DNA from: a virus
Taxonomy: Duplodnaviria > Heunggongvirae > Uroviricota > Caudoviricetes
Strand: one strand, 5' to 3'
Virus record (IMG/VR): IMGVR_UViG_3300037418_002559
Location: 15,999-79,998 of that record
DNA length: 64,000 bases
Position numbers and translations under genes: made by a program
Shown here: piece after piece, positions 1-64,000 of the stretch
Layout of the letters: each line of letters begins with the position of its first letter
How positions within the stretch are numbered: the first letter of the stretch is position 1
The notes under the pieces: generated by a model
Seen by the model: the letters and a program-made list of their open reading frames with translations, nothing else
What the model was told of the DNA's origin: nothing
Databases searched by the model: none

Positions 1-1
1 C

Positions 2-2071
2 CCGGAGACGTTATTTCCACGTTACGCCGGATTTCAGTTACCTTACTTCAAGCTGGACGGTTCTGTCGACGAAGGCTTTTATCGTTTCCGTCTTCTACAG
101 ACGCAACCATCCAGAGGCTTCGCGGCCATTACCGAAGAGCCGAAGAAGCCGCGCCGTTACACCCAACCGCTGAATACGCAGTGCGGCGTGTATCTACCGC
201 CTCTCTTCGACGATTCTTGGGCCGTTATTGCCAAGAACCCAGAAATAGAGATCATCATTACCGAAGGCGAGCTGAAGGCAGCCTGCGCCTGCAAAGTAGG
301 CTTCCCCACCATTGGGCTGGGCGGCGTGTATAACTGGCGCAGCAGCAAGCAGAAGCAAGAGCTACTCCCCATTCTAGAGAAATTCAACTGGCTGGGCCGC
401 AAGGTGGTCATCTGCTTTGACAGCGACGCCATGACCAATCCTATGGTGCGTATGGCGGCCAGTCGTCTGGCCTATATATTGGCCATGCGCGGCGCGCACG
501 TGAAGTTCGCCCACATTCCGGAGGGGGAAGAGGCGGAGGACGGAACCCGTAAGAAGCAGGGTCTGGACGACTTTATTTATTCCTACGTGGTTGCGGCGAC
601 TTCGTCTTCGTCGTCTAGTCGCCAGAGTCCTAACCAAAAGAAGCTGGAAGCGCTGGAGGCTGCCGGACTGGAGGCCGGGACCGAGGCCTTCTACCACGTC
701 TTGCAGGAAGCGGAGGAGCTAGGGCCGGGGCAGGAGCTGCATCGGCTGAACGACGAAGTAGCCATTATACGCACCACCGGGGAAGTGGTGGAGCTATACA
801 CCGGCAATGTATACAGCCAGTCCGTATTCAGTGATACTGTGTATCGTAACCGTAAGTATCAGGATCACGCCGATGACAGCGGGCGCATGGTCACCAAATA
901 TGCCGCCAAGGAGTGGATTGGTTGGCGTATGCGCAATGATGTGGCCGCGTTGGCCTACGAGCCTGCCTGCACCAATATGCTGACCGCTAACGGTGAGTAC
1001 AATACGTGGTACGCGCAGCGCTGGCCCTTGACGCCCAAGCGTACCGGCACCATGGCGCCGTGGGAGAAGCTGTTCAAGCAGGTATTCGGCAGCCTCACGC
1101 CGGAGCACCAAACCTGGGTGCGGCAGTGGCTGGCCTATCCAATCCAGAAGCCGGGCACTAAGCTGTACACCGCCATGCTGGTCTGGGGCAAGGGGCAAGG
1201 TACTGGTAAGACGCTTATCGGCGAGCTGATGGAGGCCATCTACGGGCGCAACTTCGGCACCGTGGATCATGACCAGTTGAGCAGCCCATTCACCGAATGG
1301 GCACACGATAAGCAATTCATACTAGGCGACGAGATATCCATCGGCGACAAGCGCGGCCTCGCCAACAAGCTCAAGGATATGATTACGCGCCGCTCTGTCA
1401 TCATCAACATCAAGAATCGTAAGACCTACCGCGTGCGCGACTGCATTAACTATTACTTTACGTCCAACAGCGAGTCGGCGCTGTATATTGAGAACGCCGA
1501 CCGGCGCTACTTTATCCATCACGTGGACCAGCAGACGCTGGATAAGGAGGAGTATATTGCCATTCGTAAGTGGTGGGATAGCGGTGGGGCTGCGCGCCTA
1601 TTCTACTACTTCCAGAACGAGGTTGACCTGACCGGATTCGAGCCGACGGCGCACGCGCCCATTACCCACGCCAAGCTGGAGATGGCCGTGGCGGGGCGTA
1701 GCGAGATTGAAGACTGGGCGCACGATCTTGTGCGCGATCCAGACAGTATTCTGCGCGGAGACAAGACCTTTGACCTATGGCGCACGGAAGACCTGCTGGA
1801 CGTGTGGGAGGCCAAGGACGGTCGTAAAGGCAAGGCCGGTAATAAGGCATTGAGCGCTGCGCTGAGTAATGCCGGAGCCTTCCGGATTGCGAATGGGCAG
1901 AATGGCGCTATTATCAATGGTGCGCGCAGTAGGTTGTGGGCGCTCCGTAATGTGGACCAGTATCGCAAAATGGGCGCAGCCCCAGCCGGTAAGATGTACG
2001 AGGCCGAGCGTCCGCAGCAGCGTATCGTCGGCGATAGTAGGAAGTTCGCCGCTGGTAAGCGGGTGCAGTAG
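2..2071 (+). CDS. DNA primase-helicase (Toprim-like N-terminal part, SF3/D5-type P-loop helicase), 5' end outside window
   Basis: Frame is open from nt 2 with no stop, so the gene continues upstream of the window. Toprim-like segment IIITEGELKAACAC...VICFDSDAMTNP. Walker A VWGKGQGTGKT. Walker B-like ILGDEISIG. TAG stop at 2069-2071. Confidence 0.8.
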   Translation, partial: PETLFPRYAGFQLPYFKLDGSVDEGFYRFRLLQTQPSRGFAAITEEPKKPRRYTQPLNTQCGVYLPPLFDDSWAVIAKNPEIEIIITEGELKAACACKVGFPTIGLGGVYNWRSSKQKQELLPILEKFNWLGRKVVICFDSDAMTNPMVRMAASRLAYILAMRGAHVKFAHIPEGEEAEDGTRKKQGLDDFIYSYVVAATSSSSSSRQSPNQKKLEALEAAGLEAGTEAFYHVLQEAEELGPGQELHRLNDEVAIIRTTGEVVELYTGNVYSQSVFSDTVYRNRKYQDHADDSGRMVTKYAAKEWIGWRMRNDVAALAYEPACTNMLTANGEYNTWYAQRWPLTPKRTGTMAPWEKLFKQVFGSLTPEHQTWVRQWLAYPIQKPGTKLYTAMLVWGKGQGTGKTLIGELMEAIYGRNFGTVDHDQLSSPFTEWAHDKQFILGDEISIGDKRGLANKLKDMITRRSVIINIKNRKTYRVRDCINYYFTSNSESALYIENADRRYFIHHVDQQTLDKEEYIAIRKWWDSGGAARLFYYFQNEVDLTGFEPTAHAPITHAKLEMAVAGRSEIEDWAHDLVRDPDSILRGDKTFDLWRTEDLLDVWEAKDGRKGKAGNKALSAALSNAGAFRIANGQNGAIINGARSRLWALRNVDQYRKMGAAPAGKMYEAERPQQRIVGDSRKFAAGKRVQ

Positions 2072-2135
2072 GACGCAGGGACGCAGGGACGCAGGGACGC
2101 AGGGACGCAGGGACGCAGGGACGCAGGGACGCAGG
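2072..2135. repeat. Perfect tandem repeat, 8 copies of the 8-mer GACGCAGG
   Basis: Read directly from the sequence. The repeat starts 1 nt after the primase-helicase stop. The last copy runs into the SD (GGAGG) of the next small ORF. Confidence 0.9.
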
Positions 2136-2143
2136 AGGAATGG

Positions 2144-2305
2144 ATGGAGCACGACGGCGAGATCGAAGTAGGCTGGACTAAGGACTGTCGGGTCTACGTG
2201 ACGAATATAGAGTACACCACTATGTTGCTCACGCCCGAGAAGACGGAAGAGTTTGCGGCGCTGCTGCTGGCTGGCGCCAAGAAGGCGCGGAGGCAGTTGC
2301 AGTGA
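2144..2305 (+). CDS. hypothetical small protein (53 aa)
   Basis: GGAGG SD followed by ATG. The stop overlaps the next start (GTGATG). Below the 60-aa cutoff of the ORF track. Confidence 0.4.
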   Translation: MEHDGEIEVGWTKDCRVYVTNIEYTTMLLTPEKTEEFAALLLAGAKKARRQLQ

Positions 2306-2553
2306 TGGCACTACAAGGAGAGACAGCGATGAGTATGGACAATCCGTGGTACAAGGAAGAATTCCTGAAGCCTCGCCGCCGCGAGGCTGATGACTACCGC
2401 AGGTATTATCTAGGCGAATGGCGCGTCGAGACGCCGCAGCCTTTGGCCGCCGGGCGGCTGGCGGAACTAGCCAGCGAGCCCAGCATTGCGGAGAATGAGG
2501 AGGTCGCTTCCATGGCGTGCGAGCTGCTGCGGCAGAGGGAGCGCGAGCGATGA
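2305..2553 (+). CDS. hypothetical protein
   Basis: ATG at 2305; the track reports a GTG at 2302. Overlaps the next gene by ATGA. Confidence 0.5.
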   Translation: MALQGETAMSMDNPWYKEEFLKPRRREADDYRRYYLGEWRVETPQPLAAGRLAELASEPSIAENEEVASMACELLRQRERER

Positions 2554-2804
2554 GGGCGAAGGTCAAGTCGTTGGAGGAGGTGGCGCGGTGCGCGCCAGAC
2601 GTGGTTTGCTGCGCGGGGAGCAGGGCGGCGCAGCGCAGCGCACAGGGCATGGAGATCGAACTGGCCGGCGACTTCGTGCTGATGGCGTTCAAGTGCGCGT
2701 TCTGCGGAATTTCGGTCGCGTCCAAGCACTGCGGCGTGGTCGGCCAGCCGTTCCAGTGGGTGGACGCGCGCGTAATCGACATCGACGAGGGGAGCGCGGG
2801 CTGA
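2550..2804 (+). CDS. hypothetical Cys-containing small protein
   Basis: ATGA-coupled start. Contains FKCAFCG. Confidence 0.5.
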   Translation: MRAKVKSLEEVARCAPDVVCCAGSRAAQRSAQGMEIELAGDFVLMAFKCAFCGISVASKHCGVVGQPFQWVDARVIDIDEGSAG

Positions 2805-2951
2805 CCGGCGCGGAACGCAAGGCGTTGCGGCAGAGTAGGCGCAAGGCGCTGCTCAGAGGCCTTCTATGTTTACCAGTGCCTCCGCCGTCAGAGCTGCTGC
2901 GGGATTTCTACGCGCGGGTGCGTAAGAGCGAGGGTAAGGAAAGGCGGGCAG

Positions 2952-3332
2952 ATGCTGAGATTCGGCGTTGCACCGTATCTGGAATGCAGTAGTCGTGGTG
3001 ACCGCAGATTCAGTGCGTTTTATGCGCAAGTGCGCGCCTGCGGCGGGCGCACCATCGAGGATGTGTATCAGGGAGCCAAGGTGTTTTCTGACGGCAGCAC
3101 CGGGCTGCTTCCCTGCGCGGCCAAGGGACGGCGCTGCGTCAACCAAGAGGAGGTGCGCGCCTTGTACGCCGACCTGTGGGACTGCTACATGGAAGAGAAT
3201 CCACATCTAATGCCATTGATCACGCGGGCGTCCGGCCTGAGCGACTTGTTCGGGCAGGAGGGTCATGCGTGTCAGGCCGAGGAGCTGTGGCGCATACGGG
3301 CCGGGGTGCAGAAAGGAGCCGCGAATGAATAG
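2952..3332 (+). CDS. hypothetical protein
   Basis: ATG preceded by GGAAAGG. 126 aa. Confidence 0.5.
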   Translation: MLRFGVAPYLECSSRGDRRFSAFYAQVRACGGRTIEDVYQGAKVFSDGSTGLLPCAAKGRRCVNQEEVRALYADLWDCYMEENPHLMPLITRASGLSDLFGQEGHACQAEELWRIRAGVQKGAANE

Positions 3333-3744
3333 AAGAGAGCTGTTCCAAGTAGTCGCGCTGTTGGCTGGTGCTGCCACAATGAAGCCCGACCTGTTGGCGG
3401 AGGTGCTGCCGCGTGAGTCCACGCTGCCGCTCAGCGAGCTGGTCGATGTGCAAGTAGTGCTTACTCCGTGCGCTCCGCCTTGGCCGACCTACGCCAGTAT
3501 GCTGGCGGCTCTGCTTGAAGGATATGAAGCCTTGTTCGGCGTGCGACCGGCGGCAGGCTCGTCCGACTATGTGATGCTAGAGGAAGTGGCTAGGCTTGGA
3601 TGGCAGACACAAGAAAATCTTCGCGCGCTGTTATTGGCGTCTTCTCCGCTGACGGCCATCGGCGAGGACCTGGACCGACTCGCCAAGTCGGGCAGGCGCG
3701 ACGGAGAGACGGACGAAGAGCTGAGAAAGAGGATTCTGGCATGA
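3325..3744 (+). CDS. hypothetical protein
   Basis: AAAGGAG SD 5 nt before the ATG at 3325. Confidence 0.5.
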   Translation: MNRRELFQVVALLAGAATMKPDLLAEVLPRESTLPLSELVDVQVVLTPCAPPWPTYASMLAALLEGYEALFGVRPAAGSSDYVMLEEVARLGWQTQENLRALLLASSPLTAIGEDLDRLAKSGRRDGETDEELRKRILA

Positions 3745-3950
3745 CCAAGGGCGAAGTGGCCAAGGCGGTGCGCGAAGCGCTACATCGATTGGACGAGTGG
3801 CAGGAGGCGACTGGCGCGCTGGAAGGCGGCTACGAGGGCGAGGCCGCGAGCATTGTGGAGGACGCCGTGCACATCGGCATAAGGGCCGCGCTGGGACTGC
3901 TCTATGTCGGGCTGGAGGACGCGGCGCTGCGCACGGAGGCGGAGGGATGA
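3741..3950 (+). CDS. hypothetical small protein
   Basis: ATGA overlap start. Confidence 0.45.
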   Translation: MTKGEVAKAVREALHRLDEWQEATGALEGGYEGEAASIVEDAVHIGIRAALGLLYVGLEDAALRTEAEG

Positions 3951-4234
3951 GGACCGGGGACTGGGTTCGACTCACGGAGTACGGAGTGGCGGAGATCGAC
4001 GTGGCGGCGCGGGCAGTACAGGCGGCGTTTTGCGGCTACGACGAGCTCGCTGTGCATGCTGACATGCGGGGCTTGCTCACTAAAGATTTTGGTGACGGCC
4101 TGTTCGAGTGCAAGTTTACGCGCCTGAGCGTGGTCGTCGACGCGCGTATGGTGGAAAGGTGGTGCAGTGGCCCTGACAGAGCAAGAGATGGCGTATGTCG
4201 GCGAAGCAAATGGTCAAACTTCACTTGTTTATGA
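3947..4234 (+). CDS. hypothetical protein
   Basis: ATGA overlap start. Confidence 0.45.
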   Translation: MRTGDWVRLTEYGVAEIDVAARAVQAAFCGYDELAVHADMRGLLTKDFGDGLFECKFTRLSVVVDARMVERWCSGPDRARDGVCRRSKWSNFTCL

Positions 4235-4353
4235 TGGAGCGACTGCGATGAAGGTCCTGGTATACGTCAGTATTGTACTAAGCATTCTTCTCACACTGTG
4301 TATTATTACGCAAGGCTTATAATGGTTACAGGCGTTTGAAGGACGTCTACCAC

Positions 4354-4863
4354 ATGAAAACAGAATTGGAAGCATTCGAGTCCGACTCCGTCGGCAGCAA
4401 CCTGCTAGACCTATCCTGGGCAACTTGGACACAGATGGCGCAAATCGTACGTGCCATTTGGCACGAGACCAAGCGCCGCAATCCTCTCGGCGTGAATATC
4501 TACAATGGCGCCTTCTTCGCCTGCTTTACCGCGCTGGCCGAGATCGCCGAGGCGGAGGCCACTCATCCGACAGCGGAGCACGCTCCGTTCTTGGCGAAGT
4601 ATCCGAACATCGCGCGGCTGCTCGCCGAGGACAGGGCGCTGCACGGCGAGAGCTCGGCCACCGATCCGGCCTGCGCGGAGGGTGTGGACTCCAACGACGT
4701 GGAGTCGCTGGACGTGTGGCTCGGCACCCTGACGCCGCAGCAGCGCGAGACCTTGCTTCTGGGCGAGGACGAGTCGTTCTCCGCGCTGTTGACAGAGTCG
4801 CCGCAGAACGCGCGCGGTGAGCACGTCGGCATGCTGTTGAATGATCTTTGGGAGGTGCTGTGA
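4354..4863 (+). CDS. hypothetical acidic protein
   Basis: Internal ATG of track ORF 4336. Confidence 0.5.
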   Translation: MKTELEAFESDSVGSNLLDLSWATWTQMAQIVRAIWHETKRRNPLGVNIYNGAFFACFTALAEIAEAEATHPTAEHAPFLAKYPNIARLLAEDRALHGESSATDPACAEGVDSNDVESLDVWLGTLTPQQRETLLLGEDESFSALLTESPQNARGEHVGMLLNDLWEVL

Positions 4864-5039
4864 TGGCGCAGAAGCTGAAGTTTGATTACCCCGATGGGCA
4901 GATTCCGATCGCGTTCACGCGGGCACAGATTCAGGCTCTGTACGCATTTCTAACGGAGCACGACGCAGCGGAGCGCATCAAGAGCGTATACCGCAAGGTG
5001 GAGGACAATACACCACTGGAACTGCGAGGTGCGCGATGA
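4863..5039 (+). CDS. hypothetical small protein
   Basis: GGAGG SD; the start overlaps the upstream TGA. Confidence 0.45.
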   Translation: MAQKLKFDYPDGQIPIAFTRAQIQALYAFLTEHDAAERIKSVYRKVEDNTPLELRGAR

Positions 5040-5242
5040 TGTTCGATTCTGATACGATGGCTTCGTACTACCTTGACGATGCCATGATGGCGCACGAGGA
5101 AGACGACGAGCGGAGTGTAAGCTGCCGCTACTGCGGTAAGGACGGGTTCCACTGGGTCGAGACCAAGACCGGCTGGCGACTGTTCGACGCCGAGGGCGAA
5201 CTGCACAATTGCGCGGCGTACGGTAAGAAGGAGCAGCGATGA
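5036..5242 (+). CDS. zinc-ribbon small protein
   Basis: CRYCG...HNCAAYG; ATGA overlap. Confidence 0.5.
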   Translation: MMFDSDTMASYYLDDAMMAHEEDDERSVSCRYCGKDGFHWVETKTGWRLFDAEGELHNCAAYGKKEQR

Positions 5243-5469
5243 AGACCAAAGCAATCATGGTGCCGTGCCCCGGCGTCATCAACGATGGCCTTTTCGGCCA
5301 CAGCATGCGTGACAGCTGTCACAGCTGTGCGCCGTTCTGGGAGCAGTACCCTGTCTGCCCGGTTCATAAGCTGAAGCTGTCACAGGCGCTGTACTGCCGC
5401 ACATGCAAGCGTTACTACGCTGAACCGGAGCAGTTAGTTGGATTTGCGCGCTCCAACGAAAGGAAGTAG
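5239..5469 (+). CDS. zinc-ribbon small protein
   Basis: CPG...HSC..C...CP...CRTCKRYY; ATGA overlap. Confidence 0.5.
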   Translation: MKTKAIMVPCPGVINDGLFGHSMRDSCHSCAPFWEQYPVCPVHKLKLSQALYCRTCKRYYAEPEQLVGFARSNERK

Positions 5470-5471
5470 CC

Positions 5472-5813
5472 ATGAATAAAACGTATCGTATTCGCGTAAC
5501 GGAGTACAACGATATAGAGGCGGCTACGGCGGAGCAGGCCGTTGCCAAATTCCACGATAAATTACTACAAAGAATCAATATGGGCGGTGCCTTGGATACG
5601 AAGGTCACGCTCGTTGCCGAGATCGACGACGGCGAGGAGACGGAGCGCTCTGCGGAGGATCGCCCCGACAGTGCGGCGGCGCTGCCCGAAAAATACGAAT
5701 GCGCTCTCTGCGGCAAGAAGAGCGCCAGTTCCAGCTGGGTAGAGCCGTGCCCGAAGCGCGACCACGGATTCAGGCACGTGTGGCGGTTGAGACCGGGAAT
5801 GGAGTTCAAATGA
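5472..5813 (+). CDS. hypothetical protein
   Basis: AGGAAG SD; C-terminal CALCGK. Confidence 0.5.
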   Translation: MNKTYRIRVTEYNDIEAATAEQAVAKFHDKLLQRINMGGALDTKVTLVAEIDDGEETERSAEDRPDSAAALPEKYECALCGKKSASSSWVEPCPKRDHGFRHVWRLRPGMEFK

Positions 5814-6103
5814 TAATGCATCCGGCGGTGGTGAATTGGGTCGTGGAGGGCAAGTGTGCGCAGCTGGAGGAAACCAAGCAGCGGCAGCTGTGGTCGACGA
5901 CGAATCCGGTTCTGCGACGCAGTATCTCTCGCGCCTACAACGCCATGATCAGGGAAGAACGCAAACGCTACGCCACTGTGAAGGTGGTGCGCACGAAGAA
6001 GGTCCGGCGGCTCTGCTACGACGGCGAGAAGCCGTCGATGGGCACCGGACCGTTCGCCACCGTGGAAGAGGCGGTTGCGTGGTTTCTGGACGGAGGAAGA
6101 TAA
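5810..6103 (+). CDS. hypothetical protein
   Basis: ATGA-coupled start. Confidence 0.5.
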   Translation: MIMHPAVVNWVVEGKCAQLEETKQRQLWSTTNPVLRRSISRAYNAMIREERKRYATVKVVRTKKVRRLCYDGEKPSMGTGPFATVEEAVAWFLDGGR

Positions 6104-6438
6104 TGCCATACGACGAAGCGGTGAAGCAAAGGGCGTACGAGCTGGACCCAGAGTGCTGGGAGAGCTACATCGGCAAGCCGAAGGAGTTCAAGCGCGCCAT
6201 GGACGCGCGGCGAACGGCGGCGCTACGCAAGGCTCGCCGCATTGCCAAGATTGAGGAGGCGAACCTGTGCACTAGTTGCGTGCCCAGCATGAAGCCAACG
6301 TTGGACAATGCGGCGCTGCAGATGCTGCTGGCAGTGACGCTGGGCAAGCTGGCCGAGCTGTGCCACGTGCTCCCGCACGCGGACGACTGGACGGAGCAGT
6401 TCATGGAACTACGCGACGAGATCGCGTGGAGGGCTTGA
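6103..6438 (+). CDS. hypothetical protein
   Basis: GGAGG SD then ATG. The start was derived from the protein length in the track. Confidence 0.5.
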   Translation: MPYDEAVKQRAYELDPECWESYIGKPKEFKRAMDARRTAALRKARRIAKIEEANLCTSCVPSMKPTLDNAALQMLLAVTLGKLAELCHVLPHADDWTEQFMELRDEIAWRA

Positions 6439-6439
6439 C

Positions 6440-6739
6440 ATGGTCGCGACGCAGTACATCTATTATGCGGCTTGCCCCGACTGCGGAGCACCGTTCGAGG
6501 TTGTAAGGCGCAAGGTGACGGGCGGCGTGCTGCTAACGCACATCAACGGCGGCATCTGGGAGAGCGTGCAGTTCGCCTGCGGTCGCGAGGACGCCTACGT
6601 GCCGAATTTCTGCAAGATCATTACGGAGCGGCCCTGTAGCCGCACGCCAGTAGCCTTGGAGCGCCGCGCGAAGCGCAAGGCGGATTTGGACGAAGAAGTT
6701 CGGAAAAAGGTGTTTCACCAACTGAGGATGGTACTATGA
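6440..6739 (+). CDS. zinc-ribbon small protein
   Basis: CPDCGAPF...C motif. Confidence 0.5.
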   Translation: MVATQYIYYAACPDCGAPFEVVRRKVTGGVLLTHINGGIWESVQFACGREDAYVPNFCKIITERPCSRTPVALERRAKRKADLDEEVRKKVFHQLRMVL

Positions 6740-6921
6740 AGTACATCGCGAAGCTCACGGCCTCCACGCACACCATCGAGGCTGACAGTATTACCGTCAC
6801 TGGTGAGACCGTCATGTTCCACAAGGAGAGCCGCATCATCGGCGTGGCGCGCCTGAGCAACGGCGACGCTGTGTATGCTGAGGAATCGGTAAGAACCAAC
6901 GAAGCAAATCCAGTCTTGTAA
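6736..6921 (+). CDS. hypothetical small protein
   Basis: ATGA overlap. Confidence 0.4.
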   Translation: MKYIAKLTASTHTIEADSITVTGETVMFHKESRIIGVARLSNGDAVYAEESVRTNEANPVL

Positions 6922-6976
6922 GGCGGAAGCACGAAGAGTTTCGGGGCAAGGCACTCTACCAAATGAAAGGGCTATT

Positions 6977-7171
6977 ATGAAGAGCGAAGAGATAAGGGCT
7001 GCTTCGGCGGCCATCGTGACAGAAATCAACGAGGAGATGCGCTCCGAGCAGCCTATGGACTACCTGCTGCTCAAGGCAGCGTGCCTGGAGGCGCAGATGC
7101 TAGGAGAGATCGCGGCACAGCTGGCCCAGATGAACGAGCGCGCCGAGAAGAAGTCCGAGAGGAAACGATGA
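6977..7171 (+). CDS. hypothetical small protein
   Basis: ORF track entry. Confidence 0.4.
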   Translation: MKSEEIRAASAAIVTEINEEMRSEQPMDYLLLKAACLEAQMLGEIAAQLAQMNERAEKKSERKR

Positions 7172-7443
7172 AATACGTCATGGCGGAGGTTTCGCAAGGT
7201 TCCTTGCGGCGCAGCGTGCCGTGCGTGTTCCCGAACGAGCTGGTGCATGTGGTCATGGCGTCATACTTCAAGCAAGCACTGGAACACCATGGCTATACTG
7301 ACGTGGAGTTCGTTTCGGCGGGTGAGGTCACGCTGTTCGGCGCGGGCGTCGAGTGCAGCGGCAGTAGCGAGACGTTGAAGTTGTCAGCCCGCGAGAGCGA
7401 CGCACGTACCATCGAGATGTATGATTATTTGCATGGGGTATAA
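7168..7443 (+). CDS. hypothetical protein
   Basis: ATGA overlap start. Confidence 0.45.
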   Translation: MKYVMAEVSQGSLRRSVPCVFPNELVHVVMASYFKQALEHHGYTDVEFVSAGEVTLFGAGVECSGSSETLKLSARESDARTIEMYDYLHGV

Positions 7444-7445
7444 CC

Positions 7446-7619
7446 ATGGCGGCAAAGAAGAAGGAAGATATCGCAGTAAGAGCGCTGGAGGAAATCGTGC
7501 GGCTGGACTTCAATCGCAACGAGGACGGCAGTACCAACTTATACAGCGGTGCGCCTAACTTCGTCCGGGCGTGGTTGTTTGCAAGGGAAGCGCTGGACAA
7601 GCTGAAGGAGACAAGATGA
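7446..7619 (+). CDS. hypothetical small protein (57 aa)
   Basis: ATG 2 nt after the upstream stop. Its stop overlaps the next ATG. Confidence 0.35.
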   Translation: MAAKKKEDIAVRALEEIVRLDFNRNEDGSTNLYSGAPNFVRAWLFAREALDKLKETR

Positions 7620-7822
7620 CGCAAGTACAGATAGCCGAATTAGCGACGGCGCGCAATGCGCTCGAAGAAAAGCGCTTGGCGTATGAAGAAGCGAAACTGG
7701 TTTGGCAGCCAGTCATAGCGGCGTTCAGGTCCGCCTGCGACCACAAGAACCCAGACGGCAGCAGCGCCGTGGAGACCGGGTTTATATACGACACCTGCCT
7801 TATCTGCTCCAGGGACGTCTAG
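7616..7822 (+). CDS. hypothetical small protein
   Basis: ATGA overlap start. Confidence 0.4.
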   Translation: MTQVQIAELATARNALEEKRLAYEEAKLVWQPVIAAFRSACDHKNPDGSSAVETGFIYDTCLICSRDV

Positions 7823-7824
7823 CC

Positions 7825-7995
7825 ATGAACATGTGGACTTTGGTGAAGGCATTACTCTTGAAGGACTTGATTGGATTCTGTATCGGTGTCGCGTTCGTGG
7901 CGCTGTTCGCTCTTGTGGCTGCGCTCGTGGCTTGGCGTGAACAGGTCTGGGACAAGAAGCATCCATACGCGGTGCGAAAAGGAGAGAAGCGATGA
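7825..7995 (+). CDS. small membrane protein (one TM helix)
   Basis: Hydrophobic GFCIGVAFVALFALVAALVA segment. Confidence 0.4.
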   Translation: MNMWTLVKALLLKDLIGFCIGVAFVALFALVAALVAWREQVWDKKHPYAVRKGEKR

Positions 7996-8222
7996 CCAAG
8001 GTATGGGACTGCGTGGCGGTTAGCTGTCCGTCTTGCGACGCGGAGCCGGGGCAGCGGTGTCAACCACGCAAGCAGCGCAGCATGCGGAAGGAAGTGGATT
8101 ACCCGCACGTGGCGCGGCTCAGAAAGCACCGACGGACTGGCGCTGAGGCCCCGTTGATGGAAAACGCCAAGCTGTTCTTGCTAGCAAGATTCGTTAAAAG
8201 GAGTACGGGTGACAGAGGATGA
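7992..8222 (+). CDS. zinc-finger small protein
   Basis: CPSCDAEPGQRC. Confidence 0.4.
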   Translation: MTKVWDCVAVSCPSCDAEPGQRCQPRKQRSMRKEVDYPHVARLRKHRRTGAEAPLMENAKLFLLARFVKRSTGDRG

Positions 8223-9126
8223 GACGACCGCGCATATTCGGGCAGCGTTGGCTGGCGGTCAAGACTCTTACACGGCGCTTCACAAAGAAGTAACGAAGAT
8301 AGTGAAGCCCGTCAGCTATAAGTTCTTCCATGGCTCCGCTGAGGGCGAGGACTTCGAATGTGAAGCGGCCACGCACGTGCTTATGCGGCTAGACAAGTTC
8401 AACGGGGATTCTAGATTTTCCACTTGGGTCACGCGTGTGGCTCTTAATGAAGCACACGAAAGATTTCGTGGCAAGGCCAAGCATCATCGTGCCTTGTTGT
8501 CATACGACGCGGCGGAGGAGGAATCGGGGAAATCGCTGATAGCGACCTTCGCGGATCCAAGTGATGCGTACGCACAGATAGAAGTGAAGCAACTACTGGC
8601 CGTCGTGCTCGGCAGTCTCAGCGCGGAGAGCCAGTATCTGTTGACGGCGAAATACATGCAAGGCTACAGAAGCCAATACATGGCCGACGAATTGGGCATT
8701 ACGCTGGCCGCTTTGAAGGCACGCGTACACAGAGCACTACTGGAGGCAAGAACGATTATGGAAGGTCTTAATAATGGCACCAGTGCCCCACTGCACGCGA
8801 GCGCGCCAGCCGAGCTTGTGCCGGTCAACCCACGCAGCGGCAATCGACTAATTACGTGCGCCTGCGGCTGCAATCTGACTTGCGAGGCCACGGGACCGCG
8901 CCAGAAATACATCCCCGGTCATGCGCCGACGCCAGCGCCGGTGAAGACAGCGCGCGGCGACAAGATGAAGGCGTTCCCACACCTTGCGCCGCGCGCACAA
9001 GAAACTGTGCAGCTCAGCGTGCCGGTCAAAGCGCTGGACCACCTGCTCTCCATGCTGCCTGCCAAGACCAAGGCCAAGGCCGTGGAGTCCGCGCTGGCGG
9101 AGATGTACGCGCAGGCGGGAGAATAA
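8209..9126 (+). CDS. ECF-type RNA polymerase sigma factor with ~110-aa Cys-containing C-terminal extension
   Basis: GTG start after AAAGGAG. Region 2 FSTWVTRVALNEAHERFR resembles the FSTWLYRIARN consensus. Region 4 HTH LLTAKYMQGYRSQYMADELGITLAALKARVHRAL. C-terminal CACGCNLTC. Confidence 0.7.
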   Translation: MTEDETTAHIRAALAGGQDSYTALHKEVTKIVKPVSYKFFHGSAEGEDFECEAATHVLMRLDKFNGDSRFSTWVTRVALNEAHERFRGKAKHHRALLSYDAAEEESGKSLIATFADPSDAYAQIEVKQLLAVVLGSLSAESQYLLTAKYMQGYRSQYMADELGITLAALKARVHRALLEARTIMEGLNNGTSAPLHASAPAELVPVNPRSGNRLITCACGCNLTCEATGPRQKYIPGHAPTPAPVKTARGDKMKAFPHLAPRAQETVQLSVPVKALDHLLSMLPAKTKAKAVESALAEMYAQAGE

Positions 9127-9130
9127 GACG

Positions 9131-9367
9131 ATGAGAAATGGAATCAAGGTGACGGCGTTCTTATTGGTTTGGTGGATATGCGGGCTAAGTGGCTTCTGGT
9201 ATTGGGAAGGTACGAAATTCGACGTCCATGCGTCTGAGCTGCCACTGGTCTTCATGGTGGGCGCGGCTGGACCTTTGTCATGGGTAATCGGCTGGAGCGA
9301 TAGCGATAGCGAGCACGACCCGATAGTGATCCACCGGAGAAAGTCGAGGGCTGCAGATGGAAGCTGA
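9131..9367 (+). CDS. small membrane protein
   Basis: TM segment VTAFLLVWWICGLSGFWYW. Confidence 0.4.
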   Translation: MRNGIKVTAFLLVWWICGLSGFWYWEGTKFDVHASELPLVFMVGAAGPLSWVIGWSDSDSEHDPIVIHRRKSRAADGS

Positions 9368-9542
9368 GGGCAAACCGCGCTTGCGAATTCTGTGGACGCC
9401 GCTCATCCTGTGGTTTATATGGAGGCTGGCGTTTGCCTGCGGGCAGCATAATTGGTGGTGGGCCGACGACGCGTCCTTCTGGGCGCTGGTCGCTCTGTGT
9501 GGTTGGGATCGATTTGAATTCAGAGATAGGAAGGCTAAATGA
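9357..9542 (+). CDS. small membrane protein
   Basis: Hydrophobic LILWFIWRLAFA. Confidence 0.35.
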   Translation: MEAEGKPRLRILWTPLILWFIWRLAFACGQHNWWWADDASFWALVALCGWDRFEFRDRKAK

Positions 9543-9832
9543 AGAAGACAGCTATCTTGGTTTTATTCGCGTGCGTCGTAGGTCAGGCCCAAAAGAAGGG
9601 CGAAGAGGGAAACACGCTCTTAGAGGCCAGCCTCGCGGTGGCGAAAAGGGTGTGTGCCGCCCATCCGGATGCAAGTGTATGGGTGTATCACGAGAAGTCG
9701 TGGGACGCATATCCTTGTGGCCGACTTCAGCCAATCTTCGACTTGGATACCGACAATTCTTTCGATGCCCTGATCCCGTTGATTGAAGATATTCACAGCC
9801 CATCGTCCAGCAAGTCGAAGGAGACTAAATGA
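9539..9832 (+). CDS. secreted small protein (Sec signal peptide)
   Basis: N-terminus MKKTAILVLFACVVGQAQ. Confidence 0.5.
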   Translation: MKKTAILVLFACVVGQAQKKGEEGNTLLEASLAVAKRVCAAHPDASVWVYHEKSWDAYPCGRLQPIFDLDTDNSFDALIPLIEDIHSPSSSKSKETK

Positions 9833-10536
9833 TTACTTTATTGCTGTTCTTATTCATAGCAGGCGGGCAGAAGAAGCCTACTTCGACACTGCACGTGCAT
9901 ACTGCCATGTGCGTGGCGGGGTCGCACCAGGACGCGAATGAGGAGTGCGTGTGGGACAACGGGCAGAAGAAGCCTACGCCGAAGCCGCTGCAGCATGGTT
10001 CAACTTGTAGCCCAGAGAACCCATGCGAAATTCACCCACCGCCAGTGACGCAATACTCTGACGGCTGCAACACGACCACTTGCAGGGGCGATATGTGCGT
10101 TCAGACGCTACGGGCATGTGTGAAGGCCGACGAGCCGGAACTCGACGCCACGTTTCCCATACGGGTTCACAGCATACCGGCAGAGCCCTTGGGTTCGACG
10201 TCCGGAGACAAACGCTACGAATACCTGAACGATGAGATGCTGGGCTCCCCTGATGGCTCCAGGGTTGTGAAACTATCCGACGCTGAGTACACCCACCTCC
10301 AAGAGCTTCGCAAGGCCGTAGTAGATGAAGAGAAGAGGATCGCGGTGAAGTATGGGGCCGATCCTTGGTCTGCGATGGATTGTCTCAATATGCAGAGAGG
10401 TGCGACGAAAGAGGGCATGAAAGAACTGAACATCTATCCCGGATTGACTAACAAGTGCGATCCAGAAGCCTATCCTGACCGCAAGGACCACTACGAGTAT
10501 CATAAGCAGTTCCTGATTATAGAAAAGGAGAAGTAA
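9829..10536 (+). CDS. secreted Cys-rich protein with GQKKPT repeats
   Basis: Signal-like MITLLLFLFIAGG. GQKKPT occurs twice. Many Cys. Confidence 0.5.
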   Translation: MITLLLFLFIAGGQKKPTSTLHVHTAMCVAGSHQDANEECVWDNGQKKPTPKPLQHGSTCSPENPCEIHPPPVTQYSDGCNTTTCRGDMCVQTLRACVKADEPELDATFPIRVHSIPAEPLGSTSGDKRYEYLNDEMLGSPDGSRVVKLSDAEYTHLQELRKAVVDEEKRIAVKYGADPWSAMDCLNMQRGATKEGMKELNIYPGLTNKCDPEAYPDRKDHYEYHKQFLIIEKEK

Positions 10537-10539
10537 GCG

Positions 10540-11256
10540 ATGTCAGTGTCGAAGATTTGGTTCCAGTGTCCCTCTTGCCTAAGATGCTGCTACAACATAT
10601 GCATTGGCGGGATATGGCGTTGCGAACTATGCTTTCCGCCCATAGCTTCTGATCGAGAATCGGTTGCATCTCCCGCAGAGGACGCACGGCAAAGCGCTAC
10701 CGAATCTCTCCCCGCCCAACCGGAGCAGGTACGGCTATGTCCGCATGGCTTTGACGTAGGGTGTTTCGTCTGCAATTTTAAGCCGGTTGCATCTCTTCCC
10801 GTAGAGGACAAAGAGAAAGAACAGCCATGTGCTCATTACGGGGTATCCGGGCAGATAAATGGGAAGAAACAGTGTTCTATCTGCTATGACAGCGATCCGA
10901 AGCCCACTCAGATAGCAGAGGCCAAAGAGAAGTGTGACCTTTGCGGGCAGCCTAAAAATGACGGTTGGAATCATGCCCGTGAGAGTGGATATGTTGATTT
11001 CGCAACTGTTTCCTGCTCGGCTCCGGTGGTAGCAGAGGCCAAACCCTCTCCCGACCTGGACGCAGCGTTTGAGGAGCTACTTCGAGAGCCTTCGTGGAAG
11101 GAAATGAAAGTGTGCAACAACCGTCAGCGAGAATTGAATGCCCCTGCCGGAGCAGACATAAGCGCCGTCAATGCACAAAAGAAGGCCATTGGTGAAATGT
11201 TGGCTGCTCGACTGGCAGCATGGAACGCCGCAATCAAGAAAGCAGAGACCCGATGA
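10540..11256 (+). CDS. Cys-rich (multi CxxC) protein
   Basis: CPSCLRCC, CPHGFDVGCFVC, CSICYD, CDLCGQ. Confidence 0.5.
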   Translation: MSVSKIWFQCPSCLRCCYNICIGGIWRCELCFPPIASDRESVASPAEDARQSATESLPAQPEQVRLCPHGFDVGCFVCNFKPVASLPVEDKEKEQPCAHYGVSGQINGKKQCSICYDSDPKPTQIAEAKEKCDLCGQPKNDGWNHARESGYVDFATVSCSAPVVAEAKPSPDLDAAFEELLREPSWKEMKVCNNRQRELNAPAGADISAVNAQKKAIGEMLAARLAAWNAAIKKAETR

Positions 11257-11756
11257 CAACCAAACCAGAAGCTATGAGCGAAGAGAGTGAACGGGATGAA
11301 CTGCAAGGGGTATCTCCTCTGTCTCGGGATCAAATAACGCCCGAGATTGCAGATCAGGCTCGTAAGGCGGTAGCCAGCCATACAGTAGGAATGGGACATT
11401 CGATTCTGGCAACAGCGGGCATCTATGCGGCTTACACAATCATCCGCGAACGCCAAATCCTCCAACTCCAACGCGACAAGAGAGCCGCCGACCTACTGAA
11501 GAATACTGCCTTGCGGTCCCACCAAGAATGGCGCAAACGTGCCTTGGAAGCCGAAGCCGCTCTTGCCGCCGCTAATCAGAGAGCAGATGAAGCCTTCAAT
11601 GCAATGCCGAAGCAGTTGGTGAGTGACAAGAGTTTGGAGGGCGAAATCTGGGCATTTGATGAGCGCCGCTTCCACACGACGATAGCTCTGCTCAAAGAAC
11701 TTCAGGCGTGGCGCAAGTGGGCAAAAGAGCGCCCCACAGGAAAGGCTGGTGAGTGA
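11253..11756 (+). CDS. hypothetical protein
   Basis: ATGA overlap; coiled-coil-like. Confidence 0.45.
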   Translation: MTTKPEAMSEESERDELQGVSPLSRDQITPEIADQARKAVASHTVGMGHSILATAGIYAAYTIIRERQILQLQRDKRAADLLKNTALRSHQEWRKRALEAEAALAAANQRADEAFNAMPKQLVSDKSLEGEIWAFDERRFHTTIALLKELQAWRKWAKERPTGKAGE

Positions 11757-11986
11757 TGGCAGACGGTAGAGTGCAGCGGTTACAGTTCAGGACAACAGCG
11801 CAGGGAGCATTGGACTGTCTGCCACATCCCGAAGGCGGCTTCGTGCATTACGCCGACTACGCCAAGATCGAAACCGAACTCAAAGAAACAAAGAGGGCGC
11901 TGGAGATAATGGCGCTCGACCCTGAAGAGTTCGCAGTGTACCTCGCTTTGGCACGCGAGGAGATAAAGGACGAATCATGCGAGTGA
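11756..11986 (+). CDS. hypothetical small protein
   Basis: GTGATG overlapping the upstream stop. Confidence 0.4.
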   Translation: MADGRVQRLQFRTTAQGALDCLPHPEGGFVHYADYAKIETELKETKRALEIMALDPEEFAVYLALAREEIKDESCE

Positions 11987-12414
11987 AGCAGCTGGTATTA
12001 AAACTGTGTCCGGGGCTGGTGTGCTCCAACTTCGGGGATCAGAAGTTGTGGTCCATACGACTGGAGGATTCTGGCAACGCGCTGGCGGCGTCCAATGAAT
12101 CGGAGGAGGACGCTTGGCTGGAGATGCTTATACGGCTGCTGCGATGCGCCACCGAGGAGGAGCTGCGGGAGCAGGGACGCTCGCTGGCACGTAGTTACAA
12201 GCCGGGGCCGAGACAGGCGTCGCCGTTTCCGCCAGTGTCTCCCAGTGGGAGGCTTGGCGTATACAAACCGAAGCGGCGCACTTACGAAACGTCGGACATA
12301 AAGGAGTTACACCAGGCTATTATTAATAAAATAGCACTAACGCAGATAGCCGCATCAGGTGTAAGTGAGTCGGACTGTCTGGAATGGATCAAGCAGCAAC
12401 TGGAGGCCGTATGA
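11977..12414 (+). CDS. hypothetical protein
   Basis: ORF track entry. Confidence 0.45.
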   Translation: MRVKQLVLKLCPGLVCSNFGDQKLWSIRLEDSGNALAASNESEEDAWLEMLIRLLRCATEEELREQGRSLARSYKPGPRQASPFPPVSPSGRLGVYKPKRRTYETSDIKELHQAIINKIALTQIAASGVSESDCLEWIKQQLEAV

Positions 12415-12929
12415 GATGGAAGTGGGCTTGCCTTGGTATTGTTGGTGTCAGCGTTGCGCTGGGCGCGGCGGTCATATCGTACTGCCGCGTGGCAATTAAG
12501 CAGCAGCATAGTCAAAAGACGCTCAAGCGCTGGGCCGCTTGGCGTGTCGCGCATCCGGCGTGGAAGAAGAGCACGGCAGAGACGCTCGCGGCGCTAGACT
12601 TTACCTGTGGCCCTATCGCCACGCTCGACGCCACTACGCCAGCCACTCTAGTGCCGTTTCAGAGTGATGACAATGTGGCCGCACTTGAACCCAGTTTGCC
12701 GCTGCTACCTAAGACGGAAATTCCGTCGGAGCCGTTGTTCGCAAGCACATACGCCCCGCCGCAAAGTACCCTGCCTTATTCTGTAATACCGTTGCCCGTT
12801 CCAGTTGCGTATCCTGCGCCTTCGCCTGTGCCAGAGCCCAGCTCATTCATCTTTATGCTGAGCGGACTCGCGGCGCTGTGCGTAGGGCGTCAATCTTTCG
12901 CTTGTACTACCTCAGAAGGAGAGAAATGA
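12411..12929 (+). CDS. membrane/secreted Pro-rich protein with C-terminal PEP-CTERM-like sorting signal
   Basis: GGAGG SD then ATG at 12411. N-terminal TM WACLGIVGVSVALGAAVI. C-terminus VPEPSSFIFMLSGLAALCVGRQS. Confidence 0.55.
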   Translation: MRWKWACLGIVGVSVALGAAVISYCRVAIKQQHSQKTLKRWAAWRVAHPAWKKSTAETLAALDFTCGPIATLDATTPATLVPFQSDDNVAALEPSLPLLPKTEIPSEPLFASTYAPPQSTLPYSVIPLPVPVAYPAPSPVPEPSSFIFMLSGLAALCVGRQSFACTTSEGEK

Positions 12930-13450
12930 ACTGTTCTACCATTTTGAATACCGAATCGTTAGCCGTCTTGGTTCTGTCGATAGGCTATGCGCTACTGGCA
13001 CTTGCGTATATTGCCTGTATAGCAAGCAAGCGCAAGACCATGCTAGGCAGAGTGCGCGAGTTTCACAAGCGCTTCGACTGCTACACGGCGTCGGACGGTG
13101 TCAGCCTGCCGCCGGAAGACGTCATGGAGCTGCGACGCAGCCTGATCGCAGAGGAATTCTGGGAGCTCATGGACGCCATGGGGCGCGACGACCTCGTTGA
13201 TGTCGCCGATGCGATCGTGGATCTGCACTATGTATTGTCCGGAACGTCGCTGGTATATGGCCTACCGGAAGACGCCGTGTTCGACGAAGTGCACAGGTCC
13301 AACATGTCCAAGGCTGAGCCGGATGGCACGGTCCATCGCCGCGCCGATGGCAAGATACTGAAGGCTGCGCGCTGGACGCCGCCTGATATCGCCGGAGTCT
13401 TGGCGCGCCACGGCGGCTCGGTAATTACGCGCAAGGCGGTAAGATCGTGA
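12926..13450 (+). CDS. MazG-like nucleoside triphosphate pyrophosphohydrolase with N-terminal TM helix
   Basis: Strong AAGGAGAG SD before the ATG at 12926. TM LAVLVLSIGYALLALAYIACIA. MazG core EEFWELMDAMGRDDLVDVADAIVDLHYV. Confidence 0.7.
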   Translation: MNCSTILNTESLAVLVLSIGYALLALAYIACIASKRKTMLGRVREFHKRFDCYTASDGVSLPPEDVMELRRSLIAEEFWELMDAMGRDDLVDVADAIVDLHYVLSGTSLVYGLPEDAVFDEVHRSNMSKAEPDGTVHRRADGKILKAARWTPPDIAGVLARHGGSVITRKAVRS

Positions 13451-13654
13451 GTGTCGCACAAATGCCGCGTGCCATTGACATGCCGCTACGAAGGGCCACT
13501 GCGGAAGTCGTGGTTCGCAAACGGCCAGTGCCGGGCTGCAGGTCTAAGTTATGCATAGACGGTACGCATGTGCGCTGCTTTATGCTGCGGTGCTCATGCG
13601 ATTGTCACAAGGGAGGCGTGCGCTGAGGCGAGTTCTGGCGGAAATGAGGAAACC

Positions 13655-13987
13655 ATGAGAACAGTACCGTTTTTAAACGAAAAAGGTGAGGTAATCGGGT
13701 CGGCCACCATAAGCCATGACGGCATAGAAGCCGACGTCACCATAACAACCAGTGGCGAAGTGTTGGCTGTGTTAGAAGCAGCTGCAGTGAGCATAGGCTA
13801 CACGTGCACAATTAGCGTAGCGCTTCCCAAAGCGCTACCGTGTGATCACATGCACTGCAAGAACGCGGCTGTCTGGCGCGTGGCACTTGGTTCGGCTCCA
13901 GCCAAGAATATCTGCGCTGCCGCGCTGCACCATTACCTGAGTCAACGCTGCGGGGAACAATTGTATGTCGAGAGGATACGGAGTTGA
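13655..13987 (+). CDS. hypothetical protein
   Basis: Internal ATG after GAGGAA. Confidence 0.4.
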   Translation: MRTVPFLNEKGEVIGSATISHDGIEADVTITTSGEVLAVLEAAAVSIGYTCTISVALPKALPCDHMHCKNAAVWRVALGSAPAKNICAAALHHYLSQRCGEQLYVERIRS

Positions 13988-14013
13988 GTACAGTTGGCAA
14001 GAAGCCGGAAGGC

Positions 14014-14193
14014 ATGCGTGATTGGTACTACATTCTAATAGTAGGCTGGTGCCACATACTGGCTGTGGCATACGTGTTGCGGCTGCTGTTCTGGCATCCA
14101 TTGAGCTGGCGCGAAGAGGCTGCCAGACAAGGCTACATCAGCGCCGTGCGAGCGGCAGAATCTAGAAAGGACAATACCAATGAGCAGAACTAG
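14014..14193 (+). CDS. small membrane protein
   Basis: GGAAGG SD; hydrophobic ILIVGWCHILAVAYVL. Confidence 0.3.
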   Translation: MRDWYYILIVGWCHILAVAYVLRLLFWHPLSWREEAARQGYISAVRAAESRKDNTNEQN

Positions 14194-14791
14194 CCTGCAC
14201 GCACCGCCGCCCAAGGCCGACCTCGAAGAGAATGCGCAGTTCGAGCCGGAAGGCGAGCGCATACGCAAGGAGTTGATCGAATTCCTAGAACGGAACAGGA
14301 TAGCCTCTATCTATCTGGATACCGAGAAGCATGTGGTAGACATCCAATCGGCAGCGTTGCCTCCGAAAGTGAAGAACGTGCTGAGCCACTGGGGTAGTGT
14401 CTACGTCGTGGACGATTCGCCAGACGTCGTTGAAGAATGGGTGCGATCGACGCGCCCGGCGGACTGGGATGACAATCGTATACCGCCTATGACCCATCCG
14501 TTGTCTCGTGGTTGGAGCCAGCCGGACACAGCGCTGATTGCCATAGACGCCACGACTGCGCGCATGCCCGTTGCCGTGTTCCGCAGACTCATGGAATACT
14601 CCACTACGATGCCGTCCGGCGTGTACGAGGGCAAAATGTGGAAGGCGCACGTGCCAGTTCAGAGCAGCCAAGAGCCGCAGGAAGTATGGACTTGGTTTCT
14701 GCGCTGGTACGGTTACAGCAAGATAGTGCCTGGACATGTAAGCAACAACCAGCGTAGGATCGTGCTTACGGACGGAGGGTTACCGGGATGA
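14180..14791 (+). CDS. hypothetical protein
   Basis: 203-aa ORF. Confidence 0.5.
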   Translation: MSRTSLHAPPPKADLEENAQFEPEGERIRKELIEFLERNRIASIYLDTEKHVVDIQSAALPPKVKNVLSHWGSVYVVDDSPDVVEEWVRSTRPADWDDNRIPPMTHPLSRGWSQPDTALIAIDATTARMPVAVFRRLMEYSTTMPSGVYEGKMWKAHVPVQSSQEPQEVWTWFLRWYGYSKIVPGHVSNNQRRIVLTDGGLPG

Positions 14792-14930
14792 AAAGAATGA
14801 AGGTGATCGTGCTGCGCGATCCGTACTTACGCTACCTTTGGCGCGGAAACTTCTTAGTGGCCACACCGCAAGGTGTTGCTCTGGCCGGGGCACTGACGTT
14901 GGAGGAGGCCATGGAAGGAGCGCGAAGGTT

Positions 14931-15077
14931 ATGGCGACGGTTCAAAAACAGCTAGAAAGAAAGTGTCAACCCTGCGGCGGTAGCGGTAAGCTCAGCGTAG
15001 CGCATGCTGACAAAGTGGTACTGAAAAATTGCTTATTCTGCGGAGGAAGAGGATGCGTAAGAAGTTCAAAGGACTGA
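14931..15077 (+). CDS. zinc-ribbon small protein
   Basis: CQPCGGSGK...CLFCGGRGC. Confidence 0.3.
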   Translation: MATVQKQLERKCQPCGGSGKLSVAHADKVVLKNCLFCGGRGCVRSSKD

Positions 15078-15646
15078 GCGCGAAGGTGCTGGAGCGTATG
15101 GCCAAGAGGCGGCGGGAGCGGGCGGAGCGATGGCTCAACTGCTTTCTTGTTGTCTTGTCGGTTCTGTCATGCGGCGGAGTAAGCTGCCTCGCGTTCACGG
15201 CCATGCGGCCAGAAGCACCGACGTGGGCCGATTTTAAACCGATGAAGCTGGGGGACGTAAGCTACGAACTGACCGCGGCGTTCATGCCGGGCGGAGTGCC
15301 TGCGGAGCTCACCATCAACGGCGAGCGATGGAGTCTGGTGATGATCAACCACTTCAACGACGTGGACTTGACTAAGAAAGCCGTGGATGATCCGCGCATG
15401 GCGCAGACGGACTGCAAGCACCGCACCATTTCCTACATCGTCACGCAGGATCCGGAGCGGCTGAGAATCAACCTTATGCATGAGGTGTTCCACGCGGGTG
15501 CTTGTCTGCATGGTGGCGACACTTTCTGGAATAGCGCGGCAGTGGACGATCCGAAGAACCCGCATCCGGGTATATATCATCTAGGAGATTTCACCGCTAC
15601 GTTTCTGAGAGATAATCCGTCGTTTGCAACATGGGAAGCACAGTAA
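15053..15646 (+). CDS. membrane-anchored HExxH zinc metallopeptidase-like protein
   Basis: GGAGG SD; TM FLVVLSVLSCGGVSCLAF; MHEVFHAG. Confidence 0.45.
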   Translation: MRKKFKGLSAKVLERMAKRRRERAERWLNCFLVVLSVLSCGGVSCLAFTAMRPEAPTWADFKPMKLGDVSYELTAAFMPGGVPAELTINGERWSLVMINHFNDVDLTKKAVDDPRMAQTDCKHRTISYIVTQDPERLRINLMHEVFHAGACLHGGDTFWNSAAVDDPKNPHPGIYHLGDFTATFLRDNPSFATWEAQ

Positions 15647-15663
15647 CAAACAAGGAGGAATTT

Positions 15664-15903
15664 ATGTCTGTGAAAATAGACGTTACCGACCATAAGCCAG
15701 GCATACTGCTGGAACGGCACGGCAAAGCAAGCATAGCAGTCACACTACAGCCATACCCATTATCGCAGACCAGTATTATTTTTGCCGCTGACAAAATAGC
15801 CGACGCCATTCCGCTTATCTACGCTTGGTTGTTCCAGCATGAAATTCCTGCCAAGCCAGATTTTCGTAAAAAGAAAGGAGGCGGCGATGGGAGCGGCGCT
15901 TAA
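15664..15903 (+). CDS. hypothetical small protein
   Basis: AGGAGG SD then ATG. Confidence 0.4.
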   Translation: MSVKIDVTDHKPGILLERHGKASIAVTLQPYPLSQTSIIFAADKIADAIPLIYAWLFQHEIPAKPDFRKKKGGGDGSGA

Positions 15904-16147
15904 GAATTGGCTTTGGTTTGCAGGCATAGCGGTTTTGGCTGCGCTACTGTTGGCGGCCTTTTGCGGCGTACTCAACACGACATCCAAGGCCGAGTACGTA
16001 CGCAAGAACAGGTGCGTGCTGACAAGTGACAGCCCGGATTCCAAGCTCTTTCTGCACGGCAGGGTACATGAAGAGCCAGGCTGGAAGACCTACGCGTGCC
16101 CCGACAACGTCTTCGTGGTCATCGAAAACGACGAGGAGCAGCCATGA
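15887..16147 (+). CDS. small membrane protein
   Basis: TM WLWFAGIAVLAALLLAAFCGV. Confidence 0.4.
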   Translation: MGAALKNWLWFAGIAVLAALLLAAFCGVLNTTSKAEYVRKNRCVLTSDSPDSKLFLHGRVHEEPGWKTYACPDNVFVVIENDEEQP

Positions 16148-16190
16148 GGGTCTATCTACGGGCCACTTCCGGAGCCAGTAGGAAAGTAGT

Positions 16191-16229
16191 AGGCCTATAA
16201 TTAACCCAGTCCTGAAAGGGGACCTATAA
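16191..16229 (+). promoter_or_regulatory. promoter-like GCCTATAATTAA element followed by a short hairpin with an SD in the loop
   Basis: TATAAT at 16196-16201. Hairpin GTCC-TGAAAGG-GGAC. ATG at 16230. Confidence 0.4.
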
Positions 16230-18632
16230 ATGACAAACTACAGAAAAGCAGTAACGACAACCGGACGGTTGTCGAGTGGAACATCTAATTTACAGAAGAC
16301 GCCGTCGGCTTCATTCAGCGTCATCAAGCACGCAGTAGCCAGACAGTTTGAGTTGATGAAGGCGGACCGGTTGTTCCGCGTCGATCTAAGCGCTACATCT
16401 TCTGAGGTGCTTCTGGTGAAGTACGCCACGAACGGCGTAGAGACTCTGTCGTCAAAACAGCGCGTAGCCGCTACCGGAGACATTCTCTGGGAGGCCTACC
16501 TCGCGGCGTTCCCCGAGGGCACCAATCCCATCTACCGCGAGCGCACTGACCACGATTGCTCCTGCTGCCGTCATTTCATCAGAACGATGGGCGGCGTGGT
16601 CGCAATCATCGACGGCGAGTTGACCACGATTTGGGATGGAGAGCGCACCGGCACCTTCTACGACACAGTGCGCGAGAGAATGGCCGAACTGGTGCGTAGT
16701 GCCGTCATTGATAACATTTTCCTGCACACCGAGAGTTCCGTCGGCGTGGAGAAGACCTTTCAGCAGTTAGTGGCCGGTACTAAGCTTTCTGAAACTGTAA
16801 CGCAGTTTGAGAAAGGTGGCGTTCTTACTTGGGAGCACTTCCACCTGCACCTGCCAAACGCCGCCGTGCAGCGCAAAGACACCATCGGTTCGGCCTTAGC
16901 AGAAACAAGGGCTGCGCACGACGTGCTCAAGCGCGGACTGGAGGAGCTCACGCTCGACAGCGTCGACACCGTTCTGGAGCTCATCGCGCAGAACTCGCTG
17001 TACCGTGGCGAGGAGCACAAGTTCGTGCTGACTGAGTTCCGCAAGCTGAAGGTGGCGTACGGTGTGGAGAACGCGGAAAGGCCGTCAGGCGTGGATGTCG
17101 GCGCTTCGGTTCTGAAAGCGGCTGACAAGATGTACGGCATGCTGGGCAGCCGCGACGTGGAGCTAGACCGAGCACGCGACCTGTTCGTCTGGGATCGCTC
17201 CGTCGCCCTGCCGCCCGCCGTCGTGCGCATCCGCAACTCCGCCATCGGTACGCTGCTGATCGACTTGTCCGCCGACGTGGATCTGACAGAGGCGGTGCGC
17301 AAGTTCGAGACGAGCGTCATGGCTCCGGCGAACTACAAGCGGCCCACGGCGCTAGTGACCAAGGCGATGATCGAGAAGGCGCGCGCCAAGGTGGAAGGGC
17401 TTGGCTACACGTCCGCGCTGGAGCGGCGCTACGCGCACATCGACGACATCACGATCAACAACGTGTTGTTCGCTGACCGTACCGCGACCAAGCTGCACAA
17501 GGACGCCTTTGACGCACTGTCGGCACAGGTAGCCGAGAATCCCAGAAGCTACGATCGGGTGACAGAGGTGCCAATCGAAAAGTTCTTGGCTGAGGTCATG
17601 CCGAAGGCACGCTCGTTGGAGCTTCTGGTGGAGAATTGCCATGTCAGTAACCTCGTCAGCCTGATCGCGCCGGTCGATCCGGGCGCGAAGGGCATGTTCA
17701 AGTGGCCCAACAACTTCAGCTGGTCCTACAACGGCGAAGTCACGGACTCTATCAAGGAGCGGGTCAAGCGTGCCGGGGGCAGCGTGGTCGGCGACCTGTG
17801 CTGCAGGCTGGCTTGGGACTACACCGACGATCTGGACTTCCACATGCAGGAGCCGGGTGCGCCCAGACTGCTGGGCGGCTGGCTTTCCGCGCAAGGCAAC
17901 CACATCTACTACGGCAACGTGCGCCAGTTGTCCGTCAACGGCGGCATGCTGGATCTCGACGCCAATGGTTGCGATGGCATGAAGCCCGAACCGGCGGAGA
18001 ACATCTTCTACGCCGACAAGTGCACGATGGCCGAAGGCGTGTATGCTCTGTCCGTGCACAACTACAGACGTCGTGACGGCGGCAACGGTTTCGAGGTAGA
18101 GGTCGAGGTCGGCGGTGCGACGCACAGCTTCGTCTACGACAAACCGCTGCGAACTACCGAGACGGTGCACGTGGCGAACATACACTACTCGCGGGACGCG
18201 GGCTTCCGCGTGGAGGCTCTTATTCCGTCCACGCAGACCAGCAAGGCGGTGTGGGGCTTGCACACGCAGACATTCCAAAAGGTGAACGTGGTCATGCTGT
18301 CGCCGAACTATTGGGGCGGTGCGCACGTCGAGCGCGACGCTACCAACTCTGACATCGCGCGCAGTCTTGGCGACTTCGGCGTCGGCAACAAGCACTACTT
18401 CTTCATGCTGGAAGGCTGCCGCAACGAGGGACGGGCGCGCGGGTTCTTCAACGAGTTCCTGTCTGCCGAGCTGGAACCGCACCGCAAGACCATGGAGATG
18501 GTTGGCGCCAAGATGCGCACGGAGGAGGCGGAGCGGCAGCTGTCCGGCTTAGGCTTCAGCTCCACGCAGCGCGCGTCGGTGCTGTGCCGGGTCAAGGGCA
18601 GCGTGGACCGCGTCGTGAAGGTGGTGTTCTGA
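16230..18632 (+). CDS. large hypothetical protein (800 aa), no recognised domain
   Basis: Long ORF with its own promoter-like element. Contains HDCSCCRHF. No family recognised by eye. Confidence 0.7.
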   Translation: MTNYRKAVTTTGRLSSGTSNLQKTPSASFSVIKHAVARQFELMKADRLFRVDLSATSSEVLLVKYATNGVETLSSKQRVAATGDILWEAYLAAFPEGTNPIYRERTDHDCSCCRHFIRTMGGVVAIIDGELTTIWDGERTGTFYDTVRERMAELVRSAVIDNIFLHTESSVGVEKTFQQLVAGTKLSETVTQFEKGGVLTWEHFHLHLPNAAVQRKDTIGSALAETRAAHDVLKRGLEELTLDSVDTVLELIAQNSLYRGEEHKFVLTEFRKLKVAYGVENAERPSGVDVGASVLKAADKMYGMLGSRDVELDRARDLFVWDRSVALPPAVVRIRNSAIGTLLIDLSADVDLTEAVRKFETSVMAPANYKRPTALVTKAMIEKARAKVEGLGYTSALERRYAHIDDITINNVLFADRTATKLHKDAFDALSAQVAENPRSYDRVTEVPIEKFLAEVMPKARSLELLVENCHVSNLVSLIAPVDPGAKGMFKWPNNFSWSYNGEVTDSIKERVKRAGGSVVGDLCCRLAWDYTDDLDFHMQEPGAPRLLGGWLSAQGNHIYYGNVRQLSVNGGMLDLDANGCDGMKPEPAENIFYADKCTMAEGVYALSVHNYRRRDGGNGFEVEVEVGGATHSFVYDKPLRTTETVHVANIHYSRDAGFRVEALIPSTQTSKAVWGLHTQTFQKVNVVMLSPNYWGGAHVERDATNSDIARSLGDFGVGNKHYFFMLEGCRNEGRARGFFNEFLSAELEPHRKTMEMVGAKMRTEEAERQLSGLGFSSTQRASVLCRVKGSVDRVVKVVF

Positions 18633-18907
18633 TGGAAAGAGCAGAGCAGGAAGCACCACTATACGTGACGTGGAAGCAGCGCGACGGCACGCTCATTCGC
18701 ATCAAGGACATGGACGACCACCACCTTTACAGTGCGATTCGGATGCTGGAGCGCAAAGCTGATTACATGCTGATGAAGGCCGAGGAGAGGCAGCGCGGTT
18801 GCGAGGCGGACGAACATTTCGATTACTCGCGCGAGCAGTTCCTGAGGCCGATCTACTTCGCCATGGTGAAGTTGGCCGAGGCGCGCGGCATCGACCTTGC
18901 GCTGTAG
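18632..18907 (+). CDS. hypothetical protein
   Basis: ATG overlapping the upstream TGA. Confidence 0.45.
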   Translation: MERAEQEAPLYVTWKQRDGTLIRIKDMDDHHLYSAIRMLERKADYMLMKAEERQRGCEADEHFDYSREQFLRPIYFAMVKLAEARGIDLAL

Positions 18908-18940
18908 CAGTTGCGCCAAAGGCGCGCAGAAAGGAGAAAC

Positions 18941-19315
18941 ATGAAAAGGAGCATGGATGAAAATCTTACAGTTCAACTCGCATACATCCACGGTCGCATC
19001 GAAGCCCAGCTCGAAGCCTACGCACAAAGCCTCGGTCTACCTGCGGCCCAGCTTACCTCCCGGATGGGAACACTACTTCTCGGCACGCAAAACGGGGAAG
19101 TCATGGGGCCTGCGCGTGGAGTGCCCAAGCTGCGGAGCGAGGCCGCCAAGGGAGGTGAAGCCATGGAACCGATGGCGGTGGCTGGCAGTCCACGTCGCCG
19201 AGCATCGGGCAGTTCAAAGGCTTACTGGGCAAAAATGACGCCAGAGCAACGAAGCAAGGAGATGCAGAGGCGCACGAAGAAGCGGCTTGCGACAATCAAG
19301 GCAAAAGCGGCGTGA
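18941..19315 (+). CDS. hypothetical protein
   Basis: AAAGGAGAAACATG context. Confidence 0.45.
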   Translation: MKRSMDENLTVQLAYIHGRIEAQLEAYAQSLGLPAAQLTSRMGTLLLGTQNGEVMGPARGVPKLRSEAAKGGEAMEPMAVAGSPRRRASGSSKAYWAKMTPEQRSKEMQRRTKKRLATIKAKAA

Positions 19316-19449
19316 AGAAGTGCAACTGCTGGGCCGGAATACTGGGCGCGGTGCGCATGACCACCAAGCTGCTGATGGCCGGTGCACGGTGGCAAGAAAC
19401 CACGCCGCGTTATACTAAGTTTGCAGCACAACACAAAGGAGAAACAACC

Positions 19450-19839
19450 ATGTTCGAGAAAGCATCGCGACTGAAACTACGCTTCCCGACCGCCGTCGGA
19501 AGCCTGACTGTGGAGGACCTTTGGGATCTTCCCTTGACCAGCAACCGAACCGTGAGCCTGGACGACATCGCGCGAGCCCTCCACCAAGAGTTGAAAAACT
19601 CTGAGGAGACTAGCTTCGTGGTGAAGACCAGCAACCTCAACGAGAGACTGCAGCTAGAGTTCGACGTTGTGAAGCACATTATCGATGTCAAGCTGGCCGA
19701 GGAGGAAGCAGCGCGCACCAGAGCGGCCAACCGCGAGAAGAAGCAGCGCTTGCAGGCGCTCATCGCGGAGAAGCAGGACGAGTCGCTCAAGGCATCTTCT
19801 GTTGAGGAGCTGCAGAGTATGGTCGAGGCGCTGGACTAG
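19450..19839 (+). CDS. hypothetical protein
   Basis: AAAGGAGAAACAACCATG, nearly the same context as at 18941. Confidence 0.45.
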   Translation: MFEKASRLKLRFPTAVGSLTVEDLWDLPLTSNRTVSLDDIARALHQELKNSEETSFVVKTSNLNERLQLEFDVVKHIIDVKLAEEEAARTRAANREKKQRLQALIAEKQDESLKASSVEELQSMVEALD

Positions 19840-19917
19840 CAGCGCCGCCGTCGCAATTGCGTTGCGTATTGTCAGAGTGGCCACAATAAGCGTGACCACT
19901 CTGACATTCTTAGTAAA

Positions 19918-20199
19918 ATGAGGTATGACATGAGCTTACAATCAGTACGCAAATGTGACGAATGCGCCGCAATACACGGCGTGGTCAACAACTGGTGGTG
20001 CGTGATAGCGTCGCCCAAACAGCCATTGTTCGTGACCTTCGAAGAGGCCGAGCAAAAGGCGCGGGCGGGTGACTTATACCGCGATGCGTTCAGGCTGGAC
20101 TACTGCAGTCACGCCTGCGTCGGCACGGCGTTTCATCGTTGGTTGGACACCGGTAGTGTGGTACGGCAAGAAAACCAGACTAGCGAGGAATCTGATTAA
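19918..20199 (+). CDS. hypothetical protein
   Basis: ORF track entry. Confidence 0.4.
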   Translation: MRYDMSLQSVRKCDECAAIHGVVNNWWCVIASPKQPLFVTFEEAEQKARAGDLYRDAFRLDYCSHACVGTAFHRWLDTGSVVRQENQTSEESD

Positions 20200-20201
20200 T
20201 C

Positions 20202-20681
20202 ATGCCACAATTGTTCTTAGACTGCGATGGTGTCGTAGCCGATTTTGATGGTTATTTTTTGTCTGTATTTGGTGTACCTCCAACGGAGGTTGAGATCACG
20301 CATGGTACGCAGTATCTGTATGCACTGTTGCAGGGGCATAAAGATTTTTACTTTAATCTGCCGCTCTTACCAGATGCAATGCAACTATACAGCGCGGTAG
20401 CGCATCTAAAACCAATCATCCTTACCGGGCATCCGAACACCAGTACACCAGCTTGGGCCATTAACCAGAAATTGCGCTGGACGGCGCACCACTTTCCAGG
20501 CGTACAGACCATCGTGTGCCCTTCTAAAGAAAAGTGCAAACACATGAAGCGCTTCGGTGATGTACTGGTGGACGATCGTTTGAAGTACATGCATTTCTGG
20601 ACTGAGGCTGGTGGAATTTTTGTGTGGCATACTTCTGCCGAAGAGTCCATTTCAAGATTGAAAGAGCTGGATATCTTATGA
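20202..20681 (+). CDS. HAD-family 5'(3')-deoxyribonucleotidase (NT5C-like)
   Basis: N-terminal FLDCDGVVADFDG (DxDGV HAD motif I), typical of NT5C. Confidence 0.75.
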   Translation: MPQLFLDCDGVVADFDGYFLSVFGVPPTEVEITHGTQYLYALLQGHKDFYFNLPLLPDAMQLYSAVAHLKPIILTGHPNTSTPAWAINQKLRWTAHHFPGVQTIVCPSKEKCKHMKRFGDVLVDDRLKYMHFWTEAGGIFVWHTSAEESISRLKELDIL

Positions 20682-21715
20682 CGGAATTACAGCTAGTAGC
20701 GCGCGAACTGGAAAAGGCTCTGTGCCCAGAGGACGTATTCGGCGTAGATATCAAACGGTCTTTCCGACAGCTAGTCAAAATCGTACACCCTGATTTCAAC
20801 AAGAATGCACTCTTCGCGCACGAGACGATGGAGCGGCTGAACGAGCTGAAGAGCATAGCCGATGCGCGGGTGGAGGCCGGCACGTGGGGAACGCGCTTGC
20901 CGTTTCCTTGGCATGAAGTAGTTGAGATTGGCGGCTACGCGGTGGCGCAGAGACCGCTAGTCGGCGACGTTGCTGACGTTTACGTAGGGATTGAATACGT
21001 CGTCAAAGTAGCCAGAAATTCAGACGACAACGATTTGATGCGAGCCGAACGCGCGGCGCTCTCGCTCCTGGCGAGCAAAGTCAACACGAAAGTAGCGGCT
21101 GCATTTCCCACGTTGCGAGGACACTTCCAGCAGAGTAATCGTGACACAAACGTACTGCGCAAAGTACCAGATGGGTTCCTGCCTGCGGAGGAAGTCCATC
21201 GTAGAATGCCGTCTGTAGACGGACGTGCTTTGGTTTGGATGTTCAAACGGCTGCTGGTGGCGCTGGAATGGGCACATCACTGCGGGCTTGTGCACGGGGC
21301 GGTGCTGCCGTCGCACGTCATGCTCTACCCGGACAACGACGGCACCACGACCAATCCGCATCCCTGCAAGCATACAGTGCGCCTGTTAGATTGGTGCTAC
21401 AGCGTAAGGTACGCGGAGCGTACGCGGTTGTCATCCTGGGTGCCAGCCTGGACTGCGCACTATCCACCCGAGTTATTATTAAAGCAATCGGTTACACCCG
21501 CGTCGGATATTTTCATGGCAGCCAGTTTGATTGCGTATCTTGCGGGAGGTATCGACGGCACAGAAGCGCCGCTGCGAGCAGTAATCGAGCGCTGCGTGCT
21601 GGCTGATGTTACAAAGCGTTATCAAACCGTGGCCCATGTATTCACGGATTGGAATGCGGCTGCCCAGCGTATATACGGGCCACCGAAATGGGTAGACTTC
21701 AACCTGCCGGAGTAA
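20678..21715 (+). CDS. J-domain fused to a protein-kinase-like domain (degenerate catalytic loop)
   Basis: J-domain FRQLVKIVHPDFNKN (HPD). Kinase-like YVVKVAR, RAERAAL, HCGLVHGAVLPSHVML (Asp replaced), RLLDWCYS. Confidence 0.65.
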   Translation: MTELQLVARELEKALCPEDVFGVDIKRSFRQLVKIVHPDFNKNALFAHETMERLNELKSIADARVEAGTWGTRLPFPWHEVVEIGGYAVAQRPLVGDVADVYVGIEYVVKVARNSDDNDLMRAERAALSLLASKVNTKVAAAFPTLRGHFQQSNRDTNVLRKVPDGFLPAEEVHRRMPSVDGRALVWMFKRLLVALEWAHHCGLVHGAVLPSHVMLYPDNDGTTTNPHPCKHTVRLLDWCYSVRYAERTRLSSWVPAWTAHYPPELLLKQSVTPASDIFMAASLIAYLAGGIDGTEAPLRAVIERCVLADVTKRYQTVAHVFTDWNAAAQRIYGPPKWVDFNLPE

Positions 21716-21725
21716 AGGAGCAAGA

Positions 21726-22178
21726 ATGCAAAGTTATTATGTTGTGAAGCAGGACCCGCCGTTCAATTGGAACTCCATGTTCGGCAGCGGGATAAGTATC
21801 GGCATGTTGATTTGCGTGGCCGTGTTCGTGGCTATCGGAATCGTACTGTGGAGTTTGTGGCTGGAGCCACAGTGGCGCGTTTGGGCCGCACACCAGAAAG
21901 GACTGGCTGACTTAGCTATGGCACGCAACGATCAGCAGGTGCAAGTGGCCGAGGCGCAGGCCAGGTTGGATGCGGCTGAGCTGAACAAGAAGGCCGCCGT
22001 TGTGGAGGCGCAGGCGGTCGCGGAGCAGATTACTGCGATAGGCGCGCAGTTGAAGGAACACGACTTGTTCCTGCGCTGGCAATGGATCAAGATGATGGAA
22101 GACGGCAATTCCGGTGCCCAAGTGATCTACGTGCCAACTGAGGCCAACCTACCGATTTTGGAAGCGAAACGACTGTAG
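21726..22178 (+). CDS. membrane protein with HflC/SPFH-like C-terminal segment
   Basis: TM MLICVAVFVAIGIVLWSLWL; coiled coil; RWQWIKMMEDGNSGAQVIYVP. Confidence 0.45.
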   Translation: MQSYYVVKQDPPFNWNSMFGSGISIGMLICVAVFVAIGIVLWSLWLEPQWRVWAAHQKGLADLAMARNDQQVQVAEAQARLDAAELNKKAAVVEAQAVAEQITAIGAQLKEHDLFLRWQWIKMMEDGNSGAQVIYVPTEANLPILEAKRL

Positions 22179-22194
22179 TACAAGGAGAACAAGT

Positions 22195-22383
22195 ATGTGC
22201 GATGTAGCGTGCGACGCGGAATCGTCAGATTCTACAAACATAAGAAAGACTACCCTGAAGGAGCGCGCCACCAAACGGCGCGAGCGAATTACCAAGGAGC
22301 TCAGCGAATTGGACGCCTTCTTAACCTACCTGGAAGCACACCCAGAATTGGAAGAATTCGCGGCGTGCATTAGTAGGTACTGA
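22195..22383 (+). CDS. hypothetical small protein
   Basis: AGGAGAA SD. Confidence 0.35.
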   Translation: MCDVACDAESSDSTNIRKTTLKERATKRRERITKELSELDAFLTYLEAHPELEEFAACISRY

Positions 22384-22426
22384 GGTTTAGCGCAGTTAAA
22401 TAACCAAGAGATAAGGAGAACTAGCC

Positions 22427-23377
22427 ATGGGCGGAGGAAGTTGGGATACAGGGCGATACACAAGCGCCAAGACTACAAGGGCTGCAAAGGGAGTGGATGA
22501 CTTCCACTACTCAAAGACAGCAAGCAAGACTCACAGCAATCTCGACCCGAAGCGCATCAGTGCCAAGCCGTTCGCCAAATTGGAAAGCCGTGATTCGGAA
22601 GAACACCCGCAGAGTAATCCGGTGCTGGTGTGCTTCGACGTTACTGGTTCTAACTATACGCGGGCCGTCGACGCGCAGAAGCGCCTGCCGAACCTGATGG
22701 AGCTGCTCGGGCGCTACTTGCCAGATCCGCAGGTTGCCGTGGCTGCGAACGACGACTACAACTCGGTTGGCGACCAGTGCCTACAGATATCTGACTTCGA
22801 GAGCGACAATCGCGTGGACGAGCACATACGCTCCATACGGTTGACCAGCGAGGGCGGAGCCAACGATGGGGAATCCTACGACCTCATGCTGTACGCGGCG
22901 GCGCGGAAGACGACAACCGACTCCGTGGAGAAGCGCGGCAAGAAAGGCTACTTCTTTATGTACGCCGACGAGCCAATCTTCACCAAGGTAAGCGCTAACG
23001 AGGTAAAGTCCGTATTCGGCGACGTAGTACAACGGGACATCCCCATTGCGGAGATCATCGAGGAGGTGCGGCGCACTTGGCAATTGTTCGTCATATACCC
23101 TATTGGCGGCTACAAGCACGCGCGCAACCAGTACGTGGAGCTGTTCGGCGAGGAGTCGGTACTGGATTTGCAGGACGCCAATCTCATCTGCGAGCTGATA
23201 GCCTCCACTGTCGGTCTGTATGAGGGGAAGGCCACACCAGTATCTTTGGTCACCGACCTAGTATCCGTTGGTCTGGACCGAAACGAGGCGTCCACCATGG
23301 TGAGCCACGCTCTTGTAAAAACACAAAGCAGTAGCACGTTATCTACATCCGGTGGAGGCAAGGCCGCACGGTTGTAG
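22427..23377 (+). CDS. von Willebrand factor A domain protein
   Basis: MIDAS-like VLVCFDVTGSN; AAGGAGAA SD. Confidence 0.6.
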   Translation: MGGGSWDTGRYTSAKTTRAAKGVDDFHYSKTASKTHSNLDPKRISAKPFAKLESRDSEEHPQSNPVLVCFDVTGSNYTRAVDAQKRLPNLMELLGRYLPDPQVAVAANDDYNSVGDQCLQISDFESDNRVDEHIRSIRLTSEGGANDGESYDLMLYAAARKTTTDSVEKRGKKGYFFMYADEPIFTKVSANEVKSVFGDVVQRDIPIAEIIEEVRRTWQLFVIYPIGGYKHARNQYVELFGEESVLDLQDANLICELIASTVGLYEGKATPVSLVTDLVSVGLDRNEASTMVSHALVKTQSSSTLSTSGGGKAARL

Positions 23378-23597
23378 CATTGTGAGTGAGCGCCTCTGCC
23401 ACGGTAGTACCTGTGGATTCTCCCCACGGCGGCGCTTTCTTGCTTTGGATGGGCGTAGAACGGTCATGCGCCCATCGGAGTTCCTTATTGTGGGAACCAG
23501 TTGCAGCGTGAACCCGAGGCGAACGGGGCGCGTCATGCTGCGCAGGCTGCACGTAGGGAACTCCGATGGTTGCATGAACAAACGGGAAGAGGACAGA

Positions 23598-24764
23598 ATG
23601 AGTAGAGCAATCTTGGTGCAGGGCTTAGCCTATGGCGATGAGTGCAAGGGCGCAACAGTGGATTTTCTTTGCCGTCAGCTACCGGTAGACTTGGTGGTGC
23701 GGTTCAATGGCGGTAGTCAGGCAGCGCACAACGTGTGTACGACGGAGGGAGCACACCACACGTTCAGCCAATTCGGCTCTGGCACGCTTGCGGGAGAACA
23801 CGTGCGGACGCATCTTTCGCGCTTCATGCTGGTTGACCCATTGACGATGATGAACGAAGCGGCTGCTTTGCGTGAACAACTGGGAGTGCAGCCTTGGCGC
23901 GGTTTAACGGTGGATCCTCGATGCGTAATCATCACACCATTCCACAAGCAGGTGAATCGACTGCGCGAGATGGCACGCGGATTGGCGCGGCACGGCAGCT
24001 GCGGGATGGGTGTAGGCGTGGCACGCGAATGGCAGTTGAAATATGGTGACGCCGTGCTGTACGCGGAGGATGTGCTTGACACCCAGAAGGTGACGGAGAA
24101 GCTACGATTCTTGCTGAACCTTGCTTGCCAAGAGTTTGGTGTAACGCTGATGAGCTACAGTGAGATTAATCTGCGTGAGCTTGCCTACACCTACGCGAAG
24201 TGGCCGGTTGTGCTCGACACGATGCCCAAGTCCGATTTGGCGGTCTTCGAAGGTGCGCAGGGCGTCCTGTTGGATGAAACGCACGGCGAAGCGCCTTATC
24301 ACACATGGACGGATTGTACGTTCAACAATGCGGACACGCTTTGCGCAGAGGCCGGTATTACGGATCGCTTCAGAGTGGGTTGCGCGCGTGCCTACCTTAC
24401 GCGACACGGCGCTGGGCCATTGCCTGGCGCTTTAGCGCACGACCCTGCTTGGCACCCAGCGGAGCCGCACAATGTCACCAATGAGTTCCAAGGACCGTTT
24501 CGCGTAGCACCAATGAACTTCTTCTTGCTACGCAAGGCAATGAGCTACATCGGCAGCCTAGATTGCCTAGCAATCAGCCATCTGGATGTGTACGGCGGCG
24601 GCGTACTGGACACGCGTTTGATGCACGATCTGCTGGGCGTATTCGAGCAAGAGCTGGCTACGCCTATTGGAATCAAGGCTTGGGGGCCTACCGCACTCAA
24701 CCGTGAGTTCACGCCAGCGTGGACCACGGCTTGGGCAAGGATCTTAGAAGAGGCTGCGCAATGA
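23598..24764 (+). CDS. adenylosuccinate synthetase family protein, short divergent form (PurZ-like candidate)
   Basis: GDECKGA corresponds to PurA GDEGKGK. VVRFNGGSQAAHN, FEGAQGVLLD, RAYLTRHGAGP. 388 aa versus about 430 for bacterial PurA. Confidence 0.75.
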   Translation: MSRAILVQGLAYGDECKGATVDFLCRQLPVDLVVRFNGGSQAAHNVCTTEGAHHTFSQFGSGTLAGEHVRTHLSRFMLVDPLTMMNEAAALREQLGVQPWRGLTVDPRCVIITPFHKQVNRLREMARGLARHGSCGMGVGVAREWQLKYGDAVLYAEDVLDTQKVTEKLRFLLNLACQEFGVTLMSYSEINLRELAYTYAKWPVVLDTMPKSDLAVFEGAQGVLLDETHGEAPYHTWTDCTFNNADTLCAEAGITDRFRVGCARAYLTRHGAGPLPGALAHDPAWHPAEPHNVTNEFQGPFRVAPMNFFLLRKAMSYIGSLDCLAISHLDVYGGGVLDTRLMHDLLGVFEQELATPIGIKAWGPTALNREFTPAWTTAWARILEEAAQ

Positions 24765-25069
24765 CGCCATATGCTGTTCTACTTGTAAAGCCAACCGATT
24801 CTGACGAGGTTATTCGGAAAACCTACCATCGTATCGCGGAGCGTAACCACCCCGACGCCAATGGCGGCGTTGCAGGCGCGCTGTGGCACGCCGCTACAGC
24901 GGCATACACGACTGTTAAGACAGAAGAGAAGCGCGAGGCATGGGCGCACAAACAAGCACTATTATCTGGCCTATGCACTGAGTGCGAAGGCTATGGCGTG
25001 CGCGGCACGCGGATGTTCAAAGGTAAGATTCGCGTTTGCGCGGAGTGCAAGGGGGAAGGACGAATATGA
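24761..25069 (+). CDS. J-domain protein with DnaJ-type CxxCxG zinc finger
   Basis: VIRKTYHRIAERNHPD; CTECEGYG...CAECKGEG. Confidence 0.6.
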   Translation: MTPYAVLLVKPTDSDEVIRKTYHRIAERNHPDANGGVAGALWHAATAAYTTVKTEEKREAWAHKQALLSGLCTECEGYGVRGTRMFKGKIRVCAECKGEGRI

Positions 25070-25359
25070 ATCATGATCTGTACAAAGATGGTGACACAGG
25101 CATACCAGAACAGATCACTGACCGCAATGGCCAAGTGGAGCTGGCTTTGTGCAAGCGGTGCGGCAAAGCCGAAATAGAATTGTCTGGGCCCTGCGTAACG
25201 GAAAGAGAAAAGGCGTTGCGTGAAGCTGCCGCCATTGCGTACTCGGCGGTGTACAGCGGCGACTATCCAAGCAGTGACACAGACGCGCGCGACGATGTGG
25301 CGCGGTGGATCGAACGTCGTATTCTTATGTTGGCTGATGAAGAGAGTGCGAAAGCGTAG
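25066..25359 (+). CDS. hypothetical protein
   Basis: ATGA overlap; CKRCGK. Confidence 0.4.
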   Translation: MNHDLYKDGDTGIPEQITDRNGQVELALCKRCGKAEIELSGPCVTEREKALREAAAIAYSAVYSGDYPSSDTDARDDVARWIERRILMLADEESAKA

Positions 25360-25390
25360 CGCGTTATAATAGAAGCAGGAGGTAAGACCG

Positions 25391-25846
25391 ATGGCAAAGA
25401 GCAAGAAGCAGAAAACCGCAACTCCCCCTGTCGTAAGCCACGATCGCGCGCCTTGCTGGGAAGTGTTTTTCCGTGATCAGAAAAGTCCGTTGTTGCGTAG
25501 TCAACTGATTACGGCTTTGATGTCAGGCCACCAATTGGAAGTGGAACGCTTGCCCACGGCTACGCTGCTGGACGCTGTATTGCTTTCTATGAGTGCGCGC
25601 AGCTATTCCGAAGCTGAGATTGTCGATGATTACAATGCTTTACTTCGGCGGACTGACGCGGCCTGGAAAGATCCTATGTGGACAAGACGTACGTTTGACC
25701 AGACGCACATGAACGCTGCAGACTTCATCATTACGTGTGGCTCTTCTGAGTTTACTTGCGTGGAGGACGAGTATATTCCGGATCTCGTGCATTGGTTGTT
25801 GGAGCATGATCCGCCAGAGTATTTCAGCGAGGAACTCGCAGCGTGA
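25391..25846 (+). CDS. hypothetical protein
   Basis: GGAGG SD. Confidence 0.45.
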   Translation: MAKSKKQKTATPPVVSHDRAPCWEVFFRDQKSPLLRSQLITALMSGHQLEVERLPTATLLDAVLLSMSARSYSEAEIVDDYNALLRRTDAAWKDPMWTRRTFDQTHMNAADFIITCGSSEFTCVEDEYIPDLVHWLLEHDPPEYFSEELAA

Positions 25847-26472
25847 CAAAGCTAGACCTGTATCACATTGGAATTCAAGCGGCTATGGAATTTCTATCGC
25901 ATAATGATCTGCCTGACCCGATGTTCATGACCTACGAAGAAGCATTGCATACAGAAATGAAATCTCGCAGTGTGCTGCTTCTTCGTAGAGTTATGGATGG
26001 ACCAACGCTCGGTACAGGCACTGGGCTGTACAGCGAAGGCCATGTCTTTGTCAATATTCAACGCACTGCGTTTCCAGTACAAAACCCAGCCATGAGAAGT
26101 TGGAGTTGGCCCGGTTGGAAAACCGATCGTACTGCGGTGGGTGTGGTGGCACACGAGGTTGGGCACTACGTTTCTGAGCTTGTAAGTAAGCAGTATACTT
26201 CTGAAGAAAGGGCGGTAAAAAGAGCAGAATGGCTGGATGCTGTCAAAGGTAAGAAAGTGAGCGGGTACGAACCAGTGCCAGACGAGGCTGCGGCTGAGTC
26301 ATTACGGCTGTTCATACTGAACCCTGATCTACTTCGAAAAGCTATTCCAGCGCGCTATAATTTTATTTGTAAGCTTGGTCTGAAACCTCTGCCTCGGTTG
26401 CTGCGAAAAGGTTACGCAGCTGTGCTCAACAATGCGGCATATTTACAGGCCGCGCAACGTTTCATTGGTTAG
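25843..26472 (+). CDS. HExxH zinc metallopeptidase-like protein
   Basis: VVAHEVGHYV; GTG start after GAGGAA. Confidence 0.45.
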   Translation: MTKLDLYHIGIQAAMEFLSHNDLPDPMFMTYEEALHTEMKSRSVLLLRRVMDGPTLGTGTGLYSEGHVFVNIQRTAFPVQNPAMRSWSWPGWKTDRTAVGVVAHEVGHYVSELVSKQYTSEERAVKRAEWLDAVKGKKVSGYEPVPDEAAAESLRLFILNPDLLRKAIPARYNFICKLGLKPLPRLLRKGYAAVLNNAAYLQAAQRFIG

Positions 26473-26486
26473 GGAGTGAACGTTCT

Positions 26487-26747
26487 ATGTACGCTTCGGT
26501 TGACTTCGCTACTAAGAAAGACTTTCGCCGTGCAGTTCAACAAGGTCTAACGGTCGTCGTGTACTCACCTACGCTTGGTATGCCCGCCGTTACCGGTACA
26601 GCCACCGTCGTAGGCCCATGGCCTCTGACGCAGTCTCCAAAAGAAGAGCCGCTTATCGGCCCAAAAGAAAAGCGGCGTCCGCGTAGTGTACCAGCCTGGA
26701 TGGCTCATGTTGAGGTCAAAGACATGCGCGTCGTGGCGGTGCATTGA
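26487..26747 (+). CDS. hypothetical small protein
   Basis: GGAG SD. Confidence 0.4.
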   Translation: MYASVDFATKKDFRRAVQQGLTVVVYSPTLGMPAVTGTATVVGPWPLTQSPKEEPLIGPKEKRRPRSVPAWMAHVEVKDMRVVAVH

Positions 26748-27022
26748 TGAAAGGAAGTGGAACATTTCGCAGATTACTTGCTGCTGTCGGTGCTGTTGGC
26801 ATGCCACAAGGCATGCGGCTTCTGCCAGAACCGCTGCCAGCATTAGTTATCAATACAGAAGAACGCAGGACTAAGCCAAGAAAGCGGCGGCTCAGGCGAA
26901 GTCGGTCGACCATGCGTATGCGCAGGGGCTGGCCGATTTTGAAGTGGGGCGATTGCCCAGCACCCGTCAGTCGCAAGATGCTGAAACGTATTGCGTCAAG
27001 GCATCCACTACTGCATTCGTAG
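26744..27022 (+). CDS. hypothetical basic small protein
   Basis: ATGA overlap. Confidence 0.35.
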   Translation: MMKGSGTFRRLLAAVGAVGMPQGMRLLPEPLPALVINTEERRTKPRKRRLRRSRSTMRMRRGWPILKWGDCPAPVSRKMLKRIASRHPLLHS

Positions 27023-27175
27023 TACCAAAGATGGGCGGTTTGTGCGCCCATCGCCGCGCCTTCCCTGCTCTGCCGACCACGCACCGAGAGCTGGGTCTGG
27101 AAGATTACGGTCCCTTTCCCGTACTTGTGACTGGGAGGGCGCGGCGATGGTTGCACAAAGTTAGAAAGGGCTGCT

Positions 27176-27652
27176 ATGAGTAAGCCAGAAAAATTTACGT
27201 TGATAACTAATTTGCAGTTCGTGACCGTGCGCGGCGTGCGCACGTTCTGCCACGCGCTGCTTGTGACCGAGAATGACAAGGGTCTTTTCGGCCCAAGTTA
27301 CACCGTACGCGGATTCGGCACGGAGGGCGCATGGCCGGTCTTTGATATTCGCATAGCAAAGGAAGATTTGCCGTTCGCGCTTGCCGAAGCGCACAGTGCC
27401 GATAAGTTGTGGCTAAAAGAAGATGGAACCGCGCAGCCGTTAGTCAGCGGCGCTATTTTGTCATTCAAGTCCGGCCTGGATCTGCAGCTAGTGACTGCCA
27501 CGGACGAGAAGCCAATCGATGTTACACACTACACCGAAATCATCGAAGTCTGGCAGGCAGTTTGGCGCAAGACCGCCGAATACTGGCACATGCCTAACAT
27601 GCCGCGCCTCGTGTACGGTCCTCCATCACCCTCTGGGTGCACTTACCGCTGA
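27176..27652 (+). CDS. hypothetical protein
   Basis: ATGA overlap. Confidence 0.45.
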   Translation: MSKPEKFTLITNLQFVTVRGVRTFCHALLVTENDKGLFGPSYTVRGFGTEGAWPVFDIRIAKEDLPFALAEAHSADKLWLKEDGTAQPLVSGAILSFKSGLDLQLVTATDEKPIDVTHYTEIIEVWQAVWRKTAEYWHMPNMPRLVYGPPSPSGCTYR

Positions 27653-27666
27653 AAGGCTACGAAACA

Positions 27667-28527
27667 ATGAAACCACTGGTAATTTATCACTCCCCTTGCC
27701 TTGATGGCTTTACCGCAGCCTGGGCCATGTGGCTCAAGTACCCCGATGCCGAGTTCATCCCCGGCGTGTACGGGCAAGCACCACCTGATTGTACAGATCG
27801 CGACGTCTACTTGTTGGACTTCAGCTACAAACGCGACGTGCTCAAAGCCATAGCGCGCGTTGCGCGGAAGGTCATCGTACTGGACCACCATACTTCGGCT
27901 GAGAAAGAACTATCGAACTTGTGGGACGCAGACGGTACATTCGTAAACACCACGGCCATATTCGACATGCACAAATCCGGTGCGCGGTTGGCGTGGGAGT
28001 GGTTCCATCCGAGCACGGAGGTTCCGCTGCTCGTTCGTCTGGTGGAGGACCGCGACCTGTGGCGGTTCGCGGTGCCGAACAGCAAAGCGTTGAACGCGGT
28101 GTTCTTCAGCTATGACTACGCCTTTGATACGTGGAGCGAGCTTGCAGACGCCGTGGCGGATCATCGCTACTCTGCCTTAGTGCGCGCCGGTGAATCGATC
28201 GAGCGCAAGCACATAAAAGACGTGAAGGAGCTTGTCGGCAAGCTGCAGCACCTACGCGACTTCTTCACCGTCGCAGGAAGCGGCCTGCCTAGCACGGACA
28301 TACCATGTGCCAACCTGCCCTACACGCTGGCCAGCGACGCCGCCAATCTTATGGCGAAAGACGCGCCGTTCGCGGCGACGTACTTCCAAGACGGTGATGG
28401 TGTGTTCACCTTCAGCCTGCGCAGTGTAGAGGGTGGCGTGGATGTCAGCCTGATTGCCGCTCTCTACGGCGGCGGCGGCCACAAGCACGCCGCTGGATTC
28501 CGCGTGGCCAGTCTGGAGGAGCTGTGA
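27667..28527 (+). CDS. DHH-DHHA1 phosphoesterase (NrnA/RecJ-like)
   Basis: N-terminal IYHSPCLDGFTAA (DHH region); C-terminal DHHA1 GGGGHKHAAGF. Confidence 0.7.
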   Translation: MKPLVIYHSPCLDGFTAAWAMWLKYPDAEFIPGVYGQAPPDCTDRDVYLLDFSYKRDVLKAIARVARKVIVLDHHTSAEKELSNLWDADGTFVNTTAIFDMHKSGARLAWEWFHPSTEVPLLVRLVEDRDLWRFAVPNSKALNAVFFSYDYAFDTWSELADAVADHRYSALVRAGESIERKHIKDVKELVGKLQHLRDFFTVAGSGLPSTDIPCANLPYTLASDAANLMAKDAPFAATYFQDGDGVFTFSLRSVEGGVDVSLIAALYGGGGHKHAAGFRVASLEEL

Positions 28528-28606
28528 AGATATCCCTCATCTTGGCCTGGTTTGGCGGTTTATGCTTTGGTATCGCAATCGGACTGCAGCTCGCCAAGGT
28601 GCTGCC

Positions 28607-28795
28607 ATGAACAAAACCTTGTGGCGCTGGTATCCGGGGAAGGACGATTGGGAGTTCGTGACGCAAGCCACGCCCGACATGACCAGAAAGGTGCTGGCAC
28701 GGCACAAGCGGCATGACGTCAAGGGCGCGAGGTTCAAGTGGACAGACGGCGCTAAACCTAAGAAATTCAGAACGAGGGCAAAGAAAGGAGAATAG
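28607..28795 (+). CDS. hypothetical basic small protein
   Basis: ATGA overlap. Confidence 0.35.
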   Translation: MNKTLWRWYPGKDDWEFVTQATPDMTRKVLARHKRHDVKGARFKWTDGAKPKKFRTRAKKGE

Positions 28796-28797
28796 CA

Positions 28798-28977
28798 ATG
28801 CCAGAGCTACAGAACATACCAGCGCCAAAGAGTGCATTTCACACGCAAATTCAAAAGCTAGTGCAGGACCACAGAGAAAGTATTGACACGGCACGTAGCT
28901 ATCTGCGGGCGGATTACTCCGCCATAGAGCTGCGCATGCTTGTGCAGCAAAAGGAGAATGGCAATGCTAGAAGCTAA
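28798..28977 (+). CDS. hypothetical small protein (59 aa)
   Basis: AGGAGAA SD 6 nt before the ATG. Just below the track cutoff. Confidence 0.35.
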   Translation: MPELQNIPAPKSAFHTQIQKLVQDHRESIDTARSYLRADYSAIELRMLVQQKENGNARS

Positions 28978-29314
28978 CAGGCTGATCGTGGAATTGGCAA
29001 TGCGCGCATTGGAGGAAGAGACCACTGGACAGGAGGATTGGTGGTACTGCTCTTTTGCCAATGACGCAGGATTCGAAGGCGCCATTCTAGTACGCGCCAA
29101 GGGCGTTATCACTGCTAGACTGCGTGTCGACAAGCTAGGCTTCAGTCCGCGCGGTTCTATGCTGGCGGTGCCGGTAAACGGGCGCCAGCTGCCAGATGCG
29201 ACGTTTCTCGAGCGCCTGCTGTCTAAGCCAGAACTGGATGTAGCGTTCGCCAACCTTGGCGGCGTCGCCACCGTTCACATGCAAAGCAGTAAGGAGCCAC
29301 AGCATGTCAACTAA
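28964..29314 (+). CDS. hypothetical protein
   Basis: AAGGAG SD. Confidence 0.4.
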   Translation: MLEANRLIVELAMRALEEETTGQEDWWYCSFANDAGFEGAILVRAKGVITARLRVDKLGFSPRGSMLAVPVNGRQLPDATFLERLLSKPELDVAFANLGGVATVHMQSSKEPQHVN

Positions 29315-30284
29315 ATTGTGGAAACCAATGCTGGCGGCGAAGCCGAAGCCAGAGGAGCTCGACGAGGTATTGGCTGGATTGACGTACCCAGCGCTTTACT
29401 CGCCGAAGCTGGATGGAATTCGCGCCACGGTGCAGAACGGCAGACTGTACAGCCGAGCGCTGAAGCTAATTCCCAACAAGGAAATGCAGGCGCTGTGGGG
29501 GCGCGAAGAGTTGGACGGACTAGACGGCGAGATCATCGTGGGGCCGCCCACGGCGGAGAATTGCTTCAACCGTTCCACCAGCGTCGTGATGAGCCGCGAC
29601 AAGGTGTCCGATGACGCCATATTCCATGTTTTCGACATAATGCTGGATGGCGTGTCGTTCGACATGCGCCTGGCGCGCGCTGATGACTGCGTCATGAACG
29701 CGGATATTTCAGCCGTCAAGTTAGTGAAGCACGAGCTAATTAAGACGCACACGGCAGCGCTGAAGTATGAAGAGCGGATGACGAAGTTTGGCTATGAGGG
29801 TATCATGCGCCGCGACCCGAACGGCGCATACAAGCAAGGCCGTAGTACGTTGCGCGAGGGTGGGCTTATCGCTGTGAAACGTTTCGTGGATGCCGAGGCT
29901 GTCATCCTGGACACGTATGAGCAGGAGGAAAATACTAACGAGAAAACCACTAACGAGCTCGGTAAGTCAAAGCGCTCGTCGCACAAGGCCGGCAAGGTGG
30001 GCAAGGACACGTTGGGCGGGTTCACTGTACTTATACTGGAAGAGTATCTTTCGCAGGCAGGTATGTGGTCACTGAAGTCAATCACTGATAACGCTGTAAC
30101 GAAGAAGTTGGCGTTCAACATCGGCACTGGCGTAGGCTTGACGGACGCAGTGCGCACGGAGCTGTGGACGCGGCGAAAGACGTTGCCCGGCAAGATTGTC
30201 AAGTTCCGCTACCAAAAGATTGGAACCATGGAGAAGCCGCGTCTTCCGGTATTCTTAGGCTTCCGCGACGGGAGGGACTTGTGA
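29304..30284 (+). CDS. ATP-dependent DNA ligase
   Basis: Motif I KLDGIRA (KxDGxR) near the N-terminus; AAGGAG SD; about 326 aa, T7-ligase-like size. Confidence 0.8.
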   Translation: MSTKLWKPMLAAKPKPEELDEVLAGLTYPALYSPKLDGIRATVQNGRLYSRALKLIPNKEMQALWGREELDGLDGEIIVGPPTAENCFNRSTSVVMSRDKVSDDAIFHVFDIMLDGVSFDMRLARADDCVMNADISAVKLVKHELIKTHTAALKYEERMTKFGYEGIMRRDPNGAYKQGRSTLREGGLIAVKRFVDAEAVILDTYEQEENTNEKTTNELGKSKRSSHKAGKVGKDTLGGFTVLILEEYLSQAGMWSLKSITDNAVTKKLAFNIGTGVGLTDAVRTELWTRRKTLPGKIVKFRYQKIGTMEKPRLPVFLGFRDGRDL

Positions 30285-30454
30285 AGATACGCCGCGTGAC
30301 GCTGGAAGTGGAGGTGCCTTGGACGGTTCCGGCGGAGGACGTACTGCTTGTGCTCGGCCCGGTGCTAGACAAGCTAGCGGCAGTTCACCAAGCACAAATC
30401 ACTAAGGACGAGCTCAGCCGCAACACACGTATAGGTGCGGTGTTTAAGCTGTAA
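30281..30454 (+). CDS. hypothetical small protein
   Basis: GTG overlapping the ligase stop. Confidence 0.3.
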   Translation: MKIRRVTLEVEVPWTVPAEDVLLVLGPVLDKLAAVHQAQITKDELSRNTRIGAVFKL

Positions 30455-30464
30455 GAGTAGCTTA

Positions 30465-30521
30465 GGCTATAATTAATTACACCTTTAATTACACAATACA
30501 AACATCTGAAAGCGAACCTAC
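30465..30521 (+). promoter_or_regulatory. promoter-like GGCTATAATTAA element plus 2x TAATTACAC direct repeat
   Basis: TATAAT at 30468-30473. TAATTACAC at 30474-30482 and again at 30486-30494. CTGAAAG SD-like; ATG at 30522. Confidence 0.4.
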
Positions 30522-31025
30522 ATGCCTCCTACGACTCCGAACTTGGATATTACGCCGGAATTAGCAGCTGCCACCAAGGCACTTTCCCCAGCTGTGAAGC
30601 GCCTCTCAAAAGTGCTTGAGAAGTTAGCCTTAGATAAACTGCCCATTGGGGCAGTGGCTGATTCTCTGTATGACATGAAACAACTCAGTAAGATGTTAAA
30701 TGCGCTAACAGCGCCGTTTGAAGACTTGCTGCTCCCATCCGTAAAGACGACAGAAGAACACTTCATACAGAAGCTCGCTGTAGGCGAAGCAAGTGGCGTC
30801 CAAGGCCACAAGTCACGCGTACAGATAACTGACAGCGTCATACCAGTGGTGAAAGATTGGCCTAAGTTCTACGCCCACATCAAGAAGACCGGCAGCTTTG
30901 AGCTACTCAATCGCGCGCCTAACAAGACCGCCATTGTGGAGCGTTGGGATGCTAAGAAGGAAGTACCGGGCATCGACAAATTCCATGCGAAGAAAGTGAG
31001 CTGCACGAAGTTGGGAGGTAAGTGA
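30522..31025 (+). CDS. hypothetical protein
   Basis: 167-aa ORF after the promoter-like region. Confidence 0.5.
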   Translation: MPPTTPNLDITPELAAATKALSPAVKRLSKVLEKLALDKLPIGAVADSLYDMKQLSKMLNALTAPFEDLLLPSVKTTEEHFIQKLAVGEASGVQGHKSRVQITDSVIPVVKDWPKFYAHIKKTGSFELLNRAPNKTAIVERWDAKKEVPGIDKFHAKKVSCTKLGGK

Positions 31026-31279
31026 TGCGCTCCGCGCTCCTGTGTCTGTTCGTATTCTTGACTGGCTGCCGTTGTCTACCAAACCACGAACCTACCGAAA
31101 TAAAGTACGCGGCAGCCGACCATTACGGCTTTTCATTGGTTTGTACGCCGGATGGTCATGCTCAGTGGTTGTTCATCAACTACGGCGGCGGTACCATGGT
31201 GACGGTGCTAGGCGACCATGGCGAGCCTTTAGGTTGTGACCATGTCGAGCGGACCTACCACATACGCAGGTCCAACTAA
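31025..31279 (+). CDS. putative lipoprotein
   Basis: MRSALLCLFVFLTGC carries the lipobox LTGC. Confidence 0.45.
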   Translation: MRSALLCLFVFLTGCRCLPNHEPTEIKYAAADHYGFSLVCTPDGHAQWLFINYGGGTMVTVLGDHGEPLGCDHVERTYHIRRSN

Positions 31280-31280
31280 C

Positions 31281-31544
31281 ATGGACACGGGCGATGTCAT
31301 ACTACACAGACCTACTGGTGAACAATGGCTTGTTGCGTACGTTCAGGGTGACCGCTTAGTCTGTTGTGGTTGGCCAGAAACAGCTGCGCCAGTAAGTGAC
31401 TGCGAGCTTCTAGAGGCGGCTACACCGGAGCAGCGTCTTGAGCTACTACATCATATGGCTGCTATGTCTGGGTCGGACAGTCGTAAGAGTCACGCCTTGC
31501 AGCGGCTTGAGACCGCAGAAGACGTATTACCAAACTTGTATTGA
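31281..31544 (+). CDS. hypothetical protein
   Basis: ATG 1 nt after the upstream stop. Confidence 0.4.
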   Translation: MDTGDVILHRPTGEQWLVAYVQGDRLVCCGWPETAAPVSDCELLEAATPEQRLELLHHMAAMSGSDSRKSHALQRLETAEDVLPNLY

Positions 31545-31556
31545 AGGAGAAACTGG

Positions 31557-32459
31557 ATGGATCCTGTATTTTTGTTGGCGCTTGTGGTATTCGCACTGCT
31601 GTGTACGTGCCTACTGCTTGCTGGTTCTGTATTTTCTGTGAAGACGCAGACGGCGTACGTTGTCGAGCGCTTCGGTAAGTTCAACCGCGTCGCGCGCGCT
31701 GGCTTGAACTTCAAGCTGCCCTTTGTAGAGACGAAACATCTCATCAATTTGGCAACATTTCAACTGGATGGCAAGATTGAAACCAAAACGAAAGATAATG
31801 TATTCGTGACTCTGCCGGTTTCGTGCCAGTGGCACGTTGGCGAGAGCGACGCCGCCGTGCAAGCGTACTACTACAAGCTGACCGCCATAAAGCAGATCAG
31901 CTCGTATCTGTACAACATTCTGCTCGGGCACGTACCGGACATGGACCTGGACGATTTGTTCATAAGCCAACAGGCGGTTTCGGCCAAGGTTTCAGCCGAG
32001 CTAGAGGCGCAGATGACTTGCTTTGGTGTGGAGATTATCAAGGTGATGATAACTGACATCTGCCCCGATCAGGGCGTGGTCAAGGCCATGAATAGCATCA
32101 ACGAGCAGACTCGTCTGGCCGTGGCCAATAAGGCGCAGGGCGACGCCGAGTACGTACTTAAGGTGCGACAGGCAGAGGCTGATGCAGAAGTAAAGAGGCT
32201 TGCTGGAGTCGGTGTGGCTAAGGAGCGAGAGGCCATTGCTGAGGGCTGGGAAGAATCCATTAAGAAGATAAAGGCAGCAACTTCGCTGGACGACAGTGCC
32301 GCCACCTTCTTGCTGCTGTTTACCAACTGGACCGACATGCTGCGCGAAGTCGGCTCAACCAAGAATTCCACAATGATATTCATGCCACCGGGGCCGGAAG
32401 GTCTGCAGAACTTCCAGGCGACCATGACGAACGCTCTGCTTGCGGCGGGTGTAAAGTAA
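31557..32459 (+). CDS. SPFH/band-7 (stomatin/HflC-like) membrane protein
   Basis: N-terminal TM; YVVERFGKFNRVARAGLNFKLPFVE matches the SPFH core consensus. Confidence 0.75.
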   Translation: MDPVFLLALVVFALLCTCLLLAGSVFSVKTQTAYVVERFGKFNRVARAGLNFKLPFVETKHLINLATFQLDGKIETKTKDNVFVTLPVSCQWHVGESDAAVQAYYYKLTAIKQISSYLYNILLGHVPDMDLDDLFISQQAVSAKVSAELEAQMTCFGVEIIKVMITDICPDQGVVKAMNSINEQTRLAVANKAQGDAEYVLKVRQAEADAEVKRLAGVGVAKEREAIAEGWEESIKKIKAATSLDDSAATFLLLFTNWTDMLREVGSTKNSTMIFMPPGPEGLQNFQATMTNALLAAGVK

Positions 32460-32495
32460 GTTCACGGTAGTTCCAACAAAGGAGAAGTACGACAA

Positions 32496-33314
32496 ATGGC
32501 CGGAAAGAAAGTTGTAGCGACGACAACAAAGAAGACAGGCTCCACTGCACTTGTGAAGTGGGATGAAAAATTTTCGAAGTATGCCAAGGAGACGAAGGAC
32601 CAGGTAAAGAATATTGGCACTGGCGGTATCGGAGTTAAGTTTGGCCGTGGTAGTATTACGATCGGCGACGCGCCGGTTAAAGGCGGTAAGTTAGAGTGCG
32701 TTATCGTTGGTAGCTGCGCGCTCAATGCTTGGTACGCCACTGACTACGATCCGAATGATCGGCAACCACCAGATTGTTACGCCTTCGCTCTGATCTCGGA
32801 CGATCCGGAGATGGCGCCGCATCAGGCTGTTGTAAATAAGCAAGCAGAGCTTTGCGCAACCTGCGAGAAAAATCAGTTCGGCACAGCAAAGGTAGGACGC
32901 GGTAAAGCGTGCGGCAACAACATTCGCCTAGGGCTGTTCACGTCAAAGGATGTGGAGGACGCCAGCAACATTAACACAGCGGAGCTCGCGACTGCGAAGG
33001 TCAGTCCTACGAATCTCACGCACTACAAGAAGTATACAGACCTCCTGGAGGAAGAGTACAGCCGCCCACCTTGGGCCGTTGTAACTGAGATCAGTAGTTA
33101 CGACGATCCAAAGACACAGATACGGCTGGAGTTCAAGATGGTGTCTCTCATCGAAGACGACGACGTTCTGCTGGCGTTGGAGAAGCGCTTCCTGAAGGTA
33201 CAGGACACTCTTCAGAAGCCGTTCGCTGCACCTGCTGATCGCAGTGCAGCAAAGAAGCCAGCGGCTGGTGGCAATAAGAAATTCGCCGCCAAGAAGCAGT
33301 CTGCGCGGCGGTAA
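32496..33314 (+). CDS. Lys-rich protein, possible DNA-binding (SSB-like?)
   Basis: AAAGGAG SD. K-rich termini MAGKKVVATTTKK and KKFAAKKQSARR. Followed by a terminator. Confidence 0.55.
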   Translation: MAGKKVVATTTKKTGSTALVKWDEKFSKYAKETKDQVKNIGTGGIGVKFGRGSITIGDAPVKGGKLECVIVGSCALNAWYATDYDPNDRQPPDCYAFALISDDPEMAPHQAVVNKQAELCATCEKNQFGTAKVGRGKACGNNIRLGLFTSKDVEDASNINTAELATAKVSPTNLTHYKKYTDLLEEEYSRPPWAVVTEISSYDDPKTQIRLEFKMVSLIEDDDVLLALEKRFLKVQDTLQKPFAAPADRSAAKKPAAGGNKKFAAKKQSARR

Positions 33315-33331
33315 ACCAATTTCTCTGCAAA

Positions 33332-33363
33332 GGGCTGGTGCTGTCTAGCCAGCCCTACTTTTA
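33332..33363 (+). terminator. rho-independent terminator
   Basis: GGGCTGG-tgctgtctag-CCAGCCC followed by TACTTTTA, 18 nt after the stop at 33314. Confidence 0.6.
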
Positions 33364-33552
33364 GGAGCGTCATTGTGCTACGGTTCGTCTACATAATACC
33401 GAAATTATTCTTTTTGGCTTGCCTGCTTGTCGCTTCTATTATCTTCTTCCCTGTGTTCTTTCTTACAAGGCGGCGCTGATCTAGGTGGATCGCGCGCGCA
33501 TGGGGCAGTGTTTGAGAACTACACAGGGTTTTACAAAGCTATTGAGGTCAGC

Positions 33553-35448
33553 GTGATCAAGGCACCACCAGTAATTTCTTGCGATTTTGAGACACACGGT
33601 ATAGAAGGCCGTCCTGACTACCCACCTAAACCAGTGTCACTTGGGTTGAAGTGGCCTGACCAGCGCGAATACAAGCTCATGGCATGGGGCCACGAAGCTG
33701 GCGACAACAACTGCACCGAAAAAGAAGCACGCGCTGAATACAAAAAAGCACATAACAGTAAGTACGCCATGCTTTTTCAGAATGGCTCTTTCGACCAGGA
33801 TGTAGCAGAGACACATTGGGAGATTCCACTGCTACCTTGGGACAAGACGCAGGACACGATGTATCTCATATTCTTATGGGATCCGCATGCACCTTCGCTG
33901 GCGTTGAAAGAAAGTGCGCATCGTCTACTTGGCATTAAGCCAGAGGAGCAGGACTTACTTAAGGATTGGATTTTGGCCAACGTGCCTGAAGCCAAGCGCA
34001 AGCCAAGTAGCTGGGGTGCGTATATCTGGAAAGCGCCTTACCGCGTAGTACGCCCTTACCACAAAGGTGATCTCGTACGTACAGATAAGGTATTTAATTA
34101 TCTATATCCTCGTATTGTGCAGGCTGAGATGCTGGAGGCTTACCAGCGTGAGTTGAAGCTCATGCCTATATTACTGCGCAATGCTCGGGCTGGTATGCGT
34201 GTAGATATGGATGGTCTAGAGCGCGACTTACCGGCGATGGTTACTGGCGTTGAGAAAGCTGACGCTTGGCTGCGTAAGCGTCTTGGTATCGAAAACATCG
34301 ACAGCGACCGCCAACTAGGGCAAGCACTCTATGACAAAGGCATCGTCACTGATTTTAAGCTAACGCCCAAAGGTCAGCTCAGTACAAGCAAGAAGACACT
34401 TACTTTGAATAAGTTCAAAGACCCACGTGTCTATCAGGCACTCCAGTACCGTGGCCAGATGAGCACTTCTATCTCAATGTTCATCAAGCCTTGGCTGGAA
34501 CTGGGTACTACTGGTAAAGGCGTGATCCACCCAAATTGGTCACAAGTGCGCAGCCCAAAGGGCAACAAGGATACCGGTGGCGCGCGCAGTGGCCGTATCA
34601 TCTGCTCCCGTCCCAACTTTTTGAATATCCCGAAGAAATGGAAGCGCGCTGCTTCAGCCGGTTATGTGCATCCAGCGTTCTTGAAAGTTCCAGAGCTACC
34701 TTACGTCAGACAGTACTGTCTGCCTGACGTGGGCCAACAGTGGGGTAAACGCGACTTCAATCAGCAAGAACTACGTCTCTTCGGGCATTTTGAAGAAGGC
34801 CCGGTCATGCATGGTTTCTTACACGATCCGAAATTCGACATACACGAATCGGTAAGAGCGGAGTGTGAGCGGCGCTTGATAGAAGCCGCCTTGCGCGAAG
34901 GCTTTGACCGTGATACAGCGAAGAGCTGCGTATTTGGTCGACTGTACGGGCAAGGCATAGCTGGTCTGATGCAACTATTGCAACTCTTAGACGAAGAGCG
35001 ACCAATTGCGCAGATCATTCAGCAAGCGATCAACACGGCTGTACCATCTATTAAAGAGTTGGATAACCAGCTGAAGGCATTAGCGAAAGAAGGCCAGCCA
35101 ATCCGCACTTGGGGTGGCCGCTTGTACTACTGCGAAGAGCCTGAGTATAGCGAGAAGTACGGTCGTGACATGACCTTTGAGTATAAGCTGCTGAACTATC
35201 TGATGCAAGGTAGTGGCGCTGATGTTACGAAGGAGACTATCATACGGTACGACGAGGCGAAAAAGAACAGCCGCTTCATTGTCACCGTATATGACGAGAT
35301 CAATTTCAGTGCGCCAGCAAAGGCTATGAAAGAAGAGCAGAAGATACTGCGCGATTGTATGCGTAGTATAGAAACGGACGTCCCCATGCTCTCAGATGGA
35401 GAAGTAGGGACGGATTGGGGCAGACTTGAGAAGCTTAAGGAGCAATAG
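33553..35448 (+). CDS. family A DNA polymerase with 3'-5' exonuclease domain (T7/Pol I-like, no 5' nuclease)
   Basis: Exo I ISCDFETHG; Exo II NGSFDQDV; motif A DFNQQELRLFGHF; motif B AKSCVFGRLYGQG; motif C VTVYDEINF. Start taken at GTG 33553 after GAGGT. The track's TTG at 33427 is the alternative. Confidence 0.85.
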   Translation: MIKAPPVISCDFETHGIEGRPDYPPKPVSLGLKWPDQREYKLMAWGHEAGDNNCTEKEARAEYKKAHNSKYAMLFQNGSFDQDVAETHWEIPLLPWDKTQDTMYLIFLWDPHAPSLALKESAHRLLGIKPEEQDLLKDWILANVPEAKRKPSSWGAYIWKAPYRVVRPYHKGDLVRTDKVFNYLYPRIVQAEMLEAYQRELKLMPILLRNARAGMRVDMDGLERDLPAMVTGVEKADAWLRKRLGIENIDSDRQLGQALYDKGIVTDFKLTPKGQLSTSKKTLTLNKFKDPRVYQALQYRGQMSTSISMFIKPWLELGTTGKGVIHPNWSQVRSPKGNKDTGGARSGRIICSRPNFLNIPKKWKRAASAGYVHPAFLKVPELPYVRQYCLPDVGQQWGKRDFNQQELRLFGHFEEGPVMHGFLHDPKFDIHESVRAECERRLIEAALREGFDRDTAKSCVFGRLYGQGIAGLMQLLQLLDEERPIAQIIQQAINTAVPSIKELDNQLKALAKEGQPIRTWGGRLYYCEEPEYSEKYGRDMTFEYKLLNYLMQGSGADVTKETIIRYDEAKKNSRFIVTVYDEINFSAPAKAMKEEQKILRDCMRSIETDVPMLSDGEVGTDWGRLEKLKEQ

Positions 35449-36180
35449 ATGACCGAACTACTTACGAAAGATTTATACTGGATTCTGCGCCGTACACCGA
35501 GATGCGTCATTTCGCTTATGGAGTGTAACGCGCAAGTGTTCATGGCTGGCGGTTTCATACGCGCGCATGTGGCTAACGAAGAAGCGCAAGACATCGATCT
35601 ATTTGCACCGGACGAAGAGCGTGCTAGTTTATATGCACGTATACTGGCTGGCACAAATGGCAGTCTGTTCAAAACTAAGAATGCATACACAGTCAGAGCA
35701 GCGGAATATTCTCTGCCAATACAGGTCATCCATCGCTGGACATACACCAAGCCTGAAGAGCTTATTCAGAGCTTCGACTTTACAGTTGCAAAGACAGTTA
35801 TTTGGTGCAGTGGCAAGCGCGACGAACTTGCGCACCGCGTTGCTTGGCATTCGCTTACGCACGAAAACTTCTACGCCGACCTTGCTGCGAAGCGGTTAGC
35901 GTATACACGACCGCAGCGTAATGAAGATGCTGGTGGCAGTTTACTGCGCGTGCTGAAGTTCTACCAAAAGGGCTACCGTATTCCACTTGACTCGTTGAGC
36001 GCTGTTGTAGCCCGTATGCTCGTGGGTGTGGAGCCTGCGCAGGTTAACGATATCATGCTACAACTGGCGTGCACGAAGGAGGAAGCACTTACCACGGTAA
36101 TTACAGCCTTGCTGCATGAAGTCGATCCACAGCAAGACCCGCAGCATCTATTTCATTTACCATCGGAGGCTGATGCGTAG
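35449..36180 (+). CDS. Pol-beta-superfamily nucleotidyltransferase-fold protein
   Basis: AGGFIRAHVANEEAQDIDLF (GG...DxD). Confidence 0.55.
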   Translation: MTELLTKDLYWILRRTPRCVISLMECNAQVFMAGGFIRAHVANEEAQDIDLFAPDEERASLYARILAGTNGSLFKTKNAYTVRAAEYSLPIQVIHRWTYTKPEELIQSFDFTVAKTVIWCSGKRDELAHRVAWHSLTHENFYADLAAKRLAYTRPQRNEDAGGSLLRVLKFYQKGYRIPLDSLSAVVARMLVGVEPAQVNDIMLQLACTKEEALTTVITALLHEVDPQQDPQHLFHLPSEADA

Positions 36181-36355
36181 AATACCCAATGCCAAGCGGC
36201 GACCACGTCGCAGAAGCGAAACGCTTGCTTGCTACAAGAATGATCACGATAAGTGCCCCGGTAAAGTAAGCATGAACCACGGGCAATTCATTGATTGCAG
36301 TTGTAAATGTCATAGGAAAGAACAGAGGCCTCAGCTACAGCTATGCCACCCGTAA
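36173..36355 (+). CDS. Cys/His-rich small protein
   Basis: CYKNDHDKCPGK...CSCKCH. Confidence 0.35.
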   Translation: MRRIPNAKRRPRRRSETLACYKNDHDKCPGKVSMNHGQFIDCSCKCHRKEQRPQLQLCHP

Positions 36356-37071
36356 AGAAGGCTGTCCCACTCGCGAACCTAACGTCTTGGTCTTACTCCG
36401 TATACACAGCATATCTAAAGTGCCCACTTTCTGTATGCTTTGATAAAGTCAAACGAATTCGTATCATCGAACCACCAAACCCTCATTTTGAGAAGGGTAA
36501 CATGATCCATAAATCCGCCGAGAATTACATTGGCGGCAAAGGAAAGCCACCGGCCATCATACCAGAATTAAAAGCTGTGAAAGACCGTTTGGTAACCTTC
36601 CGAAAGCTGAAGGCGTTCGTGGAACAAGACTGGGCTTTTACTAAAGATTGGCTGCCGACGCAATGGAACGACTGGACACATTGTTGGCTACGTATCAAGG
36701 TGGACGTATGTGCGGTAACAAAGGAGCCACCGCTAGTACAGATCACTGACTGGAAGAGTGGTAAGGTCTACGATGATCACAAGCAACAACGCAGTTTGTA
36801 CGCACTAGGTGGCTTGCAGCTTGTGGAACTTGGCCTGCTAGCTGGCGGCGCTAAAGACGTCAAGGTGATCGCTGAGCACTTGTATACCGACACGACACAG
36901 TCGGCCACGGAAGAGTTCACCATGAAGGACCTGAAGCCTCTCAAACGTGAATGGACAACGCGCATTAAGCAGATGATGTCGGACACACGCTATCCAGCCA
37001 GAGTCGGCTCCCACTGTCGCTACTGCAAGTACAGAAAGTCGAATGGAGGCCCTTGCCCGGAGAATCAGTGA
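36343..37071 (+). CDS. Cas4/RecB-like PD-(D/E)XK nuclease with Fe-S Cys cluster
   Basis: N-terminal YLKCPLSV; VQITDWKSGK resembles iDYKTG; C-terminal HCRYCKYRKSNGGPC. Confidence 0.7.
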   Translation: MPPVKKAVPLANLTSWSYSVYTAYLKCPLSVCFDKVKRIRIIEPPNPHFEKGNMIHKSAENYIGGKGKPPAIIPELKAVKDRLVTFRKLKAFVEQDWAFTKDWLPTQWNDWTHCWLRIKVDVCAVTKEPPLVQITDWKSGKVYDDHKQQRSLYALGGLQLVELGLLAGGAKDVKVIAEHLYTDTTQSATEEFTMKDLKPLKREWTTRIKQMMSDTRYPARVGSHCRYCKYRKSNGGPCPENQ

Positions 37072-37164
37072 TGGAACAGTGTCAACACGAGGAGATTTAC
37101 AGAGAAGGATCGCTGGGTTGGTTCTGCAAGAAATGCCAGCAGCCGATTGAAAATCCGGAAGACT

Positions 37165-37398
37165 ATGCAGATGACTGAGTATACGCGAACGGAACTGCGC
37201 TTGACCAAAGACGGACCAGAATTAGTCCGCGTAAAGAAGTATGTGGCCCCGTCCAAGGAGGTGCTGGCCGAGCTGTATAGAACGGCGCGGTCAGTACCTG
37301 ACTTGGACGAATTGGCCGCGTGGATTGCCAAAATGCAAGGCTTGCACGCGGCCTACCAACGGGCGGTGAGGAGGGAGACAAGACGTGCCAAGACGTGA
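37165..37398 (+). CDS. hypothetical small protein
   Basis: Internal ATG of track ORF 37147. Confidence 0.35.
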   Translation: MQMTEYTRTELRLTKDGPELVRVKKYVAPSKEVLAELYRTARSVPDLDELAAWIAKMQGLHAAYQRAVRRETRRAKT

Positions 37399-37774
37399 AT
37401 CCGTGCTGGAATCATGGGCTGTACGATGGGCGCGGGGCTGTGGTATTATCAGGGCGAAGCTAACGGCCTGCGACGGCATACCGGATAGCATCTTCTTCAT
37501 TCCTGGCGGTTCGCCAGTAATCGTTGAGTTCAAGAAGAAGGGCAAAGTAGGCTCTGGATTGCAGCAGCTTACGCAGCCTTGGTACTGGAAAAAGCTGACA
37601 GAATTGGGGTACAAGGTCTACAAGTGTGACAGTAAAGAGCAATTCTTAGAAATCATGAAGGAGTACGAATCATGTCAGTCTGTGATATATGCAAAGAACG
37701 TGACCCAGAAGACTGCCGCTGCAAGCACGAAAGCTCGGCGCGAACAATACAAGACGAAGAGATCAAAGACATGA
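37385..37774 (+). CDS. VRR-NUC domain nuclease
   Basis: GIPDSIFFIPGGSPVIVEFKKKGKVGSGLQQLTQPWYWKKLTELGYKVYKC; GTG after GGAGGGAG. Confidence 0.65.
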   Translation: MPRRESVLESWAVRWARGCGIIRAKLTACDGIPDSIFFIPGGSPVIVEFKKKGKVGSGLQQLTQPWYWKKLTELGYKVYKCDSKEQFLEIMKEYESCQSVIYAKNVTQKTAAASTKARREQYKTKRSKT

Positions 37775-37887
37775 TCGCTTTTCTGCAAAATTCCGGTCTT
37801 GGTATCGTGATCAAGTCGAACACTTGTGCCATGCTCGAGGAGCTGTTAAAGCTGAGAAAGCGGGTACGCAATGCCGCCGCTGCTTGA
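37672..37887 (+). CDS. zinc-binding small protein
   Basis: CDICKERDPEDCRCKHE. Confidence 0.35.
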   Translation: MSVCDICKERDPEDCRCKHESSARTIQDEEIKDMIAFLQNSGLGIVIKSNTCAMLEELLKLRKRVRNAAAA

Positions 37888-38239
37888 TTGCAAAGTAGGG
37901 GACAAGGTGCGCGTGCGGCCTGGATGGAACCCAATGGCTCCCACGCGAACCGTGATCGAGGTAGATCAAAATACTGGCGAGGCGACGCTGGATTGCACGG
38001 CGCTCAACGATGTCAAAATAACGGGCAGCAACGTGGATATATGGGAGCTTGTGCCAGTTACGCCGTTGTTTGATTGCAAGCTAGGAGACAGAGTACGCGA
38101 TGGCAGAGGTGTTGAATGGACGGTAAAAGGCATCAACACGCGTAGTGGTGACTTATACGTGGAATGCGCGAGAGGCTACGGCACCATAACGGCAAAGACG
38201 GCCAAGCACTGGACACGCGTGAAAAGGAGTAGCAGGTGA
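37871..38239 (+). CDS. protein with two tandem ~45-aa repeats
   Basis: LLDCKVGDKVRVRPGW... and LFDCKLGDRVRDGRGV... Confidence 0.4.
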   Translation: MPPLLDCKVGDKVRVRPGWNPMAPTRTVIEVDQNTGEATLDCTALNDVKITGSNVDIWELVPVTPLFDCKLGDRVRDGRGVEWTVKGINTRSGDLYVECARGYGTITAKTAKHWTRVKRSSR

Positions 38240-39723
38240 GCTCTGATGATTTAGTACCAAAATCGCTGGCCGAAAAGATGTCGGAATGGCGGCGGCAGGC
38301 GCGAGCATGGCATCCGCATCCGTATCAGGGAAGAGCGCTGAAGTTTTTGCTGGAACACAGCTACGCTGGGCTACTACTTGACCCCGGCATGGGCAAAACT
38401 AGCGTATCGCTGGCAGCCGTAAAAATACTCTTACAGAAGAAGCTGATCAAGCGTGTGCTTGTTATCGCGCCGCTGCGCGCCTGCTACGATACATGGCCTG
38501 CCGAGGTGTGCGATTGGACCGACTTCAAGAACATGCGCATTGCGCTGCTACACGGTGCTGATAAGGAGAAGAACCTTAGATCACTTACGTCTGCACATCA
38601 GATTTGTATTATCAACCCAGAAGGAGTGCCGTGGCTGTTCGCGAATAAGACGCGTGTGCAGCTGCTCGGTGCCGACATGCTTATTGTGGACGAGTCCAGC
38701 CTTTGGAAGAGCTCGGTCACGGTGCGCTTCCGCGCGCTGCGCAAGTATTTAGCCGAGTTCAAACGCCGCGTCATACTCACAGGCAGCCCAAGGCCGCGCC
38801 ACTATCTTGACCTGCATGGACAAGTATATTTGATGGATCGCGGAGCCACGCTAGGCGAATATCTTACCCACTACCGCAATAACTTCTTCTTCCCTACCGG
38901 CTACCAAATGCGCGAATGGGAGATACTTCCCGGCGCGGCGGAGAAGATAGACGCGTTGGTAGCGCCCATGGTGCTGCGGCTGGATGCGCAAGACTACCTG
39001 ACACTGCCCAAGGAGCTGGAGCGCACCCACCGCATTGAGCTCCCGCCCAAAGCGCGCGCCGAGTACGACAGTATTGAGAATAGCCTGATGAGCACGCTGT
39101 TTACAGCGCCGCTCGTGAGCTCGGCCAGTGCGCGCTCAAAATGCTGCCAGATTGCGAATGGTGCAGTCTACACGGACATGCTGCCTGAGGAGCGGTGGAA
39201 CAAGACGCGCCCATCCAAGGTTATACACACGGCCAAAGTGGACGCTGTAGTAGACCTTGTGCGCGAGTTGCAGGGCGAGCCACTACTGCTGGGCATCGGA
39301 TTCCAGCACGACGTTACAGCGCTGCGGCTCGCGCTGGGGAAAGACGTGCCATGCATCAACGGCCATACGACGCGCGCGCAGGCGGCGGATTACATCGAGC
39401 GCTGGAATAAGGGATTGCTACCGTTGCTTCTTGGCCATCCGGCGTCCATGGGCCACTCACTTAACCTGCAGAAGTTCAACGCGCGGCACGTCGGGTTCTT
39501 CGACATACCGGATAACTTCGACTACTACGACCAGTTTTATAAGCGCGTGAACCGCCAAGGCAACAAAGCTGGCTTTGTCATGAAGCACCACTTCGTAGTG
39601 GCAGCAACAGTAGACGTGGTGAAGATGCGCAATTTGCGCGCCAAAGACACCGGCCAGAAGGCATTTCTAAATGCCATGAAGAAATACAGCGAAGAGCGGC
39701 ACCAAGGAAAGGCCTCATTATGA
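38236..39723 (+). CDS. SNF2-family ATP-dependent helicase
   Basis: HPYQGRALKFLL...LLDPGMGKTSVSL (motif I); LIVDESSLWKS (motif II); GTG after AAGGAG. Confidence 0.7.
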   Translation: MSSDDLVPKSLAEKMSEWRRQARAWHPHPYQGRALKFLLEHSYAGLLLDPGMGKTSVSLAAVKILLQKKLIKRVLVIAPLRACYDTWPAEVCDWTDFKNMRIALLHGADKEKNLRSLTSAHQICIINPEGVPWLFANKTRVQLLGADMLIVDESSLWKSSVTVRFRALRKYLAEFKRRVILTGSPRPRHYLDLHGQVYLMDRGATLGEYLTHYRNNFFFPTGYQMREWEILPGAAEKIDALVAPMVLRLDAQDYLTLPKELERTHRIELPPKARAEYDSIENSLMSTLFTAPLVSSASARSKCCQIANGAVYTDMLPEERWNKTRPSKVIHTAKVDAVVDLVRELQGEPLLLGIGFQHDVTALRLALGKDVPCINGHTTRAQAADYIERWNKGLLPLLLGHPASMGHSLNLQKFNARHVGFFDIPDNFDYYDQFYKRVNRQGNKAGFVMKHHFVVAATVDVVKMRNLRAKDTGQKAFLNAMKKYSEERHQGKASL

Positions 39724-39974
39724 ACAGAATTGAAGAAATAGACAAGCAGATTAAAGAGCTATCGGCTGAGAAGACAGCCATACAAGACGCCTGTGCACAC
39801 CCACCTTTGTGCATTCGGTATCAATACGACGCTAGTACTGGAAACTGGGACCGTAACTCTGATTGTTACTGGACAAACTTGCGCTGCACTCTGTGCGGTA
39901 AACGCTGGCAAGTCGAAGGAAGCATCGACCCAGGCGTGGGCGCAAAGAAGATAGAAAGAGGAGCGGAGCTATAA
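39720..39974 (+). CDS. zinc-ribbon small protein
   Basis: CAHPPLC...CTLCGKRW. Confidence 0.4.
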   Translation: MNRIEEIDKQIKELSAEKTAIQDACAHPPLCIRYQYDASTGNWDRNSDCYWTNLRCTLCGKRWQVEGSIDPGVGAKKIERGAEL

Positions 39975-40004
39975 TTATTCCAGCGCCTGAAGGAGCGCTT
40001 TGAA
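39970..40004 (+). promoter_or_regulatory. TATAAT element plus hairpin with SD in loop
   Basis: TATAAT at 39970-39975, overlapping the upstream stop. AGCGC-CTGAAGGA-GCGCT. ATG at 40005. Confidence 0.4.
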
Positions 40005-40317
40005 ATGAACAAAGACAGAGTATTCAGACTGCACGATGGTTGGTACTGCATCGTGGACGGACACACGTACGGCACATGGGAAACAAAGGAAATCGCCGAG
40101 GCTGGCATGGCTACTGAGCGCCGACGCGCCGACGCGCGAAAGGCGGCTGCGTAGTGAAAATACATACTATGAGTGAAACTGCCATTGACTATCTGGCCGC
40201 GCAGATATGGAGGCGCATTGACGCCTCTGACGTGCTTGTATGGCGCGATGTCGCGGTGGCGACGAGGCAGCGCTACCAACAATACGTGCGCGACATCATC
40301 CTGAAAGAGGAGGCGCT

Positions 40318-40548
40318 ATGAATGAGTTGTCTCCAAGGCAGCGGGTGGCCGTGCTGAACGCGGCCATCCAGGCTACAGCGACCGTACACAGCAGGGTATA
40401 CGACCAGCCTTTCTACGCAGTAACGCACATGAAAGATGCCGGGCGGTGCACCTGCGAATACGGCATGACAATACGCGGGCTGAAGCTCATGCGACGTGAA
40501 TACTACGTCGCCATTGAGCACGCCAAAAAGAAGGTGGTGAAGAAATGA
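40318..40548 (+). CDS. hypothetical small protein
   Basis: GAGGAGG SD. Confidence 0.35.
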   Translation: MNELSPRQRVAVLNAAIQATATVHSRVYDQPFYAVTHMKDAGRCTCEYGMTIRGLKLMRREYYVAIEHAKKKVVKK

Positions 40549-40925
40549 TTCCGACGACGGAGGAAGTGCTAAGAGAAATAGGAGCGGCGGGTGTGGTGGT
40601 CGGCAGCGTCGCGCGCGGAAAGGCGCATCCGAAAGATCTGGACGTCGTGGTGCGCCCGCGCGGCAAGGCAGCCAAGAATTCTGTATTCGACCGAATCAGT
40701 CGTCGTTGGCCCAAAGAAGTGGATAGTGAATGTATTGGCCACCTGACCGTGCGCGCCGCGCCGCTTTGCGTGGAGCTGTTCGAGCATCAGTATTTTAGGA
40801 CTGGCGACGCGGCAAAGGACGCTTGCCGTGTTGGATTCGCCAAGGCGCGGCGGAACAGCGCATGGCGCATGGTCTATGGTGCGACAATGCAAGTGCTGGA
40901 GGTGAGTAATGCAACTGCCGATTAG
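40545..40925 (+). CDS. minimal nucleotidyltransferase (MNT/KNTase-like)
   Basis: VVGSVARGKAHPKDLDVVV (GS...DxD); ATGA overlap. Confidence 0.6.
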   Translation: MIPTTEEVLREIGAAGVVVGSVARGKAHPKDLDVVVRPRGKAAKNSVFDRISRRWPKEVDSECIGHLTVRAAPLCVELFEHQYFRTGDAAKDACRVGFAKARRNSAWRMVYGATMQVLEVSNATAD

Positions 40926-41172
40926 TTTCGCTAGCTTCCCTGTCAAGGAGAAGTACATCGACGAAGAGACGTCCGTGTTGTCGCGTTGGATGGTCTTTGG
41001 CGAGCACAAAGACGGTACTGTGGATGTTTGCGACGCGCAAGGCAACGACATATTCACGCGCGTCCCGGCGCCATTGGCAGAACTACTATGCCGCAAACGA
41101 AATATCTGGGTAGGCGAGCTGCTGGAGCAGCTGAACGGGAAACGTGCGTTTCCGGGGTGGCCTCCATGCTGA
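40909..41172 (+). CDS. hypothetical protein
   Basis: ORF track entry. Confidence 0.35.
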   Translation: MQLPISFASFPVKEKYIDEETSVLSRWMVFGEHKDGTVDVCDAQGNDIFTRVPAPLAELLCRKRNIWVGELLEQLNGKRAFPGWPPC

Positions 41173-41690
41173 GTACATCTGGACGCCTCCAGAACTGGAG
41201 CGACGTGCGCGAGTTCGTGTTCGCCGGAAACGCCACTTTCACGCTCGTGTCGCTCAAGACCGGCGCGCGCTTCACGTACAAGGTAAGGGTGAAGAAGGAA
41301 GACTTGGCGCGGCTGGAAGACGACAGGAAGTTGTCTGCCGTGGTTGGCGAACCTCCGACGTTCTTCACGGAGGCCGACGTGACATACTTCGTCAACCTGC
41401 TGCGCGGCCCGGACAACACCGCCGACTTCGTGTACATGGGCGTGGTGCGCAAGCCGGGGCGGTTCTTCTGGACGGCGGCGTCGGGCAAGGTCGGGCGGCA
41501 GGCTCCAGCGTACAAGGCGCTGCTCTGGATGCTTGACGCCATGACGTGCGAGCGCGACGTGCTCAGCAAGCAGCTGGAGATATGGCATGAAGGAAGATGC
41601 GGGCGCTGCGGACGGAAGCTGACGGTGCCGGAATCTATTGCCGCCGGAATCGGCCCTGAGTGCGCCGGAAGGCTGGAGGTGGCAGCATGA
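41166..41690 (+). CDS. hypothetical protein with C-terminal zinc ribbon (CGRCGRKL...GIGPECA)
   Basis: Internal ATG of track ORF 40986. Confidence 0.4.
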   Translation: MLSTSGRLQNWSDVREFVFAGNATFTLVSLKTGARFTYKVRVKKEDLARLEDDRKLSAVVGEPPTFFTEADVTYFVNLLRGPDNTADFVYMGVVRKPGRFFWTAASGKVGRQAPAYKALLWMLDAMTCERDVLSKQLEIWHEGRCGRCGRKLTVPESIAAGIGPECAGRLEVAA

Positions 41691-41902
41691 ACAAGTGGCA
41701 GGTAAGGGCACTATATGCGCAAGGTTTGCTCGGTTTTGCGCAAGCGCTGCTGATACTGCGTGGCAGACTTACCTTGAACCAAAGCCACGGTTTATTCGGA
41801 ACAGCTACTGCCATGGAATTTCTAGAGTCTGTCAGCCCACTGAACGCAACGTATAGGCGGTGCGGCACCTGGCAGACTAATTGCGGCATTAGGCGGGACT
41901 AG
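41687..41902 (+). CDS. hypothetical small protein
   Basis: GGAGG SD; ATGA overlap. Confidence 0.35.
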   Translation: MNKWQVRALYAQGLLGFAQALLILRGRLTLNQSHGLFGTATAMEFLESVSPLNATYRRCGTWQTNCGIRRD

Positions 41903-42268
41903 AAAGGAGATAGTTACTTAGATGGCGCATAAACCAGCTCCAGAAGACAATGGATTCTCTAATTATGACGGTCCTATCAGACCAAACATTCAAAAGTTGA
42001 AACCCAATATGGAAGCGTACAGAGCAGCCTTAATACGTGCTCAGAAAGCTAAGGAGGAGGAGGAGGAGGACTCAGCGAAATGATGACGCGTTGGGGATTC
42101 ACGGTGCCGGGTGGCCTGGTCGAACGCTTACGCAAGGAGCACGCGCTGCACGAGGCGACGATCGCGTACACGCTGAACAACGGTATCAAAGAGCGGTTGG
42201 CTGCTAAGAACGCTGAGATTAAGCGGCAGCTGGAAGCATTTGGTGCTGCGTTAGAAAAGGGTTTGTAG

Positions 42269-42487
42269 ATGAAGAAGCTACGCGTGACAGGAAACTTTTA
42301 TAGCAGAAATTCCGAACGGAATTACAAGGGCATTTGGTGCGTGCCGTCGGCGTCGGAGAGAAGCCTGCTGTTCGCGTGCCGAACATGGCACAAGGCCGTC
42401 GCGTACGCCATGCTGCATAACGACGGCGTGCCTCACAAGAATGCGGTGCGGCTCGCGCGGCACTGTACGCCAGATTTCCGTGTATAA
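42269..42487 (+). CDS. hypothetical small protein
   Basis: ORF track entry. Confidence 0.4.
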   Translation: MKKLRVTGNFYSRNSERNYKGIWCVPSASERSLLFACRTWHKAVAYAMLHNDGVPHKNAVRLARHCTPDFRV

Positions 42488-42520
42488 TCTTTTCAGCGGC
42501 CTGAAGGGAGCCGACAGAAA
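42481..42520 (+). promoter_or_regulatory. TATAAT plus CAGCGGCCTGAAGGGAGCCGACAGAAAATG cassette
   Basis: TGTATAAT at 42481-42488. GC stem with SD in loop. ATG at 42521. A near-identical block occurs at 43897-43939. Confidence 0.45.
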
Positions 42521-42760
42521 ATGAAACAGAAAATTGATTTGGCGGATTCGAATTTGAAATTGGCGGTTGAAGGACAGGTGGCAACGCTTGTATTCAGGCG
42601 CCATCGCGACGGGCACGAACTCAGCCTGAGCTCGGTCGGCAAGAGCCTCGTGGAGTTCGCGCCCGATGGTTCGCAAGTGGTCGATCACGCCTCGTTCCAT
42701 TCGACAGAGTCGTTCGTGTCAATCTTGCTGGAGTTCCTTGACGCGGAGGTGCTGGCATGA
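42521..42760 (+). CDS. hypothetical small protein
   Basis: Preceded by the conserved cassette. Confidence 0.45.
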   Translation: MKQKIDLADSNLKLAVEGQVATLVFRRHRDGHELSLSSVGKSLVEFAPDGSQVVDHASFHSTESFVSILLEFLDAEVLA

Positions 42761-43056
42761 ACGCACTGACGATGAAACTTCGTTCTGACATGGAAGCGCT
42801 TGGGTTCGAGGAAGTGCCGACTTCGACGCCTTTGGGCGCTGTGATGGGCAACCGTGACTTCCAGCGCGGCGCAACGCTGATCCGCTTCTGGGGCGGTAGA
42901 CTGGCCCCAGAATGGGTACACATCGAGCACGAACCACTGGGTGACCTGGATGAACCGGCCTACGAGGGCCAGACACTGATCGAAATCATTAACAACGGCC
43001 ACGGCACAGGCATTGCGGCGCTGGCGGTCTATCTGAAGAAAGGTGGTCGCCTATGA
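42757..43056 (+). CDS. hypothetical protein
   Basis: ATGA overlap. Confidence 0.45.
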   Translation: MNALTMKLRSDMEALGFEEVPTSTPLGAVMGNRDFQRGATLIRFWGGRLAPEWVHIEHEPLGDLDEPAYEGQTLIEIINNGHGTGIAALAVYLKKGGRL

Positions 43057-43623
43057 AACCGTTTCCAGCGCCAGAGCCACCGAGCCAAGAAGAGCTAGAC
43101 TACTGGGAGGCTAGACGCGCGGCGCGCCTAGCGAAGCACCCCATCGACTACGACGCCTTAGAAGCCGCAGTCGAAGCCTCCGACGAAGACGAAGAGGAGG
43201 AAGACGAAGAGGAGGACGAAGATGCGTAAACAGCGTGTCACCGTCAACGGCACTGAGTATGACAGCGTTGTTGAAAACCCGCAAGGGCAGATTACGCTGT
43301 CTTCGTCTAGACATTCACAGCGGTTCGTGACAACCATGGAAGAGCTTCAGACGCAGTACGGCGTGAAGACGGCGTACTTCGTGAAGGAAGCCCTTGGACG
43401 GAGGAGCGATGATCGTACTTTGTTTGAATGATTATCCCATTGGGGTGTACACCACGTCGGACTTAGCCGATGCCGCTGCCTTGGCTGACTGGAAGCGCCG
43501 CGAGCCGCGCTGGGAAGCGCAGGACTTGCGACTGGGACAGTCCATGTCTGGTTTCACCGGCTACAAGTACATGCGCTACTTCTACCATCAGCACGAATTT
43601 GCCTTGGACGCGGAGGCGAAGCC

Positions 43624-43890
43624 ATGAGACGCTGTCCAAAACGTTACCGCCATCCTTGTGACACTGAGCTTCGTAATCATGCGCCGTTGTCGTATATCAT
43701 TCTGGACGCCGTTCGGTGCGGGCTGTACGCACCGACGCATCCAGACTCTACGCGGCAGCGGAAGACCCGGCAGCGCGTCGTCGAGCGGCGCGCAGAACGA
43801 TTCGCCAAGCAAAATCAACCGACCTGGCTCCCGACGCTTCCAACGGTCTGGGAGCCAAAGCCCGTTTACGGACGGTTCTGGAGCTATTGA
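43624..43890 (+). CDS. hypothetical basic small protein
   Basis: ATGA overlap. Confidence 0.35.
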   Translation: MRRCPKRYRHPCDTELRNHAPLSYIILDAVRCGLYAPTHPDSTRQRKTRQRVVERRAERFAKQNQPTWLPTLPTVWEPKPVYGRFWSY

Positions 43891-43896
43891 AAACGC

Positions 43897-43936
43897 GCTA
43901 TAATGTTTCCAGCGGCCTGAAGGGAGCCGACAGAAA
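43897..43936 (+). promoter_or_regulatory. TATAAT plus conserved SD-hairpin cassette (copy 2)
   Basis: TATAAT at 43899-43904. The next 33 nt are identical to 42491-42523. ATG at 43937. Confidence 0.45.
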
Positions 43937-44335
43937 ATGAAAAACAGAAAATCTCAACGAGCAGCAGCAGATTTTATATGCAACATGTCCACCAGTGAGT
44001 GGATCGCGTACTGCAATGCAATGACACCCGAAACTCGGCAAATGCTGCTTGGCGATGCGGCGCCAGTTTCACTTGCGGACTTTGAAGGCAGCCGCAAGAC
44101 AGTGAAAACGAATAGTCAGTACAACGAAAAGAAGGCAATGCGCCAAGGGTGGCTGCTTGCAAACACAGGCAAGAAAATTGAAATTCAGCGCTACGACAAA
44201 GCGGAGAGATTTTCTTCAGACGCTGAGGCGCTTAAATTCGTGAAAGTCTTAGCGAAGAACGGTGATGAACACGCAAAATTCTGTCTGCGTTGTCTGACGC
44301 AAACAAGAAACAACGTACCTTGGGCGATCAACTAG
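43937..44335 (+). CDS. hypothetical protein
   Basis: ORF track entry. Confidence 0.45.
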   Translation: MKNRKSQRAAADFICNMSTSEWIAYCNAMTPETRQMLLGDAAPVSLADFEGSRKTVKTNSQYNEKKAMRQGWLLANTGKKIEIQRYDKAERFSSDAEALKFVKVLAKNGDEHAKFCLRCLTQTRNNVPWAIN

Positions 44336-44360
44336 GCCGCTAACAGGCAAACTTCGAATC

Positions 44361-44390
44361 TTTTAGCGGCCTGAAAGGAGCCGACGGAAA
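44361..44390 (+). promoter_or_regulatory. conserved SD-hairpin cassette (copy 3, no TATAAT)
   Basis: TTTTAGCGGCCTGAAAGGAGCCGACGGAAAATG. Confidence 0.4.
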
Positions 44391-44903
44391 ATGAAAACGA
44401 TAAAGGATTTTCAAGCAGATGCCGCGTATTATGCGCACTTGGCAAGACGACAAGGCGCGCTGGTAAAATTGACGATCGAAGCGATGGACAGTTGCGGAAT
44501 TGGACACGCGTATACGCCGCAACTCGCTGAGCAGCTTCAGAAGGGCGCTATGAAGGCGTGGCGCTTGGCCGAGATGGCCGTATCCAACGGGTACGTTTTG
44601 CCAGAAGACCTGCAACAGAAAGCCTACACGTCTGAAGACGCAGCAAAGAAGGAAACGCACCGTCCAGCGCTCGTAAGAAAATTCATCACAAGCATAGCGC
44701 CTTACGACCCGCGCATCGCGAACGAGGTAGGAGGGTTTGGAATCGGATTCCCACACGTTGGTCTACGGAAAATTGCCGAAGAGATGGGCTTCGGTACTAC
44801 GTACAGCACGTTCGGAACCGTGAATGTATTTTCTTCCACTTTGAAAGCGTGGAATGGCTGTCCGCTTCAACTCGGTTGGATCGTGGAGGTCTCCAATGCC
44901 TAA
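44391..44903 (+). CDS. hypothetical protein
   Basis: ORF track entry. Confidence 0.45.
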   Translation: MKTIKDFQADAAYYAHLARRQGALVKLTIEAMDSCGIGHAYTPQLAEQLQKGAMKAWRLAEMAVSNGYVLPEDLQQKAYTSEDAAKKETHRPALVRKFITSIAPYDPRIANEVGGFGIGFPHVGLRKIAEEMGFGTTYSTFGTVNVFSSTLKAWNGCPLQLGWIVEVSNA

Positions 44904-45933
44904 CGAAGTCATCTCAGACAACGTCGTACGCAAGATTCAGCTTCTGCTGCAACTCGCGGAGCGCGCGCACGGTAACGAGGTTGAGGCCGCAGCAGCGATG
45001 GCCAAGGCGCAAGAGCTCCTCGCGCGCTACAACCTGGACCTCACCACCGTACAGGACAAGGTAGTCGCAGGCGGCACCAACACGCCGGATGATGCAATGG
45101 CGAAGCGCGATTACGCCGTCACAAAGCGTAGCGCGATGTACCAGTGGCAGCGCAACCTTGTACGCGCGATTGCTGAAGCGAACTACTGCAAATACTGGAC
45201 GGCTGAGGTTACTGAAAAGGCGTACATTCCGCCCAGCAAGCGCAAGTATGGCACGGAAGATGAATCGCATCAGGACATCCATGTCAAGCGTCACAAGGTG
45301 CTGGGGCGCACGGCGAACACGATGTCGGTCATGCTCATGGTGGATTATCTGCTGGACACGATTGAGCGCTTACTGCCGTATCCGCAGAAAGAACGACTCA
45401 GCCGCTCAGCGAACAGCTGGCGCGAAGGATGCGCTGACCGGCTGATAGAGCGCGTGCGTGATAAGGCCGAGTCTATGCGCAAGGCGGACTATGCTACCCA
45501 AGGCGAAGCTGCGTACAGCACGGCTATCGCGGTACGCAATATGGCCACGGCTGAAGAAATCGGCAACTACGACCACATCAACGGCACGGGCGCGTGGGCG
45601 CGCAAACTTGAGCGTGATGCGAAGTGGGCAGAAGAGTCTAAGCAGTGGGCAGCCGCGCGAGAAGAACGCGAGAAACGTGAACTCGCTGAACTGGAAGCGA
45701 AGCTCGCCTTGGAAACGCCGGAGCAGAAAGCGCGCCGCGAAAAGAAGGAGGCGAAGCAGCGAGAAGCTGACGCGCGCTATGCAAGTCGTTACTGGGAACG
45801 GCAGGATCGCAAGGCGGAGCGCGAAGCACAGCGACGCGACCACGCCGCGTACAGCAGCGGGTCCAGAACGGCTGAGAAAATCGGGCTGGACGCGCAGCTG
45901 AAGCCCGGCAAGGAGGCCCAGAAGCTGGGCTAA
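44896..45933 (+). CDS. hypothetical protein with Lys/Glu/Arg-rich coiled-coil C-terminus
   Basis: GGAGG SD before ATG at 44896; EEREKRELAELEAKLALE... Confidence 0.5.
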   Translation: MPNEVISDNVVRKIQLLLQLAERAHGNEVEAAAAMAKAQELLARYNLDLTTVQDKVVAGGTNTPDDAMAKRDYAVTKRSAMYQWQRNLVRAIAEANYCKYWTAEVTEKAYIPPSKRKYGTEDESHQDIHVKRHKVLGRTANTMSVMLMVDYLLDTIERLLPYPQKERLSRSANSWREGCADRLIERVRDKAESMRKADYATQGEAAYSTAIAVRNMATAEEIGNYDHINGTGAWARKLERDAKWAEESKQWAAAREEREKRELAELEAKLALETPEQKARREKKEAKQREADARYASRYWERQDRKAEREAQRRDHAAYSSGSRTAEKIGLDAQLKPGKEAQKLG

Positions 45934-45995
45934 GTCACTGATTCTGCGCTGGTTGCAGCGAAGAAAATAAATCCTTCACGTGCCAATTTCTCCGT

Positions 45996-46030
45996 TATAA
46001 TTGTTGTGCGGCTGAAAGGAGCCGCTCCAA
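45996..46030 (+). promoter_or_regulatory. TATAAT plus perfect GCGGC/GCCGC hairpin with TGAAAGGA loop
   Basis: TATAAT at 45996-46001; hairpin 46008-46025; ATG at 46031. Confidence 0.45.
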
Positions 46031-46219
46031 ATGTTTATTTTCTTCGCTCCTGCCTTGCTCGCTTTACTCACAATCTTCGTGATCGCGTTCCGTGATCAGT
46101 TCGCCGCTGACAAACAGAAACCCATGCTGGAAGAAATACAGGATGCGCGGATCGCCTACAGCCAAGAAGTTTGGGAACAGGCCCGCAAGGAAGCTCTCGG
46201 AATCGAAGTAAACGCCTAG
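46031..46219 (+). CDS. small membrane protein
   Basis: MFIFFAPALLALLTIFVIAF. Confidence 0.35.
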   Translation: MFIFFAPALLALLTIFVIAFRDQFAADKQKPMLEEIQDARIAYSQEVWEQARKEALGIEVNA

Positions 46220-46241
46220 TCAACGCAGCACGAACCCGAGT

Positions 46242-46268
46242 CCAGCGCCTGAAGGGAGCGCCACTCAA
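46242..46268 (+). promoter_or_regulatory. SD-hairpin cassette variant
   Basis: CCAGCGCCTGAAGGGAGCGCC then ATG at 46269. Confidence 0.35.
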
Positions 46269-47936
46269 ATGACCGCAAAGAAAGTTACCGCCACCGTGAA
46301 GAAGTCCGCTAAACCAGAAGCCGTAAAAGCCACCGCCGCGCGCCTCACAAAGAAAGCTGACGCCGCCATCAAGAAGGCTGTCAGCGCGACTGCATCGCGG
46401 ATGGCCGATGAAGTCATCGCTCCCACACCGGTCAAGGCGAAGGAAATCAATGTCCGTAAACGGAACAAGGTTGGACTGGGTGTTATTGCAGATGAATTAC
46501 TCAGGCCAGTCAAAGCGCCAGTAACGCCGCTTACGAAGCTTTTGCTCAATGCGGGCTTCGTACACGCTCGTTCAGAAGCTGCCGACGAGCGCGACATTGC
46601 GCACGGCTACACCCACCCGGACGGCTCCGCTGCGATGTTCGTCCACTCCGCTACGAGTACGGACGTAGCGCCACGCTGGACCATCAAACAAGCGGACGGC
46701 ACGACGCTGAATGGTAAGACCGCCAAAGAGCTCGCGCTCGCTCTAACAAAGCCAGAAGCGCTTCCGGCGAATGTAACGTCGGCGCTGGACCTGCTTCGTA
46801 AGCTGACCAAAGGAACGTACCGACTCAACGACCTTGCCGGCGACGGTAATTACAAGGCACGCTTGCAGTTGCTGAAAAAGCTACTCAATACGGACAAGGT
46901 GCTTGTGAAGCAAAGCGGCGTCAACAACCTTGTCAAAGCGTTTTACTCGGCTCTGGACATCAAGACTGCAGCCGCTGCAGTCATGGCGTCTGAGTTCGAA
47001 GCGCGGTGCACTAGCCTTTTCAAGCAAGAGCAGAAGGCGGAGCGCGTTGTAGCGCGCGTAGAGAAGGCTGAAGTCAAAGAAGTTTTGAAGAACACGGCTT
47101 TTCAGCGCGAAGTCCACGATGGGAAGCCGATTCTTCCTGGTGTAAAGAAGCTGAGTGCCAAGAAACAGCGCGCCGCCGACGAAGCAGCCAAGGCCGAACT
47201 CGCAGCACAAATAGCACACAAGCGGCGGCAGGAAGAGTATACGCCGATTGCGGTCCCCCGTCCAGATTCAAAGGTAGATATCGACCTTTCCAGCATCTGT
47301 TTACTGGAAGACCCAAACAATGGAATCGTACTCATGTGTTTGGAAAAGCCAAATTCCCAGGGCGCGATTTGCGTGTATAATAATGGAAGTCGCGTTGCAG
47401 CCGGTGTTGTACCGACAGAAGTTTTGAATTCCCTGCGTCCCTTAGTGTCAGAAGACCTAGTGAGGGATGTGAACCAGTTACTGCACCCGATAACTGCGGG
47501 TGTCATTGTAACTCCACAAGCTGAACAACAGCTAACCGCAGTACTCAACTACTGCAAGGAGAATATCATCATGTCGACCGAAACCGCAGTAAAGACCAAG
47601 AAGTTCGCTCCTCCCGCCAGCGCCGCCAAGAAGGCATCGAAGAAGGCCGCGAAGCCAGCGCTCAAGACAGCCAAGAAGTCAGCCCACGACAAGGCTGAGC
47701 GCGCGCCGCGTATCACCGAAGATCGCAAGATCAAGGCGCTCATCACGGCGAAGGACAAGGAGCGCATGCCGCGCGAAGGCAGCTTCTGCTTCGGACAAGT
47801 CCAGGCCGTCATCGGCAGCAAGACTGTCAGCGAGGCGCAGGCCAAGCTGGACAAGAGTGGCCTGAATCCCAACAACCGTAAGCTGGAAGTCGCGTGGCTC
47901 CAGAAGCAAGGCTTCATCGAAGTAGCCACCGCCTAA
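46269..47936 (+). CDS. histone H1-like Lys/Ala-rich protein (555 aa)
   Basis: AKKA/KKAV-type low-complexity regions at both termini (KKVTATVKKSAKPEAVKATAARLTKKADAAIKKAV; KKASKKAAKPALKTAKKSA). Confidence 0.55.
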   Translation: MTAKKVTATVKKSAKPEAVKATAARLTKKADAAIKKAVSATASRMADEVIAPTPVKAKEINVRKRNKVGLGVIADELLRPVKAPVTPLTKLLLNAGFVHARSEAADERDIAHGYTHPDGSAAMFVHSATSTDVAPRWTIKQADGTTLNGKTAKELALALTKPEALPANVTSALDLLRKLTKGTYRLNDLAGDGNYKARLQLLKKLLNTDKVLVKQSGVNNLVKAFYSALDIKTAAAAVMASEFEARCTSLFKQEQKAERVVARVEKAEVKEVLKNTAFQREVHDGKPILPGVKKLSAKKQRAADEAAKAELAAQIAHKRRQEEYTPIAVPRPDSKVDIDLSSICLLEDPNNGIVLMCLEKPNSQGAICVYNNGSRVAAGVVPTEVLNSLRPLVSEDLVRDVNQLLHPITAGVIVTPQAEQQLTAVLNYCKENIIMSTETAVKTKKFAPPASAAKKASKKAAKPALKTAKKSAHDKAERAPRITEDRKIKALITAKDKERMPREGSFCFGQVQAVIGSKTVSEAQAKLDKSGLNPNNRKLEVAWLQKQGFIEVATA

Positions 47937-47952
47937 GTTCATCAACCGCGTG

Positions 47953-47983
47953 GGACCGGCGCGTAATCCGGTCCATTCCTCTT
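47953..47983 (+). terminator. putative terminator hairpin (weak U tract)
   Basis: GGACCGG-cgcgtaat-CCGGTCC followed by ATTCCTCTT, 17 nt after the stop at 47936. Confidence 0.35.
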
Positions 47984-48005
47984 AGCCTGCAAAGGATCCA
48001 GACAA

Positions 48006-48230
48006 ATGCCTGTAACGCTCGCCCGTCGCATTCGCCGCATCGGACTTCTGCCAACAACCTACAAGGAAACCAAGGAGACCGTTCTCAGGGTCAACGAGGA
48101 CGGAGAAGAAATCACAATCACGCACACCAAGAAAATTCCTGTTCGGCACCACAGCCGCATGTCTAACGATACGCGCGCTGAAATAACCAGTAAGCTACGC
48201 GCTGAAGCGAAAGCAAAACGCAAGAAGTAG
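48006..48230 (+). CDS. hypothetical basic small protein
   Basis: ORF track entry. Confidence 0.4.
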   Translation: MPVTLARRIRRIGLLPTTYKETKETVLRVNEDGEEITITHTKKIPVRHHSRMSNDTRAEITSKLRAEAKAKRKK

Positions 48231-48267
48231 TAGCCAGCCTACCAAACTAAATTCAAACCCCTATTGC

Positions 48268-48304
48268 CGTCCACCCAGTTCAACGGGTGGACGTCGTAGT
48301 TTCT
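48268..48304 (+). terminator. rho-independent terminator
   Basis: 9-bp stem CGTCCACCC-agttcaac-GGGTGGACG followed by TCGTAGTTTCT. Separates the upstream genes from the cassette starting at 48318. Confidence 0.6.
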
Positions 48305-48317
48305 GGAACGGAGATAA

Positions 48318-49163
48318 ATGAAAAATTTAACGCTCATCATACCCACGCATGGCCGGGTGGGAAAGCAAACCACGCTCCAAGCATTACCGACCAAACTTCA
48401 GGCCGAGGTCATTCTCGTTACTTCTCTGCCAGGAGAAGCGAAAGAGCTGCGCGCCCTTTACCCTAAGAACGAGGTAGCCGTAGCCAAGGGGACTACGTCT
48501 ATCGCTACCAAGCGGCACTGGATTATGCAGAACATTAAAGGCCGCATGCTGTTCATGCTGGACGACGACATAGCCTTCTTTGAGCGCTGCCCGCCCAAGT
48601 GGCGCGTGTGGGAGCCGCACCGCAAGGCCTACGCCTTGGCCAAGGAGGCCCCGGCCGACGCTGCCTTGATGAAGCGCCTGTATCCGCAGGACGCCAAGCT
48701 GCTCTCTTTGTTTCAGGACATGGATAAACGGGTGGCTTCACACAAACCAGCCATGATTGGTATAGCGCATCGGCGGCACAGCGATAAGAAGCAGGAATCA
48801 TGGGAAGTCAACGCGCGCATGATGTACGCATTCGGCGTAGATCCGGCCATTTACAAGGAAGAGAAAATTCGGTTCGATCGTGTAGGACTTCGTGAGGATT
48901 TCCACGTTGTTCTAAGCATGCTGCGCAGAGGACACGAGTGTCATAATTATCTGGAGCTACTGAACAATGAGTATGGCTCGTTCGGCGCTGCTGGTGGGTG
49001 CAGTGGTGAACGCTCCATGGAGTACAGCAACGAGCAGTGCTACGCGCTGCAGAAGCTGCACCCGGAGTTCGTCAAAGTTGTGGAGAGAGATTACAAAGGC
49101 TCCTTTCCACGCAAAGAGGTAGTCGTAGCCTGGAAGAAAGCATTTGAAAGTAGCAAGCAATGA
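48318..49163 (+). CDS. GT-A-fold (DXD) glycosyl/phospho-group transferase
   Basis: GGAG SD; LTLIIPTHGR (GT2-like N-terminus); MLFMLDDDIAFF (DXD). Confidence 0.6.
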   Translation: MKNLTLIIPTHGRVGKQTTLQALPTKLQAEVILVTSLPGEAKELRALYPKNEVAVAKGTTSIATKRHWIMQNIKGRMLFMLDDDIAFFERCPPKWRVWEPHRKAYALAKEAPADAALMKRLYPQDAKLLSLFQDMDKRVASHKPAMIGIAHRRHSDKKQESWEVNARMMYAFGVDPAIYKEEKIRFDRVGLREDFHVVLSMLRRGHECHNYLELLNNEYGSFGAAGGCSGERSMEYSNEQCYALQKLHPEFVKVVERDYKGSFPRKEVVVAWKKAFESSKQ

Positions 49164-49858
49164 TCATAGACCATAAAATTGTACGTAATAGCGGCTCCAC
49201 GCTGGAGCCGTGCATCTATAAGAGCGGCCCAGGTACAGTCGCGCAAGGTAGGAAGATGCTGGCGTATCCACACGTATTTGCGCCTGTGCTCGGTATTACT
49301 GACCATGGCTACTGTATGCCACGTCTGAATGAACCGTCCAGTGTCTCTCTTTCTGCAGCGCTGGATCGATTAGTCGTACTCTGGAACTCGACGGACATTG
49401 GACTGCTTGTCGCAACGCGTGCGCAACACCACGAAACGCAAGTAGCGCCTTTGGCTACTGAGCCGCTCCTGCGGCGCGCGCTGGAGCAGTGGCACGCACG
49501 TGTGCAGACAGTACACGGTACTGCTGTCAACGTTGTGCACGGTGATCCAACACTTGAGAATTACATGTACAATGGTGTCTGGCTGGACCCCAGTACGCGC
49601 CCGTTGCCTTTGGAAGCTGAGTTGGATGGCGGCAAGTTACTACAGTCTTACTTTGGCTACGGCCATTGTGGCACTACGGAAGAACTGCAAGCGATCAGAA
49701 AATTCATTCACACATGTGGACTGAATCTAGATTTGTGCGCGTATTACCTGGTCACACACTTGGTACGCTTGTACCGTGTTCAGCCGCAGGCCCAGTTCTG
49801 GGCAGTTACAGTAGCCGAAACGCTTGAGGAAAGAATGGAGGATTTTAAATGCAAGTAG
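49160..49858 (+). CDS. APH/choline-kinase-fold small-molecule kinase
   Basis: Brenner motif VVHGDPTLENYMY (HGDxxxxN) then WLDPS; ATGA overlap with the upstream gene. Confidence 0.6.
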   Translation: MIIDHKIVRNSGSTLEPCIYKSGPGTVAQGRKMLAYPHVFAPVLGITDHGYCMPRLNEPSSVSLSAALDRLVVLWNSTDIGLLVATRAQHHETQVAPLATEPLLRRALEQWHARVQTVHGTAVNVVHGDPTLENYMYNGVWLDPSTRPLPLEAELDGGKLLQSYFGYGHCGTTEELQAIRKFIHTCGLNLDLCAYYLVTHLVRLYRVQPQAQFWAVTVAETLEERMEDFKCK

Positions 49859-50583
49859 TAATCTTAGCTGCTGGGCGTGGCATACGCTTCGGCTCGGATA
49901 TTGTGCCGAAGATACTGCATACAGCCAGAGGCAAAACGTTGTTCAGACATGCCTTGGAGCAAGCTGCGGAGGTAAGCCGAACGCCAGTAGTCGTATGCAT
50001 GGCTGGGCTGGAAGAACGTCTGTCCAAAAATACACCCGTAAGTATTTATCCGTTGTTCAGCCCTATCCACGTCACACAGCAAGGTGCAGCGCTGTCGTTG
50101 CTTACGGCGGCTGGTCGTATGCAAGATGATGAGCCACTACTTGTCATGGACTGCGATACTATCTTTGCAAGTGGTACTATGATGCGCTTCGCTGACTTCG
50201 CTACGCGTGCATTCGCTGCTGGAAAAAACTCGGCTGTACTGACCTTCGTTCCAAACGACGACAGTGCGCGCTACAGCTTCGCAGCTGTCGATACGCAGGA
50301 AGATACGCCGTTCCCACACGTCGCCATGGTAGTGGAAAAGGAGCGTATTAGTAACGTGGCCACTTGCGGCGTCCATGCCTTCGCGTCTTGGACTGTCGTT
50401 CGGCAGGCCATTTATGAAATGGTTATTTTACAGACCATGACGAACGGAGAGTATTACTTAGCCCCTGCGCACAACAACATCGTTGGTACGACAGCCATGC
50501 TGATCGTTGCTGACCAGTTCAACCACGTTGGTACACCTGCTGAATTGGAGGCCTATGAGCGAGCAGTTTCCGCGACTCGATGA
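49849..50583 (+). CDS. sugar-phosphate nucleotidyltransferase (GlmU/IspD/RmlA-like NTP_transferase)
   Basis: N-terminal VVILAAGRGIRFGSDIVPKILHTARGKTL signature; 10-nt overlap with the kinase gene. Confidence 0.65.
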   Translation: MQVVILAAGRGIRFGSDIVPKILHTARGKTLFRHALEQAAEVSRTPVVVCMAGLEERLSKNTPVSIYPLFSPIHVTQQGAALSLLTAAGRMQDDEPLLVMDCDTIFASGTMMRFADFATRAFAAGKNSAVLTFVPNDDSARYSFAAVDTQEDTPFPHVAMVVEKERISNVATCGVHAFASWTVVRQAIYEMVILQTMTNGEYYLAPAHNNIVGTTAMLIVADQFNHVGTPAELEAYERAVSATR

Positions 50584-51418
50584 GTTTGTTCGGTTTGTAA
50601 ATGAACGTTGGAGCATACACCTGAAGCGCACAGAAGGTCTGCCGGCACCATGGACGAAGGATCCTATACTACAAAAGTACCGCTTTACAAATGTTCGCCG
50701 AGAAGATGACCGTGTTACTCGCTGGATACATGAGCAGTGGCTACGCGACCGCGCGACCGACGAGCTGTGGCTCGCTTTCTACGTTAGTCGCGTATTCAAT
50801 AAGCCGGAAACATTGGCCGCAATTGGTTGGCCGTTACCATGGAGCGCTGCTACGAAGAAACGAGTGTATACCGCCATTAAGAAGAGGCAAGCAAATGGTG
50901 AGCGGGTCTTCAACGCAGCCTACATCGTATCATCACATGGGCGCGCGACTTGCTCTAAGACTGAATACTACATGGAGATCTTCGACGAACTGTGGGCGCG
51001 ACGTAAAGTTGTTCGGCCCGTTCACGGAGATAGTCTGGAATCATTTTTCAGTAGATTGTGCGAACAGCCCGGTATCGGCGGCTTTATGGGAGCTCAAGTA
51101 GTGGCTGACATAAAAGCGTACGAGCCACTATACGGCTCTGACGACCTGTACACGTTTGCACGTAGCGGCCCTGGTAGTCGGCGTGGCATGCATTGGGTGC
51201 GTGGAACGGAGCCACTGCCGCGGTACAACGAGAGTGCATGGCAGGCAGACTTACTACTACTTATGGCTGCAGTGCGGCCTAAGCTCAAAGTATCGCTGGA
51301 TGCTCAGAATCTACAGAATTGCCTGTGCGAGTTCAGTAAGTACTGCAAGGTGAAGTTCAACGGCGGACGGGCTAAACAGATATTCCGGCCGAGTGTAGCT
51401 GCTTACACCAGCCTATAA
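50555..51418 (+). CDS. putative aGPT-Pplase-like DNA base hypermodification enzyme
   Basis: GGAGG SD 3 nt before the ATG. N-terminal WSIHLKRTEGLPAPWTKDPILQKYRFTNVRREDDRVTRW matches my recollection of the aGPT-Pplase family. The call rests on context and memory. Confidence 0.45.
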   Translation: MSEQFPRLDEFVRFVNERWSIHLKRTEGLPAPWTKDPILQKYRFTNVRREDDRVTRWIHEQWLRDRATDELWLAFYVSRVFNKPETLAAIGWPLPWSAATKKRVYTAIKKRQANGERVFNAAYIVSSHGRATCSKTEYYMEIFDELWARRKVVRPVHGDSLESFFSRLCEQPGIGGFMGAQVVADIKAYEPLYGSDDLYTFARSGPGSRRGMHWVRGTEPLPRYNESAWQADLLLLMAAVRPKLKVSLDAQNLQNCLCEFSKYCKVKFNGGRAKQIFRPSVAAYTSL

Positions 51419-51440
51419 TTAAAGTAAACAAGGAGAAGTA
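51411..51440 (+). promoter_or_regulatory. internal promoter-like GCCTATAATTAA element
   Basis: TATAAT at 51414-51419, overlapping the upstream stop. AAGGAGAAG SD then ATG at 51441. Confidence 0.4.
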
Positions 51441-52511
51441 ATGTTTAGTTATAAAGCACATGATGTAAATGAAGCGCTCTCATTCGGCCTGCAGCATTTA
51501 CTGCGTGAAGGCATCGAAGAAACCAGTCGTGTGGGTCCAGTGCTCGTAGCACCCGGCCCTGTGTGTATTGAATATGTAAACCCAAGACAGCGAGTTTTGT
51601 ATAGTCCAACACGTGACGCGAACCACGTATTCCATCTTATGGAATCACTGTGGCTGCTGTCTGGTAGCAACGAGATTGAATTTCCGGTATTCTTTAACAA
51701 AGCCTACGCACAGTTCAGCGACGACGGAACTACGATATGGGACAGCTACGGTTGGCGCTGGCGGCAGTTCTTTGGCTATGATCAATTGGAAGAAATCGTC
51801 GCAGAGCTAAAGAGGAATCCCAGCTCAAGGCGCTGCGTGCTGAGTATGTGGAATGGCGCAGAATGGTCGGCAGGCAATGGTCCTGATCCGTCTTGGGCGC
51901 GTGAAGACGGGCTTTGGATGCAAAGCGATCTTAGTGTAGCTTGCAATGGTGGCAAAGCGGTCCCCTGCAACACGCATGCGTATTTCGCTGTACGTGGTGG
52001 TAAGCTCAACATGACGGTCATGAATCGCTCCAACGATGCTATGTGGGGCTGCTTCGGCGCGAATGCCGTTCACTTCAGCTTACTGCTGGAATACATGGCT
52101 GTGCGTGTTGGGTTGCCTATGGGTAGTTACTTCCAGTTCACAAACAACCTGCACACCTACACCGATAAATTCAGTGTAGACATGCTCAATACAATAGAGC
52201 ACGAATGCGATACGGTTGGCGCGCTGCCGCAACCTGGCCCTGCGATTGAACCTGGATTTGACGAGGATCTGCGCCTATTCATGCCTTGGGCACTGTCAGT
52301 TATACGTTCGACGCCGGGGGATACTTTGCGCGCGCTGAACGTACCACAATTAGAAACACCATTCATGTATTCCGTAGTAGCTCCTATGTTTTTGTTCTGG
52401 GTGTATCGTAAGTGGAAAGACGAGTACAGCAGCTCTATTTGCTTGAATGGTATTGATGCGCCAGACTGGCAACGGGCTTGTGAAGAATGGAAGGAGCGTA
52501 GACGTAAGTGA
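51441..52511 (+). CDS. ThyA-family pyrimidine C5 hydroxymethylase/methylase (likely dUMP hydroxymethylase)
   Basis: MESLWLLSGSNE, DQLEEIVAELKRNPSSRRCVLSMWN, catalytic PC in VPCNTHAYFAVRGGKLNMTVMNRSNDAMWG, TNNLHTY. 356 aa with a C-terminal extension. Confidence 0.8.
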   Translation: MFSYKAHDVNEALSFGLQHLLREGIEETSRVGPVLVAPGPVCIEYVNPRQRVLYSPTRDANHVFHLMESLWLLSGSNEIEFPVFFNKAYAQFSDDGTTIWDSYGWRWRQFFGYDQLEEIVAELKRNPSSRRCVLSMWNGAEWSAGNGPDPSWAREDGLWMQSDLSVACNGGKAVPCNTHAYFAVRGGKLNMTVMNRSNDAMWGCFGANAVHFSLLLEYMAVRVGLPMGSYFQFTNNLHTYTDKFSVDMLNTIEHECDTVGALPQPGPAIEPGFDEDLRLFMPWALSVIRSTPGDTLRALNVPQLETPFMYSVVAPMFLFWVYRKWKDEYSSSICLNGIDAPDWQRACEEWKERRRK

Positions 52512-53095
52512 AAGAGGTTCTGCAATTCATCATGGAAGGTGGTAGTGTGCAGCGCTACCACACGCGTCCGGGCATAAGGCCGGACACAAACGCGCACCAC
52601 AGCCATGGCGTCCTGATGCTGGCCAGTCTGCTGGCCGGTCAGAATGAGCAAACAGGCTGCACGCAGGCTAGTGTTAATTTACTCATGGCATGTGCTACGC
52701 ATGATTTGGCGGAGCAACTGGCCTGCGATGTAAGCGCGCCAGCCAAGCGGTTGCTCGGTATACGTGAGCTTCTGCATGACTTGGAGTCCAACGAGCTGAG
52801 AACGCATCTGCTCGACTACGAGCAGCACCTTACAGAAGACGAGCGTACTATTCTGCAGCTTGCCGATTGCTTTGATGGTATGATGTATTGCTGTCGAGAG
52901 CTTGCTCTGGGTAATAGAAATGCCTTGCTCATCTGGCGTCGGTTTTGCAGTTACATAACTAAGATTACAGCACAACACGACATTGAGTTTGAAATTGGGC
53001 TGCGCGCCAGTGTGATGTTTGAATCCATCAAAGAAATCTACAGAGAGGTTACAAGTGTCACAGGACCAGAATTCGACATCTTCAAAGGCAAATGA
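52508..53095 (+). CDS. HD-domain phosphohydrolase, YfbR/OxsA/DatZ-like 5'-deoxynucleotidase
   Basis: RYHTRP...NAHHSHGVLMLASLLA...CATHDLAEQ...DCFDGMMY. GTGA overlap with the ThyA-like stop. Confidence 0.7.
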   Translation: MKEVLQFIMEGGSVQRYHTRPGIRPDTNAHHSHGVLMLASLLAGQNEQTGCTQASVNLLMACATHDLAEQLACDVSAPAKRLLGIRELLHDLESNELRTHLLDYEQHLTEDERTILQLADCFDGMMYCCRELALGNRNALLIWRRFCSYITKITAQHDIEFEIGLRASVMFESIKEIYREVTSVTGPEFDIFKGK

Positions 53096-53327
53096 TGTGC
53101 AGGTTGGTGGTACGCATTACCAAAATGCTGTTGGAACTTGCCCTCATTGTGGCGGCCCCATCCAACATTGGGATCTGTTCGGTAAAATGCCGTACTTAGT
53201 TGGGCAGGTCTGCCGCTACGTACTACGCTTCCAAGGCAAGAATGGCAAGGAAGACATAGAAAAGGCTGGGCACTTCCTTCAGAAATTGAAGGAAGTCTAC
53301 TTCCCAGAGCAAGAAAAGAAGCCTTAA
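53019..53327 (+). CDS. small Zn-ribbon protein (VGGTHYQ...CPHCGG...YVLRFQGK), possibly DUF3310-like
   Basis: The track gives a TTG start at 53019. A GTG at 53097 after AAAGG is the likelier start and overlaps the HD stop. Confidence 0.45.
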   Translation: MNPSKKSTERLQVSQDQNSTSSKANDVQVGGTHYQNAVGTCPHCGGPIQHWDLFGKMPYLVGQVCRYVLRFQGKNGKEDIEKAGHFLQKLKEVYFPEQEKKP

Positions 53328-53333
53328 ACGACA

Positions 53334-53380
53334 AAAGACCCTCTCCTAAGCCCACAAAAGGGGCCAAGGAGAGGGTCTTT
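53334..53380. terminator. bidirectional intrinsic terminator between convergent modules
   Basis: 14-bp perfect stem AAAGACCCTCTCCT / AGGAGAGGGTCTTT with an inner GCCC/GGGC stem. Lies between the TAA at 53325-53327 (+) and the lysin stop at 53379-53381 (-). T-rich tails on both strands. Confidence 0.7.
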
Positions 53381-53840
53381 ATGCTTGCAATAAAGCTGCG
53401 TGCGCATGCAGGATAGAAGTGCAGGTTGCGCTCCGCGCCGGGTCCGTGCTCCACGTCATTGACACTTGTCGTAGGAACTCTTCAGGCGTGCCGGCCACGA
53501 GCGCCGCCGCGTAGTGCGGGTAGCTTGGTGCCAACCGTTTGAGAGTGTCCATCCGGTCGGCAAAGCAGGCCGACAGTGACGGGTAGTTTATAAAGTCGGC
53601 CTGTACAACCGTCCAGTGTCCGTCCAAGAACTCTCGTGTTGGCAGGCTGACAGTGGCGTAGACCGGGTGGCTGTGCTGCTTCATGCCGAACCCGTTGTTG
53701 TAATCCAGGAAGAGGCGCGAGGTTCCCCACGCGCTCTCCACCATCATCTCGCAGGCCTGCGCATTGGGGAATAGCACCCCAGAGGCGCAGGCCTGCTCGT
53801 AGGCGCGTCGTAGCGCCGCTTGTTGCTGCTGTGTTATCAT
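53379..53840 (-). CDS. endolysin, mannosyl-glycoprotein endo-beta-N-acetylglucosaminidase (FlgJ-type glucosaminidase) domain
   Basis: ESAWGTSRLFLDYNNGFGMK matches the glucosaminidase signature ESGWG.S.L...NN.FGIK. Confidence 0.7.
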   Translation of the reverse strand: MITQQQQAALRRAYEQACASGVLFPNAQACEMMVESAWGTSRLFLDYNNGFGMKQHSHPVYATVSLPTREFLDGHWTVVQADFINYPSLSACFADRMDTLKRLAPSYPHYAAALVAGTPEEFLRQVSMTWSTDPARSATCTSILHAHAALLQA

Positions 53841-53849
53841 GGCTAAGTC

Positions 53850-56800
53850 TCAATACGGTGTGCACAATACGTCGTAAGTCATGCCTGCGGTCGCGGTGTG
53901 CGTGACGGTTATTTGGTTGGTGATTTTAGCGCTGACATAAGTGGTGGCGATGTTCGTAGCTGCGGCGGCGTTGGTAGCCGTCAGCGAGCAATGCCCACTG
54001 GCGGTCATGCCGGTCACCGTAACGTTGTCGGACGCAGCGGCGGTAGTGGTGAGAGCTCCTACAGGTAGATTTGCAGCAGACGGGCAGTTCGTGCCGTTGG
54101 CCTGGCAGACGTTCTGCCCGGCAACGGTCAACGAGCCGGTGAACGTGCCCTGCGCCGACATCACTTTGCCGGTTGTGTCGACGGCTGGTGGCGCTGCACC
54201 AGCGGCCTGCCCTGTGTCGTCACAGGCACCGCTTGATATACTTCCAGAGATAAGGTTATTAGTAACTGTGCAAATAAGCCCTAATGAGGGGCTCCCCGGA
54301 CCTGCCGTACGGTAGACCTTAGTCGACTGTGCCCCGTATCCAAGCAGTATGAAGATGCTGTTTTTGTTGGTAGAGCTGAGGGTTGCATTGCCAGTGTTAG
54401 TTAGTGTGACTGCGCTTGGCAGCGATTCGCCGTTTTGCGTCACGCTGGTGGCTACGTAGCTCCATGTTGAACTGCCGGTGGTGCCTTGCGGTTGCACCGA
54501 CGTTATGGTGGGTGGCGCCGCTCCAGCGTAGAGCGTGCCAGAGTAGTGCGTTTTGTCGGCGATTATGGCGGACGTGTCGAGGATACCCTCGTTGCCAAAC
54601 GTGCCGTAGGTTCCAAGGGCTGCTTGAAGGTTGGAGCGACTGTCTGCCGCCGATGTAAGAGCCACTGGAAGCCCCGGAGTAAATCCCCCGTTTACGTAAG
54701 TGCCATCGCCGGTGCTGAGTATGTTGGCACGAGTGCGCGCCGTTTTTACGTTGTTTAGGTACCAATCTTGCGTGGTGGACGTGTAGTTTATCTTGCCGGC
54801 TCCGCCGTCTACCGACATCACCTGCATGTCGTTGCGCGCATTGCCGCAGCCGCCCTGCGTAGAAACCACGCACCCCAGAGCAATGGCCGGTTTCCCGTCG
54901 ATAGGAAACTGAGCCACGGTGATTGCCGTGCTCATCGGCCCGTTGAGTATGATGCCGCGCGGCGCGGTCAGCCAACCACCACCTCCCACGTACCACGAAC
55001 TAGGATTCGTGTTCTGCTCGCTGAGGAACTTGTACTGCCCACTTATCCCCATGCCGCCGCCCAAGAAATTAAACGCGCCGATGTTGTTGATTGAGCCGGA
55101 ATCAGGGCTGTTCACAGTGGCAGCCGCCGCTACAGTGTACCCACCGAAGGCCGGGTCGAATGGGTTCTCGATAAGATTTCCCACGCTCCAGTCCACGGAG
55201 TTTGGTTCAAGTGGAACGCCCGCCGAAGTCGCCGGTTGCACAACCGCTGCGCCTCGGAAAAGGTAGTAGTTGAAGTACACCTGTGGGTACGATATCTGTG
55301 CCGTCGCCGAAGTACCCGAGACGCCGCTCTGCGTCCAAGAGATGGTCTGATTATTGTTACTCAGCTTGACGTTAGTGACAGTCCCATTGAAGGCGGAGTT
55401 GGAGGCGTTGCTGATGACTGCTGAGGCTAGGTTATCGAGCACGCTGGAAGAATTGGTGCTCGCAAAGCCAGCCGTCACCGTGGTTCCAGACACCGATAGA
55501 TTGACAAGGCCAACATTCGCCGTGCTGCTATTCCAGAGGGTAGGAATTGGTGCCGATGTCGCCATAGTGCCGCTACTACTAGTCAGGAACCTACCTACAA
55601 TCTCATGTATTGATCTTGCTCCGAAGACGGGGTAGTCGGTGCGCCAACCAGCAAACGGACCATTGAAAAATGGCTGGGAGGCCATGTAGTAGGTTCCGCA
55701 AAGCCCTCCCAGCCCTCCTCCAGCGTTTTGCCAAAGCGAAGTTCCAAGCTGCGGATTCGGGTAGCGGTGCGTGAAGGTGACGGACTGCTGCCCGCCAGAC
55801 AGAGTTCCGACGGCTGTAATGGCAACCTGCTCATATTTCGCCGCGCCATCCAGACAAGCTGTTCCGACTACGTAGCCTCCTGCATTCGTCCCGCCATCGA
55901 CCGAAAAGGTGACGGTATCAGTTTGTGGGTTAATGTTTGTAATTGGTGTTGGAATGGCGGCCTGGGCAAGTCCGTATGCTCCGGATACAGTAACTGTCGC
56001 GTCGGTTGGCGTCGCCCACGCGGCATAGCCGGGAACCTGCGTGGCTACTCCTGTGACGTTGGCTCCGCTGACAGCGATGCTGTGGAGGTTGAGCATGATT
56101 CCGCCGACGGAGACCTGTGAGCGTGAGTTCGTTCCTGCGGTATAGGTCACGGGCAGCAGCTGCGTTCCCGTCGTCGCTCCCGCCGCAACCGTGCCATGGA
56201 ACCATGAGGAATGCTGATTGTCTTGCAACCCAAGCCCGGTGGAACACTCGTCCCCTCCAGAACTGCAGCCGCCGTCGGTATTATTGTAGAGGTATGCGTT
56301 CTGGCCGTCGCCAGAAGAGAACTTATCTTGCGTGCCAGATATCATACTGGCGATGGTAGGCGTGCTAACTGTTTGACTGATGTTGATACCGTGAACAGAA
56401 GACCAATCAGAACCGAGGTAGGGACCGCCCCATGTGCCGAAATAGAAGCCCTTTCCATTGAAGGTGTTTACTAGATGCAGCGCATCTTGCTGCTGTCCGG
56501 GGTAGTTTCCGGCGCTCGGCGTGGCCTGATCCCAAAGACTGTAGACCGTTCTAGCACTTGCGTAGGATGCGCCGAAAAGATTGTAAACCCGCGACGGCGG
56601 ATTCTGAAAGAAGCTGTTCGCGCCGCCGAGCCTGAAATCGTGCGCCTGCGAACCCGTCTTAGTCGTCACCTCTTCCGTGGACGCGCTGGTTTGCGGCACC
56701 TCCACATCGCAGCCAGCCACGCAATCAGAGCTGGCGTAGGCGTTCACAACACCGCCGTACTGCGCGGCATTGAGCGCCCCGTTGGTCACGTTGCCCGTCA

Positions 56801-57158
56801 AAGTGCCCAGAACGGTAAGCGGGTTGCCGGTGGCATCCGTGAACGCAGTGGAATGCCCGAATGTGCTTATATTGCTTGTCTGAATGGAGTACTGCGGCCC
56901 AGAAGGCAATGTCGTAGTGCCGCTCGCCTTGACCCAGCCGGAAGTGGCGCATACGAATAAATTTCCAGATACGGTGTTGGTGTACGGCTGTCCGTAGTGC
57001 GAGGAGTCGCATGGCCATGCTGGGGATACTGGATCCACTGCGCCAGTAATCGCTGGCCAACGTACTTGGGTCGATGGGTTCACTTGTGTCTGCGCCGTGC
57101 TTTGTATAGGCGACAGCAAAGCAGACAGCAGTGCGGCTAGAATAACAAAATACTTCAT
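53850..57158 (-). CDS. large beta-helix/tail-spike-like protein with N-terminal Sec signal peptide
   Basis: Start chosen at Met24 of the track ORF (MKYFVILAALLSALLSPIQSTAQ-TQ). Rich in G/T/S/N repeats. About 1100 aa. Confidence 0.6.
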   Translation of the reverse strand: MKYFVILAALLSALLSPIQSTAQTQVNPSTQVRWPAITGAVDPVSPAWPCDSSHYGQPYTNTVSGNLFVCATSGWVKASGTTTLPSGPQYSIQTSNISTFGHSTAFTDATGNPLTVLGTLTGNVTNGALNAAQYGGVVNAYASSDCVAGCDVEVPQTSASTEEVTTKTGSQAHDFRLGGANSFFQNPPSRVYNLFGASYASARTVYSLWDQATPSAGNYPGQQQDALHLVNTFNGKGFYFGTWGGPYLGSDWSSVHGINISQTVSTPTIASMISGTQDKFSSGDGQNAYLYNNTDGGCSSGGDECSTGLGLQDNQHSSWFHGTVAAGATTGTQLLPVTYTAGTNSRSQVSVGGIMLNLHSIAVSGANVTGVATQVPGYAAWATPTDATVTVSGAYGLAQAAIPTPITNINPQTDTVTFSVDGGTNAGGYVVGTACLDGAAKYEQVAITAVGTLSGGQQSVTFTHRYPNPQLGTSLWQNAGGGLGGLCGTYYMASQPFFNGPFAGWRTDYPVFGARSIHEIVGRFLTSSSGTMATSAPIPTLWNSSTANVGLVNLSVSGTTVTAGFASTNSSSVLDNLASAVISNASNSAFNGTVTNVKLSNNNQTISWTQSGVSGTSATAQISYPQVYFNYYLFRGAAVVQPATSAGVPLEPNSVDWSVGNLIENPFDPAFGGYTVAAAATVNSPDSGSINNIGAFNFLGGGMGISGQYKFLSEQNTNPSSWYVGGGGWLTAPRGIILNGPMSTAITVAQFPIDGKPAIALGCVVSTQGGCGNARNDMQVMSVDGGAGKINYTSTTQDWYLNNVKTARTRANILSTGDGTYVNGGFTPGLPVALTSAADSRSNLQAALGTYGTFGNEGILDTSAIIADKTHYSGTLYAGAAPPTITSVQPQGTTGSSTWSYVATSVTQNGESLPSAVTLTNTGNATLSSTNKNSIFILLGYGAQSTKVYRTAGPGSPSLGLICTVTNNLISGSISSGACDDTGQAAGAAPPAVDTTGKVMSAQGTFTGSLTVAGQNVCQANGTNCPSAANLPVGALTTTAAASDNVTVTGMTASGHCSLTATNAAAATNIATTYVSAKITNQITVTHTATAGMTYDVLCTPY

Positions 57159-57183
57159 CAGATAGAGCCCTTTCAGCAATTGG

Positions 57184-59247
57184 TTACTGTAGCTGTGTGG
57201 CGCCAGACAGTCCGTTGCCGCCTTCAAGCGATACGGGATACGGCACTAGCGTGAGATATTCGTAGGCTCCGTCGCTGGGCGGGTAGGGCCTACGAGTACC
57301 GGCGTAGTCAGTGGTCAGTCCTGGTATGGACACGCCAGCTGCTACAAGCGGACTTATGGACGTCAGGTGCGCGTCGATGGCGTTAACGTCAGACTCTGCC
57401 ACGAACTTGGGATCGGTGCAGACGTAATTGATCTCATGGCCATCGCCGGGGCAGGTTGTCCCAGAGTTACCCATGTGATACCAAGCATTATTCGCCGCAG
57501 AAGAAGCCGGATTGGCGAATGGATCGGGTCCGCCAAAATTGAATGCACCCGCGTAGGTTCCGTAAAATGGGCTGATGAAGCTCATGGTAGTGTTGTTCTT
57601 GAAGATCAGCGTGCAGGCTGTCGTGGTGGAGCAGTTCGCGTTGGCAATATCCCAAGCGACGTTCTGCTCGCCGTTGTTGGTCACGTTCTCAATGGTAAGC
57701 GTGTCGCCATCCTGCATCCCGAACGCCATGCCATCGTTAGCGCGGCAGCGGAGCTGCGCCAAAGCGTTCCAGCCGGGAGGGTTGAGCGGAAAGTTAGACG
57801 CATTGGCAAATATGTTGCAGTTGGCTATGCCGATGCTGTTGGTGAGCGTCGCCTGCCCGCCGCCGCCCTTGATAGATTGGCCCTCGTTGCCTTCGGCGTA
57901 GATGTCGGTCATGGTGAGCGTTGGCCGCACTAGAGGATCATCACCCACGTGAAGGCTGTCGAAGCCGTCCTGAGCGCTGTACTTGGATGTGATGTGCGCC
58001 CAGTGCCAAGTACCGCCTGTGGCGATCATGACGACGTTGTCGCCGTTCCCGCCATAAGCCTGATCGACCGTGCAGGCGTACCCGTTGCCTCCGATTGTTC
58101 CACCATTCGGATGAACTTCACAGCTACCATTCCAGAGGGAGGTTAGATAGCTGATGTTCATCGTACCCTGTGATTCGCAGCTATTGCCACAGCCGCCGCC
58201 GTCGGCGTCCCAGCCGGATTCCCCGTTGCCAGCAATGTAGATGTCCGAAGCCGTGAAGGTGTCAGTCGGCGCAGTGTTGAACTTGCTGCCAAGAATGGCC
58301 GTGCTCTTGAGGCCGTGGATGCTAATGTCCTTTAGGGTAGCATTCGACGGGCCTTGCGCGACCGTGTACTCCATCACGATTCCGATGCCCACGTAGTCGT
58401 TTGACTGTCCCGGAGCGTCACACCAGTTGGCAAAATACGCCGTTCCGGTGTCGGCGGCTGAGGCCACGTCTGCGTGCGTCAAAGCCACCGTGAACGTGCC
58501 GGACGACCCGCCAGCGTTCGTGACCGAAGTGATGATGGCCCCTGTCACGTTGAAAACACCGCCGCCGTTCGTGGTTCCGGTCACGGTGATTGGCTCGCCA
58601 AGCGCTATGTGCTGGTCGAAACTCCACGTCCAAGAGTAAGTAGCAACGTTGCCGGTCAGGGATGTGTTCGTAATCGAGACGTCTGTCTTTCCCTGCGACG
58701 TGCAGGTGGCGAGTTGTGTTATGTCGAGGCACTCCATGTCCACGTTGTTCGTTCCCTGCAGGCTGAACATGCGAAAAAGGAAGTTGATGCCGATGAACTG
58801 CGTAGGATTAGTCACTCCCGTGTGAGAGGCGTCGTGGCATGCCCCCGTGCCTACGCCGTAGAACTTCACGCCGTCAGGAAACGGCGGAAGGTAGCAGTCC
58901 GCCGTATCGCCAGCGCAGTGCGCCCAACTCAGGCCGTGCCCGTTGTGCTGCTGTCCCATGTAGTAAGGCCCAGCATCGGCGAACTGTATGGTGTCGTTCG
59001 CGGCAACCAGCCACGTCCACGAACTCTGGTCTAGCAGCCAATAAGGGTGGTTCAGGCGGCACGGCTGAGCAGTGCCAGAGCCTGGGTACGGCGCGTTGGC
59101 GAGTCCGGTGCATTGCGTGGCCGTTCCGCCGTCGAGTCCAATGTAGTGTGTGGTCGCGCGCGCTGTAGGGCAGAAAGTTATGAAAAGCAGCGCAACCAAT
59201 AGTATTTGCAAGCCAACTGTACGGCGCGCACAAGATGATGTTTGCAT
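57184..59247 (-). CDS. right-handed beta-helix (pectin-lyase-fold-like) protein with Sec signal peptide
   Basis: MQTSSCARRTVGLQILLVALLFITFCPTARA-TT. Repeated G/N/T-rich beta-helix-like segments. GAAGGT SD. Confidence 0.6.
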   Translation of the reverse strand: MQTSSCARRTVGLQILLVALLFITFCPTARATTHYIGLDGGTATQCTGLANAPYPGSGTAQPCRLNHPYWLLDQSSWTWLVAANDTIQFADAGPYYMGQQHNGHGLSWAHCAGDTADCYLPPFPDGVKFYGVGTGACHDASHTGVTNPTQFIGINFLFRMFSLQGTNNVDMECLDITQLATCTSQGKTDVSITNTSLTGNVATYSWTWSFDQHIALGEPITVTGTTNGGGVFNVTGAIITSVTNAGGSSGTFTVALTHADVASAADTGTAYFANWCDAPGQSNDYVGIGIVMEYTVAQGPSNATLKDISIHGLKSTAILGSKFNTAPTDTFTASDIYIAGNGESGWDADGGGCGNSCESQGTMNISYLTSLWNGSCEVHPNGGTIGGNGYACTVDQAYGGNGDNVVMIATGGTWHWAHITSKYSAQDGFDSLHVGDDPLVRPTLTMTDIYAEGNEGQSIKGGGGQATLTNSIGIANCNIFANASNFPLNPPGWNALAQLRCRANDGMAFGMQDGDTLTIENVTNNGEQNVAWDIANANCSTTTACTLIFKNNTTMSFISPFYGTYAGAFNFGGPDPFANPASSAANNAWYHMGNSGTTCPGDGHEINYVCTDPKFVAESDVNAIDAHLTSISPLVAAGVSIPGLTTDYAGTRRPYPPSDGAYEYLTLVPYPVSLEGGNGLSGATQLQ

Positions 59248-59257
59248 TGGGAGACCT

Positions 59258-59647
59258 TCACTTCATGTATACAGCGTATACGGTATCACCGGCTGATGTA
59301 GCTGACACAGTGAATGTTATCGTTGCGCCTGACAGTGTGTAATCAAGGCCGGGTCGTTGAAAAATACCGTTCCAATAGAACCCGAACAATACTGTAGGCA
59401 CGTTGGCCAATGTGTACGAATTGCCCGGCACCACGCCTGCAGGAACCTCCGTTACGAAGGAGTTCGCCATTTGCAGGCCGATATTCGTGATGATGAAGTT
59501 CGTCACTGCCAAGGCTGGTACAGTTACCTCGCCGCCAAATATCAGGTCTAGCAGGTTCCAGTTGTAGTTCGTAGGTACTTGCCAGTTGCCTTGGTCGAAC
59601 GCCGGTATTTGCAGCCCTATGTTGGGTGTTGCAGTCTCACTTGCCAT
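59258..59647 (-). CDS. hypothetical tail-associated protein
   Basis: GGAAGG SD 6 nt before the ATG (Met6 of the track ORF). Confidence 0.4.
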   Translation of the reverse strand: MASETATPNIGLQIPAFDQGNWQVPTNYNWNLLDLIFGGEVTVPALAVTNFIITNIGLQMANSFVTEVPAGVVPGNSYTLANVPTVLFGFYWNGIFQRPGLDYTLSGATITFTVSATSAGDTVYAVYMK

Positions 59648-59651
59648 TGGC

Positions 59652-60605
59652 CTACCTTCCAAAAGCGAAAACTGTTGGTGAGGTCACGTAATCTTCGCTC
59701 TCGTCCCCGCGCCGCTGGCGAATAACCGTCACCCCGGCATTGTTATAGGAGGAAACGGAGTACATCTGGATGTCATTGCTGGCACCGGAAAAGAAGTTGG
59801 TAGACACGTAGGCCGCGAAGCAGCTGTTAGGAAAGTTGGACGCGAATCCGACAGTCTGCACCGGGTTGGTGTTAACGCCGTGGTCCTGGTTTCCGGTGGC
59901 CCACTTGATAATAAGACCGCTGGGCAGGCTCTGCGATCCGTTGGAGGCGAGCGTGGCCGCGAAGTTCAGCGCGGCTATTTGCGCCAGCGCGGTGTTAGCG
60001 CTGTTCTGCGCCGCTGCCGTCAGGCCACTCAAGGTGTTCAAGAAATTCTCTGCGGGATATAGATTGGTGCCGTCGGATATAAACTGCTCCGTGAGCAGGT
60101 TGCCCTGGCTTTCCGTCTTGACGTTGCGCGCGAAAAGTACGTTTCCCGGCCAAGCGAAGCTGTAATTGCCAGGACTGTTGCTGACTATGTAGAACGTGAT
60201 TACGCTGCCTGACGGCGGCGCATTTACGAGCGTGGAGCTCGTGACGTTGCCGGACAAGTCTATGCGAAACCCGTTAGCCAAATTGCAGTCAAATACCGGG
60301 TTGGGCGAAAACGGTACTTGTACCTGCGCAGGTTTGATGTCGGCAGACGTTAGGAAGTTGGCGCACTGAGCCGTCAACGTGGAAAGGTTGGAGTCAGAAG
60401 TTGTAAAGCCCTTGTTGGCAAACGCCTGGAATAGTGCCGCCACATAGGTCGTGCACTGGAAGAACAGTTTGTTAGCCAGCTCGGCCTCGAACACGGAGGG
60501 GTTTGTGGCTCCTCCGGCTCGCTGCGAGTCGGCCAAGTATTCGCTGTCAGTTTCTTGGTTTGCTGCAGTGGGGTTCCACTGCAGTATATTGGTAGTTCCA
60601 GCCAT
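59652..60605 (-). CDS. putative tail fiber/baseplate-distal protein
   Basis: Position in the baseplate module; 317 aa. Confidence 0.45.
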   Translation of the reverse strand: MAGTTNILQWNPTAANQETDSEYLADSQRAGGATNPSVFEAELANKLFFQCTTYVAALFQAFANKGFTTSDSNLSTLTAQCANFLTSADIKPAQVQVPFSPNPVFDCNLANGFRIDLSGNVTSSTLVNAPPSGSVITFYIVSNSPGNYSFAWPGNVLFARNVKTESQGNLLTEQFISDGTNLYPAENFLNTLSGLTAAAQNSANTALAQIAALNFAATLASNGSQSLPSGLIIKWATGNQDHGVNTNPVQTVGFASNFPNSCFAAYVSTNFFSGASNDIQMYSVSSYNNAGVTVIRQRRGDESEDYVTSPTVFAFGR

Positions 60606-60611
60606 AGTTAG

Positions 60612-61247
60612 TTACACCCAATGCCCTTCGCCGAAGCCTGCTATGAATCCTGGTGAACTGCCGAACCCGAAGAACGGCAGTGTTCCAAACAAGTAGTTGT
60701 ACAGAACGCCTTCCGGTCTTGGAACAATGTAGCCGTTAGTGATCAGGTCCTGAATGATGGAAGTGAACGTGCCTTTCAGGGTTATGTCCGCCGTCATGTT
60801 CTGGTTGTCGAGTATGATGATCGAGCCGCCCGGAAACAGAGTCTGCCAAATGGGATATAAGCTCGATATACTGCCGTCCCACTGATTCTGTGCTATTTTT
60901 GCCTTGATGTACAGGCGATACGTGGTGTCGTCCAGGATCGGGCTGACGCCATTTCTGGGTTGAAAATTTACCGTGCGCGCAGCTCCAGCTGTTGCCCCAA
61001 GCATGTCCAATTGAGCCCCGACAGCGGCGTCCAGATCCAGCGCCGTGTCCATGCGTACCAGTACCTGTGACACGTCGTCGAACTTGCGCAGCAGCACTTG
61101 CAGCAGTTTGTTCAATTTTGGCGCTGCGGGTAAAGCGTACTGATGGGTGAGTAGTGACTTGTAGTAGCCAATTGGCAAGTTTTCGATGGGCTGATTGCCA
61201 TAGCCGCCGGTGCCGTAACCTTGCGTGCCATATGTGGGATTGCTCAT
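60612..61247 (-). CDS. baseplate/tail protein (Mu gp48 / P2 gpI-like position)
   Basis: ATGA-coupled to the upstream J-like gene. Gly/Tyr-rich N-terminus. Confidence 0.4.
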   Translation of the reverse strand: MSNPTYGTQGYGTGGYGNQPIENLPIGYYKSLLTHQYALPAAPKLNKLLQVLLRKFDDVSQVLVRMDTALDLDAAVGAQLDMLGATAGAARTVNFQPRNGVSPILDDTTYRLYIKAKIAQNQWDGSISSLYPIWQTLFPGGSIIILDNQNMTADITLKGTFTSIIQDLITNGYIVPRPEGVLYNYLFGTLPFFGFGSSPGFIAGFGEGHWV

Positions 61248-62665
61248 GCCGACACCACAGATACATTAGCTGCAGTGCCTAGAGCGGCGTAATAAAAGTT
61301 CGGCATTGTGATGTCCGTGGTGCTCAGCGTAGAGAATGAAAGGGCCGCAGCTGTTCCGGCAGCCGTAGTGGCAATGGAAAGAGTTACTGTGGTGCCTACT
61401 GGCGCACCAACCACCAGTGTTCCAGCCGCGATACCTTCACCCACCACCAGCTGGCCGTCCGCAATTCCGGCTGCAGAAGCGACGGCCAGCGTAACTGCGC
61501 CGGAGGCGTAGGTGCCAGTAGTAGCCACAGTCAGCGTACCCACGCGCAGCGACTGCACGCCAAAATTAGGCGCTGTCAGGCTGGCGTTCACGGCCATGAT
61601 TTCGTAGTACAGTGCACCTATTGAAACTACCTCGCCTATTTCCAAGGCATTAAGATACGTGACAAGTGACTTCTGCACAGCCTGTAAAGCAGCCGTGGTC
61701 GGCACGCTTCCGTATCCGTTCAACACAGCCAAAATGAATATAGGCAGGTCAGTAGGTTGGAAGAAGCTGATGTCCTCGGTAACACCGGTGGTTTCGTCTA
61801 CGACCGGCACCGTTGTCGTTCCGTTTGTGAAGCAGCCTATTGTCTTCTTCTTGTATATGGCTGTAGCCACTGCCAGCGTGTCTGTGCACTCGGCCACTAT
61901 GGATATGGAATGCGGCGGGTTGCCCCAGCTGTCAACCGCTCCGGTCGGATTCTCGATGGATGAACCGGGGCCACCGGGTGTTTGATAACCCGGCGCTACG
62001 CGCACCACACCGCTGGCAGCCAGGACTGCTGCTATGGTGGAAGCAAGCGGCGTAGTCGAAGGCAGCGCCACAGATATGGCCTGCCGTGCGCGCAACTTGG
62101 AATCCGATTCCACTGGCAGCCCGGCAATGGCCGGATTCTGATTAGTTACAGAGCTCCAGCCAGCTGTTGGCGTATTGATGATGTTGATAGTGTTGCTGTC
62201 CGCCGTGATTGATCCTGGCGTGGTGCATACTGCTGTTACATTTATTGTCCCAGAGTTTGGAATTGTGACTGTCGTCGGAAGTGCCCAAACATTTCCTTGC
62301 TGGTCCTGTGCGAAGCCGTTCGTAATCGTCTTCTGCGCAGTTCCGGCAATAGTGAGTAGCGCGGTTGAGAACGAAAACGGCTCACGAGCTAGACCGTTCA
62401 TCTTAACTTGTCTGTCGAGCCCAGCGCCGACGGCAGTCTGCGGCGAAGACTGGTTGTACGCGAGTTGAAGCGCCAGATTTACGTCTGCTTGCTTGAGTGA
62501 AATGGCGCTAAGTAGCTGATAGATGGCTGAGTCCGGCGCCACGTACTGATTGGTTCCGTAGATATTCAGAAATGACTGCAAATTGTCTGCCAATATGGAC
62601 TGGTACGACGGTAATTGCAGGCCTGCTGGGCCGATCGATGGTGGAAAGTATGGTGGAGTGCTCAT
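61244..62665 (-). CDS. baseplate J-like protein (by size and position)
   Basis: 473 aa, between the gp25/W-like gene and the gp48-like gene. Confidence 0.45.
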   Translation of the reverse strand: MSTPPYFPPSIGPAGLQLPSYQSILADNLQSFLNIYGTNQYVAPDSAIYQLLSAISLKQADVNLALQLAYNQSSPQTAVGAGLDRQVKMNGLAREPFSFSTALLTIAGTAQKTITNGFAQDQQGNVWALPTTVTIPNSGTINVTAVCTTPGSITADSNTINIINTPTAGWSSVTNQNPAIAGLPVESDSKLRARQAISVALPSTTPLASTIAAVLAASGVVRVAPGYQTPGGPGSSIENPTGAVDSWGNPPHSISIVAECTDTLAVATAIYKKKTIGCFTNGTTTVPVVDETTGVTEDISFFQPTDLPIFILAVLNGYGSVPTTAALQAVQKSLVTYLNALEIGEVVSIGALYYEIMAVNASLTAPNFGVQSLRVGTLTVATTGTYASGAVTLAVASAAGIADGQLVVGEGIAAGTLVVGAPVGTTVTLSIATTAAGTAAALSFSTLSTTDITMPNFYYAALGTAANVSVVSA

Positions 62666-62669
62666 GGCT

Positions 62670-63065
62670 TTAGACGCTTATCCCAATCGTGCTCAATGCT
62701 GGTGCCATACTTATGGCAATTGGTCCGAACTGCGTGTACGCTAGGCCTGTGATGGCGAGCCGACCGTCTGTGAAATCCACAGCCAAATCGCTTACACTGG
62801 TTACGTAAGGAGCGCCTTCTATGTTTTGTTGCACGGCCAGCGTCATGGCTGCCAGGCCTTGTGACGTGGCAAGCTGGCCTAGTATAGACTGAAACACTGG
62901 CAAGCCTATGTTGGCGTTTTCCCACCATTCACCTAAAAATAACCGCAGGCGCGTCAGTATGGCCTGCGTCACGGCGTACGCATCTGTCAGATTAGCGGCA
63001 GGATCGAAGATTGGGTCGTCGTTAACGTCTAGCTGTAAATACTGAATGGTAGGCGCTGTAGCCAA
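62670..63065 (-). CDS. baseplate wedge protein (Mu gp46 / gpW / T4 gp25-like)
   Basis: 131 aa; LFLGEWWENANIGLPVF recalls the FxGEWFLD motif of the GP46 family. Confidence 0.45.
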   Translation of the reverse strand: MATAPTIQYLQLDVNDDPIFDPAANLTDAYAVTQAILTRLRLFLGEWWENANIGLPVFQSILGQLATSQGLAAMTLAVQQNIEGAPYVTSVSDLAVDFTDGRLAITGLAYTQFGPIAISMAPALSTIGISV

Positions 63066-63066
63066 G

Positions 63067-63777
63067 TCACTGACCTTTCAAAATAGTAGTCTCAGAATCG
63101 GTTGGTACAGGCGGTCCAAGGTAGCCTTTCGACACCAAGAATGGTTGTATATTTGCCACGTACCATTTGTAAAAGTTGTCGTTAACCAAGGCCAAAGGCA
63201 TTCCACCGTGGCTCGTGACCGTGACGCCGGATGCTGATACGTCTATAACAGCTGAGCCATCATCTGCACGAACTTGCAGCGAATCCGTGGAGTAGTTAGA
63301 TATGAGATTATTCTGGCTCCAAAACCCTGGCAGGAACCCACAATCATGCACGTGATGTCTACGCACTTCCAGCTGCCGCTGCGACCCAGAAGCCGCAGTT
63401 ACATTGGCCGCTGGTGGTGCCTTATCTTGTCCATTCACCCACCAGTTATCAAAACAAGTGTCACAGAAAATAAGCAGACCTTGATCGCCTTTCTTCAGCG
63501 GTAGCGTGATACTGTAGCCGCCGCCGCGCGGCACTATGATGGGCACGTTGACGATGGGCGGCACGTCCCACCATTGCGCCTTGCCGCTTGCAGGGCGCAC
63601 ACGCTCCTGGATCGCGATCTGCACGGTCACGGTCTGCTGTGCACTGACGTCTTCCACGAGGAACGCTGCGGAGGCACAACGTGTGTCGTCCAAAGCTTGC
63701 CGAACTATCTGCCGCCACTGCGCCGGTTCGGCATAGTTAACCTGTGCTGGCGATAGTCCTGGTGCGAATGCTGACAT
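63067..63777 (-). CDS. baseplate assembly/spike protein (gpV / Mu gp45-like)
   Basis: 236 aa; NVPIIVPRGGGYSITLPLKKGDQGLLIF OB-fold-like segment. Confidence 0.45.
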   Translation of the reverse strand: MSAFAPGLSPAQVNYAEPAQWRQIVRQALDDTRCASAAFLVEDVSAQQTVTVQIAIQERVRPASGKAQWWDVPPIVNVPIIVPRGGGYSITLPLKKGDQGLLIFCDTCFDNWWVNGQDKAPPAANVTAASGSQRQLEVRRHHVHDCGFLPGFWSQNNLISNYSTDSLQVRADDGSAVIDVSASGVTVTSHGGMPLALVNDNFYKWYVANIQPFLVSKGYLGPPVPTDSETTILKGQ

Positions 63778-63780
63778 AAA

Positions 63781-64000
63781 CTAGGCTCCTGACGACTCGG
63801 CTGCGAACACACCATCTAGCAGATTAGACGCGTATGTCGTACCGTAGCCAGTTACTTCTGTGTACCAATCATTGCCGCGAGAGTCGCCAATATGCCGCAC
63901 CTGTGCCACAAAGAAAGTTAGGTTAGCACTCATAGGAGATGCTACAGTCTGTCCTGGAAGTACGGCAATTTGCGTGATGAGCGTGCGTACGAGTTGAACT
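63781..64000 (-). CDS. structural protein, 5' part outside window (C-terminal fragment)
   Basis: The minus-strand frame is open from the TAG at 63781-63783 to the window edge. Same frame as the downstream gene. Not in the track because no start lies in the window. Confidence 0.35.
   Translation of the reverse strand, partial: VQLVRTLITQIAVLPGQTVASPMSANLTFFVAQVRHIGDSRGNDWYTEVTGYGTTYASNLLDGVFAAESSGA

Follow-up and report, generated by a model that had tools for sequence, protein, structure and literature searches.

A phage-borne protein family with a PEP-CTERM-type sorting signal, represented by a divergent member in an uncultured myovirus

Why would a bacteriophage encode a protein that ends in a sorting signal of the bacterial exosortase pathway, and can such a signal be believed when it is recognized in a single viral sequence? 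The question is raised by a small gene in the stretch of DNA analysed here, which is 64,000 nucleotides long and is referred to below as the window. The window belongs to an uncultured, lytic-looking myovirus of about 100 kb. It codes for a DUF3854/DUF5906 primase, PolA, an SNF2 helicase, a PurZ-like adenylosuccinate synthetase and a baseplate wedge protein, and also for a sigma-like factor, an NT5C-like nucleotidase, a glucosyltransferase, a thymidylate-synthase-like enzyme and a dATPase-like enzyme. The 10 kb past the window contain contractile tail genes (sheath, tube, tail terminator, baseplate) and a gene for an SLT-domain protein. Within this phage, the gene of interest belongs to the block of early and replication genes. 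The initial annotation had read its product as a phage protein with a canonical PEP-CTERM signal; this reading turned out to be essentially right, and on stronger grounds than the annotation had, although the term canonical does not fit the window copy.

The open reading frame at 12411..12929 is a real gene, and it is tightly packed between two co-oriented neighbours:

11977..12414, + strand: upstream gene of 145 aa without a family match, co-oriented; its stop codon and the start codon of the PEP-CTERM gene overlap
12402..12406, + strand: Shine-Dalgarno-like GGAGG, 4 nt 5' of the ATG, read directly from the sequence
12411..12929, + strand: gene of the PEP-CTERM protein (P0001), 172 aa, stop codon included in the coordinates; based on the ORF list, the sequence and 23 full-length homologues
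12926..13450, + strand: downstream gene of a MazG-like (PRA-PH) pyrophosphohydrolase, co-oriented; gene call, PF01503 at E = 1.2e-13

The same gene was called with exactly these bounds in an independent public assembly (Logan contig SRR35144446_227978), and locus L001 carries an identical copy of it. Its ATG (12411) overlaps the TGA of the upstream gene (12412-12414) in an ATGA at 12411-12414, and its own stop (12927-12929) overlaps the ATG of the MazG-like gene (12926). These ATGA overlaps suggest that translation of the gene may be coupled to that of its neighbours. The AAGGAG of the MazG-like gene (12916-12921) sits within the tail codons of the PEP-CTERM gene. In the synteny comparison with the related phage L037 the MazG-like gene is missing at the corresponding position, while in the window it intervenes between the PEP-CTERM gene and the conserved downstream gene.

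The encoded protein, which begins with MRWKWACLGIVGVSVALGAAVISYC and reads PSPVPEPSSFIFMLSGLAALCVGRQSFACTTSEGEK near its end, can be divided as follows:

12411..12470, + strand: probable Sec signal peptide, residues ~1-20 (MRWKW, hydrophobic core, ALGA), from the family consensus and the AlphaFold2 helix 2-25
12483..12620, + strand: conserved head domain, residues 25-70, with C25 ... H33-S34-x2-T37-L-x2-W41-x2-W44-x3-H48-P-x-W ... C66
12621..12824, + strand: Pro/Thr/Ser-rich, acidic, non-conserved linker, residues 71-138, from composition, low identity and lack of secondary structure
12825..12893, + strand: PEP-CTERM domain, residues 139-161 (P-VPEP, the hydrophobic SSFIFMLSGLAALCVG and R161), from PF07589, TIGR02595 and family conservation
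12894..12926, + strand: atypical 11-residue tail, residues 162-172 (QSFACTTSEGEK minus its first Q), from the sequence and the comparison of family tails

Residues 1-24 (MRWKWACLGIVGVSVALGAAVISY) comprise a basic n-region, with R2 and K4, followed by a hydrophobic helix whose core ends in ALGA, where the signal-peptide cleavage site would probably lie. The N-terminal signal or membrane segment and the Pro-rich linker of the initial annotation are thus borne out, as the N-terminus is hydrophobic and Pro makes up 23% of the residues between Cys66 and V140. The linker also holds further xEPx strings, LEPS and SEPL. AlphaFold2, run on the 22-sequence alignment, predicted a helix at 2-25, a helical head at 35-66 (helices 35-47, 49-52 and 56-66, with block-mean pLDDT of 87 and 92 over residues 31-50) and a C-terminal helix at 143-166, with the linker at pLDDT 54-61 and devoid of secondary structure. 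The helices 2-25 and 143-166 are the only long hydrophobic ones in this model, which leaves the region from the signal peptide to the tail free of TM segments. Cys25 and Cys66 probably form a disulfide. The head domain had no match in Pfam, in PHROGs, among PDB sequences (noise only, E >= 0.5) or among BFVD folds (none at E < 2.5).

At the other end of the protein, the PEP motif, the hydrophobic helix of about 16 residues and the single Arg of the initial annotation were confirmed: V140-P141-E142-P143 is coded at 12828-12839 (PEP itself at 12831-12839) and is followed by a hydrophobic stretch of 16 residues, with a best 14-residue Kyte-Doolittle window of 2.29, and then by R161. The string quoted there as the C-terminus was, however, mistaken for the end of the protein, since eleven further residues (FACTTSEGEK) come after it. 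Only one of the first six residues of the tail RQSFACTTSEGEK is basic, and the net charge of the tail is 0; the strongly basic cluster of about five residues that would be expected past the helix is thus missing. The PEP-CTERM domain accordingly ends 11 residues before the stop, and Haft et al. 2006 (PMC1569441) place this domain only "near the C-terminus". The distance of 29 residues from PEP to the end lies at the upper edge of the usual family range of 17-29.

Tested as a single sequence, the signal gave mixed scores. The Pfam model PF07589 matched residues 139-159 (E = 5.1e-05) and, at 23.6 bits, exceeded its gathering score of 20.7, while TIGR02595, the check that the initial annotation had set for itself, matched residues 140-160 with 14.0 bits and fails in the window copy at its cutoff of 16, a shortfall that the annotation had named as a ground for refutation. 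All five NCBIfam matches to the protein were PEP-CTERM models, and all fell on one stretch. When the ORFs in all six frames of the window and of 34 loci were passed through a crude filter for PEP followed by a hydrophobic 14-mer, no more than 45 residues from the stop, only this gene, its identical L001 copy and one weak antisense ORF remained. For the window copy, the term canonical goes too far in view of the TIGR02595 score, the single Arg and the neutral 11-residue tail.

Much better support than that of single-sequence scores comes from the family level. An exhaustive all-against-all HMMER search over 1.84 billion cluster representatives yielded 23 distant relatives with 30-45% identity and E from 3.2e-16 to 7e-4, mostly aligned end to end; the family counts and the conservation values given here rest on an alignment of 22 sequences. 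A word-indexed search with the single protein found itself alone, the same search with the full family alignment found at least 7 proteins, and with the head-only alignment it found nothing. The relatives follow a common plan of signal peptide, Cys/Trp/His helical head of about 45 residues, variable linker and a mostly canonical PEP-CTERM. The signal-peptide consensus consists of a basic n-region, a hydrophobic core of 12-14 residues and L-[GA]-A-E. The head consensus is C...H-S-x2-T-L-x2-W-x2-W-x3-H-P-x-W-x-P...E-T-L-A...A-C, in which C25, W41, W44 and H48 are invariant and H33, S34, T37, A65 and C66 nearly so.

The tails of the relatives include textbook examples of the signal, such as TPEPSSLALLGTGFFGCAMLAVRRRRA, TPEPGTLVLLGTGLLGLAAVRRRKK and VPEPATLALLGSGFVGLVALIRRRVK. 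P141, E142 and G152 are invariant across the family and P143 is conserved in at least 90% of the 22 homologues. PF07589 matches 17 of the 22 members at E <= 0.01, and TIGR02595 matches 17 at E <= 0.1 and 15 at E <= 0.018, which corresponds roughly to its cutoff of 16 bits. The mean pairwise identity is 41% in the tail, 39% in the head and 23% in the linker, so the sorting tail appears to be constrained at least as much as the folded domain. The linker varies freely in length, is unalignable and has a family composition of 18% Pro, 10% Thr, 13% Asp+Glu and 1.4% Lys+Arg, in agreement with the basic-poor, Thr/Pro-rich bodies of PEP-CTERM proteins described by Haft et al. 2006 (PMC1569441). These data support the presence of a PEP-CTERM-type sorting signal on the phage protein, as had been proposed for the window copy, even though its tail is among the most degenerate of the family: the median number of basic tail residues is 3 in the family versus 1 in the window copy, and relatives end in RRRRA, RRRKK or KKKVRA. 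Long or weakly basic tails are also found in P0004, P0007, P0015, P0016 and P0024, all of which keep the PEP. What we describe is a new family inside a known class of sorting-signal proteins.

The family gene is present in one copy per contig. The other family contexts examined were phage-like in all ten cases, including three syntenic relatives of the window phage, where for several contexts phage-like is a judgement from gene content and gene size only:

P0002: L037, 76.6 kb, same phage type as the window
P0021: 99.9-kb contig in GCA_015689235.1, with Phage_zn_bind_8, a sigma factor and DUF8224
P0012: L055, 100 kb, with DUF8224
P0003: IMG/VR contig IMGVR_UViG_3300050821_003663, 103.7 kb, with Glucosaminidase and Kyano_Gp96
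P0004: L053, 88 kb, with a K1-lyase tailspike and a lysozyme; integrase two genes downstream
P0013: L054, 60 kb, with QueD/QueE, DnaB and a prohead protease
P0005: L056, 59 kb, with PolA
P0024: L040, a 439-kb contig, with methylases, NAMPT and DUF5131
P0008 and P0025: the two short contigs L039 and L035, respectively

The L053 phage is temperate-looking and unrelated to the window phage. Beyond the syntenic relatives, the contigs share little with the window except the PEP-CTERM gene, which indicates that the gene moves between phage lineages. Between the window and L037 the primase is 80% identical, DUF8224 61% and the other neighbours 57-80%, while the PEP-CTERM protein reaches only 32%; divergence faster than that of the neighbours may be taken as typical of host-interface genes.

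In 50,697 GenBank phages tblastn with the protein or with the family-consensus head gave nothing credible, and PHROGs held no family match for the protein. A back-translated DNA pattern of the head, which fits 17 of the 23 homologues, found no family member in 185,579 bacterial and archaeal species genomes (one genome per species). Three matches of the pattern in these genomes were rejected, as they lacked the family architecture; the one in L041 is antisense to a 532-aa gene, and none of the three overlaps rRNA. In IMG/VR the same pattern recovered the P0003 contig only, and in the JGI metagenomes one real fragment (L047), in which the head is joined to a different anchor, together with 6 chance matches. 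IMG/VR searches with P0001, with P0002 or with a sub-alignment added no locus beyond L036. No orthologue was found beside the MazG-like genes of 33 IMG/VR loci, whose phages are unrelated to the window phage in this region. The family is rare, fast-evolving and accessory, and has so far been seen on phage-like contigs only.

PEP-CTERM proteins go together with an exosortase gene (EpsH/Xrt) and an outer membrane in the host, and the initial annotation took such a host system, and a possible display of the protein on the infected cell, to follow from the signal. The nearest cultured phages by PolA and primase are Pseudoxanthomonas PW916 and Stenotrophomonas AXL3 (36-39% identity), and by baseplate they are phages that infect Burkholderia, Ralstonia and Yersinia (38-44% identity). 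These similarities speak for a proteobacterium, with its two membranes, as the host, and they bear on the membranes and not on the exosortase. Neither the window, where no ORF has more than 3 hydrophobic segments, nor the next 10 kb holds an exosortase-like multi-TM ORF; in the 74 kb seen, the phage thus seems not to bring an exosortase of its own.

Taken as a whole, we consider it probable that the window protein is built to enter the PEP-CTERM/exosortase pathway of the host and that it is a member of a rare phage accessory family. From this point of view, phages appear to borrow the host PEP-CTERM pathway. Judging from the sequence, the protein would be exported by the Sec system with removal of the N-terminal signal peptide. 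The helical head of about 45 residues would then be held in the periplasm on a Pro/Thr-rich acidic stalk of about 70 residues, with the C-terminal helix as the putative inner-membrane anchor, a topology that would follow from the architecture described above. Finally, VPEP at the membrane interface, on the outer side of the inner membrane, would be recognized and cleaved by the host exosortase, which would pass the protein to the cell surface or to the exopolysaccharide layer; this last step is suggested by the conserved signal and by the role proposed for PEP-CTERM proteins. The weakened basic anchor of the window copy may make its processing less efficient. As the gene lies in the early/replication block in the window and near the integrase in L053, modification of the surface of the infected or lysogenic cell would be the likeliest role, though a speculative one; it might serve to mask receptors, to exclude superinfecting phages or to remodel the matrix of exopolysaccharide or flocs.

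The features that set the window copy apart can also be read in another way, namely that its degenerate PEP-CTERM goes unprocessed and that the protein acts as an inner-membrane-anchored, periplasm-reaching factor of superinfection exclusion or of injection blocking. Such a reading would account for the single basic residue, the net charge of 0, the 11-residue tail and the TIGR02595 score under the cutoff. The MazG-like gene, inserted here relative to L037 and with its ribosome-binding site inside the tail codons, fits as well, since the 3' end of the PEP-CTERM gene may have been remodelled by this insertion. We nevertheless regard this reading as unlikely: the copy has kept VPEP, the Gly and the length of the hydrophobic stretch, the Pfam cutoff is passed, and the five relatives with long or weakly basic tails named above have retained the PEP, so tails of this kind seem to be tolerated. 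More doubtful still is that the family serves as an exosortase decoy or inhibitor, an abundant small substrate that jams host sorting and loosens the exopolysaccharide or floc matrix for the spread of the phage. The small size of the proteins, the tail as their most conserved region and the place of the gene among the early genes would suit a decoy, and according to Gao et al. 2018, as cited in PMC12642866, floc formation in Zoogloea needs PEP-CTERM proteins and exosortase. A decoy, however, would have no need of the conservation seen in the head, with its Cys pair and its invariant Trp and His.

That the resemblance to PEP-CTERM is due to chance, the protein being an ordinary two-helix phage membrane protein (a holin, a spanin or another lysis or exclusion protein) in which the PEP arose from a Pro-rich linker, is highly improbable. 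It is true that Pro is abundant in the linker, that this linker contains other xEPx strings, and that a short hydrophobic motif makes for soft HMM statistics, with TIGR02595 under its cutoff. But P-E and the Gly are invariant in 22 sequences whose linkers cannot be aligned, and between 15 and 17 of these 22 members match PEP-CTERM models. There is also no lipobox, as the conserved Cys lies 3-9 residues past the L-[GA]-A-E site and Tyr occupies position -1 in the window copy, and the lysis gene recognized in the window is far away:

53379..53840: endolysin-like gene, 41 kb from the PEP-CTERM gene

PEP is conserved in the family, a lipobox is missing and the endolysin is distant, and on these grounds we rejected the chance-motif, spanin and holin readings. 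A unimolecular spanin of the T1 gp11 type does resemble the family, in that both have an export signal at the N-terminus, a body that spans the periplasm and a TM helix at the C-terminus, but the family has no lipobox, the window gene does not lie beside the endolysin or a holin gene, and a conserved PEP has no role in a spanin.

With the reading as an exosortase-pathway substrate preferred, the closest known counterpart is the PEP-CTERM/exosortase system itself (EpsH, Xrt; Haft et al. 2006, PMC1569441). Like its substrates, the family members have a signal peptide at the N-terminus and lack TM segments further inside; their body is rich in Thr, Ser and Pro, poor in basic residues and without homology to known families, and [VT]PEP stands directly before a TM helix of about 14-16 residues in their C-terminal part. 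The basic cluster of that system is present in most family members and missing in the window copy, which moreover differs from it by the 11 extra residues and by scoring below the TIGR02595 cutoff. A further difference is that PEP-CTERM proteins occur in bacterial genomes as sets of many paralogues, whereas the family is represented by one copy per phage-like contig. Another small secreted PEP-CTERM protein is PepA of Zoogloea resiniphila and its relatives (NF033554), which is associated with flocculation and thought to act in the exopolysaccharide matrix. The NF033554 model matches the tail region of 11 of the 22 family members, a match that covers the sorting tail only and stays far under the 80-bit family cutoff. 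PepA is chromosomal, and the head domain of the family is unrelated to it.

In their logic the family members may be compared with certain small accessory proteins of phages. The Llp lipoprotein of T5 and the Cor lipoproteins of phi80 and N15 are phage-encoded, block the receptor and reach the envelope by means of a host sorting signal, the lipobox; SasX of Staphylococcus aureus is a prophage-borne LPXTG protein. These proteins, which alter the cell surface, resemble our family in being small phage accessory proteins with a host sorting signal, but they use another sorting machine and have no sequence relation to it. It is a tentative idea, and one we would sooner doubt than adopt, that phages of exosortase-bearing bacteria routinely carry exosortase substrates and that the family described here is a dedicated surface effector, whose disulfide-stapled Trp/His head on its Pro-rich stalk would be placed by the host exosortase on the cell surface or the exopolysaccharide and would there block superinfection or re-engineer flocs or biofilm. 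If it is true, the family would be a Gram-negative counterpart of the phage-borne LPXTG and lipoprotein exclusion factors and a natural handle on the action of exosortase. The biochemistry of exosortase, including the cleavage target and the attachment partner, is still largely inferred, and a substrate that is small, present in a single copy, carried by a phage and equipped with a compact head may provide a convenient reporter of the pathway.

A signal of this type on a viral contig is not unique to the window family, since IMG/VR contigs often code for canonical PEP-CTERM proteins that belong to other families. A scan of IMG/VR with a narrow query, the back-translated canonical tail V-P-E-P-x4-[LF]-[LF]-G-x-G-L, matched at least 120 loci. 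IMG/VR contigs in general can carry flanking host DNA, and some of these loci may be host flanks of predicted prophages. Among the in-frame matches listed, 109 of 126 represent proper C-terminal PEP-CTERM tails; they fall into at least 50 clusters, one of which has at least 60 members of roughly 230-290 aa, and the head domain of the window family occurs in none of the matches listed. The TIGR02595 cutoff was passed by four of the six representatives tested, with 20.8-26.1 bits. Together with the window family, these many IMG/VR proteins point to a strategy of host-surface manipulation in environmental phages. A PEP-CTERM gene in a phage genome may also serve as a cheap marker of host range, narrowing the candidate hosts to two-membrane bacteria that possess an exosortase. 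Among the papers found that mention PEP-CTERM along with phages, prophages or auxiliary metabolic genes, none, judged mainly by title and abstract, had phage-encoded PEP-CTERM proteins as its subject, and one preprint touches briefly on such a domain in a Dehalococcoides element. In four sampled IMG/VR loci the neighbours of the PEP-CTERM genes coded for DnaB/AAA_25 helicases, DNA methylases and a collagen-like protein.

By their PHROG and Pfam matches, three genes of the window resemble the kit for 2-aminoadenine (Z-base) DNA, and the sequences of these genes indicate that Z may stand in place of A in the phage's DNA:

12926..13450, +, MazG/PRA-PH pyrophosphohydrolase
23352..24764, +, PurZ-like adenylosuccinate synthetase (phrog_1211, E = 9e-60)
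52508..53095, +, dATP-triphosphohydrolase-like protein (phrog_7076)

Two further genes suggest, from their sequence matches, that a hypermodified pyrimidine might be present besides the possible Z base:

48318..49163, +, glucosyl-HMC glucosyltransferase-like gene (phrog_842, E = 2e-41)
51441..52511, +, thymidylate-synthase-like gene (phrog_5131, E = 1e-92)

The MazG-like protein carries an N-terminal extension of 38 residues (12926..13039, +) that includes a 22-residue hydrophobic segment, LAVLVLSIGYALLALAYIACIA. Its homologues of other phages are devoid of this extension and begin near an FHKxF motif, and an internal ATG is found in the gene at position 13040. The extension reflects either a membrane-anchored pyrophosphohydrolase or a wrongly assigned start.

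The early region contains a series of small Cys-rich ORFs with many CxxC pairs (10540..11256, +, and its neighbours), among them a Phage_zn_bind_8 gene and the gene of a sigma-70-like protein. These and two other genes of the window are as follows:

~7992..8222, Phage_zn_bind_8 gene (position derived from 5582..5812 of L001, the locus with an identical copy of the PEP-CTERM gene)
8209..9126, sigma-70-like protein of the early region
16230..18632, +, DUF8224 protein of 800 aa (phrog_1735, 809 bits)
20678..21715, +, protein of 345 aa whose DnaJ-like and protein-kinase-like matches are weak and do not reach the Pfam cutoffs

The DUF8224 gene shares 73% DNA identity over 450 nt with phages of the Caulobacter phiCbK type. 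It adjoins the PEP-CTERM gene region, an arrangement conserved in the syntenic related phage contig L037 and in two other phage-like contigs with family members, L055 and the P0021 contig. The L037 counterpart of the 345-aa protein is 60% identical to it.

One member of the PEP-CTERM family and one fragment with its head motif depart from the usual architecture:

L055 4807..5682, P0012, 291 aa
L047 (metagenome fragment Ga0160428_1100350) 1..414, minus strand, fragment with the head-domain motif HSKATLKAWAIWRHEHPLWKAK (match to the head HMM at E = 4e-11)

In P0012 a canonical PEP-CTERM (ending in LLRRK) is followed by an apparent second signal peptide and a further domain, an extension due either to a read-through fusion, to a lost stop codon or to a sequencing error. 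The L047 fragment has a hydrophobic segment directly after the head motif, with neither the Pro-rich linker nor the PEP-CTERM, and the head can therefore be combined with another anchor. On the phage-like contig L053 (88 kb, with a K1-lyase-type tailspike; region 10001..12050) a tyrosine integrase lies at the contig end and the family gene is located two small genes upstream, which is a typical site for a lysogenic-conversion gene.

Canonical PEP-CTERM tails of other families were found in IMG/VR on predicted viral contigs in at least 109 cases (loci L057-L176). Among the matches listed, one cluster with at least 60 members comprises secreted PEP-CTERM proteins of roughly 230-290 aa, and two of the contigs, UViG_649633004_000003 (L076) and UViG_2791355104_000001 (L131), originate from isolate genomes.

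Follow-up and report, generated by a model that had tools for sequence, protein, structure and literature searches.

What is the product of a phage gene whose first residues resemble a J-domain and whose remainder resembles a protein kinase, and with which other genes does it keep company? The gene lies in 64,000 nucleotides of a Caudoviricetes virus, here called the window; the features discussed here are collected in Table 1. The reading frame is genuine. Its domain matches lie far above chance, the protein matches PHROG 3043 'kinase' with E=7e-30, and a 100%-identical 345-aa protein (P0001), from a 100-kb JGI contig, is on record. The start of the frame overlaps the stop of the upstream gene by 4 bp, and a promoter and terminator scan of positions 19800-25500 found no more sites than in shuffled sequences. 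Because the single query falls under the Pfam gathering thresholds for both of its domains, family-level evidence matters. The family comprises about 1,500 clusters at 50% identity, and its motifs were counted in three overlapping sets of 96 members, 145 cluster representatives, and 134 sequences.

Table 1. Features of the J-kinase locus, in window positions; motif counts refer to the three overlapping sets or to locus sequences
Feature	Position	Strand	Details
NT5C-like 5'-nucleotidase, upstream gene	20202..20681	+	Pfam NT5C, E=4.5e-6
J-domain/kinase-fold gene	20678..21715	+	345 aa; ATG 20678, stop 21713-21715 (included)
J-domain, residues 1-70	20678..20887	+	AF2 secondary structure; PDB and Pfam profile matches
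HPD tripeptide, H37 P38 D39	20786..20794	+	Hsp70 ATPase-stimulating motif, between helices II and III
Hanks-type protein-kinase fold, residues ~80-345	20915..21712	+	
K110, beta3 (VAIK) Lys, in VVKVAR	21005..21007	+	96/96, 143/145, 133/134
E124, alphaC Glu, in RAERAAL	21047..21049	+	96/96, 144/145, 134/134
Catalytic-loop equivalent HGAVLPSH, residues 206-213	21293..21316	+	Aligned to IIHRDLKPEN of PDK1
DFG-equivalent 'DW', D238-W239, in RLLDW	21389..21394	+	Asp in 90/96, 129/145, 75/83 bacterial, 40/43 viral
Two small ORFs between J-kinase and vWA genes	21726..22383	+	150-aa predicted membrane protein and 62-aa ORF; ORF list
vWA-domain protein, partner 1	22427..23377	+	316 aa; MIDAS D71-x-T73-G74-S75 plus D181-E182
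PurA-like (adenylosuccinate-synthetase family) enzyme, partner 2	23598..24764	+	Pfam Adenylsucc_synt, E=6e-45

The J-domain and the kinase-fold region

The N terminus of the protein is a bona fide J-domain. When the PDB was searched with a family profile of this region, 48 J-domain sequences were matched and nothing else (best E=4.4e-8); the matches include DNAJA3 (4e-8), E. coli DnaJ (1e-6), and auxilin (5e-5). Pfam DnaJ (PF00226) was matched by 51 of the 96 members, the query alone reaching E=6.5e-4 and 20.2 bits, under the cut-off of 27.8. An AF2 model of the protein contains the helices of a J-domain, namely helix I (residues 3-13), helix II (25-36), and a long helix III (45-67), with pLDDT above 93 for helix II, the HPD, and helix III. 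The HPD itself, which the initial annotation had recognized in FRQLVKIVHPD (residues 37-39), proved to be a property of the family: it is present in 95/96 members, in 82/83 bacterial and 40/43 J-bearing viral locus sequences, and, among the cluster representatives, as H and D in 141/145 and as P in 122/145.

The remainder of the protein is a Hanks-type kinase fold without the Asp of the HRD position. Pfam Pkinase was matched by 49/96 members. The three segments on which a kinase fold had originally been proposed, VVKVAR, RAERAAL, and RLLDW, are all present and align with the expected kinase elements, and the fold is the bilobal one of ePKs. By motif position, E265 (95/96), D277 (96/96), and R314 (95/96) can be assigned to the APE Glu, the alphaF Asp, and the alphaH-I Arg, respectively. 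In the loop that should carry out catalysis, Ala208 stands in for the HRD Asp, Leu210 for the catalytic-loop Lys, and His213 for the Asn; the Asp, Lys/Arg, and Asn of HRDxKxxN are all replaced. The absence of the catalytic Asp, claimed earlier for this one protein, extends to every sequence counted (0/96, 0/145, and 0/134), with A, G, S, or C at residue 208 throughout and never an acidic residue. The protein thus belongs with pseudokinases, in the sense of kinase folds missing at least one residue essential for catalysis. Its loop had been called degenerate, which is right in that the catalytic residues are missing, but there is no sign of decay in a single gene: H-G-A-[IV]-L-P-x-H is instead a strongly conserved, fixed signature of the family. 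A RIO/Bud32/Kdo (InaA) 'HGD' kinase was considered for the 'HG' of this loop; neither an HGDLxxxN loop nor a family-level HMM match was found.

The DFG-equivalent Asp is less strictly kept. D238 is lost in ~6-10% of sequences, mostly to Gly (6/96, 13/145, and, in bacterial operons with no other loss, 8/83). The conservation of K110 and E124 at ~99-100%, together with an occasional Gly at the DFG Asp, argues that Mg-ATP phosphotransfer is dispensable, whereas the fold and its pocket are not.

The fusion had been presented as not known in phages. To phage databases it is not new: a full-length homologue is already recorded for more than 200 Mycobacterium phages, Catera gp249 being one of them. 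The label there, 'serine/threonine kinase', reflects neither the J-domain nor the missing Asp. Literature searches on the gene triad described below, or on a phage J-domain kinase, found nothing specific, and a BFVD viral fold search returned generic viral kinases only, without the J-kinase architecture. Bacterial members come from 534 species genomes, with full-length orthologues in chromosomal operons. A widespread annotation can be corrected: phage "serine/threonine kinases", in their hundreds, and bacterial entries named "DnaJ" or "InaA kinase" form a single family of J-domain pseudokinases without a catalytic Asp.

A conserved triad with vWA and PurA-like genes

The main new result is that the J-kinase gene is almost always followed by genes for a vWA-domain protein and a PurA-like enzyme, a context that the initial annotation missed. 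The order NrtR-like, J-kinase, vWA, PurA-like holds for 80/80 actinobacterial loci, 77/80 of which include NrtR, and the same four-gene order recurs in a Chloroflexota MAG and in Dactylosporangium. In these bacterial operons, which are headed by an NrtR-type Nudix regulator, adjacent genes overlap by 4 bp. Characterized relatives of NrtR-type Nudix regulators respond to ADP-ribose or NAD. Of the viral loci, 47/50 contain the vWA gene and 46/50 the PurA-like gene, most of the misses falling at contig or locus ends; in Catera the three homologues are gp249 (J-kinase), gp250 (vWA), and gp252 (PurA-like). These data define a compact module, three or four genes in size (NrtR, J-pseudokinase, MIDAS-vWA, divergent PurA-like), that Actinomycetota and Chloroflexota have in common with large phages.

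Within the window, the cassette is surrounded by genes of replication and nucleotide metabolism (NT5C, DHH phosphoesterase, ligase, polymerase, helicase). The NT5C-like gene directly upstream was considered as a member of the module and set aside: none of the 50 viral loci has a homologue next to the triad, and it is a neighbor in this phage only. The two small ORFs inserted between the J-kinase and vWA genes gave no tblastn matches in other loci and are not conserved there; in the closest viral loci, no gene lies between the kinase-like gene and the vWA gene after it.

Both partners look functional from their conserved residues. The vWA protein has a vWA/Rossmann-like fold with a MIDAS motif that is invariant across 122 sequences, and its N terminus, MG[SG]G.W, is conserved. 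The PurA-like frame opens with GTG at 23352, but homology begins at M83, so the probable start is the ATG at 23598. The enzyme is 38% identical to Catera gp252 and retains the equivalents of E. coli PurA D13, K16, H41, Q224, and D333. Other positions are altered, among them residues that contact the IMP 5'-phosphate and those of the Asp loop: T129 is Cys, V273 is His, N38 is Gln, R131 is changed, and the loop TTGRRRR has become QG.FR.G. The NCBIfam equivalog cut-offs are far from reached, with 121.6 against 402 bits for PurA and 38.6 against 300 bits for PurZ. A PurZ/Z-genome pathway was rejected on the latter comparison (39 bits against a 300-bit cut-off). The name "2-aminooxy adenylosuccinate synthetase" is simply what PHROG 1211 and RefSeq call this enzyme.

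One clade of jumbo phages has kept the kinase-like domain and has no J-domain. The kinase fold therefore appears to be the core partner in the triad, and the J-domain an added coupling device. The clade also shows that a fused J-domain is dispensable to the module, which counts against the co-chaperone reading given below.

Possible functions of the module

The reading that we tentatively favor, giving it somewhat less than an even chance, sees in the protein a J-domain co-chaperone of class C (type III) that binds its partners through a nucleotide-binding pseudokinase and serves as the adaptor and regulatory subunit of a conserved three-protein module with the MIDAS-vWA protein and the PurA-like GTP-dependent ligase. 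The kinase-fold domain would hold ATP or another nucleotide, as the intact Lys-Glu pair and the usual presence of the DFG Asp suggest, and would transfer no phosphate, the catalytic base, catalytic-loop Lys, and Asn being missing. It would dock one or both of the operon partners, possibly in a nucleotide-dependent manner; synteny suggests that it contacts the vWA and PurA-like proteins directly. The HPD of the J-domain would then trigger ATP hydrolysis in DnaK/Hsp70 (host DnaK for the phage copies), and DnaK would clamp and remodel the docked partner, whether to assemble, activate, or recycle it. A precedent is phage Rki, a functional J-protein that works on host DnaK (PMC3486835). Regulation may thus run from the chaperone to the PurA-like enzyme, whose output DnaK would control. 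In bacteria, the whole operon would stand under the NrtR-type Nudix regulator. Recruitment of Hsp70 to a kinase-fold scaffold, the initial proposal, is plausible.

It is unlikely, in our judgment, that the protein is instead an unconventional active kinase or ATP-dependent transferase. Its targets for phosphorylation or AMPylation would be the vWA protein, the PurA-like enzyme, or a client of DnaK, with the J-domain delivering substrates and H213, H232, D97, or D119 substituting for the missing residues. Such an enzyme would explain why K110, E124, and D238 are kept at ~90-100%, but not why D238 is gone in ~6-10% of otherwise intact operons. His213 is well placed for it, exactly at the metal-binding Asn site, and is Asn in Catera and 15/145 members; the position of the HRD Asp, on the other hand, is never acidic in any of the three sets, and the catalytic-loop Lys is missing as well. 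D97, D119, and H232 are extra family residues, described as invariant and not typical of ePKs; D119, in a family-specific DNDL motif five residues upstream of E124, was counted in 96/96 and 134/145 sequences, and D97 or D119 could reach the gamma-phosphate site. Taken together, near-absolute K110 and E124, ~90% D238, His213, and His232 also fit an unconventional active enzyme. We know of no precedent for efficient phosphotransfer with HGA. That databases label the phage homologues Ser/Thr kinases also counts in favor of activity, as does the vWA partner, since vWA proteins are kinase substrates in the vWA-kinase-PP2C neighborhoods of GTPase-centric systems (Kaur et al., 2020; PMC7159879). No PP2C-type phosphatase partner, however, was found among the annotated loci.

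Could the module instead be a metabolic counter-defense or stress system built around the PurA-like enzyme, for example one that rebuilds adenine-nucleotide or NAD+-related pools? The J-pseudokinase would then be an allosteric nucleotide sensor or stabilizer only, and its J-domain would mainly fold the enzyme in a foreign host. The J-less jumbo-phage clade speaks for this idea: there the gene sits within NAD+ salvage genes, between NrtR plus NadV (NAMPT) and an NMNAT-like gene, and pathways by which phages reconstitute NAD+ are well established as a theme (PMC13464706). The NrtR-type regulator at the start of the bacterial operons points the same way, as do the replication and nucleotide-metabolism genes around the window's cassette. 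NadV and NMNAT flank the gene in only ~8 loci, however, all of this one clade, and are absent from the 64-kb window and the other 40 viral loci; NAD+ salvage genes are thus rejected as general neighbors. Moreover, the IMP 5'-phosphate and Asp-loop residues of the PurA-like enzyme are altered, and there is no defense-island context. A PADLOC search for known defense systems gave generic kinase-domain matches only (MkoA, PD-T4-6) and none for the vWA or PurA-like partners. On balance, this account too strikes us as unlikely.

Finally, a host-takeover J-protein that titrates or redirects host DnaK (for example, in the heat-shock response) and whose kinase fold is a decoy or targeting domain unrelated to the neighbors is highly improbable: the canonical J-domain and the precedent of Rki of phage RB43, a functional type III J-protein acting on host DnaK (PMC3486835), speak for it, but hijacking makes no sense for full-length orthologues in the chromosomal operons of 534 bacterial species genomes, and the strict linkage to vWA and PurA-like genes would be left unexplained.

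A bolder idea is offered as speculation with only a small chance of being right. The module might be a previously unrecognized Hsp70-coupled nucleotide-ligase system that large phages share with bacteria of multicellular type, NrtR being its connection to NAD+/ADP-ribose sensing. In the most daring form of this idea, the PurA-like enzyme would keep the phosphoryl-transfer and amine-substitution chemistry of PurA with a remodeled 5'-phosphate pocket and aspartate loop, and would therefore make no adenylosuccinate. It might re-aminate the 6-oxopurine of a larger nucleotide (such as deamino-NAD or an ITP-derived species) or couple a purine nucleotide to an amine on a protein, for which the conserved Met-Gly N terminus of the vWA partner is a candidate. 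Substrate presentation would fall to the pseudokinase and resetting of the complex to DnaK. Given its ties with NrtR and, among jumbo phages, with genes of NAD+ salvage, the module may reveal new nucleotide chemistry in phage-host metabolism. Its function is directly testable, since genetic tools work well in cluster C mycobacteriophages and in M. smegmatis.

Comparison with known systems

One of the closest counterparts is Catera gp249 (cluster C, Bixzunavirus; PHROG 3043), which is 31% identical over residues 1-345, shares the HPD, HGA, and DW motifs, and is followed by vWA and PurA-like genes. It differs in its actinobacterial host, in having Asn at 213, and in its Gly-loop, which is D-E rather than the G-D found here; the label it bears in databases implies that the kinase is active and leaves the J-domain unmentioned. 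The linked enzyme shares with the PurA/PurZ family the fold, the catalytic Asp/His, the GDxGKG P-loop, the FEGAQG motif, and the guanine-specifying Asp, but it falls far under the equivalog cut-offs and is changed at 129, 273, 38, and the Asp loop. NARP3, a PnuC/NadR system, is unrelated.

The TerY-P triad is grouped with vWA-kinase-PP2C themes. These resemble the present module in linking a standalone vWA protein to a Hanks-type kinase-fold protein, and related systems have DnaJ/Hsp70 associations (PMC7159879). In contrast to their active kinases with PP2C, the catalytic Asp is missing here, there is no phosphatase, and the third partner is PurA-like. Rki, which was assessed by J-domain swap complementation (PMC3486835), is an ORFan without a kinase fold or a bacterial operon counterpart, unlike the J-pseudokinase family with its ~1,500 clusters.

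The ATP-binding pseudokinases STRADalpha, ULK4, STK40, VRK3, and JAK JH2 show no specific sequence relationship to the protein, and none of them carries a fused J-domain. In GAK, an active kinase lies at the N terminus and a J-domain at the C terminus, separated by PTEN-like and clathrin-binding regions. GAK/auxilin-2 thus also joins a kinase fold and an Hsp70-recruiting J-domain in one polypeptide, and the auxilin J-domain is among those matched by our family profile (E=5e-5). In the phage protein, however, the J-domain is N-terminal and the kinase lacks catalytic residues, and outside the domains the two proteins are not homologous. DNAJB1-PRKACA (J-PKAc), in fibrolamellar carcinoma, does have the same domain order, with an N-terminal J-domain joined directly to the kinase core (PMC5768683), but it is an accidental somatic fusion with active PKA and represents no evolved family. 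Overall, the J-pseudokinases constitute a natural and ancient J-domain/kinase-fold fusion, outside eukaryotic GAK and the oncogenic DNAJB1-PRKACA.

The J-domain and the kinase-like domain

The initial annotation had recognised a J-domain from the HPD motif at the N-terminus of the J-pseudokinase. Taken alone, the protein matches the Pfam DnaJ model weakly (E=6.5e-4; 20.2 bits, under the 27.8-bit cut-off), and PF00226 is matched by 51 of 96 homologues, the best at 5.5e-9. Judged at the level of the family, the sequence evidence for a J-domain is clear. A profile made from residues 1-72 of 30 diverse members was run against the PDB and retrieved 48 sequences, all 48 of them J-domains (best matches DNAJA3, 4.4e-8; E. 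coli DnaJ, 1.2e-6; auxilin, 5e-5), confirming the original observation. HPD is kept in 95/96 database homologues and, in the locus-derived set, in 82 of 83 bacterial and 40 of 43 J-bearing viral sequences; across 145 cluster representatives, the H and D are present in 141 and the P in 122. An AF2 model (pLDDT 96.3, pTM 0.89) predicts the order helix II-HPD-helix III: residues 25-36 and 45-67 are helical, the second helix being long, and the HPD loop (37-39) lies between them.

The proposal that the remainder is kinase-like is supported by a match to PHROG 3043 ('kinase'; E=7e-30) and by a HMMER alignment to PDK1, which sets HHCGLVHGAVLPSHVML opposite HGKGIIHRDLKPENILL and VRLLDW opposite IQITDFG. 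It follows from this alignment that the catalytic Asp is replaced by Ala208, the catalytic-loop Lys by Leu210 and the metal-binding Asn by His213, and that the DFG Asp, beta3 Lys and alphaC Glu correspond to D238, K110 and E124, respectively. Motif position would further assign E265 to an APE-like (YPPE) motif, D277 to an alphaF-like and R314 to an alphaH-I-like position.

Conservation was assessed in three sequence sets that overlap: homologues from databases (96), cluster representatives at 50% identity (145) and translations of fetched loci (134). In none of them is position 208 Asp or Glu; it is Ala, rarely Gly, Ser or Cys. H206, G207, P211 and H232 are essentially invariant, and K110 and E124 are conserved at 99-100%. 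The reported loss of the catalytic Asp thus stands, and its description as degeneration does not: by its conservation, the variant loop is a family signature, not decay. The DFG Asp is lost in 6/96, 13/145 and 8/83 bacterial sequences, almost always to Gly, and the bacterial operons concerned are otherwise intact, as are those of the DFG-Gly minority in the database (P0006, P0009, P0012, P0013, P0082 and P0103), three of which (P0006, P0009 and P0012) have Gly at the HRD position too. Family-specific invariants without a standard ePK role occur in the Gly-loop (G96-D97), where alphaC begins (N118-D119-L120) and at H232. This pattern fits a pocket that was kept for nucleotide or ligand binding while phosphotransfer was abandoned. 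With position 208 never acidic, an unconventional but active kinase or transferase, with the vWA protein or another substrate as its target, seems to us an unlikely reading.

A large family and its conserved gene neighbourhood

A fusion of DnaJ to a pseudokinase had seemed unfamiliar in phages. That structural reading holds up, and the protein is no one-off oddity. A profile search over 1.84 billion cluster representatives found 1,498 proteins at E<=1e-30; the top 150 are all about 324-415 aa long, and nearly all of them match the whole J-plus-kinase profile. By tblastn, 203 phage records carry a homologue, every one a Mycobacterium or Mycolicibacterium phage, and the match spans at least 80% of the query in 102 (best about 31% identity over residues 1-345). 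The best phage matches are Bixzunavirus (cluster C), for example Catera gp249. Scanning bacterial genomes, one per species, gave 534 loci, the best 80 of which are all from Actinomycetota (Actinomadura, Spirillospora, Actinoallomurus, Thermomonospora, Micromonospora and Dactylosporangium among them). Phage records call the homologues 'serine/threonine kinase' or 'kinase', and bacterial names vary from 'molecular chaperone DnaJ' to 'lipopolysaccharide kinase InaA family protein' and 'hypothetical protein'. The J-pseudokinase belongs to a large, mis-annotated and uncharacterised family within a conserved module. The replication module of cluster C phages reportedly holds a further, 'DnaJ-like chaperonin' gene (McGee gp206; PMC9583779), so that these phages may encode two J-domain proteins.

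The main new finding is the conserved neighbourhood of this gene. In the window, genes for a vWA protein and then a PurA-like enzyme come after the J-pseudokinase, from which two small ORFs that are not conserved separate them. Catera gp250 and gp252 are homologues of these two partners (37% identity, E=5e-53, and 38%, E=5e-60, respectively) and occupy matching positions after gp249. All 80 of the best 80 actinobacterial loci have the order kinase-like, vWA, PurA-like, and 77 have a Nudix gene with an NrtR-type winged helix upstream; of the remaining three, at least two begin too near a contig end to reveal it. The four-gene order is repeated in a 3-Mb actinobacterial contig, where the genes overlap by 4 bp, in Dactylosporangium and in an Anaerolineae (Chloroflexota) MAG. 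Where checked (loci L003 and L133), the NrtR-type and kinase-like genes overlap by 4 bp. This upstream gene suggests that the triad is regulated by ADP-ribose or a related nucleotide. Among 50 viral loci (48 IMG/VR contigs, Catera and one metagenome contig), a vWA homologue lies within 7 kb in 47 and a PurA-like homologue in 46, most misses being at contig or locus ends. The NT5C-like 5'-nucleotidase gene upstream in the window adjoins the triad in none of these viral loci.

The window itself comes from a large tailed phage, with genes for a primase, a family-A-like polymerase, a helicase and a baseplate wedge subunit besides those tabulated. No sequenced phage is closely related to it; its sole nucleotide matches are short and to Caulobacter phiCbK-like phages. 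An identical 345-aa protein (P0001) is recorded from a 100-kb JGI metagenome contig. A GTG at 20624 would open a longer version of the J-pseudokinase ORF; homologues start at the ATG instead.

Features of the window
Feature	Position	Strand	Remark
Sigma-70-like factor	8209-9126		Regions 2 and 4, near threshold
800-aa ORF	16230-18632		PHROG 1735 (unknown function), E=8e-243
Stretch inside the 800-aa ORF	~17409-17857		Only part resembling sequenced phages at nucleotide level (Caulobacter phiCbK-like, 73%)
NT5C-like 5'-nucleotidase	20202-20681		Last 4 bp (ATGA), stop included, shared with J-pseudokinase start
J-pseudokinase	20678-21715	+	Intact ORF, 345 codons, ATG start
vWA partner	22427-23377		316 aa
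N-terminus of vWA partner	22427-22444		MG[SG]G.W
PurA-family enzyme	23352-24764 (ORF)		Probable start 23598
DHH/DHHA1 phosphoesterase	27637-28527
ATP-dependent DNA ligase	29256-30284
SPFH/Band-7 protein	31557-32459

The partner proteins and a lead to NAD+

The vWA protein is the best conserved of the triad (57-79% identity where the kinase-like protein has 45-61%). None of its MIDAS residues (D71-x-T73-G74-S75 and D181-E182) varies among 122 unique sequences from bacteria and viruses. The N-terminal motif is shared by bacteria and phages (Met-Gly in 119/122, Trp6 in 106/122); such conservation, unusual for a terminus, hints at a functional terminal glycine, possibly modified or nucleophilic.

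The PurA-like enzymes form a distinct clade. The window protein matches Pfam Adenylsucc_synt at 6e-45 and scores far too low for either NCBIfam model: 122 bits with PurA (cut-off 402) and 39 bits with PurZ (cut-off 300). The name '2-aminooxy adenylosuccinate synthetase', given to PHROG 1211 and to Catera gp252 in RefSeq, looks like a garbled PurZ label. Mapped on E. coli PurA and checked over 122 members, the family retains D13 and H41, which are catalytic, K16, Q224 and the guanine-specifying D333; N38Q, T129C, V273H and K331H are invariant replacements, and the aspartate loop GATTGRRRR has become [WF]QG.FR.G. The enzyme is therefore probably active and GTP-dependent, with substrates that are probably not IMP plus aspartate.

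In 7-8 loci, on mostly jumbo-sized contigs of about 11-512 kb, the kinase-like protein lacks any J-domain and the order is vWA, PurA-like, kinase-like (L122, L124-L127 and L129, with L123). In L123, a 512-kb IMG/VR contig, the block (1937-8981) lies between an NrtR-type Nudix regulator with NadV/NAMPT and a cytidylyltransferase-like (NMNAT-like) gene; parts of this arrangement recur in 5-6 related loci. The NAD+ connection is thus backed by the bacterial NrtR genes and one phage clade. NadV and NMNAT are absent from the 64-kb window and from the vicinity of J-bearing viral loci, so the connection is a lead, not a general rule. That the triad is a metabolic or counter-defence module, with the pseudokinase only assisting the PurA-like enzyme allosterically or in its folding, we consider unlikely.

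A tentative mechanism and known systems

We tentatively favour a class-C J-domain co-chaperone that would bind its partners through a nucleotide-binding pseudokinase. The pseudokinase would dock the vWA protein, the PurA-like enzyme or both; HPD would trigger DnaK, the docked partner would be remodelled, and the output of the PurA-like enzyme would thereby be controlled. The sequence data show the domains, the conserved motifs and the gene order; nucleotide binding, loss of phosphotransfer, stimulation of DnaK and contact with the partners are inferred. A DnaK hijacker resembling Rki, the J-domain protein of phage RB43, is highly improbable, because bacterial chromosomal operons hold full-length orthologues.

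Eukaryotic GAK likewise has a J-domain and a kinase in one chain; its kinase is active and its J-domain C-terminal. The two also share a chain in the accidental fusion DNAJB1-PRKACA (PMC5768683). Rki is a phage J-protein that acts on host DnaK, and the paper describing it mentions J-like sequences in mycobacteriophages (PMC3486835). Conflict systems combine vWA, kinase and PP2C and show DnaJ/Hsp70 associations (Kaur et al., 2020; PMC7159879), and 'chaperone' systems pair a Nudix regulator with vWA (Iyer et al., 2022), but neither paper has this triad or a PurA-like partner. A full-text literature search, with most subscription journals outside it, turned up neither the family nor the operon described. 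Taken together, the genes of the operon may turn out to form a new system.

Follow-up and report, generated by a model that had tools for sequence, protein, structure and literature searches.

Why should one short unit, a TATAAT hexamer followed by a GC-rich hairpin, a Shine-Dalgarno (SD) sequence and an ATG, recur before unrelated genes in a tailed phage? A sequence-only reading of the 64,000-nt stretch analyzed here (the window) compared the unit to the promoter-early stem-loops (PeSLs) of T4-type phages and proposed that it mediates shuffling of accessory ORFs. The answer that we consider moderately probable is that the unit is a compact expression cassette, specific to this clade, that serves accessory and probably early genes; it would combine a promoter having only a -10 element with a very short leader formed by an SD-containing hairpin.

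Cassette copies in the window

The window contains eight copies of the cassette, all on the + strand and with fixed geometry, the 3′ arm of the stem lying 5-7 nt upstream of the ATG (Table 1). All are located in the non-structural arm of the genome, six of them within 39.9-46.3 kb. The 33-mer CAGCGGCCTGAAGGGAGCCGACAGAAAATGAAA occurs exactly twice (42494-42526 and 43910-43942), as had been claimed, although the coordinates first given were 3-4 nt too low; from TATAAT through ATGAAA, copies 42483 and 43899 are identical at 42 of 44 positions. The five variants listed earlier all exist (5′ arms at 44367, 46008, 46245, 39982, and 16209), including the perfect stem at 46008 with its loop TGAAAGGA, and we added an eighth copy at 4318-4356. 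The sequence-only reading was also right that TATAAT lies 6-8 nt 5′ of the stem, but a perfect hexamer is present at that distance in six of the eight copies rather than in three. As it had proposed, the eight downstream proteins have no mutual similarity (E ≥ 0.2 for every cross-pair).

Table 1. Cassette copies and related features of the window
Feature	Coordinates (strand)	-10 hexamer	Stem, 5′ arm / 3′ arm	Loop	ATG and ORF	Energy, model match and relatives
Cassette copy	4318..4356 (+)	TATAAT 4318-4323	AGGCGT 4330-4335 / ACGTCT 4343-4348, one G.U pair	TTGAAGG	ATG 4354, 169-aa ORF	-6.8 kcal/mol; covariance-model rank 7 over the window, E = 1.2
Cassette copy	16196..16232 (+)	TATAAT 16196-16201	GTCC 16209-16212 / GGAC 16220-16223	TGAAAGG	ATG 16230, conserved 800-aa ORF (phrog_1735)	cassette nearly identical at L011 orthologue of the 800-aa gene
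Cassette copy, position A, first after SNF2 helicase	39970..40007 (+)	TATAAT 39970-39975	AGCGC 39982-39986 / GCGCT 39995-39999		ATG 40005, 49-aa ORF	covariance-model E = 6e-7; positional orthologues in L001, L003, L091, L092, L093
Cassette copy, position B	42483..42523 (+)	TATAAT 42483-42488	CGGC 42497-42500 / GCCG 42510-42513	CTGAAGGGA	ATG 42521, 79-aa ORF	covariance-model E = 1e-16
Cassette copy, extra near-identical copy of position B	43899..43939 (+)	TATAAT 43899-43904	43913-43916 / 43926-43929		ATG 43937, 132-aa ORFan, GC3 0.52	0.91 identity
Cassette copy, decayed -10	44354..44393 (+)	TCGAAT	44367-44370 / 44380-44383	CTGAAAGGA	ATG 44391, 170-aa mosaic ORF overlapping DUF2786 gene start	nearest to 42483, 0.85 identity
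Cassette copy, position D, after DUF2786	45996..46033 (+)	TATAAT 45996-46001	GCGGC 46008-46012 / GCCGC 46021-46025		ATG 46031, hydrophobic 62-aa ORF	-11.9 kcal/mol, z = -2.4; covariance-model E = 2e-3
Promoter-less copy, position E	46232..46271 (+)	none	GCGC 46245-46248 / GCGC 46258-46261	CTGAAGGGA	ATG 46269, conserved 555-aa ORF	covariance-model E = 5e-15
Hairpin-less, -35-less TATAAT promoter of related type	25365..25393 (+)	TATAAT			short leader with AGGAGG, then ATG 25391	
Hairpin-less TATAAT promoter, class of 25365	30468	TATAAT				
Hairpin-less TATAAT promoter, class of 25365	51414	TATAAT				
Terminator-like hairpin after 555-aa gene	47953..47974 (+)					

Since a crude 14-mer search allowing three mismatches was not significant alone (12 matches versus 6.6 expected), structural and composite tests were needed. 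Hairpins with a TGAARG loop followed by an ATG occurred at 11 sites on the + strand and none on the - strand, compared with 1.09 ± 1.02 (maximum 4) in 300 dinucleotide shuffles. The full composite with TATAAT, whose enrichment had been suggested as a check, was present at six sites and in none of the 300 shuffles. A strict Watson-Crick hairpin followed 5 of 11 TATAAT sites, against a background of 6% (P = 2.6e-4), and the composite occurred once in 1.41 Mb from 78 unrelated phage loci. The claim that an expression cassette is conserved before unrelated ORFs thus holds far above chance. Among 50,697 phage records, megablast found nothing that matched 42000-47000, an exact 22-mer was absent from IMG/VR, and searching GTDB genomes with a profile built on the 555-aa protein yielded no relative. 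In JGI metagenomes, a 21-mer pattern recovered the same phage (L009, 99.2% identical); its only other matches were three unrelated contigs, whose proteins showed no similarity.

A short leader made of a hairpin

At no cassette did we find a -35 element with at least 4/6 matches at a spacing of 16-18 nt. Alignment of 21 promoters revealed no conserved column upstream of -16, where the AT fraction was 0.48-0.51, and no conserved upstream motif, TTCTGGAG repeats lying near only a few promoters. Among the promoter-bearing copies, the seventh base after the hexamer is A in 25 of 33 and a purine in 29 of 33, the preceding base is C or T in 28 of 33, and pairing begins at +7 or +8 in 24 of 33, with extremes of +5 and +9. 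Because this pyrimidine-A is conserved, transcripts are predicted to start 0-2 nt before the stem, provided that E. coli-type promoter rules apply in the host. With the predicted start beside the hairpin and a short spacer before the ATG, the leader would be only ~22-32 nt long and nearly all hairpin.

The GC-rich stems are 4-7 bp long and the loops, which contain the SD, are 5-14 nt. Predicted energies range from -6.4 to -12.5 kcal/mol, and single hairpins are statistically weak (z = +0.9 to -2.4). The 35 copies have 24 distinct Watson-Crick core stems, and the loop (C)UGAAGG is conserved in 20 of 25 copies. Since MAFFT alignments lost the stem register, we built a covariance model from seven copies of the same geometry and realigned the copies to it. 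In the model-fitted alignment 87% of cells were paired, compared to 63% in shuffles, and 0 of 500 shuffles reached 87%, a control that overstates significance, as pairs were counted after the copies had been fitted to the model and common descent links many of these copies. Pairing fell to 24-47% when partners were slid, and double changes were seen in four of the five stem pairs. Native 5′ and 3′ halves folded at -8.64 kcal/mol versus -6.46 ± 0.51 for chimeras (0 of 2000 permutations). The model found the remaining window copies, and its matches at E < 0.1 were confined to the clade in 1.0 Mb scanned.

The SD is split. The earlier placement of the SD in the loop applies to its 5′ half (GAAG/GAAAG), while its 3′ half (GGAG, GGA) lies in or adjoins the 3′ arm. 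The hairpin may, as the sequence-only reading suggested, gate translation by sequestering the SD. The SD core is partly paired, with a predicted unpaired probability of 0.28-0.75 (mean 0.46), which is not significantly lower than the 0.59 of 77 other window genes (p = 0.20); the start codon is more open than in those genes (0.75 versus 0.53, p = 0.048). In position-D variants of two relatives (L001, at 15743 and near 16190; L091, at 9702), the hairpin still follows the hexamer and the SD is downstream of the hairpin.

An inverted repeat that directly adjoins a -10 hexamer could also work as DNA, as a protein operator, a cruciform, or an N4-type hairpin promoter, and a sense-strand bias test was neutral (19 G.U versus 21 A.C at stem-flanking positions), as this would allow. 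However, the stem sequences vary freely, and 24 freely differing core stems argue against a sequence-specific DNA-binding protein. The loops hold the SD and are larger than the 3-nt loops of N4 early promoters, and the unit is also present without any promoter. A role as DNA is therefore, in our view, very improbable. Since pairing is conserved and stem sequence is not, the hairpin most likely acts as RNA.

The promoter-less form is not confined to the window: the position-E hairpin, likewise lacking TATAAT, precedes the 555-aa orthologue in L091, L092, and L093. Retention of hairpin, SD, and ATG at a position without a promoter in four genomes indicates that the hairpin has a role that is also independent of a primary 5′ end. 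It might be the operator of a trans-acting RNA-binding factor that co-regulates all cassette-led genes, such as a translational repressor (MS2-coat or RegA type), an SD-directed endonuclease (RegB type), or an N/boxB-like antiterminator. A conserved loop on variable, covarying stems is the look of protein-bound RNA operators, retention at position E would fit, and CCUGAAG is common to the cassette loop and lambda nutL boxB. We nevertheless judge an operator unlikely, since the SD itself largely accounts for the conserved loop bases, the loop motif is missing from the hairpins of three position-D variants, and no candidate RNA-binding regulator was present among the ORFs scanned. Nor was there a boxA-like sequence near the cassettes; lambda-type boxA (CGCTCTTTA, at most one mismatch) matched 13 sites in the window versus 15.3 expected, none on the + strand within 40 nt of a cassette. 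Rfam 15 gave no match at gathering score anywhere in the window, and 39800-46400 had none even at E ≤ 1. Equally doubtful to us is the idea of a post-transcriptional regulon, in which a phage or host RNA-binding factor would read the conserved (C)UGAAGG loop on freely varying stems and jointly time translation or decay of all accessory genes. If true, the cassette would be a portable "plug-in socket" that enrolls newly captured ORFs, which would explain both the promoter-less hairpin-SD at position E and the unrelated ORFs behind orthologous cassettes.

Cassettes and gene turnover in relatives

At least ten related uncultured phage genomes have the same architecture, and it extends to relatives with only 38-78% identity in the helicase or 555-aa protein. 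Across genomes, most copies group with those at the corresponding position (A with A, B with B, D with D, E with E), indicating vertical inheritance of most copies and not free shuffling. The stretch from the helicase to the 555-aa gene has a different gene content in each of the five genomes compared. Comparison with relatives, a check proposed with the sequence-only reading, agreed with ORF replacement in this highly variable region: at syntenic cassettes the first ORFs differ and are unrelated.

This turnover raises the alternative that the cassettes are primarily PeSL-type recombination linkers, short repeats that serve as crossover points for expression-ready ORFs, with regulation secondary. 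Intragenomic copying is seen in two genomes. In the window, copies 42483, 43899, and 44354 have 0.85-0.91 mutual identity, whereas copy 44354 is less than 0.71 identical to its positional orthologues in L091 and L093. Homology among these copies is limited to the interval from TATAAT to 6-17 nt inside the unrelated ORFs, and both ORFs involved are ORFans with low GC3. In L093, a 27-nt exact repeat leads two unrelated ORFs. At position C, the window, L091, and L093 have three unrelated ORFs that each start with ATGAAAAC and whose 3′ ends each overlap the DUF2786 start. A unit of cassette plus MKT..KDFQADAAYYA ORF occupies position B in L112 and L113 and position C in the window; residues 1-69 of the 170-aa ORF at copy 44354 are 60% identical to the 70-aa ORF that stands behind the B-type cassette in both relatives. 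Homology is rare among cassette-led first ORFs (15 of 780 pairs).

Other results fit linkers poorly. Besides the clustering by position, by our own estimate cassette-led ORFs are not significantly less likely than the region's other ORFs to have a homologue in another genome (4/16 versus ~33/76). Both the covariation of the stems and their constant distances from hexamer and ATG speak for selection on expression; recombination alone would not maintain them. The available relatives, 40-80% identical in protein, are too distant for crossover mapping. As the primary function, recombination linkage is in our view rather unlikely. The shuffling originally proposed may account for the near-identical intragenomic copies and the cassette-ORF unit at different positions, but it does not describe most copies, which cluster by genomic position. 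The copies are mostly positional orthologues, yet swappable ORFs also have their 5′ edges at them.

Comparison with known cassettes and proposed function

The cassette resembles two known types of phage cassette, PeSLs and Start-Associated Sequences (SAS), and belongs to neither. Like PeSLs, it is a short repeated regulatory cassette with SD and ATG at its 3′ end, lies before small unrelated ORFs in a hyperplastic region, has both degraded and near-identical copies, and is associated with ORF replacement between relatives. Recombination between copies, which in PeSLs takes the form of indels or replacements with junctions in the cassette and of mini-circles, may also occur here, the indirect signs being near-identical intragenomic copies and a cassette-ORF unit at different positions. 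T4-type PeSLs carry their stem-loop, which functions as a terminator, 5′ of a -35/-10 promoter (Arbiol et al., 2010, PMC2839356; Comeau et al., 2014, PMC4122927). Here the hairpin lies 5-9 nt downstream of the hexamer, in the leader, and embeds the SD; the promoter has a -10 only, without the -35 and AT-rich region of PeSLs, and no terminator-like hairpin precedes any cassette in 38000-48500. A T4 PeSL has a -35 and a terminator stem-loop ahead of its promoter, so the cassette is not one: the resemblance noted earlier extends to the SD/ATG end and the hyperplastic setting, but not to identity. The phage groups differ as well, this phage having a ~100 kb genome of 55% GC with thymidine-hypermodification genes.

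The SAS of Cluster K mycobacteriophages (GGGATAGGAGCCC; Pope et al., 2011, PMC3203893), whose function was still unverified in 2025 (PMC12699233), likewise lie 3-7 nt before the start codon, usually ATG, in a single orientation and before non-structural genes of different families, with an SD between short complementary GC arms (GGG...CCC). However, SAS are a fixed 13-mer, whereas the arms here vary, covary, and span 4-7 bp, and most copies are at a fixed distance from a TATAAT hexamer. With at most two mismatches, the SAS consensus matched the window once, on the - strand inside an ORF, versus 0.84 expected. As judged by sequence, the cassette is not a Cluster K SAS.

A third comparison is with 5′-terminal stem-loops that stabilize bacterial mRNAs, such as those of E. 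coli ompA and papA and the B. subtilis aprE leader, where stem-loop and ribosome binding act together (review PMC3997798 and papers cited there). The likeness lies in a predicted hairpin 0-2 nt from the mRNA 5′ end with a strong ribosome-binding site nearby. Those are single-gene leaders with measured effects; ours is a repeated, clade-wide cassette, known from sequence, with the SD inside the hairpin.

In the expression cassette that we favor, a consensus -10 hexamer without a -35 (G-n-G-n-TATAAT) would be followed by a T-rich stretch ending in C-A, with the transcript predicted to start at the seventh base after the hexamer. The GC-rich hairpin of 4-7 bp would begin 0-2 nt later, with the SD in its loop and 3′ arm, and a spacer of 5-7 nt would lead to the ATG. 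Since RppH requires at least two unpaired 5′ nucleotides (PMC3997798 and papers cited there), such a leader would most likely leave too few for 5′-end-dependent decay (RppH plus RNase E or RNase J), while a half-exposed SD and open start codon would still permit ribosome binding. The hairpin thus probably protects the mRNA end and tunes initiation. As a self-sufficient start signal of ~45-55 nt, the cassette can also form the 5′ edge of exchangeable ORF modules; it would mostly persist as a stable positional orthologue and occasionally be duplicated or move together with its ORF.

The cassette provides a sequence-level handle on gene expression in an uncultured clade of ~100 kb phages with a set of thymidine-hypermodification genes, where it allows promoters, transcript starts, and operon boundaries to be predicted. 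Alongside the T4 PeSLs and the Cluster K SAS, it is a third, structurally distinct case of phages standardizing the start signals of accessory ORFs. Here, unlike in the SAS literature, covariation gives clear support for an RNA hairpin. Should the hairpin stabilize very short leaders or be a shared operator, it would hint at a general function for SAS-like elements and offer a compact promoter-leader part for engineering.

We did not count the TATAAT at 47376 as a promoter, since it codes for the C-V-Y-N-N motif that is invariant in the 555-aa protein. A PurZ (Z-genome) enzyme is not supported, as the PurA-like ORF matches ordinary adenylosuccinate synthetases. The terminator-like hairpin after the 555-aa gene likely ends a multi-promoter transcription unit, and comparable hairpins occur at the corresponding place in L091, L092, and L093.

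Cassette copies and their relatives

A structural scan recovered eight cassette copies in the window, all on the + strand and each ending 5-7 nt 5′ of an ATG (Table). The parts follow one order: hexamer, 6-8 nt, 5′ arm, loop (C)TGAA(A/G)G(G)(A), 3′ arm, 5-7 nt, and ATG. The sequence-only reading had described a repeated 33-mer, TATAAT upstream of three copies, and non-homologous downstream proteins. The 33-mer, CAGCGGCCTGAAGGGAGCCGACAGAAAATGAAA, is present exactly twice (42494-42526 and 43910-43942), so the identity stands, while the coordinates had been set 3-4 nt too low; the stretch from TATAAT through ATGAAA is identical between the two at 42 of 44 positions. TATAAT is present, but in more copies than counted, as six of the eight have the perfect hexamer. 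The downstream proteins are all mutually unrelated, and only one, of 800 aa, matches a Pfam or PHROG family.

The recurrence of the motif also holds against shuffled sequence. The TGAARG-loop hairpin followed by ATG occurs at 11 sites on the + strand and none on the − strand, compared to 1.09 ± 1.02 (maximum 4) in 300 dinucleotide shuffles; requiring TATAAT as well leaves six sites in the window and none in the 300 shuffles. TATAAT itself is biased toward the + strand (11 sites versus 2, with ~5 expected); 5 of 11 TATAAT sites have a strict Watson-Crick hairpin after them, where the background rate is 6% (P = 2.6e-4). In 1.41 Mb from 78 unrelated phage loci (both strands), the composite occurs once. 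A covariance model built from seven copies recovered its four window seeds, then 39978 (E = 6e-7) and 46004 (E = 2e-3), then 4327 and 16205, the two most divergent copies, and no further copies. Over 1.0 Mb of loci, all matches with E < 0.1 fell within this clade. The exact 21-mer AGCGGCCTGAARGGAGCCGAC is also found in three metagenome contigs (L007 146-166, L008 1195-1215, and L010 107-127) whose proteins show no similarity to those of this clade; the L007 copy lies 3 nt before an ATG. These matches reflect either chance or a convergent SD hairpin.

No close cultured phage was found; relatives were identified in IMG/VR through the helicase (L001-L006, 67-78% identity), the 800-aa protein (L011, 59%), and a profile of the 555-aa protein (L099-L111, 38-48%), and in public assemblies through the 555-aa protein (L091-L093, 60-71% identity). 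All share the cassette architecture, with differing stems: the 35 copies gathered have 24 distinct Watson-Crick core stems. In an alignment that was fitted to the model, of copies related by descent and with GC-rich arms, 87% of cells were paired, compared to 63% in shuffles (0 of 500 reached 87%) and 24-47% once the 3′ partner was slid, and four of five pairs showed both-sided changes. An independent test exchanged halves between copies, so that each chimera had its 5′ and 3′ halves from different copies. The native combinations had a folding energy of -8.64 kcal/mol, compared to -6.46 ± 0.51 for the chimeras, and the native value was reached in 0 of 2000 permutations. These sequence comparisons indicate that stem pairing is maintained. 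The cassette is real, clade-wide, and backed by covariation.

Features of the window and relatives (L-numbers, loci of relatives)
Feature	Location	Strand	Remark
Cassette copy	4318-4356	+	
Cassette copy	16196-16232	+	
Cassette copy	39970-40007	+	
Cassette copy	42483-42523	+	
Cassette copy	43899-43939	+	
Cassette copy	44354-44393	+	Hexamer TCGAAT
Cassette copy	45996-46033	+	
Cassette copy	46232-46271	+	No -10 hexamer
TTYCAG/CTGAA	42491-42505		
TTYCAG/CTGAA	L001 12928		
TTYCAG/CTGAA	L091 5768		
TTYCAG/CTGAA	L093 4989		
Sigma-like ORF	8209-9126	+	Weak sigma-70 region 2 and region 4 matches, both slightly below Pfam cut-offs
PurA-like ORF	23352-24764	+	Adenylosuccinate synthetase family
TET-associated glycosyltransferase-like	48318-49163	+	Thymidine-hypermodification set (48318-53095)
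Nucleotidyl-transferase	49849-50583	+	Same set
5-hmdU DNA kinase	50507-51418	+	Same set
Thymidylate-synthase-like	51441-52511	+	Same set
YfbR/HD phosphohydrolase	52508-53095	+	Same set

Predicted leaders and the probable role of the hairpin

No -35 element was found at any cassette, and the consensus of 21 aligned promoters is only G.G.TATAAT..TT.CAG. A second, hairpin-less class of -35-less promoter occurs at 25365, 30468, and 51414 and at several sites in relatives. Among the 33 promoter-bearing cassettes, 29 have a purine as the seventh base after the hexamer (A in 25), 28 have C or T immediately before that base, and 24 have their first paired base at +7 or +8 (overall range, +5 to +9). 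When E. coli-type promoter rules, which may not be those of the host, are used to place the transcript start, the mRNA would begin 0-2 nt 5′ of the stem, with a leader of 22-32 nt. The cassette hairpin is the minimum-energy structure of every predicted leader (-6.4 to -12.5 kcal/mol); single-hairpin z-scores are modest (+0.9 to -2.4). The sole match of a simple sigma-70 scan in this region, TATAAT at 47376-47381 (+), was rejected as a promoter. It lies inside the 555-aa ORF, encodes an invariant C-V-Y-N-N motif, has a counterpart at L001 17405, and is conserved through coding constraint.

We infer both the transcript starts and the function of the cassette. A 5′-terminal hairpin leaving 0-2 unpaired nucleotides would shield the mRNA from 5′-end-dependent decay, and because it matches known mRNA-protecting 5′ stem-loops, 5′-end protection is its most likely role. 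RppH requires at least two unpaired 5′ nucleotides, and the ompA, papA, and aprE leaders are stabilized by 5′ stem-loops (review PMC3997798). Leaders this brief force the SD into the hairpin. Since one copy, at position E (before the 555-aa gene), retains the hairpin-SD-ATG and lacks a promoter in four genomes, 5′ protection cannot fully account for the cassette; the hairpin-SD unit may also modulate initiation or shield a 5′ end left by processing. At position D (after DUF2786), the hairpin of variants in L001 (15743, near 16190) and L091 (9702) remains at the hexamer, with the SD 3′ of the hairpin. The variants at D and E thus uncouple links between cassette parts.

The loops contain GAAG or GAAAG, with a GGAG or GGA part in or adjoining the 3′ arm that pairs with an upstream CCU in many copies. 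Because the SD core is partially paired, with a predicted unpaired probability of 0.46 in cassettes versus 0.59 in 77 other window genes (p = 0.20), the SD is neither clearly hidden nor clearly displayed. The start codon is predicted to be more open (0.75 versus 0.53, p = 0.048). The loop CTGAA has its complement in a conserved TTYCAG that immediately precedes the stem (4-5 bp in ~7 of 35 copies). An alternative hairpin from this pairing could form in read-through transcripts only, and energy predictions still prefer the main hairpin.

Cassettes and possible gene exchange

Between the helicase and the 555-aa gene, a backbone of helicase, DUF6011, DUF2786, and 555-aa protein is conserved, and the remaining genes are unique to each genome. 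Cassette sequences group across genomes by position (A, first after the SNF2 helicase, then B, C, D, and E), which indicates vertical descent, except that window copies 43899 and 44354 are nearest to the position-B copy 42483 (0.91 and 0.85). Each of these two leads an ORFan with lower GC3 than its neighbors, and word-based searches of 5.8 billion clusters found no further members of either.

In a full HMMER scan, the 170-aa ORF at 44391-44903 (+) proved to be a mosaic in which two small-ORF modules are fused. Its first part (residues 1-69) has 60% identity to a 70-aa ORF of two clade mates (L112 and L113), located directly after DUF6011 behind a B-type cassette (TACAAT..GCGG actgaagggg CCGC..ATGAAAACG); residues 91-168 share 59% identity with an 86-aa ORF from an unrelated contig (L114 and L115). 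Position C is taken by mutually unrelated ORFs in the window, L091, and L093; all three start ATGAAAAC and overlap the DUF2786 start at their ends. In L093, two unrelated ORFs are each preceded by the hairpin-SD-ATG unit as an exact 27-nt repeat. The near-identical copies, mosaic ORF, unrelated position-C ORFs, and L093 repeat support a model in which exchangeable modules begin, at their 5′ side, with a cassette that is at times copied; they do not prove crossovers inside the cassettes. Among 40 cassette-led first ORFs, 15 of 780 pairs are homologous, mostly 555-aa and 800-aa orthologues. In our own tally, the variability of ORFs behind cassettes did not significantly exceed that elsewhere in the region.

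Several neighboring features were also observed. Short hydrophobic membrane-like peptides lie behind the position-D cassette in the window (46031-46219, 62 aa), L091 (9736, 33 aa), and L093 (9850, 35 aa). As BLAST detected no similarity among the three, they would be analogous, with homology not demonstrable. A strong terminator-like hairpin in L093 (9770-9825; CCTCTCACAA...TTGTGAGAGG, then a T-run) lies immediately 5′ of the second, promoter-less copy of the 27-nt repeat. In L001, a 9-10 bp inverted repeat, CTCCAGAAAA/TTTTCTGGAG, directly precedes two cassettes (14575-14607 and 15703-15742), and TTCTGGAG occurs in the window at 43876-43883, 15 nt 5′ of TATAAT 43899. These are a possible operator for a DNA-binding regulator.

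Known systems and genomic setting

The cassettes had been likened to the promoter-early stem-loops (PeSLs) of T4-type phages. The evolutionary context is common to both, but the anatomy is not: the PeSL stem-loop is an upstream terminator, and PeSLs possess the -35 (PMC2839356, PMC4122927) that these cassettes lack. Start-Associated Sequences of Cluster K mycobacteriophages (PMC3203893) resemble the cassette in position, orientation, ATG preference, and "SD between GC arms" design. However, they are a fixed 13-mer, which was not found in the window, and have no tie to a promoter; their function was still unverified in 2025 (PMC12699233). The cassette had no Rfam match, and no boxA was found near any copy. 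The theme of a standardized start cassette is already known, and this clade's cassette is a new form.

The window resembles a section of a phage genome, with + strand genes to ~53.4 kb and − strand genes beyond. The + arm encodes a primase-like protein, family-A DNA polymerase, SNF2 helicase, ligase, PD-(D/E)XK nuclease, a sigma-like ORF, and a thymidine-hypermodification gene set. The sigma-like ORF possibly encodes a phage sigma factor that serves the − strand (structural) genes, and it is unlikely to read the -35-less TATAAT promoters. The top solved-structure matches of the PurA-like ORF were ordinary PurA enzymes (E = 8e-26), with no PurZ entry among them; a Z-base (2-aminoadenine) pathway is therefore unsupported by this check. 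L091 and L093 carry homologues of the hypermodification genes 3′ of their 555-aa gene, and L092 has most of these there. Given this gene set, T residues in the TATAAT boxes may be modified in virion DNA.
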